From: a virus
Taxonomy: Duplodnaviria; Caudoviricetes
Strand: one strand, 5' to 3'
IMG/VR virus record: IMGVR_UViG_3300026863_000035
Coordinates: 1 to 32,030 of that record
Length of the DNA: 32,030 nt
Shown here: positions 1 through 32,030 of the stretch, piece after piece
Layout of the letters: every line of letters starts with the position of its first letter
How positions within the stretch are numbered: the first letter of the stretch is position 1
Made by a program: the position numbers and the translations under genes
The notes under the pieces: model-generated
Told to the model about the DNA's origin: nothing
Database searches by the model: none
What the model saw: only the letters and a program-made list of their open reading frames with translations

Positions 1-131
1 TCAAGGCGCAATCTCCGGCCCGAACTTGGAATCGGCTGCATGGACGCACACGATTCTTCCTGTCGCTACGCGGGTCATATCACACCCCCGCGCATTTGGG
101 TCCGCGAAGCGCAACACTAGGAAAATATACC

Positions 132-160
132 TTGACACCGTAACGGTGATCGTGTAGGTT
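132..160 (+). promoter_or_regulatory. Candidate sigma70-type promoter for the GTA cluster, with a palindrome in the spacer
   Basis: TTGACA (132-137), 17-nt spacer, TAGGTT (155-160); palindrome CACCGT-A-ACGGTG at 136-148; points towards the GTA genes. Confidence 0.5.
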
Positions 161-219
161 TTGGTCATCGTCAAAAGTGTGTCGGTGGAAGGGGCAGGCG
201 CAGGTGCGCAGCCCGGCGT

Positions 220-289
220 ACCCCTTCCCCGTTTCGCGATCTCCACGTCGTTCCGATCGCTCACCGACCCTCCCCACAAGGGGGAGGGT
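220..289. repeat. Rhizobial REP-like palindromic element
   Basis: Ends in hairpin ACCCTCCCC-ACAAG-GGGGAGGGT (267-289), a common rhizobial intergenic repeat motif. Confidence 0.6.
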
Positions 290-337
290 AAGGTCGCGCG
301 TTTCGCGTCCGAAGGGTGGGAAGCGAAGGCGTCGCGG

Positions 338-462
338 GCGTCATCCCGGAATTCGAGTGCGAGCGAAGCGAGACGCGAATCTCCGGGATCCAGTCCGTGA
401 GGGCAGGGTCTCGGAATGGGTCCCGGATAACCGACGCTTCGCGCCGGCTTCCGGGATGACGC
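338..462. repeat. RIME/RPE-like palindromic element, copy 1
   Basis: Terminal inverted repeats GCGTCATCCCGGAA...TTCCGGGATGACGC with internal CCGGGATCCA/TGGGTCCCGG stem; related copy at 19287-19424. Confidence 0.75.
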
Positions 463-559
463 AGTGGTCGCGGGACAGCGCGCTCCACTTGGGCTCCGGG
501 CGTTCTTCGCTCGGAAAGCCAAATCGTTGGCTTTCCGTCCGCTGCGCGGACCGCTCATC

Positions 560-697
560 ACCCCCTCTGGCCTGCCGAGAGGGCCGGGTCCCCGCTGCTG
601 CCCAGCGTCCCGGCGCTCGCTGGCCTTTCGTCGTGCCGATGGCACGACGCATTCGCTCCGCGATCCGGCTGCTCGCCCCCCTCAAGGGGGGAGATCA
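560..697. repeat. Rhizobial REP-like element (CCCCCTCTGGCCTGCCG...CCCCCTCAAGGGGGGAGATC) with an expanded interior
   Basis: Both halves of the motif are visible, separated by about 95 bp of GC-rich, hairpin-prone sequence. Confidence 0.5.
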
Positions 698-750
698 ATC
701 ACGTCGCCGGCGGGCGATGCTCGCAGGCACGTCCACCGACGGAGACTTTC

Positions 751-1311
751 ATGCCAAACCGGTCCGTCGCGAGCCCGGCACTATGGACGGCGATGCGCCG
801 GCTGCGCGAAGAGTATGGCGTCATCTACGCGCTGATTTCGGACGCCAGCGGCGTAAAGGCGGACACGATCCGCAGCAAGGCGCAACGCGAGGGCTGGCGC
901 TGCCCGACGGTACGCACCGCCGTGCCGGACGCCGGGCTGGACCTGCCCGAGGCGGACGATGAGGGGCACGCCGAGGCCGGCGCCGAGGCAATGGAGGCCG
1001 TCGCGCTGGAGGAGTTTCTGGGCAGGTCGGACGGACCCGCCGAGCTGGGCGCCATGCTGCATGCGCAGGTCAGGGAGCTGGTGGGAAATGCCCGCAAGGG
1101 GCGCGTCGAGAAGGGGCGCATCGATGCGCTGGCCGCGCTGATGCGCCTCGTCGAACGGGCGGAGGTGCTGGCAAAAGACGGCGCCCAGGACCAAAAAAAG
1201 AGAAGCGATGACGAACTCGCCGAAGTCCTCGAACGCATCGACGAGCGGATCGTCGAACTGGCTGAACACCACGCAGAGCGGCTGGTCGCACAACAATCTG
1301 ACGCCGGATGA
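751..1311 (+). CDS. GTA small terminase-like protein (g1)
   Basis: 186 aa; N-terminal HTH-like ...GVKADTIRSKAQREGW; GGAG Shine-Dalgarno; overlaps the large terminase. Confidence 0.7.
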   Translation: MPNRSVASPALWTAMRRLREEYGVIYALISDASGVKADTIRSKAQREGWRCPTVRTAVPDAGLDLPEADDEGHAEAGAEAMEAVALEEFLGRSDGPAELGAMLHAQVRELVGNARKGRVEKGRIDALAALMRLVERAEVLAKDGAQDQKKRSDDELAEVLERIDERIVELAEHHAERLVAQQSDAG

Positions 1312-2461
1312 GGCCGACCGCGCGCTCGCCGAATGGTTCGGCCAGGCGCATGGCGACCAGTATCCGCTGCCGCATGCGCCGCAGAACTGGCTGGTGACGG
1401 GCGGGCGCGGCGCGGGCAAGACGCGGCTCGGCGCCGAGTGGGTGAACGCGCTGGTGCGCGGCCTGCCGCCCTTTGCGCTGGACGGGCAGCGCTATGGCCG
1501 CATCGCGCTGATCGGCGAGACGCTGGCCGACGTGCGCGAGGTGATGATCGACGGCGTGTCGGGCATTGTCGCCGTGGCGCGGCAGGGGCGGCCGGAATTC
1601 GAGGCGACGCGGCGCAGGCTGGTGTGGCCGTCGGGCGCGGTGGCGCAGATGTTTTCGGCCGAAGATCCCGAAAGCCTGCGCGGGCCGCAGTTCGACGCCG
1701 CCTGGTGCGACGAGCTGGCGAAATGGAAGAACGCGCAGGCCTGCTTCGACATGCTGCAGTTCTGCATGCGCGTCGGGCCAAGGCCGATGCAGCTGATCAC
1801 CACCACGCCGCGACCGACGAAGCTGGTGAAGCGGCTCCTGACCGACGGCGTGTTTGCGGTGACCCGGCTGCGGACGCAGGCGAATGAAAGGAATCTCGCC
1901 GGCGGTTTCGTCGCCGCGCTGAAGCGGCGCTACGAGGGAACGCGGCTGGGACGGCAGGAACTGGGCGGCGAGCTGATCGAGGAGCGCGAGGACGCGCTGT
2001 GGTCGCGCGCCATGCTGGAAGCGGCGGCGCTCGACGATTGCCCGGAGCTTGGCCGCATCGTGGTGGCGGTCGACCCGCCGGCGAGCGCGAAGAAATCGTC
2101 GGACGCCTGCGGCATCGTTGCTGCCGGGCTGGATGGGGACGGCATCGTGGTGGTGCTGGCCGACGCGACGCTGAACGCCGCGCGGCCGCAGGACTGGGCG
2201 GGCGCGGCGGTCGCGCTCTACCACCGGCTGGAGGCCGACTGTCTCGTGGCCGAGGTGAACCAGGGCGGCGACATGGTGAGTGCAGTGATCCGCGCCGCCG
2301 ACGCTTCGGTGCCGGTGAAGCCCGTGCGGGCGCGGCGCGGCAAATGGATCCGCGCCGAGCCGGTGGCGATGCTCTACCAGCAGGGCAGGGTGCGTCATGC
2401 CGGCCGCTTTGCGGCACTCGAGGACGAGATGTGCGAATTTAGCAGAACCAAGGATTGTTGA
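1208..2461 (+). pseudogene. terL: GTA large terminase (g2), N-terminal part, truncated by the satellite insertion
   Basis: Walker A GGRGAGKT, LRGPQFDAAWCDE Walker B, ITTTPRP, VAVDPP, AEVNQGG. After EDEMC it reads into foreign DNA (EFSRTKDC*). Start position uncertain. Confidence 0.92.
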
Positions 2462-2816
2462 AGGAAAACAATCACATAAGGTTTACACGGAAGCCGCGAA
2501 AAAGCATGAACGGGGCCAGAACACGGCAGCCGATTGTAAAGCGGAAATCCCGCCCGATGACGGCCCGGCTGGAAACGAAACCGCCGCCCCGACTGGCATC
2601 GGAAGCGGCGGCAATACGTCAGAAAAGCACAGCAGCGCTTTCGAGGGAAACTGCTACCACAGCGGCGAGCTGCCTGCAACGCGCGCGGCCCGTTGGTACC
2701 GGGAAAATCGTGAGACTTGCCCGCGTCCGATCGTGCCGACGCTGCGCCGCATGTTCGGCCTCACGGCGCTTCAGGTGTGCCAAGCGATCCGCGAAGCGAA
2801 CGGGGGTGGCCGATGA
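2397..2816 (+). CDS. Satellite hypothetical protein (start codon not inside the element)
   Basis: Protein-like C-terminus AARWYRENRETCPRPIVPTLRRMFGLTALQVCQAIREA; stop overlaps the next ATG (ATGA); no ATG/GTG/TTG in this frame between attL and the IVPT codons. Confidence 0.45.
   Translation: MPAALRHSRTRCANLAEPRIVEGKQSHKVYTEAAKKHERGQNTAADCKAEIPPDDGPAGNETAAPTGIGSGGNTSEKHSSAFEGNCYHSGELPATRAARWYRENRETCPRPIVPTLRRMFGLTALQVCQAIREANGGGR
2423..2436 (+). repeat. attL core of the satellite
   Basis: GACGAGATGTGCGA versus GATGAAATGTGCGA at 13087-13100; identical 8-bp core ATGTGCGA at 2429-2436. Confidence 0.85.
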
Positions 2817-3487
2817 CCGCCGCCTCGTTCACCGTCTCGGACGCATTGCTGCGCAGCCTGGCGCGCAAGCCCGCGCCCGACGCCGAGATCATGGCCGGCT
2901 ACATGTCGGGCGCGATCGCCACGCGCGGGCCTTCCCTGCGCCTGCCCAAGCCGTCACGCCCGTTCGGCGGGCGCTTCACCCGGCCGCGCCCGCAACGCTC
3001 TCCCGATCGCGAGAGGTCTATCCATCGCAGGCGGACGCTCGCCGCGACGTGGCCGATGCCGCCCGTCATGGCCGGCATGCTCACCACGAGCCAAGTCGCC
3101 TATGCCCGCATCGTGTCCGACGAGGTGCACAGGACCGGCCGGTGCGAACTGACGCTCGACGAGATCGCGGCGCGCGGTGGCATGTGTCGCAAGACGGCCA
3201 AGCGGGCACAGGACCGCCTCGCCGAGCTGCAATGGGTCGCCGTCGAGGAACGGCCCGTGACGGGCCGCAAGCACCTGCCCAACGTCGTGCGCATCGTGTC
3301 GAGCGAATGGGCGACGTGGATCAAGATGGGTCCGAGGCCTCGCCGCACAGGGGGACATTCGTGTCCTACCACGGGAAACCAGTCTATTCCTTCTGCACAG
3401 CTCGCGCCCGTTGAGAGGTCGCAAGGGGCTTATGAGAGGGAGCGAGCGGGACCGCTGCGGCCACCTGGGCAGCGAGGGCGCACCTGA
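2813..3487 (+). CDS. Winged-HTH replication initiator-like protein
   Basis: GRCELTLDEIAARGGMCRKTAKRAQDRLAELQWVAVEER...PNVVRI is an HTH_36/replicase-like pattern; translationally coupled at both ends. Confidence 0.6.
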   Translation: MTAASFTVSDALLRSLARKPAPDAEIMAGYMSGAIATRGPSLRLPKPSRPFGGRFTRPRPQRSPDRERSIHRRRTLAATWPMPPVMAGMLTTSQVAYARIVSDEVHRTGRCELTLDEIAARGGMCRKTAKRAQDRLAELQWVAVEERPVTGRKHLPNVVRIVSSEWATWIKMGPRPRRTGGHSCPTTGNQSIPSAQLAPVERSQGAYERERAGPLRPPGQRGRT

Positions 3488-3819
3488 TGCCCGGCGACCC
3501 GTACTACAAGAGCCGCCATTGGCGCGAGCTGCGGGCCGCAAGGCTCCAGCTCGACCGGAACACATGCGTCGTGCCCGGTTGCGGGAAGCGCGCGACCACG
3601 GTCGACCACATCAAACGGAGGCGTGACGGCGGGCGCGACACGATCGCCAACACGCGGTCGCTGTGTGACGAGCACGACCGCGCGGTGAAAGAGCTGCCGA
3701 ACGGGAAGCGAAGGAACGGCGGCAAGCTGGTGGTGAAGGGCTGCTATGCGGACGGAAGCCCGCGCGACCCGGCGCACCCGTGGTTTACAGGCGGGCCGAG
3801 GGGGGTTCGATCATCATAG
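3487..3819 (+). CDS. HNH endonuclease (HK97 gp74-like terminase cofactor)
   Basis: YYKSRHWRELR, CVVPGC, TVDHIK, NTRSLCDEHD; directly upstream of terL. Confidence 0.88.
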   Translation: MPGDPYYKSRHWRELRAARLQLDRNTCVVPGCGKRATTVDHIKRRRDGGRDTIANTRSLCDEHDRAVKELPNGKRRNGGKLVVKGCYADGSPRDPAHPWFTGGPRGVRSS

Positions 3820-3885
3820 TTCGGCTGGGGGCGGGACCGTTGGGGGCAGTCGGACACACTTACTTTCACAAAGGATTTCAATGAG

Positions 3886-5535
3886 ATGGGAAAGCGAGGC
3901 ATAGGGGCGAAGCCGGTCAAGGCGGTTGCCGAGATCGCGAAAAAGCGGCGCAAGAGCAAGCCGTGGGAAAAGCGCGGCCTGTCTCGCGCCGGCCGCGTCA
4001 TCGCGTTCATAGAGACGCTGAAAATCACGTCGGGCATGCACGCCGGCAAGCCGTTCATCCTGCGCCCGTGGCAGCGGACCATCATCGAGGCGATCTACGA
4101 GACGGACGCGGCCGGCAAGCGGATCAAGCGGCAGGTGCTCCTCACGATCCCCCGAAAAAACGGCAAGACCCAGCTCGCCGCCGCCCTGGCGCTGGCGCAC
4201 CTGGTCGGCCCGGAAGCCGAACAGCGCGGGCAAGTCTATTCCGCCGCCGCCGACCGGAAGCAGGCCGCGCTCATCCTGCGCGAGCTGGTCGCGTTCGTCC
4301 GCGCCGACGCCGAGCTGGCCGACCGGATCATCATCCGCGAGCACAGCAAGACCCTGGAGGATGTCGTCACCGGCTCGACCTATGAGGCGCTGTCGTCGGA
4401 CGCGAAGAAGGCGCACGGCCTCAACGTGTCGTTCGCCGTGCTCGACGAGCTGGCGCAATGGCCGAAGCGCGACCTATACGACGCGCTCACCACGGGCGGG
4501 GCGGCCCGCGCCGAGCCGCTGTTCGTGACGATCTCGACGCAAAGCCACGACAAAAATTCCGTCATGTCGGAGTTGGTCCAATATGGGCAGCGTGTACTCG
4601 ACGGCGCGATCGTGGACGAGACGTTCCTGCCGGTGATCTTCGCCGCGCCCGACGATGCCGACCCGTGGTCGGAGGCGACCTGGTTCGCCTGCAACCCGGC
4701 ACTCGGCGACTTCCGCTCGCTCGACGAAATGCGATCGGCCGCCGAACAGGCGAAGTCGCTGCCGGCGCGCGAACCGTCGTTCCGTCTGCTCTACCTGAAC
4801 CAGCCTGTCGACGCGACGGCGCGGTTCCTCAATGCCCGCGACTGGACCGCGTGCAAGGCGTCGAGCGACGGCGGGCTGTTCGGGCAGATGACCCTTTCGA
4901 AACAGCGCTGCATCCTTGGCCTTGACCTGTCGTCGACCACGGACTTGACGGCGCTCGCCGCATGGTTCCCCGAGACGCGCGACCTTATGGCGTGGTTCTG
5001 GATGCCGGCCGACAATCTGGAGGAAGCCGAGCGCCGCGACCATGTTCCCTATCGCCTCTGGCAGCGGCAGGGGCATATCGAAGCCACGCCGGGCCGCGCG
5101 ATCGACAAGGCGTTCGTCGTGCACCGCATGGCCGAGCTGACGAAGGAGTTCAACGTCCAGTTCTGCGCCGCCGACCGCTGGCGGCTCGACGAAGTGCGCC
5201 GGATCATGGCCGAGCAAGGCGTCAAGATCGAGATGCAGGAGTTCGGGCAGGGCTGGCGGGACATGGGGCCGGCGATCGACGCGATCGAGACGGCCGTGCT
5301 GCGCCGCGAGCTGCGCCACCCTGGGCACCCGGTGCTCGACATGTGCGTGTCGAACGCCGTGACGGTTTCCGACCCGACCGGCGCGCGCAAGCTGGTAAAG
5401 GAACGGAACACGGGCCGCATCGACGGCCTCGTGGCGGCGACGATGGCGATCGGCGCGGCCGTGAAAGTCGCGCCGAAAAAGCCGAGCGTCTATCAAGGGC
5501 GCGGGCTGATCTCGCTGGTGAGGAAATCGGCTTAG
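3886..5535 (+). CDS. terL: Satellite large terminase (Terminase_1 family, cos type)
   Basis: LRPWQ, IPRKNGKT Walker A, VLDELA Walker B, ISTQ, GLDLSSTTDLTA, RIDGLVA. Confidence 0.93.
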   Translation: MGKRGIGAKPVKAVAEIAKKRRKSKPWEKRGLSRAGRVIAFIETLKITSGMHAGKPFILRPWQRTIIEAIYETDAAGKRIKRQVLLTIPRKNGKTQLAAALALAHLVGPEAEQRGQVYSAAADRKQAALILRELVAFVRADAELADRIIIREHSKTLEDVVTGSTYEALSSDAKKAHGLNVSFAVLDELAQWPKRDLYDALTTGGAARAEPLFVTISTQSHDKNSVMSELVQYGQRVLDGAIVDETFLPVIFAAPDDADPWSEATWFACNPALGDFRSLDEMRSAAEQAKSLPAREPSFRLLYLNQPVDATARFLNARDWTACKASSDGGLFGQMTLSKQRCILGLDLSSTTDLTALAAWFPETRDLMAWFWMPADNLEEAERRDHVPYRLWQRQGHIEATPGRAIDKAFVVHRMAELTKEFNVQFCAADRWRLDEVRRIMAEQGVKIEMQEFGQGWRDMGPAIDAIETAVLRRELRHPGHPVLDMCVSNAVTVSDPTGARKLVKERNTGRIDGLVAATMAIGAAVKVAPKKPSVYQGRGLISLVRKSA

Positions 5536-5819
5536 CTCGGCGGATCGCTGTCGAAGCGTTTCAGAATGCCGACAACATCGTCATCATTCGCGGGGGACCG
5601 GCGTGCAAGTCGCACGCCGGCACCGCCGCCGTTCTCGGCAATGAAGATCACGCCGGCCGTCTCCAGCGCAGCGCGGATAGCGTCCACCGTCCGCTCACGC
5701 AATTCCTCGCCGCGCTCAAAGCGCGTGATCGTGTTCGTCGAGACCTTGGCTTGCTCGGCGAGTTCTCTAACGCCGAGTTCAAGAGCCGCGCGGGCCATCC
5801 TGCATTGTGCTGGTGTCAA
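5532..5819 (-). CDS. XRE-family HTH transcriptional regulator
   Basis: AQCRMARAALELGVRELAEQAKVSTNTITRFERG...AGVIFIAENGGGAGVRL; TTG start. Confidence 0.9.
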   Translation of the reverse strand: MTPAQCRMARAALELGVRELAEQAKVSTNTITRFERGEELRERTVDAIRAALETAGVIFIAENGGGAGVRLARRSPANDDDVVGILKRFDSDPPS

Positions 5820-5822
5820 TTC

Positions 5823-5904
5823 GCATCACCGTAGCGAAATCGCCTTGACGTGGCGATTAAGGTTGAGTTAACGCTACACTGTAGCAAAATCGCTGCAATG
5901 TAGC
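5823..5904. promoter_or_regulatory. Three 13-bp operator-like palindromes
   Basis: GCATCACCGTAGC (5823-5835), GCTACACTGTAGC (5873-5885, perfect palindrome), GCTGCAATGTAGC (5892-5904). Confidence 0.7.
5857..5872 (+). promoter_or_regulatory. CtrA-binding consensus TTAA-N7-TTAAC
   Basis: TTAA GGTTGAG TTAAC, exact match, in the divergent intergenic region. Confidence 0.7.
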
Positions 5905-5917
5905 AATGAGGTTGACC

Positions 5918-6385
5918 ATGCCGAACACCGCTGTTCGCGCAGCCGGCGAAGCTATGCCCGCTGCGAAGAACCTGACCACGATCCTGCGGCCTGCCGAGCT
6001 GCCGGAACGCTACGCCATGATCTGCGACGGCGACTGCATGCTGCCGGAGATCGACCACGGAACGAAGCTGATCTTCAACCGCGACACGCCGGCCGTGCCG
6101 GGCGACATGGTGGCGCTGTTCTGGTCACCGGAGCATGTGAAGGCCGGCGAGCATCAGGTTGTCGTCAAACGCCTCGTGGTCGGTCCCGCGCCTTGGACGC
6201 AATGGGGGAAGCCGACGCGCGGCGACGTGCAGACGATGGTCATCGTCGAGATGCTCAATCCGCGCCGCCAGTTCTTCATTCCGACCGAAAAGCTGCTCGG
6301 CATGCACAAATGCGAGGGTCCGGTGCCGGCCGGCACGACGACGCGGAAGGTCACCAAACGCGAAATGACGCGGGCCGCACGCTGA
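5918..6385 (+). CDS. Stand-alone S24/LexA-peptidase-like protein
   Basis: YAMICDGDCMLPEIDHG...GDMVALF...VVKRL matches the S24 pattern with GDSM changed to GDCM; GAGG before ATG 5918 (alternative start 5906). Confidence 0.7.
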   Translation: MPNTAVRAAGEAMPAAKNLTTILRPAELPERYAMICDGDCMLPEIDHGTKLIFNRDTPAVPGDMVALFWSPEHVKAGEHQVVVKRLVVGPAPWTQWGKPTRGDVQTMVIVEMLNPRRQFFIPTEKLLGMHKCEGPVPAGTTTRKVTKREMTRAAR

Positions 6386-6448
6386 TTATCCACAGGCGGA
6401 AATGTGGGGCAGCCCACACGTCAATTGACGCGCGCTTCTTTTCGTGGG

Positions 6449-7078
6449 ATGCCTCACGACATGAGCGCGCGTTTTTCATTCTCCATGAACCGTTTCGGCC
6501 CCACGCGGGCGGAAGAAATCAGCGGCGTGAGCCGGACCACGCAACGCGACTGGCGGCGCGAGGGCCATCTGCCGACTTCCGAGGGAATGGCCCGCTACGA
6601 TCTTTTCGACCTGTGCGAATTGTGGGTTCTCAAGTCGTGCGCGGACGTTGGCCTTGGTCCGAAGCGGGCAAAGGTGTTTTCGCGCTCGGCCGCGTTGCAT
6701 ATGGCGTGGCACTGCCTGCGGCTAATCGGCTCCTACGAGGGCGATCACCTGACCGCGCCGGCTTCGAAGCACAACAAGACCTTCGACCTGGGCGGGCAGA
6801 CCTTCGACACGCCGGCCTGGGGCCGGAAGGCGCGGTGGCTCGCCGATCACATCATGTACGACAAAGACGATCCGAACCCGTGCAGCGAGTTCTACGGCAT
6901 CTGGCCCGATGGCGAGGCGATGCCGATGGACAATTTCCATTCGATGTTCATGCCGGCCGACCGCGCCGTCGCGAAGCGTGGCGCGGTGATCGTGCTGCCC
7001 CTCAATCTCGCGGCAAACTGGCTTGTCGAGGCGGCGAACGAACCGCTCGTGCAGGTCACGTTCGAAAAAGGGGGATGA
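6449..7078 (+). CDS. MerR-like HTH DNA-binding protein
   Basis: FGPTRAEEISGVSRTTQRDWRREGHL...ARYDLFDL; start uncertain (6449/6461/6485). Confidence 0.65.
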   Translation: MPHDMSARFSFSMNRFGPTRAEEISGVSRTTQRDWRREGHLPTSEGMARYDLFDLCELWVLKSCADVGLGPKRAKVFSRSAALHMAWHCLRLIGSYEGDHLTAPASKHNKTFDLGGQTFDTPAWGRKARWLADHIMYDKDDPNPCSEFYGIWPDGEAMPMDNFHSMFMPADRAVAKRGAVIVLPLNLAANWLVEAANEPLVQVTFEKGG

Positions 7079-7138
7079 TTTCCACAGGAATTTTATCCTC
7101 ACCCTGCGAGGTGCGCGCATCATGCGTATCGAGTTTTC

Positions 7139-7226
7139 CCGTCGTGAGACGGCACTTCCCAGCACCGAACGTCGTGAGACGCCCGGCCCGATGGACCCTT
7201 AACCCCGCCGTGAGGCGGCACTTCCC
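7139..7226 (+). repeat. Three GTGA-tetraloop hairpins in the capsid leader
   Basis: CCGTC-GTGA-GACGG+CACTTCCC (7139-7160), CGTC-GTGA-GACG (7170-7181), CCGCC-GTGA-GGCGG+CACTTCCC (7205-7226). Confidence 0.75.
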
Positions 7227-7242
7227 AACGAAGGAGACTGAC

Positions 7243-8544
7243 ATGAAAATTCACGAATTGCAGGAAGCCCGCACGACGGCCGTCGTCAACATGCGGGCCT
7301 TGGCCGACCTGGCCGACACCGAAAAGCGCGACCTGACGGCCGACGAAGAAACCAAGTTCGGCACGTTCAAGTCGACCATCGCCGATCTCGACAAGAAGAT
7401 CAGCCGGGCGCAGACGCTCGCCGATGCCGAGCGCAGTTCGCCTGCCATCGTGCACGGCCGTCTCGGCGACGGCGCATTCGAGGAACGCGCCCGCGACTTT
7501 TCCATCGTCAAGTGCATCCGCTCGACGCTGCCGGCCAACATGGGCGGCGCGGTGGACATCGGCTTCGAGCGCGAGATCGGCACGGAAGTCGCGCGGCGCA
7601 CCGGCCGGGCCTATGAAGGCTTCGCCGTTCCGGATGAAATCTTCCTGACCGAGCGCCGCACGCTGCTGGCCGGCTCCAGCGCCGCCGATCTCATTCCCAA
7701 CGTGCACCGCACCGACCTGTTCATCAACCGGCTGCGCAACCGTCTCGTGGTCGGTCGGCTCGGCGCAACCTATCTCGACGGTCTTGTCGGCACGGTCGAC
7801 ATTCCGCGCCAGACGGGCAGCTCGACGGCCCAGTGGGTGGCCGAAGACGGCTCGCTCACCGAAACCGACGCAACGTTCGACGACGTGACGTTCGCGCCGA
7901 AAACGGTCGGCGCGATGACCAGCTACAGCCGGCGCACGATCATCAACGCATCGCCCGCGATCGAGAACATCGTGCGCGCCGATCTTGCCGCCGTAATCGC
8001 TTCCGCGATCGACGAAAAGGCGCTTGTTGGCACGGGCGCGAGCAATACCCCGGTCGGCATCACCAACACGGCCGGCGTGACGGAGATCGCGTTGACGGCT
8101 GCGCCGACCTGGGCGCAGGTGCTCCAGTTCATCGCGGCGATCGACGCCAGCAACGCGCTGGAAGGGTCTCTTGGCTGGGCCGGCAATCCGCACGTCGTGG
8201 CACTCATGCGCGCGGCCGTGAAGGTCACGTCCGACGCGGGCGCGGGCTTCATCATGGACGCGGCAAACGAGCTGGCCGGCTATCCACTGGTCAACACGAT
8301 GGCGCTGCCCGGCGTTGCGCCGGCTGCTACGCCGGAAGTGGCGTCGGCCCTGATCTTTGGCGACTGGTCGCAGCTCATGGTCGGCTCGTGGACCGGCATC
8401 GATATTCTCGCCAATCCTTATGAGACGACGGCCTATGCCAAGGGCCGCATTCTCGTGCGGGCGATGAAGGACGTGGACGTGCAGGTGCGCCAGCCGAAGG
8501 CGTTCGCGTTCACCGATACCATCGTCACCGGCACCGATGCATAG
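7243..8544 (+). CDS. Satellite major capsid protein (HK97 fold, coiled-coil delta domain)
   Basis: AAGGAG Shine-Dalgarno, MKIHELQE..., IPRQTG, AQWVAE, GDWSQL, ILANPY, VRQPKAF; 433 aa. Confidence 0.92.
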   Translation: MKIHELQEARTTAVVNMRALADLADTEKRDLTADEETKFGTFKSTIADLDKKISRAQTLADAERSSPAIVHGRLGDGAFEERARDFSIVKCIRSTLPANMGGAVDIGFEREIGTEVARRTGRAYEGFAVPDEIFLTERRTLLAGSSAADLIPNVHRTDLFINRLRNRLVVGRLGATYLDGLVGTVDIPRQTGSSTAQWVAEDGSLTETDATFDDVTFAPKTVGAMTSYSRRTIINASPAIENIVRADLAAVIASAIDEKALVGTGASNTPVGITNTAGVTEIALTAAPTWAQVLQFIAAIDASNALEGSLGWAGNPHVVALMRAAVKVTSDAGAGFIMDAANELAGYPLVNTMALPGVAPAATPEVASALIFGDWSQLMVGSWTGIDILANPYETTAYAKGRILVRAMKDVDVQVRQPKAFAFTDTIVTGTDA

Positions 8545-8556
8545 GGGGACATTGCC

Positions 8557-9111
8557 TTGACCCTCGAACGCCGGGTCGCTGTTGAGCTGAGGGCCGGGGG
8601 AGACAAGAAGTCCCCCCGGCTCATCGGCCATGCGGCCGTCTTCAACTCACCGTCGCAAGATTTGGGCGGCTTCACCGAGATCGTGCTGCCGGGTGCGTTC
8701 AAGCGCACGCTGGCGTCCGACCGCGACCCGCTGGCGCTCGTGCAGCATTTGCCGGCGCTCGTGCTTGGCCGGCGCTCGGCGGGCACGCTGCGCCTGCAAG
8801 AGGACGGGCGCGGCCTGGCATTCGAGATCGACGTGCCGGACACCAGCGCCGCCCGCGACCTTCTCGTGAGCGTCGAGCGCGGCGACGTGCGCGGCGCGAG
8901 CTTCGCGTTCTCGGTGCCCAAAGGCGGGGACCGCTGGCAGGTTCGCGGCGACCAGGTGGTGCGCGAGCTGGCCGACGTCGACCTGCACGAAGTCACGATC
9001 ACGGCGCAGCCGGCCTATCTCGACACGTCCGTCGCCCGCCGCTCCTACGAGCTGCAAATCCGCAACGCGCCGCGCCTCCGGGCGCTTCGCCGCTTTCTGG
9101 AGACGGTGTGA
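8557..9111 (+). CDS. Satellite HK97-family prohead protease
   Basis: GHAAVFNSPSQDLGGFTEIVLPGAF, VERGDVRGASFAF, LHEVTITAQPAY. Confidence 0.93.
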   Translation: MTLERRVAVELRAGGDKKSPRLIGHAAVFNSPSQDLGGFTEIVLPGAFKRTLASDRDPLALVQHLPALVLGRRSAGTLRLQEDGRGLAFEIDVPDTSAARDLLVSVERGDVRGASFAFSVPKGGDRWQVRGDQVVRELADVDLHEVTITAQPAYLDTSVARRSYELQIRNAPRLRALRRFLETV

Positions 9112-10343
9112 TGGAAGCCGCCACGATCTCGACCGAAAAGCGGTCGACGCCGACGACATGGGACTTGCTGCGCACCGGGGCCGACTATGGCACCGATGCC
9201 GGCGTTCCCGTGTCCCCCTATCTCGCCGAGAACCTGTCCGTAGTCTTCTCGTGCGTCCAGGTGATCGCCGAGACGGTCGGCATGTTGCCGTTGCTGGTCT
9301 ATCGCAAGATCGGCGACGGCGACCGTTCGCAGGATCCTGCGCACCCGGTCGCACAGATCTTCGGCGGCGATGCCAACGACCGGCAGACGGCAAGCGAGTT
9401 CATCGAAATGATGACCGCGCATTGCCTGTTGCGCGGCAACGCCTATGCCGAGATCGTGCGCGACGGCCGCGGTGCGCCCGTCCAGCTCATCCCCTACCAT
9501 CCCGACCATGTGAGCGTCGTGCGGCTCACCCGCACCGATCGCTACGCCTATGACGTGAGCCGGCCGGAAGGCGGCACCAGGCGCTTGCTGCCGGAAGAGA
9601 TGTTGCACCTTCGCGACCGTTCCGACGACGGCGTGGTCGGCAAGTCGCGCCTGGCGCGTGCGCGCGAGACGTTCGGCAGCGCCATCGCGACCGAACGCTA
9701 TGCGGCGTCGACCTTCAAGAACGGCGCATCCATGTCCGGCATTCTGTCGCACCCGGAAGCGATCGGCGAAGAAGCGGCCGACCGGCTGCAACGCGACTTC
9801 AAGCAGACCTATTCCGGCGCCGACCGTGCCGGCGCCGTCGCCGTGCTCGAGGAAGGCTTGAAGTGGCAACAGGTGAGCGTGTCGCCCGACGACGCGCAGA
9901 TGCTGGAAAGCCGCAAGTTCTCGACGATGGCGCTGGCGCGCATCTTCCGCGTGCCGCCGCCCGTGATCGGCGATTTCGAGGGCGGCAACTATTCGTCGAT
10001 CTCAGAAGTCGGCCGCTGGTTCCACTCGCACACCATCATGCCCTGGCTGGCGCGTTGGGAACGGCTGATCGAACACAGTCTGTTTTCGTCCATGACGCGG
10101 CGCTCGCTGGAGGTCGAATTTGACTGCGATCTCCTCCTACGCGGCGACATGCTGACCCGGTTCCAAGCCTACCGCATCGCCCGCGAGATCGGCGTCTACA
10201 ACGCCAACGAACTGCGCCGCTTCGAAAAGCAGAACCGTCGCACCGACCCGGCCGGCGACGAATATTTCGCGCCCGCCAACATGCAGCAGGAACAGACGGC
10301 CCGGCCTGTCGCCGATCGGAATGGAGGCGACAATGCCGAATAG
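9108..10343 (+). CDS. Satellite HK97-family portal protein
   Basis: VFSCVQVIAETVGMLP, LLRGNAY, VLEEGLKW, ARIFRVPP, NELRRFE. Confidence 0.93.
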   Translation: MMEAATISTEKRSTPTTWDLLRTGADYGTDAGVPVSPYLAENLSVVFSCVQVIAETVGMLPLLVYRKIGDGDRSQDPAHPVAQIFGGDANDRQTASEFIEMMTAHCLLRGNAYAEIVRDGRGAPVQLIPYHPDHVSVVRLTRTDRYAYDVSRPEGGTRRLLPEEMLHLRDRSDDGVVGKSRLARARETFGSAIATERYAASTFKNGASMSGILSHPEAIGEEAADRLQRDFKQTYSGADRAGAVAVLEEGLKWQQVSVSPDDAQMLESRKFSTMALARIFRVPPPVIGDFEGGNYSSISEVGRWFHSHTIMPWLARWERLIEHSLFSSMTRRSLEVEFDCDLLLRGDMLTRFQAYRIAREIGVYNANELRRFEKQNRRTDPAGDEYFAPANMQQEQTARPVADRNGGDNAE

Positions 10344-10932
10344 CCTTCTCTCCGTCACCACGGCCGCGACCGCCTTCAACATCGTCGACCTTGGCGTCGT
10401 GCGCGCCGCGCTCGGCATCGTCGACAACAGCGATGACGCGGCGCTGACCGGCCATCTCAATCGCGCGTCCGACGTGATCGCCCGCCAATGCAAGCGGACC
10501 TTCGCGCTGGAAACCGTCGAGGAACAGTTCCGGCTCGACCGCTGGCGCGAAGAGCTGATCCTGTCGCGCTATCCCGTCGTCGCGGTCGCGTCGATCGTCG
10601 AGGCGGGCTTGACGGTCGCGCCGGCCGACTATGAGGCCGACAAGGCCAAGGGCATCCTGTCGCGGCTCCACCAGGACAAGCCGTGCTGGTGGCCGGCGCA
10701 CAAGATCGTCGTCACCTACAGCGCCGGATACGATCTCCCGAACGCCGCGCCGGAAGCACTGCAACAGGCCTGCATTCAGCTCGTGAAGTCCTACTACATG
10801 GCGGCCGACCGCGACCCGATGGTGCGGTCGGAAAGCCTCGATGACGTGTCGGCCGCGTCCTACTTCGGGACCGGCGGGCACCTGCCGCCCGATGTGTCGG
10901 CGCTCCTGAAACAATTCCGCAAGCTCAAGTGA
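10333..10932 (+). CDS. Satellite head-tail connector (gp6-like)
   Basis: GGAGG then ATG 10333; LSRYPVVAV, VTYSAGY, PEALQQAC, ALLKQFR. Confidence 0.75.
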   Translation: MPNSLLSVTTAATAFNIVDLGVVRAALGIVDNSDDAALTGHLNRASDVIARQCKRTFALETVEEQFRLDRWREELILSRYPVVAVASIVEAGLTVAPADYEADKAKGILSRLHQDKPCWWPAHKIVVTYSAGYDLPNAAPEALQQACIQLVKSYYMAADRDPMVRSESLDDVSAASYFGTGGHLPPDVSALLKQFRKLK

Positions 10933-10941
10933 GGTGACGCC

Positions 10942-11352
10942 GTGCTCAATCCCGGTTCCTACACCCTGTTGTCGCGCCAGCTCACGACCGCCGTTGCCGG
11001 CGAGGCGCAGACCGCCGTCGACAAGCTCGCCGGCATCCTCGCCGCGACCCTGCAGTGCGAGTTCGCCTATGGCAGCGGCGGCACGAGCTGCAAGGTCTAT
11101 GCGCAGGTGTCGCTCGACAACGGCCTGTCCTGGGTGGACGTGGCGTGCTTCGCCTTCACCACGGCGAGCGCCGTCAAGGTGGTGAACCTCTCGGCGCAGA
11201 CGCCGGTCACGACGGCCGTCACGCCGGCACAGGCGAGCCTCACCGACAACACCGTGGTCGACGGCATCCTTGGTGCCGTCATGCGCGCCGTCGTGGTGTC
11301 GACCGGCACCTACGCCAACACGCAAGTCCGGCTGAGGCTCGACGCGAAATGA
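10942..11352 (+). CDS. Satellite hypothetical beta-rich virion protein
   Basis: 136 aa, T/A/V-rich, contains SLDNGLSW; GAGGT Shine-Dalgarno; lies between the connector genes. Confidence 0.6.
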   Translation: MLNPGSYTLLSRQLTTAVAGEAQTAVDKLAGILAATLQCEFAYGSGGTSCKVYAQVSLDNGLSWVDVACFAFTTASAVKVVNLSAQTPVTTAVTPAQASLTDNTVVDGILGAVMRAVVVSTGTYANTQVRLRLDAK

Positions 11353-11735
11353 GAAACCCGCACGTCGCCCGTCTGGACAGGCAAATTCGGCTCCATGGCG
11401 AGCCGGTCTTGCTCACGCGCCAGTTGGCCGGCGTGCGGCGTCATGTGCTCAACACGCGCGGCATCGTGAAGACCTTCGCGGCGGAACAGCTCATCGGGTC
11501 GATCACACAGACGAATTATCTGGTGATCCTGTCGCCGACCGATCTCCGCAACAAGGGCTTTCCCGGCGCGGTGCCGGAAGCGATCCCCAGCGGCACCGTG
11601 CCGCCTGCCGACCCGAACCTGCCGAACACGGGAGACGCGCTTGTGATCCGGGGCACGCAAAAGGCGATCGGGCAAGTCTCGGCGATCTATGACGGCGGCG
11701 AGATCGTGCGCATCGAAATCAAGGTGCTGGGATGA
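11349..11735 (+). CDS. Satellite head-closure/head-tail adaptor-like protein
   Basis: Coupled ATGA start, MRNPHVARLDRQIRLHGEPVLL...TGDALVIRG...VRIEIKVLG; call rests on size and position. Confidence 0.55.
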   Translation: MRNPHVARLDRQIRLHGEPVLLTRQLAGVRRHVLNTRGIVKTFAAEQLIGSITQTNYLVILSPTDLRNKGFPGAVPEAIPSGTVPPADPNLPNTGDALVIRGTQKAIGQVSAIYDGGEIVRIEIKVLG

Positions 11736-11992
11736 TGCGCGACCACGGCCCGCGTTCCTATCTGTCGTGCGCCTCGCTGGCGCACGAGCTGGATATGTCG
11801 GAGACGACTATTCACGAGATGGTCCGTCGTGGTGTGCTGCCGAGGCCGGTCAAGCTGTCATCCGGATGCGTCCGGTGGTGCTGGGCCGACGTGCAACGTG
11901 CGCTCGGCTCGCTGTCCGCCGAATACGCGAATGCCGCCGCTGCGGCCGACCCGTTCCTTGCGGGGGCACGCAATGCCACGTCAACGCAATAG
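11732..11992 (+). CDS. AlpA-family regulator/excisionase
   Basis: LAHELDMSETTIHEMVRRGVLPRPVKLSSGCVRW; immediately upstream of the integrase. Confidence 0.85.
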   Translation: MMRDHGPRSYLSCASLAHELDMSETTIHEMVRRGVLPRPVKLSSGCVRWCWADVQRALGSLSAEYANAAAAADPFLAGARNATSTQ

Positions 11993-13058
11993 AGCCGCCG
12001 TCAATCTACCCAAGGGCGTGCACCGTGTCGTCTCACGCGGTCGCGAATATTTCTATTTTCAGCCCGGCCGGGGCACGCCGCACGCCGGGCCACGCATCCC
12101 ATTGCCGAACGATCCTCACGCGCCTGAGTTCTGGAATGCGATCCGGCAGGCGCAGGGCCTTGTCGGCGCGGTGCCGGTCGACACGTTCGGCGCGGTGCTC
12201 GACGGCTATCTGGAGTTCATCAAATCGTCCGGCGCGCTCACGGCCGGCACGATTGACCAATACGACCGGGCGCTGCGCATCGGCCGGAAGGCTTGGGGCA
12301 ATCTGCCGGCGAAGGGTCTGCGCCCTGTGCATGTGCAAGCCGTCATGGACGGCCTGGCCGGCACCACGGGCAAGGCGAACAACTTCCTGAGCGCCATGCG
12401 GGCACTGTCGACGTGGGCGCGCGTCCGCGACCATATCGAGCACAGCTTGACCGAGGGCGTGAAGCCCTATGCGAAGGACACGGGGCACAAGCCTTGGACG
12501 CCGGAACAGATCGAGGCGGCGCTGTCAAAGCTGACTGGCGTGCTTCGTCGTGGCGTGGCGCTCTACCTGTGGACCGGGATGCGGGGCAGCGATGCCGTCC
12601 GGCTCGGCTGGACCGATATCGACGAAGGCGGGTTCTCCTACCGATCGCAAAAGACGGGCCGCGATGTCTGGTGCCCGATCGTCCCGGAACTTGCGGCCGA
12701 AATGGCCACCTGGGAAAAGCGGCCGGGACCGTTCCTCTATCACGACGGCGGAAGGGCAGACGGCCGGCGCTACTCTCGCAAGAAATTCTCTGAGCACTTC
12801 GCCGAGGCGCGGGACAAGGTGCCCGAGCTGGCCGGCGTCACGCTGCACGGGCTGCGCTGCACGGCCGTCATCCGCCTGCGCCGCGCCGGCCTCTCGACGG
12901 CGCAGATCGGCGATATCGTCGGCATGTCCCTTCCGATGATCGAACGCTACTGCCGGTTCGCCGATCGCAAGGCCAGCGGCATGGCCGCGCTGTTCACGTT
13001 GAAGGAACGGGCGAAGAACGAAACTGTAAAACACGGCAAAACCGTAAAGCATAAATAG
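11973..13058 (+). CDS. int: Tyrosine recombinase/integrase
   Basis: TGMRGSD (R), SQKTG (K), LHGLR (HxxR), IERY (Y); ends about 35 bp before attR. Confidence 0.93.
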   Translation: MPRQRNRAAVNLPKGVHRVVSRGREYFYFQPGRGTPHAGPRIPLPNDPHAPEFWNAIRQAQGLVGAVPVDTFGAVLDGYLEFIKSSGALTAGTIDQYDRALRIGRKAWGNLPAKGLRPVHVQAVMDGLAGTTGKANNFLSAMRALSTWARVRDHIEHSLTEGVKPYAKDTGHKPWTPEQIEAALSKLTGVLRRGVALYLWTGMRGSDAVRLGWTDIDEGGFSYRSQKTGRDVWCPIVPELAAEMATWEKRPGPFLYHDGGRADGRRYSRKKFSEHFAEARDKVPELAGVTLHGLRCTAVIRLRRAGLSTAQIGDIVGMSLPMIERYCRFADRKASGMAALFTLKERAKNETVKHGKTVKHK

Positions 13059-13086
13059 AGCAAAATCAGGAGGTTAGAGGTCGCCA

Positions 13087-13100
13087 GATGAAATGTGCGA
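13087..13100 (+). repeat. attR core of the satellite
   Basis: ATGTGCGA at 13093-13100; IHF-like WATCAR-N4-TTR at 13064-13076. Confidence 0.85.
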
Positions 13101-13218
13101 TTTCGGCGCCGACGGTCTCGCCAATGGCCGCTCGCCCGACCGCGTCGATGCGCTGGTCTGGGCCGTGACCGAGCTGATGCGCGGGGCAGGCGCGGGGCCG
13201 AGGGTGCGGGGGATGTGA
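13093..13218 (+). pseudogene. terL: GTA large terminase, displaced C-terminal part
   Basis: Hand translation: MCDFGADGLANGRSPDRVDALVWAVTELMRGAGAGPRVRGM*, the typical GTA TerL ending; joins the upstream part in frame at the core. Confidence 0.92.
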
Positions 13219-13220
13219 GG

Positions 13221-13290
13221 GAGTAGTGAGTAGTGAGTAGTGAGTAGTGAGTAGTGAATAGTGAATAGTGAGTAGTGAATAGTGAATAGT
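13221..13290 (+). repeat. Heptamer tandem array, 10 x GARTAGT
   Basis: Counted directly: 6 GAGTAGT plus 4 GAATAGT. Confidence 0.95.
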
Positions 13291-13365
13291 GCAAAGTCTG
13301 ACTAAAATAAATATATTTCGGCATTTTAGATTTAATTTGTGATGATAAAGCTGCATGGTGAAACC

Positions 13366-13484
13366 ACTACTCACTACTCACTACTCACTACTCACTACTC
13401 ACTACTCACTACTCACTACTCACTACTCACTACTCACTACTCACTACTCACTACTCACTACTCACTACTCACTACTCACTATTC
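13366..13484 (-). repeat. Heptamer tandem array, 17 x ACTAYTC (inverse of the first array)
   Basis: 16 ACTACTC plus 1 ACTATTC. Confidence 0.95.
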
Positions 13485-13520
13485 GCCAAACCCGACCGTC
13501 CACAACAAGAGGTACCCACA

Positions 13521-15362
13521 ATGGCATGGACATGGCCCTGGCGCGCGGGCGCCGGGAACGAGCGTTTACGGCCCGAGCACAAGGGGCTGGCGGGCGGTTT
13601 CGTCGCTTTCCACCTCCAGAGCGACGCAGCGTGGACGCGGCGCGATTTTGCGACGCTTTCGCGCGAGGGGTTCATGCGCAACCCCATCGTGCACCGCACG
13701 GTGCGGCTGATTTCCGAGACGGCGGCGGCCATTCCGTGGCTGGTCTTCGACGGGGCAGAAGAGATCACCGAGCATCCACTGCTGGACCTCTTGGAGCGGC
13801 CCAATGCCGGCCAGGCGGGCGGGGCTTTTCTCGAGGCCGCCTATGGCAATCTGCTGATTTCCGGCAATGCCTATGTCGAGCTGGTCGAGGCCGGGCCGAG
13901 CTTGCGCGAACTGCATCTCCTGCGCCCCGACCGGGTGACGGTGGCGAGCGATGCGCGGGGCTGGCCGGTGGCGCTGGAATACCGCAGCGGGTCTGAGCGG
14001 CGCATGCTGCCGACATCGGGCGCGCGGCCGGCGGCGGGCACCGCGCTGCACCTCAAGCTCTATCACCCGCTCGACGACCATTATGGCTTTCCGCCGCTGG
14101 AAGCAGCGTCGATGGCGCTCGACACGCACAATGCGGCGGGCCGCTGGAACAAGGCGCTGCTCGACAATTCGGCGAGGCCCTCGGGCGCGCTGGTCTATGC
14201 GCCCAAGGAGGGCGGCAATCTCTCCGACGAGCAGTTCGCCCGGCTGAAGGAGGAGCTGGAGAACGGCTATACGGGCGCCGCGCGCGCCGGACGGCCGCTT
14301 CTGCTGGAAGGCGGGCTCGACTGGAAGGCGATGGGCCTGACGCCCAAGGACATGGACTTCATCGAGGCCAAGAATGCGGCGAGCCGCGACATCGCGCTCG
14401 CTTTCGGCGTGCCACCGATGCTGCTCGGCATTCCGGGCGACAACACTTTTGCCAACTACCAGGAGGCCAACCGCGCCTTCTACCGCATGACCGTGCTGCC
14501 GCTGGTGGCGCGCACCGCCAAGGAGTTTTCGGCCTGGCTGGCGCCGCTCTACAGGCCGGGGCTAAAACTGTGGTACGACGTCGACCAGGTCGACGGGCTG
14601 GCGACCGAGCGCGAGGCGGTGTGGGCCCGCGTCGGCGCGGCGAGCTTTCTCAGCGATGACGAGAAGCGCGCGGCGGTGGGGTATGGGGTGAGGGAGGGCT
14701 TCGACGCCAAGGCTGGCTATCGGCCGGATCAGCCGCGCATGCCGCGCGGAAGCGAGAACGGCGGCCAATGGATGGCGGACGGGAGCGCGCCGGTCATTCG
14801 CGTCCAGTCCGGCCCCCGCCGTACCGGAACCGGTCCGCCACGACGCATCGCGGGACGCTCGGTCGACATTTCACCTGCGCAGGCTACCCGATTGGAGCTG
14901 AGCCAGGCGCAGATGCAGGCTGCGGTCACGCGAGTGAGAGAATTGCAGCCGCGATGGAAACCGACCCCCAGTGCATATGAGACGGTTGAAGGTCAGATCG
15001 CCGCGAACGAAGCAGCAACGCGGGAAGCGCTGAATCGGCTTTTCGTTCTGCAACGGGAAGGGCTGGGGCCCGGTCCATTCGCCGGGGAGTCACAGCCCGC
15101 GCGCGGATCGGGCCGCCGCTGGACGACCGAGGAAATTCGGGAGAATAATCGGATCGGCAAGACGTTTGGCTGCCATACGTGCGGAACTCGGGATCCCGGA
15201 CTAGGCAACGGAAATTTCATACTCGATCATCAGCGCCCCAACGCTCTGAACTCGGAGGGTCAAGCGCAGCGCATATTTCCTCAATGCGCGACATGCAGCC
15301 GGCGGCAAGGGGGAAAAATCAGAGCGCTGATCTATAGAGGGTACCATGATTCAGACAATTAA
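13521..15362 (+). CDS. GTA portal protein (g3) fused to a C-terminal HNH toxin-like domain
   Basis: Portal core (GFMRNPIVHR, GRPLLLEGGLDWK, IALAFGVPPMLLGIPGDNT, EKRAAVGYG) ends about aa 389. Then YRPDQPRMPRGSENGGQW, GCHTCG, LDHQ, CATC. Confidence 0.88.
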   Translation: MAWTWPWRAGAGNERLRPEHKGLAGGFVAFHLQSDAAWTRRDFATLSREGFMRNPIVHRTVRLISETAAAIPWLVFDGAEEITEHPLLDLLERPNAGQAGGAFLEAAYGNLLISGNAYVELVEAGPSLRELHLLRPDRVTVASDARGWPVALEYRSGSERRMLPTSGARPAAGTALHLKLYHPLDDHYGFPPLEAASMALDTHNAAGRWNKALLDNSARPSGALVYAPKEGGNLSDEQFARLKEELENGYTGAARAGRPLLLEGGLDWKAMGLTPKDMDFIEAKNAASRDIALAFGVPPMLLGIPGDNTFANYQEANRAFYRMTVLPLVARTAKEFSAWLAPLYRPGLKLWYDVDQVDGLATEREAVWARVGAASFLSDDEKRAAVGYGVREGFDAKAGYRPDQPRMPRGSENGGQWMADGSAPVIRVQSGPRRTGTGPPRRIAGRSVDISPAQATRLELSQAQMQAAVTRVRELQPRWKPTPSAYETVEGQIAANEAATREALNRLFVLQREGLGPGPFAGESQPARGSGRRWTTEEIRENNRIGKTFGCHTCGTRDPGLGNGNFILDHQRPNALNSEGQAQRIFPQCATCSRRQGGKIRALIYRGYHDSDN

Positions 15363-15711
15363 ACGACCGATGGAAAATGGTCTTCTGTTCGTCGAGGATG
15401 TGAAAGGTGGCGAACCGCCCGATCCGGTGACCGACGATGTGGTGCAATTCACCGCATCCTGCATCTCGGTTGCTTGCCTTCACGAAATGGACGGCGAGGC
15501 CGAATTCCTGCTCGGACCTGCGGACGAGGTCGCGCCGGCCTACGATCTCGCCTTTGATGGAAATCTCGAGACCCCCAGTCGGGAGCTGATACTTTCCGCC
15601 GTGACGGGCGAGCCGTTTCTGAAAGCAAAGGTACCGGACGTGCTGACCCGTGTCCGCATCTGGCGCAGCCATCCCCGCTGGCCGGAGACAGTGGCCGTCG
15701 GTTGGGGATAA
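15346..15711 (+). CDS. Putative immunity protein 1
   Basis: 121 aa, acidic, overlaps the toxin stop codon; paralog of the next gene. Confidence 0.65.
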   Translation: MIQTIKRPMENGLLFVEDVKGGEPPDPVTDDVVQFTASCISVACLHEMDGEAEFLLGPADEVAPAYDLAFDGNLETPSRELILSAVTGEPFLKAKVPDVLTRVRIWRSHPRWPETVAVGWG

Positions 15712-15760
15712 GCGATGCCTCGGTGCGGGCAGCTTCTGAGAGACAGACTGGAGGACTAGG

Positions 15761-16147
15761 ATGAGCAGCTCGGTCACCCTCGCGCCTTCGCACGCCTTGC
15801 TGTTCATATCGGATCGGTCAGGCGGCGAAGCTCCCGAGTTCACGGCTGACACGCCGATCATGTCTACGGACACCGGCATCCTGGTCCATTGCCTTCCCGA
15901 TATGGACGGCGACACAACGGTGACGCTTGGAAGGGTAGCGGACGTCGGGCTGCCGCAGACTCCGGTCTTCGATGGGATCATCAAACTGCCGACCAAAAAT
16001 CTGATGGTTGCGACCGTCGAGGACGACGGCATTCGTTTGGACACTGTGCCGACAGTCGAAACACGCATCCGCATCTGGACCAACAGGGCGCTCGACCCCG
16101 ACGACATCGTCATCGGCTGGGGCGAGGGGGATGTCGCGGCGGCGTAG
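15761..16147 (+). CDS. Putative immunity protein 2 (paralog)
   Basis: Shares LLF, CLxxMDG, FDGxxxxP, RxRIW and xGWG with 15346-15711; GGAGG Shine-Dalgarno. Confidence 0.65.
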   Translation: MSSSVTLAPSHALLFISDRSGGEAPEFTADTPIMSTDTGILVHCLPDMDGDTTVTLGRVADVGLPQTPVFDGIIKLPTKNLMVATVEDDGIRLDTVPTVETRIRIWTNRALDPDDIVIGWGEGDVAAA

Positions 16148-16284
16148 CTGAAAGATCTGCGGCGGCACGGTGCAGGTGCCGTCAGGTCGAACGCCGCTCA
16201 CGCAGATGTGTGTTTGACACTGCGCGGCCTGGGAAGCACACTTCACGGCATCGCTTTTGTCCCCGGTCTGAAAGTGAGGCTCGC

Positions 16285-16773
16285 ATGATCTTCCTTCAGG
16301 ATGGCAGCTTCCCGAACGTCGGCGAGTTTCTCAGAACCAAGATGCGCGTTTTCGAGCATAGCCACGCGTTCATCTTCAAGGCGTTCGTCGTCGCCCTGCA
16401 AGGGGATCGCAAGCTTGCGCGAAAGGCCCTGGCGGCGGGCACCTATCCGATGCTGAAGATCGTCGATGAGTTTCCGGAGCACTGCGGCATTTCAGGCCTG
16501 GCGAAACACACCGCGCCCGCTGCGTTCTGCGACGGAACACCGAACTACATTTACTTCAAGACCGGGTTTGCAAGGGGTTTCGAGACCGGGAACCTGGATG
16601 AAACGGACATTACAAGAACCCTCCTGCACGAATGTGTCCATTGGGGGCGGCAAAAGAAAGGACTGCCCTCCAGAATACATGGCAATGAAGCGGGAGACAT
16701 GTTCGAATATCTGGCCGGCTATGACACGAAGTTGAAAGACCATTCAGATCATCCCGGGCCGCAATATCAATAG
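16285..16773 (+). CDS. HExxH zinc metallopeptidase, Tox-MPTase-like
   Basis: TLLHECVHWGR...NEAGDMFE; GAGG before ATG 16285. Confidence 0.7.
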   Translation: MIFLQDGSFPNVGEFLRTKMRVFEHSHAFIFKAFVVALQGDRKLARKALAAGTYPMLKIVDEFPEHCGISGLAKHTAPAAFCDGTPNYIYFKTGFARGFETGNLDETDITRTLLHECVHWGRQKKGLPSRIHGNEAGDMFEYLAGYDTKLKDHSDHPGPQYQ

Positions 16774-16920
16774 AATTCAGCAAGACGGCGAACGACGATC
16801 GGCGAAGGGCGCGGGCATGGCTTGCAGCTGTCGCTCCTTTGAGCTTGCCGCCGCCTGACTCCCCGGCCATCCGGACAGCCGTGTCCGCACCGTAACCATC
16901 ACACCATCAGGAGCCTTCCC

Positions 16921-17271
16921 ATGACGGACATGTCCGCGCCCGCCTGGCTGTGGGCGGCCAAGGCTGCTGGCGCGGTGGCGGGGTCGGCGGTGTCGCTGGT
17001 CTACATCCTGCCGTCCGGCCGGCGCGAGGCCGCGGCGCGCTTTGCCGTCGGCGTCGTCTGCGGCCTCGTCTTCGGCGGCACGGCGGGGCTGAAGATAGCA
17101 ACCGAACTCGGCATCGACGGCACGATCGGCCCGGTCGAGATGGCGCTGATGGGATCGGCGGCGGCAAGCCTGTGCGCCTGGTGGGCGCTGGGCTTCCTGC
17201 TGCGCGCACTGCAGCGCGGCCGGGTGGGCGATCCCGCCAGGACGTCGACGCCCAAGAAGGACGGCGACTGA
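16921..17271 (+). CDS. GTA-associated small membrane protein (DUF6107-like)
   Basis: Hydrophobic; WAAKAAGAVAGSAVSLVYILP...SLCAWWALG; lies between portal and protease. Confidence 0.7.
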   Translation: MTDMSAPAWLWAAKAAGAVAGSAVSLVYILPSGRREAAARFAVGVVCGLVFGGTAGLKIATELGIDGTIGPVEMALMGSAAASLCAWWALGFLLRALQRGRVGDPARTSTPKKDGD

Positions 17272-17336
17272 CGGACAGTCCCGGGCCTTTGAAGCCGACC
17301 GATCCATTCACGTATCCATTCTGCAAGGAGGCGCCG

Positions 17337-18026
17337 ATGAGCGCGGAAAAACGCATGGGCTGCGAGCGCAAATTCGTCGACATGGTGCTGGGCGAGGTCG
17401 AGCCGGACGGCAGTTTTGCCGGCTATGCCAGCCTGTTTGGCCGTGTCGATCTCGGCAAGGATCTGGTCGAGCGCGGCGCTTTCGCCCGCTCGCTGAAGGA
17501 GCGCGGCACGGGCGGGATCCGCATGCTCTACCAGCACGATCCGGCGCAGCCGATCGGCACCTGGACCGAAATCCGCGAGGACACGCGCGGCCTTTTCGTC
17601 CGCGGCCGGCTGGCCAGGGACGTGGCGCGCGGCCGGGAAGTGCTGTCGCTGATGCGCCAGGGCGCGCTCGACGGGCTGTCGATCGGCTTTCGCACGGTCA
17701 AGGCGCGCAGCGACGCTCCGACAGGCGTGCGCCACATCCTGGAGGCGGATCTTTGGGAGATTTCCGTCGTGACCTTCCCGATGCTGCCTGGCGCCCGCGT
17801 CGAGACGGTGAAGGGCAGGCGGCAGCCCGCGCTGCCGACCATGGTGGCCATCGAACGCGCTCTGGTCAAGGGCACGGGCCTGACGGGCGACGAGGCGCGA
17901 GGCGTCGCCGCCGGCGGCGACCCCATGCTCACGCGATGGAAGATGGGCGGCGACCCGACCGCCAGGCTGGCGGCAAAAATCCGCCAGGCGACACGCATCA
18001 TCAAGCAGAAGAGGACCACACCATGA
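17337..18026 (+). CDS. GTA prohead protease (g4)
   Basis: FAGYASLFG, MLYQHDP, LDGLSIGF, LWEISVVTFPM; AAGGAGG Shine-Dalgarno. Confidence 0.93.
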   Translation: MSAEKRMGCERKFVDMVLGEVEPDGSFAGYASLFGRVDLGKDLVERGAFARSLKERGTGGIRMLYQHDPAQPIGTWTEIREDTRGLFVRGRLARDVARGREVLSLMRQGALDGLSIGFRTVKARSDAPTGVRHILEADLWEISVVTFPMLPGARVETVKGRRQPALPTMVAIERALVKGTGLTGDEARGVAAGGDPMLTRWKMGGDPTARLAAKIRQATRIIKQKRTTP

Positions 18027-19279
18027 CTGTACTGGACGGACAGACCGGGCTCGAGACCAAGGCGGCTGGCGACGGCGCAGAGCTTGCCGACGCCTTTGGC
18101 GATTTCATGCACACATTCGAGGCGTTTCGCGAGGCCAATGACGAGAAGCTGGCAGCACTCGAACGGCGCGCCGGTGCCGACGTCGTGACGGCAGAGAAGG
18201 TCGACCGCATCTCGCGCGGGCTCGACGAGCAGAAGCGGGCGCTCGACCAGCTGTCGCGGAAGCGGGCCCGCCCGGCGCTCGGCCAGGGACTGGCGGGCCG
18301 CGAGACGTCGGAGCACAAGAGCGCCTTCGACGCCTATCTCCGCAGCGGCGAGGACCGCGCGCTGCGTGTGCTCGACACCAAGGCGATGTCCTACGGCTCC
18401 GGGCCGGATGGCGGCTACCTCGTGCCGCCGGAGGTCGAGACGGAAATCGGCCGGCGCCTGTCGGTGCTGTCGCCGATCCGCTCCATCGCCTCGGTGCGGC
18501 AGGTGTCGTCGGCCGTGCTGAAGAAGCCGTTCTCGATCTCCGGTCCGGCCGTTGGCTGGGTCGCCGAAACCGCGTCGCGGCCGCAGACGGCGTCGAGCAC
18601 GCTGGCAGAGCTGCAGTTTCCGACCATGGAGCTCTACGCCATGCCGGCGGCGACGCCGACCCTGCTGGAGGACGCGGTGGTCGATCTCGACCAGTGGATT
18701 TCCGCAGAAGTCGAGACGGCCTTCGCCGAGCAGGAGGGCACCGCCTTCGTGACCGGCGACGGCACCAACAAGCCGAAGGGTTTCCTGGGTTACACCAATG
18801 TCGCGGAGGCGAGCTGGAGCTGGGGCAATATCGGCTACATCGCGACCGGCGTGGCCGGCGCGCTGCCGGCGAGCGACCCGTCCGACATACTGATCGATAC
18901 GGTCTATGCGCTGAAGGCGGGCTATCGCCAGAACGCCTCCTTCGTGATGAACCGCAAGACCCAGGCCTCGATCCGCAAGCTGAAGGACGCCGACGGCAAC
19001 TATCTCTGGCAGCCGCCGGCCGGACCCGGCCAGCGCGCCATGCTGATGGGCTTTCCCCTGGTCGAGGCCGAGGACATGCCGGATGCGGCGACGAATGCCA
19101 CGCCGATCGCCTTCGGCGATTTTTCGCGCGGCTATCTCGTCGTCGACCGCACCGGCGTCAAGGTGCTGCGCGATCCGTATTCCGCAAAGCCCTACGTGCT
19201 GTTCTACACGACCAAGCGCGTCGGCGGCGGGGTGCAGGACTTTGATGCGATCAAGCTGCTGAAGTACGGCGTTTCGTAA
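18023..19279 (+). CDS. GTA major capsid protein (g5)
   Basis: DGGYLVP, ELYAMPAAT, GTNKPKGFL, LRDPYSAKPYVLFYTTKRVGGGV. Confidence 0.96.
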   Translation: MTVLDGQTGLETKAAGDGAELADAFGDFMHTFEAFREANDEKLAALERRAGADVVTAEKVDRISRGLDEQKRALDQLSRKRARPALGQGLAGRETSEHKSAFDAYLRSGEDRALRVLDTKAMSYGSGPDGGYLVPPEVETEIGRRLSVLSPIRSIASVRQVSSAVLKKPFSISGPAVGWVAETASRPQTASSTLAELQFPTMELYAMPAATPTLLEDAVVDLDQWISAEVETAFAEQEGTAFVTGDGTNKPKGFLGYTNVAEASWSWGNIGYIATGVAGALPASDPSDILIDTVYALKAGYRQNASFVMNRKTQASIRKLKDADGNYLWQPPAGPGQRAMLMGFPLVEAEDMPDAATNATPIAFGDFSRGYLVVDRTGVKVLRDPYSAKPYVLFYTTKRVGGGVQDFDAIKLLKYGVS

Positions 19280-19286
19280 GCGCTGC

Positions 19287-19424
19287 GGCGTCATTCCGGA
19301 ATCGGCCTTGAGCGAAGCGAGAGGACGATCTCCGGGACCCATTCCGTTGCATTGGCCGAGTTGAGGAATGGGTCCCGGATATTCGCGGTTCGCTGCGCTC
19401 GCCTGCGAATTCCGGGATGACGCC
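19287..19424. repeat. RIME/RPE-like palindromic element, copy 2 (inverted relative to copy 1)
   Basis: GGCGTCATTCCGGAAT...ATTCCGGGATGACGCC; internal CCGGGACCCATTCC/GGAATGGGTCCCGG stem. Confidence 0.78.
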
Positions 19425-19479
19425 CGCGTTTCCAACTTCCCATCGGCGGCGGGGCGGCGCCCCTTCGTTCCGCGCGCCG

Positions 19480-19520
19480 CGCGGCCTCGGACCCTCTCCT
19501 CCGGGGCCGCGACTTATTTC
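19480..19520 (+). terminator. GC-rich hairpin after the capsid gene (possible terminator/attenuator)
   Basis: CGCGGCCTCGGA-loop-TCCGGGGCCGCG followed by ACTTATTTC; weak U tract. Confidence 0.4.
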
Positions 19521-19541
19521 ATCATTTCAGAGGCTTGAGCC

Positions 19542-20111
19542 ATGACCTTGATTCTGACCGGGGCTCCGGAGGCGGAGCCCGTGACGCTGACGGATGCCAG
19601 GAATTTTCTCCGGCTGCCGGGCACGGCGGACGACGAGCTGCTGTCCGGCCTGATCACCGCGGCACGGCAGGATGTCGAGCGCGCGACGGGGCTCGCGCTG
19701 ATCGACCAGACCTGGCGGCTGGCGATCGACCGGCTGCCGCAAAGCGACATGGCGACGCTGCTCCGCCATCCCGTGCGCGAGATACTGTCGGTGACCGTCT
19801 TCGGCAGCGAGGGCGAGGCGTCGCTGGTCGATCCCGCCGACTACCAGGCGGATCTCATGTCGCGGCCGGCGCGGCTGCTGTTTGTCACACGGCCCGCAAT
19901 GGCGCGCGCGATGAACGGGCTGGAGATCGATTTCCGCGCCGGCTTCGGCGAGGCGGGACCCGACGTGCCCGACCTGCTGCGCCGGGCAATCCTGCTTCTG
20001 GTGGCGCATTGGTACGAGTTTCGCGCCAGTTTCGGCCCGGGCGACCAGCCGGTGTCCTACCCGCAAAATTACGAGCGGATGATCGCCTCCTATCGCGACC
20101 GGAGGCTGTGA
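19542..20111 (+). CDS. GTA head-tail connector (g6)
   Basis: EPVTLTDARNFLRL, TGLALIDQTW, AGFG, LVAHWYE. Confidence 0.9.
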   Translation: MTLILTGAPEAEPVTLTDARNFLRLPGTADDELLSGLITAARQDVERATGLALIDQTWRLAIDRLPQSDMATLLRHPVREILSVTVFGSEGEASLVDPADYQADLMSRPARLLFVTRPAMARAMNGLEIDFRAGFGEAGPDVPDLLRRAILLLVAHWYEFRASFGPGDQPVSYPQNYERMIASYRDRRL

Positions 20112-20446
20112 TGCCGACGCTTTTCGTCGACCCCGGCGCCTTGCGCACCGAGCTTTCGCTACAGGCGCAAGACAACGGCGCCGACGGCATGGGCGGGCTG
20201 GTCGAAGGCTGGACCGAAATTGCGACCGTGTTCGGCCAGATCGAGCCGCGCGCGCAGGCAAGTGGTTTTGGCGCCGGCCAGACGCTGGAGACGCTGACGC
20301 ACCGCATCACGATCCGGCATCGCCCGGGCGTCGAAAGCGGCATGCGGCTGGTACGGCAGGCGCGCAGCTTCGACATCCTGACGGTGCACGACCCGGACGA
20401 AACCGGCCGCTATCTGGTCTGCCGGGTGAGGGAGGAGGGCGCATGA
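20111..20446 (+). CDS. GTA head closure protein (g7)
   Basis: DPGALR, DGMGG, THRITIRHR, DPDETGRYLVC. Confidence 0.88.
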   Translation: MPTLFVDPGALRTELSLQAQDNGADGMGGLVEGWTEIATVFGQIEPRAQASGFGAGQTLETLTHRITIRHRPGVESGMRLVRQARSFDILTVHDPDETGRYLVCRVREEGA

Positions 20447-20637
20447 AAGAGACGATGGCACTGACGCGGGCTGGAATAGAGCAAGCGCTGCGGACGGCGG
20501 CACAGATGCCGCTCCTGGCGAGGGAGCGCGACAGCAGGGATGTGTTCGTGCCGAGGGCGGAACTGAGCACCGATGCGTTGCGCCTGCTGTCGCAGCGACG
20601 CGTGAAGGGAATCGACGATGACTTCGCCGACCGCTGA
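20443..20637 (+). CDS. Small hypothetical protein in the GTA operon
   Basis: ATGA-coupled to g7; fills the gap before g8. Confidence 0.4.
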   Translation: MKETMALTRAGIEQALRTAAQMPLLARERDSRDVFVPRAELSTDALRLLSQRRVKGIDDDFADR

Positions 20638-21025
20638 GCTGCAACGCGCCGTCTTCGAGACGCTTTCCGCGAGCGCGGCGCTGACCGCGCTGCTGGGCGG
20701 CGCGAAGATTCACGACCACGCGCCCGCCCATGTGGCGTTTCCCACCATCACCTTCGGCAATGCGACGCTCGCCGACTGGAGCACCGCGACGGAGCAAGGC
20801 AGCGAGCAGATCGTGACGCTGCATGTCTGGTCGAAGGGCAAGGGCAAGAAGCAGGTGCTCGACATCATGGATGCCGTGCGCGGCCTGATCGACGACGCGG
20901 CGCTTAGCCTTGCGGGTCACCACCTGGTGTCGATCCGCCTGCGCGCCGCGGAGGCGCGCTTCGACGACGACCTCGCGGTGCATCACGGGCTGATGCGCTT
21001 TCGCGCGCTGATCGAAGTCATCTGA
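20618..21025 (+). CDS. GTA tail completion protein, DUF3168 (g8)
   Basis: LQRAVF, DWST, TLHVWS, HGLMRFRALIE. Confidence 0.88.
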   Translation: MTSPTAELQRAVFETLSASAALTALLGGAKIHDHAPAHVAFPTITFGNATLADWSTATEQGSEQIVTLHVWSKGKGKKQVLDIMDAVRGLIDDAALSLAGHHLVSIRLRAAEARFDDDLAVHHGLMRFRALIEVI

Positions 21026-21076
21026 GCGCAAGAACCGAAACCCAAATTCTCAAAAGACAAAAAACCGGAGACCGAC

Positions 21077-21493
21077 ATGGCTGCACAGAAGGGCAAGGAC
21101 CTCCTGCTCAAGATCGATTCGACAGGGCTCGGCGCCTTCGTCACGGTGGCCGGGCTGCGCGCCAAGCGGCTGGCGTTCAACAGCGAGACGGTGGACGTGA
21201 CCGACGCGGATTCGGCTGGGCGCTGGCGTGAACTGCTGGCCGGCAGCGGCGTGCAGCGCGCGTCGCTGGCGGGCTCCGGCATCTTCAAGGACGCGGCCTC
21301 GGACGCCGCGATCCGCACGACATTCTTCGATGCCGCGATCGTCGACTGGCAGTTCGCCATTCCGGATTTCGGCGTGGTGGAAGGGCCGTTCCAGATCACG
21401 GCGCTCGAATATTCCGGCAATCACGATGGCGAAGTGACCTTCGAGATCGCGCTGGAATCGGCCGGCGCCCTCAGCTTCGCGGTGGCGGCATGA
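21077..21493 (+). CDS. GTA major tail tube protein, TP901-1 family (g9)
   Basis: MAAQKGKDLLLKI, GRWRELL, LEYSGNHDGE. Confidence 0.95.
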   Translation: MAAQKGKDLLLKIDSTGLGAFVTVAGLRAKRLAFNSETVDVTDADSAGRWRELLAGSGVQRASLAGSGIFKDAASDAAIRTTFFDAAIVDWQFAIPDFGVVEGPFQITALEYSGNHDGEVTFEIALESAGALSFAVAA

Positions 21494-21831
21494 GCGCGAA
21501 CCGGAGGCGCGGCGAGATCTTTGCCGAGCTCGACGGCAAGGGGTTCCGGCTCTGCCTGACGCTCGGCGCGCTGGCGGAGCTCGAGGCCGCCTATGCGGCC
21601 GAGGACCTGACGGCCCTGGTCGGGCGGTTCTCGACGGGAAAACTGTCGGCGACGGACATGATCCGCGTCATCGGCGCGGGCCTGCGCGGCGCGGGTCACG
21701 CGATCGAGGACGCGGAGGTGGGCGCCATGACGGCGAGCGGCGGGGCGGCGGGCTTTGCCGCCATCGTCGCCGATCTCCTTACCGCGACCTTCGGCGGCAA
21801 GGCTGAGAAGGCCGCACAGCTGGACCCTTGA
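21490..21831 (+). CDS. GTA tail assembly chaperone (g10)
   Basis: ANRRRGEI, LCLTLGALAELE, GAGLRGAG. Confidence 0.9.
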   Translation: MSANRRRGEIFAELDGKGFRLCLTLGALAELEAAYAAEDLTALVGRFSTGKLSATDMIRVIGAGLRGAGHAIEDAEVGAMTASGGAAGFAAIVADLLTATFGGKAEKAAQLDP

Positions 21832-22040
21832 GGGCCGCAGCGGGCAGCGCCGCCGCCTTTCCGTGGGACAGCGTGATGGCGACCGGTTTTGGCCTGCTGC
21901 GGCTTTCGCCCAAAAATTTCTGGTCGATGACCCCGCGCGAGATGGAGCGCGCCATGAGCGTGTTCCGCCCAGTGGCGGGCGCGGCGCCCATGCGGGCCGA
22001 GCTCGCGGCACTTATGACTGAATTTCCAGACGGGAGATGA
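21828..22040 (+). CDS. GTA tail chaperone C-terminal part (rcc01693/g10.1-like)
   Basis: FPW, GLLRLSPKNFWSMTPRE, LMTEFPD. Confidence 0.85.
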   Translation: MRAAAGSAAAFPWDSVMATGFGLLRLSPKNFWSMTPREMERAMSVFRPVAGAAPMRAELAALMTEFPDGR

Positions 22041-22591
22041 CCATGGTGGATGTGCCGGACCGGCTCGACATCGAGATCGACGCCGACACCAGGCCGATCG
22101 AGGATGCGCTGCGCGACCTGACCAGCCTGTCGCACCAGTTCGGCGCGCAACTGACATCCGCGCTGAGGAGCGCCGTGGTGGGCGGCAAGGACCTCGACGA
22201 CATATTGCGCAGGATCGCGTTGAACCTGGCCGGCATGGCGCTGAGCAGGGGTTTGCAGCCGCTGCAGTCGCTGGCGGGCTCGCTGTTTTCCAATCTGATC
22301 GGCGCGCTGGTGCCGGCTGCGGCTGGCGGCATCGCGCCATTCGCGGCCGACGGCGGGATCGCCGCGCCGAGCTACTTTCCGACGGCGGCTGGGCCGGGAC
22401 TGGCGGAAGGCGCTGCTGGGTTGCCGGGCGCCATACCGGGCAATGGGCCTGCCGGGGCGGCGTCGGGCGGCGGCGCGGTGAGCGTCGTCTTTAACGTCAC
22501 CACGCCGGATGCGGCGAGCTTCAGGAAGTCCGAGGCGCAGGTGACCGGCATGCTGGCGCGGGCGGTATCTCGCGGCGGCCGGACATTTTGA
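22037..22591 (+). CDS. GTA short tape measure protein (g11)
   Basis: 184 aa; NVTTPDAASFRKSEAQV...ARAVSRGGR. Confidence 0.85.
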   Translation: MTMVDVPDRLDIEIDADTRPIEDALRDLTSLSHQFGAQLTSALRSAVVGGKDLDDILRRIALNLAGMALSRGLQPLQSLAGSLFSNLIGALVPAAAGGIAPFAADGGIAAPSYFPTAAGPGLAEGAAGLPGAIPGNGPAGAASGGGAVSVVFNVTTPDAASFRKSEAQVTGMLARAVSRGGRTF

Positions 22592-22636
22592 GACTCGCCC
22601 TGACGAGTTTGGAAAACAGTCTCTGAGAGAAATGAC

Positions 22637-23287
22637 ATGACCGAATTCTTGAGCTTCCACGAGGTGCGGTTTCCCACAGCCATCGCCTTCGGCGCCACCG
22701 GAGGTCCCGAGCGGCGCACGGAGATCGTGGCCCTGACCTCGGGCCGCGAGAAGCGCAACGCGCGGTTTGCACACTCGCGGCACCGCTACGATGCCGGGAC
22801 GGGCGTGCGCTCGCTCGCCGATCTGCAGGAGGTGATCGCCTTCTGGGAGGCGCGGCGCGGGCCGCTGCACGGTTTTCGCTTTCGCGATCCGTTCGACATG
22901 AAGTCCTGCGCGGCGGGCGGGACGCCTGCGGCGACCGACCAGGCGCTTGGGACAGGCGACGGCGCGACGGCGCGCTTTGCGCTGGTCAAGCGCTACGGCG
23001 ACGATGGCGACGCCTATGCGCGGCCGATCCGCAAGCCGGTGGCGGGGACGCTCAAGGTCGCGGTGGCGGGGGTCGAGAAGGCGACGCCCGGGGAGTTTGC
23101 CTTCGACGATGCGACCGGCGAGATCGTCCTTGCGCCGGGCTCGATTCCGGGCGCGGGGCAGGCGGTGACGGCGGGTTTTGAGTTCGACGTGCCGGTGCGC
23201 TTCGACGCCGAGCGCATCGAGGTCGGCATCTCCGCCTTCAAGGCCGGGCGCATCCCGACCATCCCGCTGGTGGAGGTGCTGCTGTGA
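22637..23287 (+). CDS. GTA distal tail protein, DUF2460 (g12)
   Basis: FHEVRFP, GGPERRT, GFRFRDPFD, AGFEFDVPVRFD. Confidence 0.93.
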   Translation: MTEFLSFHEVRFPTAIAFGATGGPERRTEIVALTSGREKRNARFAHSRHRYDAGTGVRSLADLQEVIAFWEARRGPLHGFRFRDPFDMKSCAAGGTPAATDQALGTGDGATARFALVKRYGDDGDAYARPIRKPVAGTLKVAVAGVEKATPGEFAFDDATGEIVLAPGSIPGAGQAVTAGFEFDVPVRFDAERIEVGISAFKAGRIPTIPLVEVLL

Positions 23288-24171
23288 CCATCTATCCCGA
23301 GGCGCTCGCAGCCCGTCTCGAGGGCGAGGCGACGACCGTGTGCCACTGCTGGCGGCTGACACGCCGCGACGGCACGGTGAGCGGCTTCACCGATCATGAT
23401 CGCCGCCTGACCGTCGACGGCACCGCTTTCGAGCCGGACAGCGGCTTCAGCGCCTCGGAGGCGCGCGACACGCTGGGCCTGGCGATCGACACGGTCGATG
23501 TCGAGGGCGCGGTGTCGTCCTCGGGCATCAGCGAGGCCGACATCGCTGCCGGGCTCTACGACGACGCCACCGTCGAGACGCTGCTGGTGAACTGGCAAAG
23601 CCCGGCCGATTTCGCACGCCTGCGCAGCGCGACCATCGGTCGGATCACGCGCCGCGACAACGCCTTTGTCGCGGAGCTGAAGAGCTTTGCGCATAGGCTC
23701 GACCAGATCCAGGGACGCACGGTGACGCGAAGCTGCGACGCGGAGCTGGGCGACACGCGCTGCCGCTTCCTCATCGACCAGCCGGGATTTTCCGGCGCCG
23801 GAACGGTGGCGTCGGTCGCGGGCGATGTCGTGACGGCTGGCGGCCTGGACGGGTTCGCGTCGGGCTGGTTCACCCATGGCGTGCTGGAGTGGGCGAGCGG
23901 CGCATTGGCCGGGCGCTCAAGCCGCGTCGTGGCGCATCGGCGCACCGCCGAAGGCGTCGTGCTGGTGCTGCAGCGGACAGGCGGGCCGGCCGCCGAGATC
24001 GGCGATGCCTTTGCCATCCGCGCCGGCTGCGACAAGCGCTTTGCGACCTGCCGGGAGAAATTCGCCAATGGCGTGAACTTTCGCGGCTTTCCGCACCTGC
24101 CCGGCAATGACGCGGCCTATGGCTATGTCGCTGACGGAATCGTCTTCGACGGCAAGCCGCTGGTGCCATGA
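23284..24171 (+). CDS. GTA baseplate hub, DUF2163/BR0599 (g13)
   Basis: CWRLTRRDG, GFTDHD, CDAELGD, GCDKRFATC, NFRGFPHLPG. Confidence 0.93.
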   Translation: MTIYPEALAARLEGEATTVCHCWRLTRRDGTVSGFTDHDRRLTVDGTAFEPDSGFSASEARDTLGLAIDTVDVEGAVSSSGISEADIAAGLYDDATVETLLVNWQSPADFARLRSATIGRITRRDNAFVAELKSFAHRLDQIQGRTVTRSCDAELGDTRCRFLIDQPGFSGAGTVASVAGDVVTAGGLDGFASGWFTHGVLEWASGALAGRSSRVVAHRRTAEGVVLVLQRTGGPAAEIGDAFAIRAGCDKRFATCREKFANGVNFRGFPHLPGNDAAYGYVADGIVFDGKPLVP

Positions 24172-24620
24172 GCGCGCGGGACAGCATTGCCGATGCCGTG
24201 GTGGCGGAGGCGAGGGCCTGGATCGGCACGCCGTATCGGCACCAGGGGGCGCGCAAGCAGATCGGCTGCGACTGCCTCGGCCTCGTCATCGGCATATGGC
24301 GCGCAGTCTACGGCAGCGAGCCGGAGCGCCCGGGGCCCTACGCTCCTGACTGGGCCGAAGCCGGGGGCAAGGATCTCTTTCTGGCGGCGGCGTCCCGCCA
24401 TTGCCGGGAGAAGCCGGTCGCGGAACTGGCGCCCGGCGACCTCGTCCTGTTTCGCTGGCGCGACCACCTGCCGGCAAAACATGCCGGCATCGCGGTCGAA
24501 AACAACCGATTCGTGCATGCCTACCAGGGCAGCGCGGTCGTCGAATCCGTGCTGGTGCCGCAATGGCGGCAGCGCATCGCGGGCGTGTTCGCCTTCCCGG
24601 ACCGCCCAGCCTCTTCCTGA
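24168..24620 (+). CDS. GTA NlpC/P60 cell-wall peptidase (g14)
   Basis: WIGTPYRHQ, GCDCLGL, KHAGI, FVHAY. Confidence 0.93.
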   Translation: MSARDSIADAVVAEARAWIGTPYRHQGARKQIGCDCLGLVIGIWRAVYGSEPERPGPYAPDWAEAGGKDLFLAAASRHCREKPVAELAPGDLVLFRWRDHLPAKHAGIAVENNRFVHAYQGSAVVESVLVPQWRQRIAGVFAFPDRPASS

Positions 24621-24641
24621 ACCACCGGGACCATCCAGACC

Positions 24642-27600
24642 ATGGCAACCATCCTCCTGCAGGCGGCGGGCACGATCCTCGGCGGGTTCCTCGGCCCGAT
24701 TGGCGCGGCGATCGGCCGGGCAGCGGGCGCGCTCGCCGGCTATGCGATCGACCGCGCTCTGATCACCGGCACGCAGCGCATCGAGGGGCCGCGGCTGAAT
24801 TCCGTGCGCGCCTTTTCGGCCGAGGAGGGCGTGCCGATCCCGCGCCTCTACGGCACCGCGCGGCTCGGCGGCACGCTGATCTGGGCGACGCGCTTCGAGG
24901 AAAGCGCCAACACCAGGCGCCAGGGCTTCAAGGGCGGCCCGAAGGTCACGGACTATGCCTATTACGGCAATCTCGCCTTCGCGCTCTGCGAGGGCGAGAT
25001 CGCCGGGATCAGGCGAGTCTGGGCCGACGGGCGCGAGGTGGACAGGACGACGTTCGAGATGCGCGTCTACACGGGCACCGAGGAGCAGGAGCCCGACCCG
25101 CTGATCGAGGCCAAGCAGGGCGCCGGCAATGCGCCGGCCTATCGCGGCCTCGCCTATGTCGTGCTGGAGCGATTTGCACTCGGCGACTATGGCAGTCGGG
25201 TCCCGCAGTTCCAGTTCGAGGTGATGCGCCCCATCGGGCGGCTGCGCCATCAGCTGCGCGCCGTGGCGCTGATCCCCGGCGCGACGGAATACGGCCTGTC
25301 GCCGCAGCTGGTGACGCGCGAGAAGCGCCGTGGCGAGACCGTGGCCGAGAACCGGCATGTGCTGCATGCGGCAACCGACCTGATGGCCTCGCTGGACGAG
25401 CTGCAGATGCTGTGCCCGGCGGTGGAGAGCGCGGCGCTGGTGGTGACATGGTTCGGCGACGATCTGCGCGCCGGTTCGTGCCGGATCCGGCCGGCGGTGA
25501 CCACGGCCGACCGGCCGGGCCTGTCGCAGCCCTGGATCGTGTCGGGCCTGGACCGCGCGACCGCCATGGTCGTCTCGACCAGCGGCGGCGGCTCGGCGTT
25601 TGGCGGCACCCCGTCGGATGCCACTGTGATCGCGGCCATCACGGAAATCAGGCGGCGCGGGCTGAAGGTGGTGCTGTATCCCTTCGTCATGATGGACATC
25701 CCGGCCGGCAACGCGCTGCCCGACCCCTATGGCGGCACGGCGCAGGCGGCCTATCCCTGGCGCGGGCGCATCACCTGCCATCCCGCGCCGGATAGGCCGG
25801 GCACGGCCGACAAGACGGCGGCGGCGCGGACGCAGGTCGAAGCGTTCGAGGGCACCGCGCTTGCCGCGCAGTTCTCGACGACCGGCGGCGCGGTTTCCTT
25901 CACGGGCACGCCCGGCGATTGGGGCTACCGGCGCTTCGTGCTGCACTATGCGCATCTCGCCAATGCGGCGGGCGGCGTCGACGGGTTTTTGCTCGGCTCG
26001 GAACTGCGCGGGCTGACCACGCTGCGCGACGGGGCAGGCGCCTTTCCCTTCGTCGAGACGCTGTGCGATCTCGCCGACGCGGTGCGCGGCCTGCTCGGAC
26101 CGGCACCGGCGATCACCTATGGCGCCGACTGGAGCGAATATTTTGGGCACCAGCCGGCGGACGGCAGCGGCGACGTGATTTTTCACCTCGACCCGCTCTG
26201 GGCGCGCGCTTCGGTGACGGCCGTCGGCATCGACAACTACATGCCGCTGTCGGACTGGCGCGACGAGGACCGCCATGCCGGGTCGCCGGATGGGGCGGTG
26301 GGCCCCTACGATCCCGACGCGCTCAGGGCTGCGATCACGGGCGGGGAGGGGTATGACTGGTACTATGCCTCGGCGGCGGCGCGCCGCGACCGCGTCCGCA
26401 CGGCGATCGCCGACGGCGCCTACGACAAGCACTGGGTGTTTCGGCCCAAGGATTTTTTCGGCTGGTGGTCGCATGCGCACTTCAATCGCATCGGAGGCGT
26501 CGAGCTTGCGTCGCCGACCGCCTGGGTGGCTGAGGGCAAGCCGATCTGGCTAACCGAAATCGGCTGCCCGGCCGCCGACAAGGGCCTGAACCAGCCCAAC
26601 GTGTTTCCCGATCCGAAATCGGCAGAAAACGCCTCGCCCTACTTTTCCAATGAGGGGCGCAGCGACGTCGCCATGCTGCGGTTCCTCGAGGCGCATGCGG
26701 CGCACTGGGACCCGGATGCGGAAGACTTCGAGCCGGCCGGCAATCCGGTCTCGACGGTCTATGGCGGGCGCATGGTGGATGCGCAAAACATCTATGCCTG
26801 GGCCTGGGACGCGCGGCCGTTTCCGGCCTTTCCGCAACAGGGCGACGTCTGGGCCGACGGCGGCAACTGGCATCGCGGCCACTGGCTGAACGGGCGGCTG
26901 GAAGGCGCGGACCTGTCGGAACTGGCCAACGCGATCCTGGCCGACCATGGGCTGGACCCGGCCGATGCTCGGCACGCCGACGGCACCGTGGACGCCTTTG
27001 TCATCGAGGAGCCGCATTCGGCGCGCCAGGCGCTCGAGCCGCTGATCGAGCTGTTCGATCTTGCCGTCACGGAGGAACCGGACGGGCTCGTGCTGCGCAG
27101 TTCCGGCTATCAGGCTGAAGCGCCGGTCGATGCCGGCGCGATGGTGGTGGACGAGGCCGGCGCGGTGGTCGAGACCGTGCGCTTTCCCGACCATGAACTG
27201 CCGGCCGAGGCGCTGCTCGCCTTCCGCGACCCGTTCAGCGACTACCAGAGCGCCACCGCGCGCGTGCTGCGCCTCGGCGCGCAGGGACGACGGCAGGAGG
27301 GTTTCGGCTTTTCCGGCGTGATGGAGTTCGGGCAGGGCCAGGCGCTGATGGCCGACTGGCTGCAGCGGGTCTGGTCGGCGCGCGAAACGGTCTCGCTTTC
27401 CGTGGCGAGCTACCGCGCCGGACTGGAGCCGGGCGCGCTGATCCACCTGCCCGACGCAGCCGACGAGGCATTCATCGTGACGGAGGTCGAGGATGGCCTC
27501 GTGCGGCGCATCAAGGCGCGGCGCCTCGATCGGACGCCGCCGGCGCCCTGGCTGGCCGGCGCGATGCCGAATGCCCAGTCGCCGCAGATCCGCGCGGGAC

Positions 27601-28544
27601 AGCCGCATGTGCTGTTCCTCGACCTACCCGCCCGCACCGCGACCGGCGCGCCGCAGGACCAGCTGCGCATCGCGGCATGGCAGATCCCCTGGCGCAGCCA
27701 GGCCGTGCTGGCCTCGCCGGAGACGACCGGCTTTGCCGCACGCGCGACCGTGCCTCTGCCCGCCGATCTCGGCACGCTGGTGACGCCGCTGGCGCCGGGC
27801 TCTGTCTGCGGCCGCGTCCATCGCGCCGGCATCATCGAAGTCGCGCTGTTCGACGCCGAGGCGGCTGATGTCAGCCGGCTGCAGCTCTTGAACGGCGCCA
27901 ATGCGGCGGCGGTTCGGTCGGTCAGCGGCGTCTGGGAAATCGTCCAGTTCGAGGCGGCCGACGAGTTCGCGCCCGGCCTGTGGCGGCTGTCCGGCCTGCT
28001 GCGCGGCCAGCTCGGCACCGACGACGCGATGGCGGCGGGCGCGGACGCCGGCGCCGACATCGTCATGCTGAACGACCGCGTCACGCCCGCCGGACTTCTG
28101 GCGAGCGAGATCGGCCTGCCGCTCAACTGGCGCGTCGGACCCTCTGGCACCGAATTCTCGGCGCAGAACTTTGCCGAGATCTCCGCGACGGGCGGATTGC
28201 GCGCGCGGCTGCCGCTGTCGCCGGTTCACCTCCGCTGCCGCCGGGTGGCGGGCGACCTCGCGCTGTCCTGGATCCGGCGCGGCCGGCTCGATGCCGACGA
28301 CTGGGCGCCAAGCGACATCCCGCTTGCCGAGGAGCGCGAGGAATATGAGGTGCAGATCGCGCCGGCGGGCGGTGCTTCGGTGCGCAGCGCGACCGTGGCA
28401 ACGCCGGCCTACACGTACACCGCAGCGGCGATCGCCGCCGATTTCGGTGGCGTATTCGAGGCGCAGCCTACTCACGGATCTTCTCCTGGCGCAGGATCAT
28501 CTGCACGGACGCCGGCGACCACTTGGTCGAGGACATCGGCTTGA
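24642..28544 (+). CDS. GTA baseplate megatron (g15) with its native C-terminus replaced by read-through into an insertion
   Basis: APAYRGLAY, YGADWSEY, WDARPFP, RGQLGT, WIRRGR. After ADFGGV (about 28453) come 29 foreign residues; the native end is at 30732-30819. Confidence 0.88.
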   Translation: MATILLQAAGTILGGFLGPIGAAIGRAAGALAGYAIDRALITGTQRIEGPRLNSVRAFSAEEGVPIPRLYGTARLGGTLIWATRFEESANTRRQGFKGGPKVTDYAYYGNLAFALCEGEIAGIRRVWADGREVDRTTFEMRVYTGTEEQEPDPLIEAKQGAGNAPAYRGLAYVVLERFALGDYGSRVPQFQFEVMRPIGRLRHQLRAVALIPGATEYGLSPQLVTREKRRGETVAENRHVLHAATDLMASLDELQMLCPAVESAALVVTWFGDDLRAGSCRIRPAVTTADRPGLSQPWIVSGLDRATAMVVSTSGGGSAFGGTPSDATVIAAITEIRRRGLKVVLYPFVMMDIPAGNALPDPYGGTAQAAYPWRGRITCHPAPDRPGTADKTAAARTQVEAFEGTALAAQFSTTGGAVSFTGTPGDWGYRRFVLHYAHLANAAGGVDGFLLGSELRGLTTLRDGAGAFPFVETLCDLADAVRGLLGPAPAITYGADWSEYFGHQPADGSGDVIFHLDPLWARASVTAVGIDNYMPLSDWRDEDRHAGSPDGAVGPYDPDALRAAITGGEGYDWYYASAAARRDRVRTAIADGAYDKHWVFRPKDFFGWWSHAHFNRIGGVELASPTAWVAEGKPIWLTEIGCPAADKGLNQPNVFPDPKSAENASPYFSNEGRSDVAMLRFLEAHAAHWDPDAEDFEPAGNPVSTVYGGRMVDAQNIYAWAWDARPFPAFPQQGDVWADGGNWHRGHWLNGRLEGADLSELANAILADHGLDPADARHADGTVDAFVIEEPHSARQALEPLIELFDLAVTEEPDGLVLRSSGYQAEAPVDAGAMVVDEAGAVVETVRFPDHELPAEALLAFRDPFSDYQSATARVLRLGAQGRRQEGFGFSGVMEFGQGQALMADWLQRVWSARETVSLSVASYRAGLEPGALIHLPDAADEAFIVTEVEDGLVRRIKARRLDRTPPAPWLAGAMPNAQSPQIRAGQPHVLFLDLPARTATGAPQDQLRIAAWQIPWRSQAVLASPETTGFAARATVPLPADLGTLVTPLAPGSVCGRVHRAGIIEVALFDAEAADVSRLQLLNGANAAAVRSVSGVWEIVQFEAADEFAPGLWRLSGLLRGQLGTDDAMAAGADAGADIVMLNDRVTPAGLLASEIGLPLNWRVGPSGTEFSAQNFAEISATGGLRARLPLSPVHLRCRRVAGDLALSWIRRGRLDADDWAPSDIPLAEEREEYEVQIAPAGGASVRSATVATPAYTYTAAAIAADFGGVFEAQPTHGSSPGAGSSARTPATTWSRTSA

Positions 28545-28869
28545 TGCCCTTCTGGTCGAGAAGCGTGGCCAACTGCCGGATGCTGATCTCTGGCTCTCGC
28601 GTCAGAATCTCCTTGAGGAACGGCACAACTTTGGCGCGACGCTCCTTGGCGTCGGCCCGGCGCACCTTGATGGCGGCATCGAGCATCAGCTTTCCGCGGG
28701 TGGTCGAGTTCATCGGCAGCGTGACCAGCTTCATGCCGGGGCAGATGTCCCCGATATCCTCTGGATGCGCCGCCAGGTGATGACAGATCGCGTGCGCCAG
28801 CGTGGCTGCTTTTTCCTCACCGACGCATTCGATCATGACCGACAGAAGTCTACTTGGCTTCGGCGACAC
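28468..28869 (-). CDS. Hypothetical protein with a serine-recombinase-type C-terminal DNA-binding domain
   Basis: VVPFLKEI...SIRQLATLLDQKGIKPMSSTKWSPASVQMIL; no catalytic resolvase domain. Confidence 0.55.
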   Translation of the reverse strand: MSPKPSRLLSVMIECVGEEKAATLAHAICHHLAAHPEDIGDICPGMKLVTLPMNSTTRGKLMLDAAIKVRRADAKERRAKVVPFLKEILTREPEISIRQLATLLDQKGIKPMSSTKWSPASVQMILRQEKIRE

Positions 28870-29143
28870 CGCTTGACCTCATGAGATCGAGGATTGGAGT
28901 GTTGGCGGCAAGATCGAGCAGAACCGCCATGATCTGCTGACTGGCGAGCGCGACCGCTACGGCGCTAATCTTTTCGGCAATCGCCGAATGTTGCGCATCG
29001 CTGACATCGATATTCTTGGAGAACATCTGAAATCCGCCATCCGGGTTGAGGATCACGCCGACACACGAGCCTACCGCAAGGTCACTCAGGTTAGCCTCTG
29101 ATGACATTTCCGTGAACAAGCTTGTCTCAAGTTTATTTATCAC
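28850..29143 (-). CDS. Hypothetical protein
   Basis: AAGGAG before GTG; 97 aa; overlaps the next gene. Confidence 0.5.
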   Translation of the reverse strand: MINKLETSLFTEMSSEANLSDLAVGSCVGVILNPDGGFQMFSKNIDVSDAQHSAIAEKISAVAVALASQQIMAVLLDLAANTPILDLMRSSGVAEAK

Positions 29144-29310
29144 GCCAACTCCTTGTTTTTGCTACCGTCTTTTTGTCTATTCGTCTTTTCATTATAGCAA
29201 ACTGAACGCGGGTTGTTGAAACTTCCTTGCACAATCGATAAGCAGAATGCACGGACTCACCGCTGACGTAACCGTAGACGATGTTGCGCCGCCTTGAGTC
29301 CTAGCCTACA

Positions 29311-29340
29311 TCGGTGCTAGGAAATTAATCCTAGCACCGA
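29311..29340. promoter_or_regulatory. Perfect 12-bp inverted repeat
   Basis: TCGGTGCTAGGA-AATTAA-TCCTAGCACCGA between divergent ORFs. Confidence 0.6.
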
Positions 29341-29367
29341 CAGGCATCCGCGCCCAGAAAGAGAGTC

Positions 29368-29556
29368 ATGGTTAGCAGTGCATTCGAGACCCATCGGGTC
29401 GACCTAAATAGTGCGATCAACTCAGCCGTCCAGCGTCACTTCGAAGGGCTGGGCATCAAATATGATCGCGCCGAATTTGAGGAACACACAAGCGAAAACA
29501 TGCCGCAAGTGGCTTGCGACATGCTTATGTATGGGGCCGGGATTTTCGTAGGCTGA
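29368..29556 (+). CDS. Hypothetical protein
   Basis: 62 aa; purine-rich leader; weak support. Confidence 0.35.
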   Translation: MVSSAFETHRVDLNSAINSAVQRHFEGLGIKYDRAEFEEHTSENMPQVACDMLMYGAGIFVG

Positions 29557-29595
29557 ATATCTCGGGCGGGTGGTTAGGAGCGGGACGGCTCCCGG

Positions 29596-29862
29596 CTACT
29601 CCGCGGTCTGCAGAGCCTGGGCTTCCTCGATGTCGAACTCCGACAAAAGGATGCAGCTGTAGGTCGACGAATACACCTTCTGTCCGGCCTCGTTGTATCG
29701 GGGCCGGTTAAGAAGCGGGTCGGCATTCATTCGCTCGGCGTTCTTGGTGCAGTCCGCGCTCGTATACATCCCCTGCGGGATGATCTTCGCTTCGAGAGTG
29801 CCGGTCGAAAGGATCTGGACTGCCACCAGCATGGAAATGATCAAAACATACCTCGTTTTCAA
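29596..29862 (-). CDS. Small exported hypothetical protein
   Basis: Signal-peptide-like MKTRYVLIISMLVAVQILSTGTLEA; two Cys. Confidence 0.5.
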   Translation of the reverse strand: MKTRYVLIISMLVAVQILSTGTLEAKIIPQGMYTSADCTKNAERMNADPLLNRPRYNEAGQKVYSSTYSCILLSEFDIEEAQALQTAE

Positions 29863-29880
29863 GCCTGCGGGATTCGGCGT

Positions 29881-30288
29881 CTACGCTGCGATCTTGGTTG
29901 CAGCGAGCGCATTGATCACCGTAGCACTTGGCCACTTGAAAGTCTTCCCATCGCTGCAGCGATCGGCGAGCAGCGGAAACTTGGGCGCGTCGATCTTCAC
30001 GCCGGAGATCCGATAGAGATTGCCCTGCGCGCGAAACACCTTGCCGAAGTCCTCAGCCTTGAGGCCGAAATAGGCGGCATACTTCTCGAACTCGGTCTGG
30101 CGCACCGACTTGCCACCTGGCGCGATCTTCACCGCGACCTTCAATTTCACGATGCCCTCGCGGTCACCCAGCACACCGCCGGCGTCGCTGAACGTCACGC
30201 CGAAGTCGTCGGCCACCTTGGTCAGCGCTGCGAGCATGGCAGCAGAGATGATGCGGTGTTCCGTCCGGCCGATTGTCTTGATGGTCAT
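29881..30288 (-). CDS. Phage-like hypothetical protein
   Basis: GGAG Shine-Dalgarno, MTIKTIGR...FGLKAEDFGKVF...KFPL...DGKTFKW; coupled to the upstream 36-aa ORF. Confidence 0.65.
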   Translation of the reverse strand: MTIKTIGRTEHRIISAAMLAALTKVADDFGVTFSDAGGVLGDREGIVKLKVAVKIAPGGKSVRQTEFEKYAAYFGLKAEDFGKVFRAQGNLYRISGVKIDAPKFPLLADRCSDGKTFKWPSATVINALAATKIAA

Positions 30289-30395
30289 TTGGTCTTCTCC
30301 TTGCGTTTGTAGGAGCCCTTGCCCTTGCGGGGTCGGACCTTCTTGGGTTGAAGCGATGCAGAGCGCAGCGCTTTGGCGATCGGATTGCGCGACAT
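30285..30395 (-). CDS. ArfA-like (alternative ribosome-rescue factor A) small protein
   Basis: Hand translation: MSRNPIAKALRSASLQPKKVRPRKGKGSYKRKEKTK*; AAGGAGG Shine-Dalgarno; KGKGSYxRK motif; too short for the ORF track. Confidence 0.7.
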   Translation of the reverse strand: MSRNPIAKALRSASLQPKKVRPRKGKGSYKRKEKTK

Positions 30396-30447
30396 AGTGG
30401 ACCTCCTTGTTGACGCCCATTATGCGCGAAATCGCGAATGGACGAAA

Positions 30448-30731
30448 TTAGAACATGCCGTATGTGATCTGCGGCCGACCGTGCTGCTCGACCTGCGCCC
30501 GCTCGACCACCTCGATCTTCGCTGCGTTGGCGATGCCGACGAGCTGCCGCCAGTATTTCACCAGCATCTTGCGGGCGGCGGCGAGCTGCCTGGGCGTCAT
30601 ATGATTGTCGTAGCGCGGGAGCGCTTTGGCGATCGACGTCAGAAACGGCGCGTCGACCTGGTTGAAGCCCACCTTGTTGTGGACGTTGGTGTGCTCGCCG
30701 GACTGTTCGTCGGCGGTCTGAAGGGCGGCGT
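30448..30731 (-). pseudogene. 5'-truncated phage-like hypothetical protein
   Basis: LQTADEQ...HNKVGFNQVDAPFLTS...QLAAARKMLVKYWRQL; the upstream part of the track ORF is only the antisense of g15. Confidence 0.55.
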
Positions 30732-30819
30732 GCTGCCGGCGGCGCTCGACGTGACGGTGCGCCAGTTTTCGCTCGCCGCCGGCTGGGGCATCCCCGCCAC
30801 GCGGCGCTTCACCTTCTGA
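30732..30819 (+). pseudogene. Displaced native C-terminus of GTA g15
   Basis: LPAALDVTVRQFSLAAGWGIPATRRFTF*; joins ...AADFGGV in frame. Confidence 0.82.
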
Positions 30820-30887
30820 GGCAGACGCCTGAATCGGCGCCTCAACCAAAATGCCTATCCGATTCACCGAGAAAGGATTTTTGTGCC

Positions 30888-31097
30888 ATGACCGAGCAGA
30901 CAAAGCCCTGGTACCTCTCGCGCACCATCTGGGCGGCCCTCGTCACCATCGCGGCCGGCGGCCTGGGCCTTGTCGGCCTGCCGATCGATGATCTCGACCA
31001 GAACGCGCTTGTCGAGGCGGCGCTGCAGGCCGTCACTGCCATCGCCGGCGTCGTCGCGCTCGTGGGCCGGCTGGATGCGAGGGACAGGATCGGGTGA
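30888..31097 (+). CDS. Small holin-like membrane protein at the end of the GTA cluster
   Basis: KPWYLSRTIWAALV...GRLDA; two hydrophobic segments. Confidence 0.7.
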   Translation: MTEQTKPWYLSRTIWAALVTIAAGGLGLVGLPIDDLDQNALVEAALQAVTAIAGVVALVGRLDARDRIG

Positions 31098-31125
31098 GGG
31101 GGCCTGCCCTAAGACGGCTTGAGCG

Positions 31126-31490
31126 GGTAGTGTCTCAGTCTGAAATCTGACGTGGCGAAGGCCGTTGTCGCGCGTTCACAGGGTCTCGCTCTATACCGTT
31201 TGGTATAATTTTATCCGTGTCCATAGGACGCTGAAAATGGCGCCTGCGATGGCGGCTGGCGTGTCGCAGACTCTGTGGTCGATGGATGACCTGTGCGGCA
31301 CGATGGACGCCGTTGCGTCATCGTCCCGATATCGCTCCTCACGTGATCGGGAAAATTAAGGCATTGCTCCCATTGTCTTAGATTGTCGAGCTGACGCCCA
31401 CCACGTCCTGCGCCAGCACGAATATGGTCTTTCCACTCAATTGACAGGCCATACGTTCACTTGCGTTAGATTTCAAACTGGGACACTACC
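31126..31490. mobile_element. Internally deleted IS1-family element (MITE-like)
   Basis: 25-bp terminal inverted repeats GGTAGTGTCTCAGTCTGAAATCTGA / GGTAGTGTCCCAGTTTGAAATCTAA (22/25); flanks CTTGAGCG / CTTGAACT (6/8). Confidence 0.7.
31165..31359 (+). pseudogene. Transposase C-terminal remnant
   Basis: YNFIRVHRTLKMAPAMAAGVSQTLWS, typical of IS1-family transposase C-termini. Confidence 0.7.
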
Positions 31491-31574
31491 CTTGAACTGG
31501 TTGTGTGGCCGCTTTTGACGGATATATGGTAGGTGGTATGCGAAACCCGCTCGTGCCGCGGAGTGGAGAGCAAG

Positions 31575-31826
31575 ATGGGAAAGCGCACATATCGCGTCAA
31601 AGCATTTTGGGACGCCGAGGCTGGAGTATACGTCGCGGACGGCGACATAATCGGACTCCATATCGAGGCTGCCACGCTCGACGAATTCGAAGCGCTGTTG
31701 ATGGAGTTGGGACCTGAGCTCATCGTCGCCAACCACATGACCGCTGCCGATCTTTCGGAAAAGCCGTCCAAGGACCTTGTATCCACCATTGTCTGGCAAC
31801 GCCCCGGAGAAAGTCTGGTTGCGTAG
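31575..31826 (+). CDS. hicB: DUF1902/HicB-like antitoxin
   Basis: VKAFWDAEAGVYVA...GLHIEAATLDEF...PELIVAN. Confidence 0.75.
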   Translation: MGKRTYRVKAFWDAEAGVYVADGDIIGLHIEAATLDEFEALLMELGPELIVANHMTAADLSEKPSKDLVSTIVWQRPGESLVA

Positions 31827-31835
31827 GAGGCTGGG

Positions 31836-32030
31836 GTGGCGAGCGGGTTCTATGACGAAGTCGTGGACGAGCTTCGCATTTGCGGTTTCGAGTATTGGAA
31901 ACCTGCAAAAGGATCTCACGAGAAATGGAAGAATGACACCGGGATGGTGCTCATCGTTCCGCGCAATCTAAAGAGCCGCCATACCGCGAATGGAATTCTC
32001 AAGGACGCGGGCTCGGCGAAGAAGCTCTGA
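31836..32030 (+). CDS. hicA: HicA-family mRNA interferase toxin
   Basis: KGSHEKW...VP...RHTANGILKDAG; AGGAGG Shine-Dalgarno. Confidence 0.88.
   Translation: MASGFYDEVVDELRICGFEYWKPAKGSHEKWKNDTGMVLIVPRNLKSRHTANGILKDAGSAKKL

Follow-up and report, generated by a model that had tools for sequence, protein, structure and literature searches.

Within the window, by which is meant the whole 32,030-nucleotide stretch of DNA analysed, the large terminase gene (terL) of a GTA is split by an insert of 10,664 bp, measured core to core. The host genes and the two junctions are:

751..1311, + strand: predicted GTA small terminase (g1 position), assigned by position; homologues directly precede GTA terL in L096, L097 and L100
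1208..2436, + strand: 5' part of the GTA large terminase (ATPase and most of the nuclease); PF03237, truncated PF17289, 98% to P0122/P0123
2429..2436, + strand: attL core (overlap 2430-2436)
13093..13100, + strand: attR core (overlap 13094-13100)
13101..13218, + strand: orphan 3' end of GTA terL, 39 codons, with the SPDRxDA codons from 13132
13521..28544, + strand: remaining RcGTA-like cluster (portal, protease, capsid, adaptor, closure, terminator, tube, chaperones, tape measure, g12-g14, megatron)

Two copies of the core ATGTGCGA, and no more, are present in the window (2429-2436 and 13093-13100), and joining 1208-2436 to 13101-13218 in silico yields 448 codons with a stop at the end only. 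Chance copies of an 8-mer core are expected at about 0.11 per 12 kb, which makes the 8-mer by itself weak evidence; the split is secured because the intact natural alleles P0122 and P0123 (386 aa, 98% identical) are continuous across the junction, and because the same junction recurs in other loci (28 distinct left and 20 distinct right junctions). The claim of the first-pass annotation that an element splits terL is thus borne out by the cores, the join and the intact alleles, and the 21-mers which it proposed as attB and attP agree with both junctions. The intact 448-aa ORF which it obtained on joining holds as an open frame, but its length hangs on the ATG at 1208, which lies inside the overlap with terS; the homologues P0141 and P0182 start where the window has an ACG codon at 1271, so that it is uncertain whether the gene starts at 1208 or near 1271. 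The exchanged overlap is most likely the 7 bp TGTGCGA, since in residents of reverse orientation the integrase-side arm directly abuts the reverse complement of this motif. Past the junction the interrupted frame reads 8 codons of foreign sequence and meets a stop at 2461, and because it ends only 8 residues past EDEMC the 3' end is not rebuilt by the element, in agreement with the earlier statement that no duplication repairs the gene. No promoter- or terminator-like sites were found at the left or right junction, and the small-terminase ORF had no family match in profile searches.

All frames of the remaining GTA cluster are open. The megatron matches NF048004 at 1646 bits (cut-off 800), further matches are to PF11836, PF09343, PF09931 and PF13547, and the tape measure matches NF058675 under the cut-off; a head-tail gene set ending in the megatron and g12-g14 marks the cluster as RcGTA-like. 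Its order from terS to the megatron is that of RcGTA/CcGTA-type GTAs as described in the accessible parts of PMC6854486 and PMC9632790, from which it differs in the interruption of terL and in a portal with a C-terminal toxin-like extension.

The consequences of truncation for the terminase can be estimated from profile coverage, which falls from positions 2-153 of PF17289 in the intact protein to 2-132 in the truncated one (of 155 model positions), and from an end-point offset alignment, which pairs the lost segment with the indispensable D429 of G20c. Both support, as a predicted role, the earlier assignment of the last acidic residue of the nuclease site to SPDRxDA, so that the lost 39 residues are predicted to carry the third catalytic aspartate. 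Helix 361-375 of an intact homologue is modelled with a pLDDT of about 90, and a fold search places that homologue among terminase nucleases, while sequence searches against solved structures gave nothing significant; that the insertion takes away the last helix of the nuclease domain is supported. GTA DNA packaging is probably off in carriers, as a by-product of parasitism, because the insert is most likely a mobile satellite at a shared, sporadically filled site.

The genes and sites of the insert are:

2480..2488, - strand: predicted arm-type integrase site, an inverted copy of the attR-side motif; the motif is kept at this distance in forward left junctions
2676..2816, + strand: small DNA-binding-like ORF, weak phrog_24797 match; start uncertain, open frame 2397-2816
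2813..3487, + strand: winged-helix protein, likely replication initiator by inferred role; phrog_15967
3487..3819, + strand: HNH endonuclease of the packaging-associated type; PF01844, PHROGs
3800..3865, no strand assigned: candidate cos region with a G-run/ACCG/TTA(C/G)T-like motif set
3886..5535, + strand: the element's own large terminase, Terminase_1/HK97 type; PF03354, PF20441, phrog_9
5532..5819, - strand: XRE-type repressor; HTH_31 at E=1.2e-5, just under cut-off, and phrog_2439
5918..6385, + strand: S24 peptidase-like protein; PF00717 at E=0.0026, under cut-off
6485..7078, + strand: MerR-like HTH regulator; PF13411 at E=0.007, under cut-off
7243..8544, + strand: HK97-fold major capsid protein; TIGR01554, PF05065
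8557..9111, + strand: prohead protease; TIGR01543, PF04586
9108..10343, + strand: HK97-type portal; TIGR01537
10333..10932, + strand: head-tail adaptor; phrog_442
10942..11352, + strand: 136-aa viral protein, possibly capsid decoration; nearest named cluster Bbp16
11349..11735, + strand: head-closure protein with a lambda gpFII-like fold; Atlas structure match PF05354, TM 0.63/0.71
11732..11992, + strand: excisionase/AlpA-like protein; phrog_66, Pfam AlpA match under cut-off
11970..13058, + strand: tyrosine integrase; PF00589, phrog_1
13023..13050, + strand: two predicted arm-type sites (13023-13032 and 13042-13050), a repeated motif kept in forward right junctions

All genes of the element are open frames, and its terminase is unrelated in type to that of the GTA. 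The small ORF at 2676..2816 is 64-74% conserved in four other loci (L044, L045, L048 and L125). The model of the 2813..3487 product resembles winged-helix regulators only at E>=1e-3, with none at E<=1e-3, and phrog_15967, to which no function is assigned, is also matched by the replication initiator of L150. Motifs like those of the candidate cos region, which we presume to act as cos from the HK97-type layout, lie ahead of TerL in 14 of the 14 elements listed. The link of the 136-aa protein to the Bbp16 cluster (11% of members, score 0.90) is a lead only. Residues R205, K228, H293, R296 and Y327 of the integrase are invariant in 120/120 homologues; the integrase had no match at E<=1e-20 among phage records, nor did the head module match any plasmid record. 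Profile searches of the element ORFs scanned detected no tail, lysis or holin genes and no small terminase, the gap between HNH and TerL being only 66 bp; the HNH protein partially matches a TerS-labelled fusion family, and the related elements L150 and L151 do have a small terminase. The missing TerS counts against regarding the insert as a satellite, as does a replication protein assigned only by its position and winged-helix fold.

The foreign DNA noted in the first reading of terL is accordingly real without being anonymous: it is a tail-less, head-encoding element whose gene content makes a capsid-forming phage satellite of cf-PICI-like type the most likely identity. Like the cf-PICIs EcCIEDL933 and KpCIDSM30104, in the portions of their descriptions available (PMC10085698; bioRxiv 10.1101/2025.02.11.637232), it is an integrated element within a range of about 10-18 kb, here lying between att repeats; it shares with them an integrase, regulators (here phrog_66 and phrog_2439), HNH, TerL, capsid, prohead protease, portal, adaptor and connector, lacks tail and lysis or holin genes as they do, and has an adaptor and connector of the kind exchanged among otherwise similar elements. 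The published cf-PICI model accepts 9-10 of 11 components; the insert is nevertheless classed as cf-PICI-like rather than as a member because no small terminase was found. As far as those descriptions extend, it further differs in having a winged-helix protein and no recognisable primase-replicase, in its gene order, in its target (the interior of a GTA gene), in its additional 136-aa protein and in the existence of a ParA circle form. Its host is alphaproteobacterial, and Alphaproteobacteria are unmentioned in the main text of PMC10085698.

The head module also has other homes. The circle form, L149, is closed, 10,670 bp long and thus similar in size to the insert, and encodes ParA without an integrase; its portal, protease and TerL are 93%, 91% and 89% identical to those of the insert, and the genome that contains it has an intact GTA terL. 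The trio of adaptor, 136-aa protein and closure occurs in tail-less elements with other integrases, one adjoining tRNA-Pro (L033) and one near tRNA-Lys (L150), and related head modules were found at tmRNA. At terL itself, 9 of the 13 forward residents with both ends seen are head-only, all of 9,918-10,849 bp and with two divergent capsid lineages among them, while resident L088 has a tube and tape measure and no baseplate or fibre match.

The terL site is shared widely. The EDEMCDF codons form a conserved, near-palindromic attachment site across Hyphomicrobiales, occupied in both orientations; it holds satellites, elements with incomplete tails and prophages that encode virion genes of their own, among them a podovirus-like prophage of 59.5 kb with an endolysin. 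These residents are unrelated to each other and appear fully mobile. Carriers available in culture include Chelativorans intermedius LMG 28482, Bosea vaviloviae SD260 and Pararhizobium mangrovi BGMRC 6574. In a quick tree, from which duplicate rows and partial integrases of <300 aligned residues had been dropped, the forward terL integrases (n=16) form a single clade (SH-aLRT 100) whose sister clade targets tmRNA. The integrase of the insert lies at terL in at least 5 of 401 sampled family genomes, a count which is a floor, and strains 98% identical lack the insert. Among 20 distinct orphan terL tails, two of which end at contig ends, all 20 are stop-free and keep SPDRxDA, as expected for a recent or reversible insertion, and the C-terminus is restored at 0 of 28 distinct left junctions. 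GTA decay is seen in several occupied hosts (L091, L134, L007, L032 and L136). Head genes of the GTA appear to be lost next to the R. palustris element (L051), but this is not taken as decay, because another contig of that genome has a GTA-type capsid gene, as do 19 of 19 genomes of the genus. No report of integration into GTA terL, or of satellites using GTA tails, was found in the literature searched.

The adaptor of the element is 27% identical to the GTA adaptor and 28-39% identical to those of three full siphoprophages (L152, L153 and L155), with whose closures the closure of the element shares 30-34% identity. Among viral contigs, a search with the closure found no copy other than that of the window. 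Pairs of FII-type closure and adaptor sit in full siphoprophages with a phrog_179 terminator, whereas the GTA terminator is phrog_176. By these comparisons the closure resembles siphophage rather than GTA counterparts.

Precise excision would restore terL, as the joined frame supports, and the integrase appears intact, as do the arm sites. The excised joints that the first-pass annotation proposed to look for were not seen: exact attP patterns gave 0 matches in viral contigs and 0 in metagenome contigs (assemblies miss rare circles), and the contigs of two possible source runs (X1 and X2), in which rare forms are dropped, contained no attB/attP joint and showed no raised depth across the element. 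A joint between 2433 and 13135 (X5), with 25 other letters between, probably comes from the intact terL of another organism. The lack of an excised terL resident, and the level of the candidate-helper neck identities (only about 30-39%), also count against the satellite view.

The explanation that we regard as probable is that a satellite with phage-derived tails resides in GTA terL and leaves the terminase without its predicted third aspartate until excision. The tyrosine integrase would have inserted the element at the 7-bp overlap, and GTA DNA packaging would be off in carriers. Upon induction, integrase and excisionase would excise the element, restoring terL as a by-product; the element would then replicate, and its genome of about 10.7 kb would be packaged from the cos site into its own small head, with a tail borrowed from a lambda-like temperate siphophage whose neck fits an FII-type closure. 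The GTA would be the landing pad and the casualty rather than the controller.

It is also conceivable, though unlikely, that the element, or relatives with Hc1-type closures, uses the tails of the host GTA. With terL broken, GTA heads would stay empty and the tails would be available to satellite heads, and it is equally unlikely in general terms that head-only or baseplate-less elements shut GTA packaging and mount DNA-filled heads on the orphaned GTA tails, which would make a helper of a domesticated system for gene exchange. The predominance of head-only residents and the state of L088 fit such use, as do GTA tail genes that are intact in the window, L131, L132, L133, L137 and L089 and whole in L134, whose GTA portal is interrupted by an internal gap; moreover, the only tube gene of the PF06199 family searched is that of the GTA in 4 of 5 host genomes, and the closures of relatives belong to phrog_25, the PHROG family of the GTA closure. 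According to PMC6854486, RcGTA mutants in the small terminase release heads that are empty and tail-less, although that paper does not show free tails. The closure of the element itself, however, is FII-like and gave no alignment to the GTA closure, and those of its relatives share only 19-40% identity with GTA closures (over >=60 residues), irrespective of the host in which each resides; among themselves, GTA closures share 32-69%. The module also sits at other sites and as a circle alongside an intact terL, prophages equipped with virion genes and endolysin occupy the same site, and excision would restore terL exactly when the tails were needed. A prophage decayed by loss of tail and lysis genes and now stranded in terL would account for the missing TerS, lysis and tail genes at a site which full prophages use, but this is very improbable given that all genes of the element are open and that the head-only layout, at 9.9-10.85 kb, recurs in the nine residents of two capsid lineages and in the free circle.

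Two further readings concern why terL is the target. Silencing of GTA packaging might benefit diverse elements, for instance by sparing their DNA from host nuclease cutting during GTA induction, and the hit on terL would then be selected, in analogy to elements that disrupt competence genes. That integrases of a broad group use the site, in either orientation and across several families, together with the failure of every left junction to restore the C-terminus, is consistent with this; a conserved, dispensable, near-palindromic coding motif explains the choice of site without any benefit, however, and the sister clade uses tmRNA, so that such selection seems improbable. More improbable still is the host-controlled rearrangement switch put forward in the first-pass annotation, in which the element is kept so that only excising cells package GTA DNA. 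Its model is the skin element in sigK of Bacillus, where, as with prophages in comK and comM, a coding gene is split by a site-specific element and restored by precise excision. The likeness extends to the restored frame, seen in the in-silico join and in natural empty alleles, to an intact integrase, excisionase and arm sites, and to a GTA cluster that is otherwise whole in the window. Whereas a skin-type element is fixed and reduced, the present one is sporadic, absent from the 98%-identical strains, equipped with a full mobile gene set, and placed at a site common to mutually unrelated satellites and a complete prophage. In a family sample of 301 genomes (245 with a match), the TerL C-terminus is reached in every one of the matches listed, 112 weaker matches lying outside that set; the GTA decay in occupied hosts and the missing attB/attP joint in the contigs searched likewise leave the switch unsupported.

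The analysis shows that satellites and prophages across an order use GTA terL as an attachment site, with residents that form a series from head-only elements to full phage. Alphaproteobacteria join the hosts of capsid-forming satellites, in a layout that lacks TerS and with a circle form that encodes ParA. Should any of the elements prove to use GTA tails, no earlier satellite of a domesticated virus is known from the literature searched. For annotation, a GTA terminase labelled 'pseudogenised', about 355-395 aa long and with DEMCEF at its end, is likely an intact gene that an element has split. Carriers would be natural knockouts of GTA packaging, likely reversible ones, and isogenic empty and occupied alleles could therefore be used to test the role of GTAs in rhizobia-like bacteria.

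The window carries an RcGTA-like cluster that extends from terS to the megatron, and within this cluster the large terminase gene (terL) of the gene transfer agent (GTA) is split by an inserted element, just as the first-pass annotation had proposed:

1208–2436: first part of GTA terL
2429–2436 and 13093–13100: the two copies of the 8-mer ATGTGCGA
between the cores: the 10,664-bp element
13101–13218: orphan tail, the cut-off 3' end of terL

When the two parts are joined in silico they form a frame of 448 codons whose sole stop is terminal; the interrupted frame meets a stop 8 residues past EDEMC. Two natural homologues, P0122 and P0123 (386 aa, 98% identical), read across the junction without interruption, so strains nearly identical to this one carry the empty allele. 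The occupied locus also recurs, all but unchanged, in two other assemblies, L031 (14 bp shorter) and L123, which may represent the same strain as the window. The host is probably Phyllobacteriaceae-like, because the closest named relatives of its terminase belong to Pseudaminobacter and Mesorhizobium (~70–74%). At the position equivalent to the start of close TerL homologues the window has ACG (1271–1273), so that terL either begins with the ATG at 1208, which lies upstream within terS, or uses a non-canonical start.

Between the end of terL and the portal gene lie two inverted heptamer tandem arrays (13218–13481), which could form a long hairpin. Further downstream (13521–16773) the GTA portal ORF extends to 613 aa, past an ordinary end near aa 392, running in frame through a DQPR..P.G...GGQW-type linker to a Cys/His-rich, HNH-like tip that has no Pfam match. 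Two paralogous small ORFs (32% identical), which appear immunity-like, and then a Tox-MPTase3 ORF follow it, and the arrangement suggests that a polymorphic-toxin cassette has been joined to the GTA portal, with a resemblance to MuF-type toxins.

The element encodes a packaging and head module (HNH, Terminase_1-type TerL, HK97 capsid, protease, portal, adaptor and FII-like head-closure protein) as well as a winged-helix protein, a 136-aa viral protein, XRE-, S24- and MerR-like regulators, an excisionase and a tyrosine integrase. Genes for a tail, for lysis or for TerS were not found in it. Five catalytic positions of the integrase are invariant in all 120 homologues, and 114 of the 120 have M where H/W is usual, a family trait. 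A motif set 5' of TerL recurs in the 14 elements inspected and is a candidate cos. The element matches the capsid-forming phage satellites (cf-PICIs) described in PMC10085698 and bioRxiv 2025.02.11.637232, except for TerS and a proven replicase, and is most likely a cf-PICI-like satellite. No excised junctions were seen in attP pattern scans of viral and metagenome contigs or among the contigs of the two possible source runs; depth in the contigs of one run (X2), which cannot reveal rare forms, is 114–120 over the element and 124–126 over the flank, and so gives no sign of replication.

The GTA terL codon is an order-wide attachment site. Integrase searches returned 30 loci in viral contigs, 12 of them at the same codon (including the window's own copy), and 36 in genomes, with 15 at that codon, three of which duplicate viral loci; scanning for the attL pattern recovered 8 loci from viral contigs and 8 from metagenomes. 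Among the named hosts are Chelativorans, Mesorhizobium, Bosea, Pararhizobium, Methylocystis, Methylobacterium, Rhodopseudomonas, Microbaculum and Ancylobacter. Altogether the distinct junctions collected number 28 on the left (19 forward and 9 reverse) and 20 on the right, and every one of the 20 orphan tails is free of stops and retains SPDRxDA. Because the integrase-side arm adjoins the reverse complement of TGTGCGA in reverse residents, and a host overlap variant is present at both junctions of the L088 resident, the junction sequences point to an exchanged overlap of 7 bp. Predicted arm-type repeats are conserved across junctions and present in the window. Sixteen forward terL integrases form one clade, whose sister clade uses tmRNA; four loci with sister-clade integrases (L012, L053, L062 and L113) have similar tail-less head modules at a permuted tmRNA gene. 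Three GTA terminases filed in protein databases as complete (P0144, P0182 and P0198; 378–395 aa) end in DEMCEFS and are probably further occupied sites. A literature search found no published description of a satellite attachment site inside GTA terL.

Residents of the site were annotated with a custom gene caller, by which genes may be missed. Nine of the 13 forward residents with both ends are head-only (9,918–10,849 bp), and one head-only resident, L046, has an extra 66-aa neck fragment. Others are L102 (17.9 kb; lambda-like head and tape measure), L101 (11.4 kb; helicase, capsid-protease and a tape-measure-like protein) and L090 (13.2 kb), whose called ORFs gave no capsid match. Among the reverse residents is a podovirus-like prophage of 59.5 kb that encodes an endolysin. 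L088 (G123, 845–19180, 18.3 kb) carries head, neck, terminator, tail tube, chaperones and tape measure, and a family scan of it found no match to baseplate, fibre or lysis families.

Which tail a head takes is determined, in cf-PICIs, by the adaptor and connector (bioRxiv 2025.02.11.637232). The element's adaptor is 27% identical to that of the GTA, and the two closures do not align; the Hc1 closures of relatives share 19–40% identity with GTA closures over at least 60 residues, compared with 32–69% among GTA closures. The closure profile matched 11 of 400 family genomes, and the seven inspected comprise three tail-less relatives and four apparent full siphoprophages. In the three siphoprophages scanned (L153–L155) a phrog_179 terminator comes after the neck, and then a phrog_290 protein and the tape measure; the terminator of the GTA belongs to phrog_176 and gives no alignment with theirs. 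The element's closest relative, L149 (G135:C33:1-10670), is a contig of 10,670 bp that closes into a circle within the capsid gene. It shares the head and packaging module, has ParA and lacks an integrase; it had no match in a plasmid collection, and is a plasmid-like form of the satellite, showing only that the module can exist extrachromosomally. Since the genome with this circle has an intact GTA terL, the head module is not dependent on the GTA site. A siphophage seems the more plausible helper; parasitism of GTA tails by the element or its relatives seems unlikely, though least so for the Hc1-type relatives and for baseplate-less L088, the strongest candidate to borrow its baseplate from a GTA or a phage.

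The truncation removes the end of the nuclease: PF17289 is covered from position 2 to 153 in P0122 versus 2 to 132 in the truncated TerL. The AlphaFold model of P0122 (mean pLDDT 66; ~90 for helix 361–375) resembles terminase nucleases, including that of G20c (5m1o; Z 16.4, rmsd 3.2, 165 aligned residues; model 197–374 versus chain 254–442), and the end points of this alignment suggest that D361, in SPDRxDA, is equivalent to G20c D429, which PMC5389553 reports to be indispensable. Because the segment with D361 is gone, and because RcGTA small-terminase mutants lack DNA packaging and leave tails unattached (PMC6854486), GTA packaging is likely lost in carriers. GTA genes downstream of the split terL are whole in the window, L131–L133, L137 and L089. 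Those of L091, L134, L007, L032 and L136 are damaged.

Occupancy of the site is low. The integrase (E<=1e-70) was present in at least 8 of 401 genomes of the family sample, at least five of these at terL (three known beforehand), and in at least 5 of 401 of the order sample, at least three at terL (all known beforehand), figures that are floors because five candidates were scored per genome. TerL was matched in 245 of a sample of 301 genomes, a count that includes the unpublished genome G082, by which no claim stands alone, and among the matches listed, 112 weaker ones being outside them, all reach the C-terminus. The first-pass annotation had read the insertion as a possible switch for GTA packaging, which finds only partial support. 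That the insert removes the nuclease end with D361, that packaging is likely lost and that joining restores the frame all agree with it; the 98%-identical strains with the empty allele, the low occupancy and the satellite gene set argue instead against a switch run by the host.

Follow-up and report, generated by a model that had tools for sequence, protein, structure and literature searches.

We have identified a cf-PICI-like satellite variant, without a separate terS found, that occupies an attachment hotspot in the terminase gene terL of a gene transfer agent (GTA). The element is probably a head-encoding, tail-less island that would depend on an ordinary tailed phage for its tails and lysis, the GTA gene serving mainly as a conserved landing site. 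A helper that is an ordinary tailed phage rather than the GTA itself is likely.

Limits and gene content of the element

The window (the whole stretch of DNA analysed, 32,030 bp) contains an 8-bp core, ATGTGCGA, twice on the + strand: at 2429-2436 (attL; the same junction was found in relatives) and at 13093-13100 (attR, a sequence match to the attL core). The att core is flanked by an imperfect inverted repeat, GAAAT...ATTTC. These two copies delimit an element at 2437-13100 (+ strand; 10,664 bp, 15 ORFs), the limits that an earlier sequence-only reading had also drawn. Its GC content is 0.658, versus 0.713 for terL. Each of the 15 ORFs is open, and neither att core has been lost. The genes run in the order rep-HNH-terL-regulators-capsid-neck-alpA-int, and relatives are arranged alike.

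All of these genes but one lie on the + strand. The left end carries a small ORF whose start is not fixed (2508-2816; phrog_24797, E=5e-5; homologues in L031-L033 and L035) and a putative replication initiator with an HTH (2813-3487). The sequence-only reading had named the latter HTH-Rep; the ORF is there, as a putative initiator whose sole match is phrog_15967 (E=5e-41), a family without assigned function, and whose counterparts in relatives give weak matches to replication-initiation O-like profiles. An HNH endonuclease, likely a terminase cofactor, follows (3487-3819; PF01844, phrog_589), then a cos-like spacer (3790-3875, + strand) in which relatives keep a run of Gs together with an ACCG box and the sequence ACTTA, as judged by eye in 14 of them; this spacer may be the cos site. 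The element TerL is of HK97 type (3886-5535; phrog_9, E=3e-141; PF03354, PF20441). A separate terS had no match among the 15 ORFs, and only 66 bp lie between HNH and terL. TerL bears a basic N-terminal tail; a terS-like origin of this tail was considered and rejected, its first 40 aa matching no profile and resembling one terS start only by eye.

Three putative regulatory genes come next: a divergent XRE-like regulator (5532-5819, - strand; phrog_2439, E=5e-5), an S24-like protein (5906-6385; PF00717, E=0.002, below the cut-off) and a MerR-like HTH protein (6461-7078; labelled by inspection, with zero family matches). The major capsid protein (7243-8544; TIGR01554, phrog_617), prohead protease (8557-9111; TIGR01543, PF04586) and portal (9111-10343; TIGR01537, PF04860) all exceed the HK97 NCBIfam cut-offs. 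The neck region holds a long-form head-tail adaptor (10333-10932; phrog_442, E=1.5e-35), the unassigned ORF X (10942-11352; homologues in L132, L134 and L138), for which a single-sequence fold was unusable (pLDDT 42.7), and a Phage_attach-like head-closure (stopper) protein, Y, with a predicted stopper fold (11349-11735). An AlpA/excisionase-like gene (11732-11992; phrog_66, E=7e-8) and a tyrosine integrase (11970-13058; PF00589, phrog_1), assigned by the integrase tree to a clade that targets GTA terL, close the element. Profile searches of the 15 ORFs yielded zero matches to tail, holin or endolysin families. The sequence-only reading had described a 10.7-kb element with integrase, AlpA, HNH, TerL, capsid-protease-portal and connectors but no tail or lysis genes, and the profile matches agree with it.

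A promoter scan of 300-14000 predicted 0 promoters, and a terminator scan of the same interval predicted 6 terminators versus 9.3 expected by chance; on read-through transcription into the element these scans point neither way. Four sequencing runs were compared over 1200-13210, two of them possibly the source, with 11 small-share runs left out as evidence. The contigs of the four runs, a form in which rare forms are dropped, held no attP or attB joint, and depth was flat.

Two breaks in the flanking GTA cluster

The flanks are RcGTA-like. The NF048004 megatron profile reaches 1645.9 bits (cut-off 800), TIGR02217 is matched, and megatron, Dit, hub, peptidase and tube stand in RcGTA order (NF048004, TIGR02217, TIGR02219, PF06199); the tape measure scores under its profile cut-off. 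All GTA genes given here are on the + strand. GTA g1 (751-1311), named by its position upstream of terL and with zero family matches, is presumably the small terminase. The 5' part of GTA terL (1295-2436, start codon not fixed; PF03237, and PF17289 at profile positions 2-132 of 155) reads on into the element and stops 8 codons later. The element thus splits terL, as had been proposed, with the junction inside the EMC(D/E)F codons. The detached 3' part, ~38 codons (13101-13218; phrog_979 positions 574-606), holds an SPDRxDAxVW motif that is kept in 21/21 intact terL. No PDB sequence search gave an alignment over the nuclease end of terL; the aspartates in the lost end are presumably catalytic. 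Integrated, the element leaves GTA TerL without its last ~38 residues, so that GTA packaging is likely off.

Downstream lie a GTA portal with a 214-aa C-terminal extension (13521-15362; TIGR01537; extension phrog_960 HNH, E=0.004) and the protease, capsid and g6-g14 genes (17337-24620; neck, tube, short tape measure, Dit, hub and peptidase by profile matches), with the GTA terminator at 20618-21025 inside the g6-g14 block. The g15 megatron is also interrupted: its 5' part (24642-28451; NF048004) is followed by a second insertion (28452-30726, ends approximate; about 2,275 bp, GC 0.578) and by its detached last 30 codons (30727-30819; 53% identical to where g15 ends in G001, E=1e-4). An altered g15 C-terminus had been noticed before; the end of g15 is indeed disrupted, the cause being this ~2.3-kb insertion, with the true last 30 codons at 30727-30819. 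A holin-like small membrane protein follows g15 (30888-31097; phrog_34682, E=8e-4), and several relatives are alike in position. The g15 break falls in the region that matches the fibre-binding part of RcGTA, where the split region binds fibres (PMC7296036). With the RcGTA-like clusters described for Hyphomicrobiales (PMC7296036, PMC9836097) the flanks have in common the order of g1-g15, the megatron, the Dit, a short tape measure and a leading-strand-type co-orientation; what sets them apart is the splitting of both terL and g15 and the nuclease-like extension on the portal. GTA production in these hosts is putative.

Use of the terL attachment site

The sequence-only reading had proposed looking for integrase homologues in GTA terL at the EMCDF codons, and they do recur there. 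Loci with an integrase at least 75% identical lie at the GTA terL EMC(D/E)F codons in 13/13 cases; over all related loci the count is 36/71, with eight named Hyphomicrobiales families represented, and the same junction in 36 of 71 related loci makes the position of the element more than chance. In a quick integrase tree, a 23-row clade (99*) has 23/23 rows at the site in one orientation. Eleven same-orientation elements have their two ends on a single contig; all of them are small (9.9-18.3 kb), and their scanned ORFs gave zero matches to baseplate or lysis families. The integrase itself had zero matches at E<=1e-20 against 50,697 phage records and was found in 1/401 genomes of a class-level sample, namely the centre genome only. 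A literature search did not find a GTA-terL attachment hotspot described.

GTA-type terL is present in 303/401 genomes sampled from the order, which suits a conserved landing site. The att site ranks only 53rd most conserved of 467 terL windows, so conservation alone does not account for the choice of site. One might suppose that the site was selected for a benefit of splitting terL, either stopping the packaging of random host DNA or acting as a reversible switch that turns GTA production back on at excision, with tails still drawn from a phage. Users of the site come in both orientations and several element types, a convergence that fits this idea and that a single integrase lineage gaining its specificity once would explain. 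None of 25 attL rows has the terL end restored, unlike tRNA-site prophages, which rebuild their target (PMC12429752); the lost piece carries the conserved motif, and identical cores would permit precise restoration. The GTA of the window is broken in g15 as well, so that excision would not return a whole tail gene set to it. We regard a selected benefit as unlikely.

Complete prophages and related head modules

Three complete, inverted prophages of 59.5, 64.6 and 76.2 kb (G017, G018 and G023) occupy the same terL codons. Each encodes its own TerL and portal; G017 and G018 have sheath and baseplate genes, G023 has ejection and fibre proteins, and an endolysin gene is present in G017 and G023. 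Viewed as temperate phages with a protein-coding attB, they share with the element the codons, the alpA-int pair and sister integrases (57-58% identical), and differ from it in size (60-76 kb), in having their own tail genes and in the reversed facing of the integrase. Two other loci, L166 and L172, were considered as prophages and rejected, both being small elements with their own terminator. Most coding DNA in G017, G018 and G023 is co-oriented with the GTA operon. The co-orientation that had earlier been read as a sign of read-through is real for the element, but for this reason does not show that it depends on read-through.

The head module, conversely, is not confined to GTA sites. Relatives with TerL 81-83% identical lie at tRNA-Gly (L132, L134, L136), tRNA-Leu (L142) and tmRNA (L133) with other integrases, and the TerL tree places L008, from the GTA site, as the sister of L142 (tRNA), with L020 (tmRNA) nested among GTA-site heads. 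The sequence-only reading's own caveat, that GTA terL may simply be a conserved integration site, fits best, since relatives and complete prophages use the same codons; the site is likely a landing site shared by both.

Neck proteins and choice of tail

Stopper Y is common to the element and L132, L134 and L138, of which L132 and L134 are tRNA-Gly-site elements. It had zero matches to the GTA g7 profile. A single one of 50,697 phage records holds a match to Y (30%, E=2e-4), and that match sits before a phrog_179 terminator; the GTA g8 family is phrog_176. Foldseek of Y against the PDB returned no match at E<=0.001; neck proteins made up the best-ranked rows, GTA chain 6tba_3A coming seventh. 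For a complex of GTA g8 and two copies of Y, the prediction returned 'no answer' (score 0.00), evidence in neither direction. The element adaptor reached only 22 bits against the GTA g6 profile.

Stoppers of phrog_25, the family of GTA g7, occur in 9/11 GTA-site head-forming elements, and profile searches recognised no stopper in 6 tmRNA- or tRNA-site relatives. GTA g8 is the sole phrog_176 terminator found in 3/5 hosts checked (G001, G003 and G429), with Chelativorans intermedius and Bosea vaviloviae as examples of such hosts. The 9/11 and 3/5 counts run against an ordinary phage as helper.

The sequence-only reading had suggested that the GTA may be that helper. On this account the element would dock on GTA tails (a more plausible idea for those relatives whose stoppers are of gp16 type), use GTA-timed lysis and remove the competing terminase. 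The fidelity of the 23-row clade to the site, the small size and gene content of the 11 same-orientation elements, and the open, full-length g6-g15 of hosts G001-G004 all speak for it, as do the g7-family stoppers and sole g8 terminators just described. In the stopper tree the GTA g7 clade attaches beside L031-type stoppers, and for L002, L031, L034 and L165 the bit scores against GTA g7 come close to those against other stoppers; the g7 clade nevertheless sits on a branch of 1.92, and the relatives' stoppers are nearer to those of other elements (35-48% identity) than to GTA g7 (24-34%). Carrier hosts with broken GTA head genes and kept tail genes were looked for, and this pattern was absent. 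In cf-PICIs, adaptor and connector determine tail specificity and heads are able to take tails from other lysates (10.1101/2025.02.11.637232), making a resident helper unnecessary. The GTA as helper is therefore not supported for this element: prophages with their own tails share the site, the same heads lie at tRNA-Gly, tRNA-Leu and tmRNA, stopper Y is not of the GTA g7 type, and g15 is split in its fibre-binding region (PMC7296036 for RcGTA). We consider parasitism of the GTA improbable. A broader version is also unlikely, in which a guild of small GTA-terL elements would knock out the terminase on entry, GTA tails completing heads with gp16-type stoppers and GTA baseplates completing carriers of their own tape measure; if true, this guild would give the first GTA satellites. 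Relatives with gp16-type stoppers might use GTA tails.

Comparison with known islands and proposed cycle

The element resembles the cf-PICIs EcCIEDL933 and KpCIDSM30104 (PMC10085698, 10.1101/2025.02.11.637232) in the 10-18 kb size, in having an integrase, AlpA-like regulator, HK97-type capsid with protease and portal, an adaptor and a connector, as well as HNH and TerL, in the absence of tail and lysis genes, and in neck genes that vary among otherwise similar elements. The likeness claimed by the sequence-only reading holds for the capsid-protease-portal order and the lack of a tail; the small terminase and the conserved gene order of cf-PICIs are not shared. The element has no separate terS and no recognised primase, its HNH-terL genes precede the capsid and its integrase comes last; in cf-PICIs the integrase-regulator-primase half is first. 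The published cf-PICI model accepts elements with 9-10 of 11 components. The host here belongs to the Alphaproteobacteria (a term that, like Rhizobi-, is absent from the main text of PMC10085698), and the att site lies inside GTA terL, a target that is not rebuilt.

It is proposed that the tyrosine integrase would recombine within the att core and that excision would restore GTA terL. As in active lysogeny, e.g. the Listeria comK prophage, the element interrupts a host gene that its precise excision would restore; it differs in that its target is a GTA packaging gene and that any regulation of its excision would be hypothetical. Excision would bring the rep-HNH-terL end up against the integrase end; rep, HNH and terL would thus come after the rightward operon of the element itself only in its circular form. 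HNH and TerL may cleave the DNA at the cos-like spacer and package it into heads of HK97 type. Small DNA-filled heads are likely built by the element, adaptor and stopper Y may decide which tails fit, and tails and lysis likely come from an ordinary tailed phage. With terS not found and the replication gene weakly assigned, packaging by the element is something we only infer; head formation and transfer on helper tails are predictions from sequence.

That the element is a decayed prophage which lost its tail and lysis genes after integration seems very unlikely: the full prophages at the site, the scattered tail genes (tape measure or tube) of other same-site elements (L110-L115, L082) and the missing terS would suit it, but the compact 10-11-kb layout recurs in G001-G004, L003, L004 and L008 and, with other integrases, at tRNA/tmRNA sites, and here every ORF is open between two att cores.

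Conclusions

Where phage genes flank a split terL, the whole can be mistaken for a single prophage. The elements described here add alphaproteobacterial, terS-less examples to the cf-PICI-like elements. In Chelativorans intermedius LMG 28482, Bosea vaviloviae SD260 and Pararhizobium mangrovi BGMRC 6574 the GTA tail genes that accompany such an element are otherwise open, so satellite use of GTA tails is directly testable in these strains. Insertion offers a concrete, reversible route to GTA silencing in Rhizobiales, and an integrase lineage on a GTA packaging gene in eight families makes GTA clusters a recurring target of mobile elements.

Results

An element inside the GTA large terminase gene

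The element at 2437-13100 is real. The att core ATGTGCGA lies at 2429-2436 and again at 13093-13100. Left of the core, the large terminase gene (terL) of the gene transfer agent (GTA) encodes ...EDEMC, and its reading frame extends 8 codons into the element; terL resumes to the right of the core at 13093-13100, with an SPDRxDAxVW motif in the resumed part. By family-profile matches the flanks are an RcGTA-like cluster, and the insertion in GTA terL described by the sequence-only reading is confirmed. Between the cores lie 10,664 bp with 15 ORFs. First come a small ORF, the HTH protein of phrog_15967, HNH and TerL (phrog_9); next a divergent XRE/S24-like pair and a further HTH protein as regulators; then, for head and neck, an HK97-type capsid, protease, portal, long adaptor (phrog_442) and protein Y (11349-11735), with the unassigned ORF X (10942-11352) between the last two; and lastly AlpA/xis and a tyrosine integrase. 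Profile searches of these 15 ORFs gave no tail or lysis family match, bearing out the description of a 10.7-kb capsid-forming, tail-less element, and no terS was found among them. At the TerL start (3886-4005), an M-x-x-R-G-x-G-A-x-P tail is conserved in 14 relatives with no preceding terS gene, and is possibly the remnant of a terS-terL fusion.

Chelativorans and Mesorhizobium have the most similar GTA proteins (capsid 71-72%, tube 80-81%), and the host is therefore probably a member of the Phyllobacteriaceae. An altered C-terminus of g15, the megatron gene, had been noted earlier; the end is indeed changed, and the cause is a second insertion of ~2,275 bp that leaves the last 30 codons detached at 30727-30819. 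PMC7296036 assigns fibre binding to residues 985-1304 of RcGTA g15. The insertion (28452-30726; 2.3 kb) has low GC and minus-strand ORFs, one with a weak serine-integrase-family match (phrog_95, E=0.001) and another matching phrog_21015; no terminal repeat was found in it. Within 14718-16773, the GTA portal is extended by 214 aa, with a weak HNH match in the added part; two small ORFs paralogous to each other (15346-15711 and 15761-16147) and a Tox-MPTase3 ORF (PF15639) come next, and the whole has the look of a GTA portal joined to a polymorphic toxin-immunity cassette. Among 13 related portal ORFs, that of locus L156 alone is extended. In the terL-portal gap, 7-nt tandem arrays of GAGTAGT (13218-13291) and CACTACT (13365-13484) form a long inverted repeat; in related record L001 the array is shorter by 14 bases. 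Mutually related palindromic repeats of ~40-64 nt at 333-398 (before g1) and 19310-19428 (after the GTA capsid gene) are probably host extragenic repeats. A HicB/HicA-like pair (phrog_3448; phrog_353 'toxin') occupies the window end (31575-32030). The GTA clusters of two carrier hosts, L155 (genome G005) and L161 (G027), are missing portal-to-capsid or capsid-to-g15 segments.

Recurrence and occupants of the site

The integrase set comprised 71 loci: the window's own copy was left out, as were 5 duplicates and 18 distant rows (L066-L073, L083-L092), and L128, L129 and L133 were added. GTA terL was the site in 36, with 23 in the window's orientation and 13 inverted; the remainder were core only (2), tmRNA (7), cut off (7) or elsewhere (19). 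At integrase identities of at least 75%, 13 of 13 loci were at GTA terL. The recurrence at EMCDF codons, which the sequence-only reading proposed to test, is thus seen. All crossovers at GTA terL fall within EMC(D/E)F or ELC(D/E)F codons, and not one of 25 attL rows restores the terL end. In a quick tree built from 70 integrases, the window belongs to a 23-row clade (99*), all at GTA terL in a single orientation, whose GTA-site rows span eight named families (Phyllobacteriaceae, Rhizobiaceae, Alloboseaceae, Methylocystaceae, Nitrobacteraceae, Methylobacteriaceae, Xanthobacteraceae and Tepidamorphaceae). The detached motif is present in 21 of 21 intact terL genes; of 467 terL segments ranked by DNA conservation across these genes, the one with DEMCDF comes 53rd. 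The hotspot is real, with low occupancy: 5 of 401 genomes in an order-level sample gave a strong match (the centre genome, two at GTA terL, two at tmRNA), GTA-type terL being present in 303, and 8 of 400 matched in a family-level sample, the three new ones all at tmRNA (one genome unscored).

A sister integrase clade (L012, L015, L020, L029, L128, L129, L133, L219-L221) uses the tmRNA gene (ARAGORN flag tmRNA*), and several head-forming elements there have an adaptor and no recognised stopper. Viral contig L076 has the att core at 6694-6790 without terL on either flank, the pattern expected of an excised phage (attP).

Eleven same-orientation elements have both ends on one contig (9.9-18.3 kb). 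Four (genomes G001-G004) are head-forming, like the window's; six of the other seven encode a tape measure, with a capsid in four and additionally a tube and terminator in one. Three inverted elements of 59.5-76.2 kb, in which 63 of 303 called ORFs were scanned, are complete prophages that do not need GTA tails: G017 and G018 encode sheath and baseplate, G023 ejection and fibre proteins, and G017 and G023 an endolysin. Some three quarters of the coding DNA in these prophages runs in the direction of the GTA, and PMC9836097 places GTA clusters on the leading strand; co-orientation is therefore no pointer to the read-through transcription once proposed.

At GTA terL, the elements of L110-L115 and L082 (10.7-18.3 kb) encode a tape measure, some of them also capsid, tube or portal, and L082 a baseplate hub as well; they may be further satellite types or remnants. 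Small elements with head and neck genes in scrambled order (L112, L178, L180, L129) form a single TerL clade over several integration sites; L112, L178 and L180 have their own terminator, joined in the first two by tube and tape measure, and no baseplate or lysis match was found in the four.

Head module and neck proteins

A scan with the element TerL returned 20 loci. Among relatives of at least 71% with a readable site, four were at GTA terL (L003, L004, L007, L008) and five at tRNA-Gly, tRNA-Leu or tmRNA (L132, L133, L134, L136, L142), the latter with integrases at most 55% identical to the window's. A quick TerL tree (33 rows) splits the GTA-site elements into three lineages, all of them interspersed with tRNA/tmRNA-site elements; similar heads therefore exchange integrase-att modules, and there is no fixed link between the head module and the GTA.

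In cf-PICIs (capsid-forming, tail-less phage-inducible islands), adaptor and connector determine the tail used, according to 10.1101/2025.02.11.637232. Protein Y is by predicted fold a head-closure protein: the Atlas lists Phage_attach as its sole named structural match, and a model of Y (pLDDT 80) resembles viral proteins of the stopper and connector kind, with 36 matches at E<=0.001. Its one phage match, a single weak data point, is EBPR siphovirus 3 (30%, E=2e-4), where a phrog_179 terminator comes next, versus the phrog_176 family of GTA g8.

Discussion

The sequence-only reading proposed the GTA as a possible helper, supplying tails. In its favour, nine of the 11 head-forming elements at the GTA site have a stopper in phrog_25, the family of GTA g7; such stoppers adjoin phrog_176 terminators in other elements; in G001, G003 and G429 (five genomes checked) the GTA holds the genome's only phrog_176 match; and four of the stoppers have close bit scores to both groups. 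However, the stoppers share 24-34% identity with GTA g7 and 35-48% with stoppers of other elements, GTA g7 sits apart in the stopper tree as a clade on a long branch, and the stopper of L142, a tRNA-site element, is of this type too. For the window's element the idea finds no support: its adaptor scores 22 bits against the g6 profile, none of its ORFs matches the g7 profile, protein Y is common to L009 on the site and L132, L134 and L138 off it, prophages with their own tail genes occupy the same site, and close head-module relatives sit at tRNA-Gly, tRNA-Leu and tmRNA. Use of GTA tails by the element is thus improbable; a GTA-satellite reading of its relatives is a minority possibility. We also doubt that the terL site was selected to silence or switch the GTA, and a decayed prophage is very unlikely.

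The element probably works as cf-PICIs do and has most components listed in PMC10085698. No terS was found in it, however, its gene order is not the canonical one, and its phrog_15967 HTH protein is a candidate for the primase role. We therefore call it cf-PICI-like rather than cf-PICI. Among openly available papers, the titles and abstract openings searched describe neither satellites of GTAs nor integration in GTA terL, and neither do the parts considered of PMC8682789, PMC12429752, PMC9618062, PMC13669383 and PMC7947584; within that literature we found no published description of the hotspot. SatelliteFinder tables may list such elements.

We favour, as the probable account, a cf-PICI-like element with phage-supplied tails and lysis, and with GTA packaging off until excision. 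Its anatomy, site, recurrence and module exchange are observed; its recombination, circle, packaging and tail-supply steps are our inference. The integrase would recombine at the core flanked by GAAAT...ATTTC, which can explain integration in both orientations. On the excised circle, rep-HNH-terL would come to follow the rightward operon of the element; its HNH and TerL proteins would cut at a conserved spacer preceding the element terL and fill small HK97-type heads, for which a tailed phage would provide tails and lysis. While the element is integrated, GTA TerL is shortened by ~38 residues, which, as expected of an RNase H-type terminase nuclease, would include a catalytic aspartate; PDB searches gave no alignment over the lost end. 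Because of this loss, GTA packaging is likely off until the element excises.

Follow-up and report, generated by a model that had tools for sequence, protein, structure and literature searches.

What is the portal protein of a gene transfer agent (GTA) doing with an extra domain behind its normal end, and what does the small gene that overlaps its stop codon encode? Both questions are raised by a 32,030-nt stretch of DNA (the window; positions 1 to 32,030 of the IMG/VR virus record IMGVR_UViG_3300026863_000035), in which a first-pass annotation had seen a portal fused to a nuclease tip, with a coupled immunity-like gene. The evidence set out below makes it very probable that this is a polymorphic toxin-immunity locus.

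The extended portal and its gene cluster

1208..2461, + strand: 5' part of the GTA large terminase, ~410 aa, truncated by an inserted element (Pfam)
2429..13100, + strand: inserted tail-less capsid-forming element, 10.7 kb (Pfam, boundary repeats)
13087..13218, + strand: 3' part of the GTA large terminase, ~41 aa that include SPDRVDALVWA (76% identity by tblastn, E 7e-14)
13521..14687, + strand: RcGTA-type (HK97-family) portal core, aa 1-389 (PF04860 and Rcc01684/6tba matches)
16921..17271, + strand: DUF6107 gene (Pfam)
18023..19279, + strand: GTA major capsid protein, scaffold junction DTK/AMS (Rcc01687, E 7e-96)
19542..28544, + strand: adaptor, stopper, tail completion, tube, gp10, short gene in the TMP position, DUF2460, hub, NlpC/P60 and megatron (Pfam, gene order)

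The cluster has the gene order terL-portal-protease-capsid-adaptor-stopper-tube-gp10-DUF2460-hub-NlpC/P60-megatron (GTA_TIM) and, judged from its genes, is of the RcGTA type, its portal and capsid being orthologous to Rcc01684 and Rcc01687. The inserted element is bounded by ATGTGCGA at 2429 and 13093 and carries its own TerL, HNH, capsid, protease, portal, connector, HTH and integrase genes, with no tail gene among those identified. Because terL is split, its 5' portion of about 410 aa lying at 1208-2440, DNA packaging by this GTA is likely to be off unless the element excises; at other tipped loci (L022, L040, L078, L079) the large terminase is unsplit as far as the query reached. The integrase lies inside the inserted element, and identical cluster DNA occurs in a 466-kb metagenome contig (L029). 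In genome G001, DUF6107 directly follows an untipped portal.

The portal is encoded by a single uninterrupted ORF on the + strand (13521-15362), which yields 613 aa in the translation of the window. Phage_portal (PF04860) spans aa 56-386 (E 3e-86), Rcc01684 (6tba) aligns to aa 24-388 (E 1.7e-114), and EKRAAVGYG occupies aa 381-389, its last nucleotide being 14687, so that 224 aa remain beyond it; these coordinates agree with the first-pass description of a portal that runs past this motif to an end with GCHTCG, LDHQ and CATC. Along the extension, KAGYRPDQPR starts at aa 397, GGQW at 414, GCHTCG at 550, LDHQ at 568 and CATC at 589. The extension has no Pfam match, Phage_portal being the sole match on the 613-aa protein (a MuF domain is absent), and its GC3 is 0.66 versus 0.86 for the portal core.

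The possibility that a sequencing or assembly artefact fused two genes is practically negligible. The join is G-rich and the length of its G-run in portal P0003 is unlike that in L008, L025 and L097, which would suit such an artefact, and a frameshift near 14685-14695 had been named at first pass as a possible origin of the fusion. Against this, the identical join is present in L029, which is 100% identical to the window over 9080 nt, and in L002, which over 8839 nt is 99.8% identical and has a single gap. The extension has 29 homologues (24 inspected), four of which are GTA-type portals with the same tip in frame (P0002, P0003, P0004 and P0006; 62-72% identity), and further independent in-frame fusions are found in L084 and four other genomes. 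Comparison of these sequences has thus already largely refuted an artefact.

Exchangeable tips behind one portal end and linker

A DNA pattern that spans the portal end and the linker recovered eight viral and 29 metagenome loci, four of the latter (L020, L023, L042, L043) being chance matches that were dropped. A short-region homology search with the portal end and linker returned two proteins only, and a profile search over 1.84 billion representatives returned 1360 matches. Portal end and linker occur together in 94 of the best 150 of these 1360 matches, and the 75 tips of at least 80 aa among those 94 fall into 36 single-linkage clusters, although some singleton clusters resemble truncated or frameshifted junk. 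Within the same best 150 of 1360, the biggest cluster (21 tips) is RNase A-like and the cluster of the window's tip has three other members. The commonest tip is RNase-like rather than DNase.

The tips with recognisable domains include RNAse_A_bac of the CdiA-CT type (L021, L022, L030, L032), which in L022 is followed by a weak CdiI_2 match (E 7e-4), a weak match to deaminases with Imm1 behind it (L018), and CHAP (L035); Pfam searches on 97 proteins add DddA-like, CdiA_C and WHH/Colicin-DNase tips. A tip without a family name precedes Imm-NTF2-2 in L034, and several further nameless families stand behind the same linker. The co-variation of tips and downstream genes behind a constant portal end and linker, which had been anticipated at first pass, is supported by the 36 clusters and by Imm1, Imm-NTF2-2 and, weakly, CdiI_2 after other tips. 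Second cassettes or repeated portal 3' fragments are found in L015, L021, L035, L041, L077 and L079, and orphan cassettes or strings of immunity genes in the window (15761-16773) and in L015, L024, L035 and L092. Recombination with such cassettes is a route of tip exchange according to the available portion of Zhang (2012; PMC3482391), and new tips would here come in by recombination via the repeated portal end.

A tree built quickly from 50 portals, of which 23 are tipped and 27 untipped, has nine label changes, at least five of which are forced by strong branches; in this tree L031 is misaligned, L076 is tipped yet labelled untipped, and the untipped rows are the top matches of a profile made from tipped portals. 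The window's portal is sister to an RNase-tipped portal (support 86), and L006 and L011 are paired (96) although their tips differ. By this comparison of sequences, tipped portals turn up in many separate parts of the tree, and closely related portals bear unrelated tips. The combination of a constant carrier with variable C-terminal toxin domains supports the classification of the tip, as read from its sequence, as a polymorphic-toxin-type domain.

The tip domain and its predicted immunity protein

14895..15056, + strand: predicted two-helix hairpin (aa 459-512) before the nuclease-like domain (AF2 model, pLDDT 89-97 here)
15060..15362, + strand: divergent HNH/Endo VII-like Zn-finger tip (conservation over 31 homologues, Endo VII and 4h9d matches)
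15346..15711, + strand: predicted cognate immunity protein, 121 aa, pI 4.5, ComJ/Imm21-like predicted fold (neighbourhood, complex model)
15761..16147, + strand: second immunity paralogue, with 32% identity to that at 15346 (blastp, E 9e-23)
16285..16773, + strand: orphan toxin-type gene of the Tox-MPTase3 (HExxH) family, with no linker (PF15639 above cut-off, E 2.7e-8)

An alignment-based model of the tip (pLDDT 84) consists of a helical hairpin and a Zn-finger domain; the hairpin also lies upstream of an unrelated tip in L013 and L078. The C-terminal domain has the HNH feature of two CxxC pairs (C551xxC554, C589xxC592) with an Asp-His (D569-H570) at the first strand, and over 31 homologues the four Cys and Asp569 are conserved in 31/31, Gln596 is invariant and His570 is present in 30/31. 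The central Asn and the metal-binding Asn/His of the HNH helix are missing from the 31-homologue alignment and the alignment to 4h9d, their region holding Ser593 (30/31) after the second CxxC and Gln596 three residues on. Because the canonical Asn residues are replaced, the tip is at most HNH-like and likely a DNase; of the features of the HNH nuclease claimed at first pass, the CxxC pairs and the Asp-His are present and the canonical Asn residues are absent.

The best PDB profile match of the tip is the HNH endonuclease 4h9d (E 0.018), and T4 Endo VII is the only fold-search row over the C-terminal domain (Z 5.0, rmsd 3.5 A, 75 aligned), the remaining rows being dominated by the generic helical hairpin. 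HNH-type rows from the Atlas score 0.76-0.83 and are leads only. Foldseek with the tip model gave nothing at E<=0.001, and the tip family has no Pfam match above cut-off, its members yielding only sub-threshold HNH/Endonuclease_7. A scan of genome contigs with the tip gave one locus. The same tip also sits at the end of an RHS protein (P0029), as is the case with toxin domains.

The next gene starts 17 nt before the end of the portal frame, after a purine-rich SD-like site, and its product is acidic, just as the first-pass annotation had described it. Its family has 132 homologues, the named ones being mostly from Mesorhizobium, Aminobacter and Rhizobiaceae, and is present in 27 of 251 genomes of the family of G001. 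The tip is directly upstream of the immunity gene in 24 of 28 loci (two overlapping loci left out); seven of the 28 are within a GTA cluster, most are standalone leader-linker-tip genes, and in L012 the immunity gene follows this tip on an unrelated phage-type portal. The complex model of tip and immunity protein scores 0.76, versus 0.00 for the best of three controls, on a scale whose mark is reached by 116/157 solved complexes and 2/215 mismatched pairs; the runs share at least 87% of contacts, with a partner pLDDT of at least 90. In the model the tip contributes aa 560-568 and 590-605 to the interface, which lies next to the Asp-His and covers the helix that carries Ser593/Gln596, and the immunity protein is accordingly modelled, and predicted, to bind the tip over its catalytic-type helix. 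Taken together, gene order and modelling support the view that this gene has the behaviour expected of a cognate immunity gene.

No signal peptide was seen by eye in the immunity protein, which from its sequence looks cytoplasmic. Its Atlas model resembles ComJ (TM 0.70-0.76) and an Imm21 cluster (0.62), a likeness between predicted models that lies below the bar for naming. None of 83 family members matches PF11033/PF15589 at E<=0.1, and neither immunity gene of the window matches Pfam; a single-sequence AlphaFold model of the immunity protein (pLDDT 34.5) was left out. The second paralogue (15761-16147) is likely a leftover of an earlier tip. GC3 is 0.69 in the Tox-MPTase3 gene, and the tip and immunity genes are low at 0.66 compared with 0.86 for the portal. 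The second paralogue, the Tox-MPTase3 gene and the split of terL had not been mentioned in the first-pass annotation.

The linker, Lys397 and the head protease

14688..14771, + strand: spacer, Lys397 (predicted prohead-protease site) and [FY]xPxQPRxPxG..GGQW motif (aa 400-417) (context counts)
17337..18026, + strand: GTA prohead protease (S78), the predicted releasing enzyme, with ERK/F before its catalytic domain (Pfam, junction comparison)

In 61 of 62 distinct contexts a Lys stands at most three residues ahead of the motif's aromatic residue, compared with 2, 12 and 3 of 62 in control windows, the contexts being related sequences and therefore not independent. Among the portal fusions the Lys is found in 72 of 94 (best 150 of 1360), and 17 of the 22 exceptions are listed, ten of which have Arg. 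The capsid scaffold junction reads xxK/A in all 22 listed, and that of the RcGTA capsid is the same, with the N-terminus of the particle capsid modelled about there (residues 99-106 of 398). HK97-type proteases presumably cut after the Lys of the capsid junction, and GTA proteases often have xxK/F ahead of their catalytic domain. Because the motif is mostly preceded by a Lys, as is the cut at the capsid junction, the sequence context suggests that the head protease may free the tip. No statement of the cleavage site of the RcGTA protease was found in the accessible literature.

The motif is also repeated, with as many as 11 stretches matched, in large polyvalent proteins of phage type, which among the 24 scanned hold ADP-ribosyltransferases, GNAT, Nudix, Acb1, zeta toxin or MuF. 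Here Lys precedes the motif in 106 of 122 cases (controls 14-21), a count that is biased because the search profile included the Lys column; polyvalent proteins without the Lys repeat another residue of their own. Linker and tip are fused to a GTA prohead protease in L080 and stand behind short helical leaders, as standalone genes in head operons, in L059 and L078, and standalone linker-tip genes are also found elsewhere in chromosomes. The linker-tip module is commoner as a standalone gene than as a portal fusion. Since the identifiable carriers (portals and protease) are head proteins, we infer that the tips are loaded into the prohead and released by proteolysis. When a profile of the leaders of 19 standalone genes was run against 85 frames of GTA proteases, capsids or portals, it matched none of them, which gives no support to a common capsid-targeting sequence. 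The release by the prohead protease envisaged at first pass has in its favour a Lys before the linker that resembles head-protease sites, and against it leaders whose profile matches none of these frames.

Proposed mechanism and alternative explanations

Since the tips are interchangeable and toxin-like, each with a predicted antidote gene, the GTA particles of such loci are likely to be armed against non-immune bacteria. The portal-tip fusion would be built into the prohead with its tips facing the head interior, a position that we infer from fusion at the crown end of the portal. The prohead protease would then cut at Lys397 to free the tip, and the cut would leave [FY]xPxQPR..GGQW near the new N-terminus, where it may act as a loading or ejection tag. 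The freed tips would leave with the DNA into recipient cells, the immunity protein would restrain a DNase tip while particles are being assembled, and siblings that carry this immunity gene would come to no harm. For this chain taken whole, from the assembly of tipped portals to the sparing of producer and siblings, we consider the chances to be evenly balanced.

Several observations weigh against delivery. RcGTA ejects into the periplasm, and uptake of its DNA needs competence proteins, according to the available sections of Bardy (2020; PMC7296036), so RNase or DNase tips would need an extra route into the cytoplasm. Periplasmic ejection is at odds with an immunity protein that looks cytoplasmic, and a DNase within a DNA-filled head would endanger the cargo and must stay inactive. 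The first-pass reading of a weaponised GTA, which would inject a nuclease and so limit gene transfer to kin, keeps its polymorphic tips, its cognate-type next gene and the Lys before the linker; periplasmic ejection, the absent HNH Asn and, in this genome, the interrupted terL count against it. The broadest form of the proposal is that some GTAs are armed via portal, protease or standalone cargo and kill or disarm non-immune recipients, which would make gene transfer kin-selective, and that Lys-[FY]xPxQPR..GGQW is a general head-protease cut site and ejection tag, common with phage polyvalent proteins and able to load chosen proteins into HK97-type heads; we put this forward tentatively, as a possibility that we doubt somewhat more than we credit.

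On the sequences compared, tipped portals are a small minority of alphaproteobacterial GTAs, and many tips are silenced. The intact join is found in 4 of the 279 matching genomes (of 401 in the order of G001) among the 150 matches listed, with one eroded case in addition, and seven of 27 main portal-linker loci were scored as broken or short, two of them being a normal portal with a separate gene. Stops or frameshifts occur right after the normal portal end or in the linker in L004, L005, L008, L009, L033, L083 and L106, those at the normal portal end of L033 and L083 being in-frame stops; together with the G-run difference between P0003 and L008, L025 and L097, the stops could represent decay, or a means to tip some subunits only. 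Such rarity and erosion, the excess of standalone copies over fusions and the GC3 of tip and immunity genes (0.66 versus 0.86) would be expected if phage-derived mobile leader-linker-tip-immunity modules recombine into the GTA head operon as passengers; the fusions would then be costly and soon lost, the toxin would never reach a recipient to any use, and the pair would persist as an addiction module. Precise in-frame fusions across many portal lineages, portal 3' ends on spare cassettes, the retention of Lys and motif, and a tip on the protease, a second head protein (L080), argue against passengers, which we regard as rather unlikely.

The toxin may instead work in the producer cell, where a head protease (of the GTA, an invading phage or a satellite) would free the tip late, for shut-off, suicide or the poisoning of GTA hijackers, with the immunity gene setting the threshold. 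Action in the producer would avoid the periplasm problem, and it would fit both the tail-less capsid-forming element inside terL of this cluster and the occurrence of the motif in phage polyvalent effector proteins, since foreign head proteases could then recognise the motif. However, tip exchange, cognate immunity and spare cassettes form the pattern of inter-strain competition (PMC3482391, portion available). CHAP-type tips (L035) would, moreover, act outside the cytoplasm, and we judge this explanation unlikely. T4 endonuclease VII and terminase-associated HNH proteins trim or resolve DNA during packaging, and a packaging-accessory nuclease that does so at the portal had been offered at first pass as an alternative to a toxin. 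The Endo VII row (Z 5.0), alone on the C-terminal domain, and the split terL of this genome are consistent with such a role; it is nevertheless very improbable, because RNases, deaminases and amidases occupy the same slot, nearly all GTA portals are without a tip (4/279 intact joins, among the 150 matches listed), and the tip has a dedicated predicted inhibitor and also occurs on an RHS protein.

Comparison with known systems

RcGTA of Rhodobacter capsulatus is alike in portal, capsid, gene order and tail genes, whereas its portal, in the available sections of the same study, has 396 aa and is without tip or immunity genes (Bardy, 2020; PMC7296036). The MuF toxins of temperate phages are alike in having a variable tip on a head protein of the packaging module and an immunity gene downstream, and their delivery with the DNA is a proposal that is still a hypothesis (Zhang, 2012, PMC3482391; Jamet, 2017, PMC5576092; portions available). 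In contrast to MuF, the carrier here is the portal itself (a dodecamer) and the element a domesticated GTA, with ejection into the periplasm; "gene transfer" does not occur in the available main text of Jamet (2017), nor "gene transfer agent" in that of Zhang (2012). Phage fusions of portal or MuF with effectors bear PBECR, 2H, InPase, Nudix and ART domains that are presumed to be injected (Iyer, 2017, PMC5512222; PMC9503650; portions available), and phage polyvalent proteins have the present linker motif repeated between their domains. Phage effectors target the infected host, whereas here toxin-immunity pairs with spare cassettes are found in a GTA. The available parts of PMC5512222 and PMC9503650 do not mention the Lys-preceded motif, and no description of its context was found in the literature searched.

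CDI and Rhs systems share with these loci the RNAse_A_bac, CdiA_C, DddA-like and WHH tips, the order of toxin and immunity genes and the orphan cassettes. They differ in that secretion-system domains are absent here and that Pfam gives nothing above cut-off for the tip and immunity families of the window. ComJ inhibits a nuclease and is also an immunity family (PMC3482391, portion available), and the immunity model of the window is like ComJ of the ComI-ComJ nuclease-inhibitor pair (TM 0.70-0.76, predicted models).

Why cells keep a lethal and apparently altruistic GTA programme is a standing question, and a toxin payload with sibling immunity would, if true, hand GTA producers a direct competitive benefit. 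The loci would add a further way of delivering polymorphic toxins, and they bring in dozens of tip-immunity pairs that await characterisation; the common motif provides a testable rule for the processing and ejection of internal effectors by phage heads. No description of GTA portals as toxin carriers was found in the mostly open-access literature, whose supplements may contain fusions of this kind. Polymorphic toxins carried on phage heads (MuF) and phage portal-effector fusions have already been published (PMC3482391, PMC5576092, PMC5512222, PMC9503650, PMC12226406; portions available); relative to these phage cases, a GTA portal as the carrier of polymorphic toxin-type tips is new on this literature, and its delivery of them into recipients would be plausible.

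Sequence features around the GTA portal gene

Immediately 5' of the portal gene lie two tandem arrays of heptamers (window 13218-13294 and 13365-13481; types GAGTAGT and CTACTCA) in mutually inverted orientation, separated by an AT-rich stretch. In loci L008, L025 and L097 (each compared with protein P0003), as well as in L033, L083, L004 and L106, the tip downstream of the normal portal end is intact, but at this end or shortly past it the G-run differs in length or the frame meets a stop codon, which possibly reflects phase variation or readthrough.

A tail-less, capsid-forming element (window 2429-13100) has inserted into the GTA terL at its 3' end, and the two ends of the element share the core ATGTGCGA, at 2429 and 13093. 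Its capsid ORF (6193-8544) encodes 783 aa, with the capsid domain confined to aa 500-773 and the N-terminal part lacking annotation. A possible role for the element is that of a satellite which blocks packaging by the GTA and makes use of the GTA's tails.

Linker and tip outside the GTA portal

Loci L012 (1988-4515) and L013 (1435-10072) hold a second, phage-type terminase-portal-protease-capsid cluster whose portal bears linker-tip fusions; the cluster further includes several linker-tip genes that stand alone, together with DUF6968 genes. The linker is present on both the portal and the prohead protease of L080 (genome G049; oriented 3699-9700), and their two tips are related to each other and resemble amidases. 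Standalone genes sited apart from the GTA cluster in L045, L046 and L081-L107 follow the order helical leader, linker, tip and immunity, the leader comprising 20-85 residues and ending in L-x-K-A-G; the immunity gene of L092 occurs in four consecutive copies.

The linker motif also recurs ahead of successive effector domains in polyvalent proteins of 500-4000 aa (P0153, P0154, P0157, P0159, P0246 and approximately 25 others), where the preceding residue is usually Lys, with Leu in P0249 and Ala/Gly in P0292. This recurrence may represent a general polyprotein grammar of head proteases.
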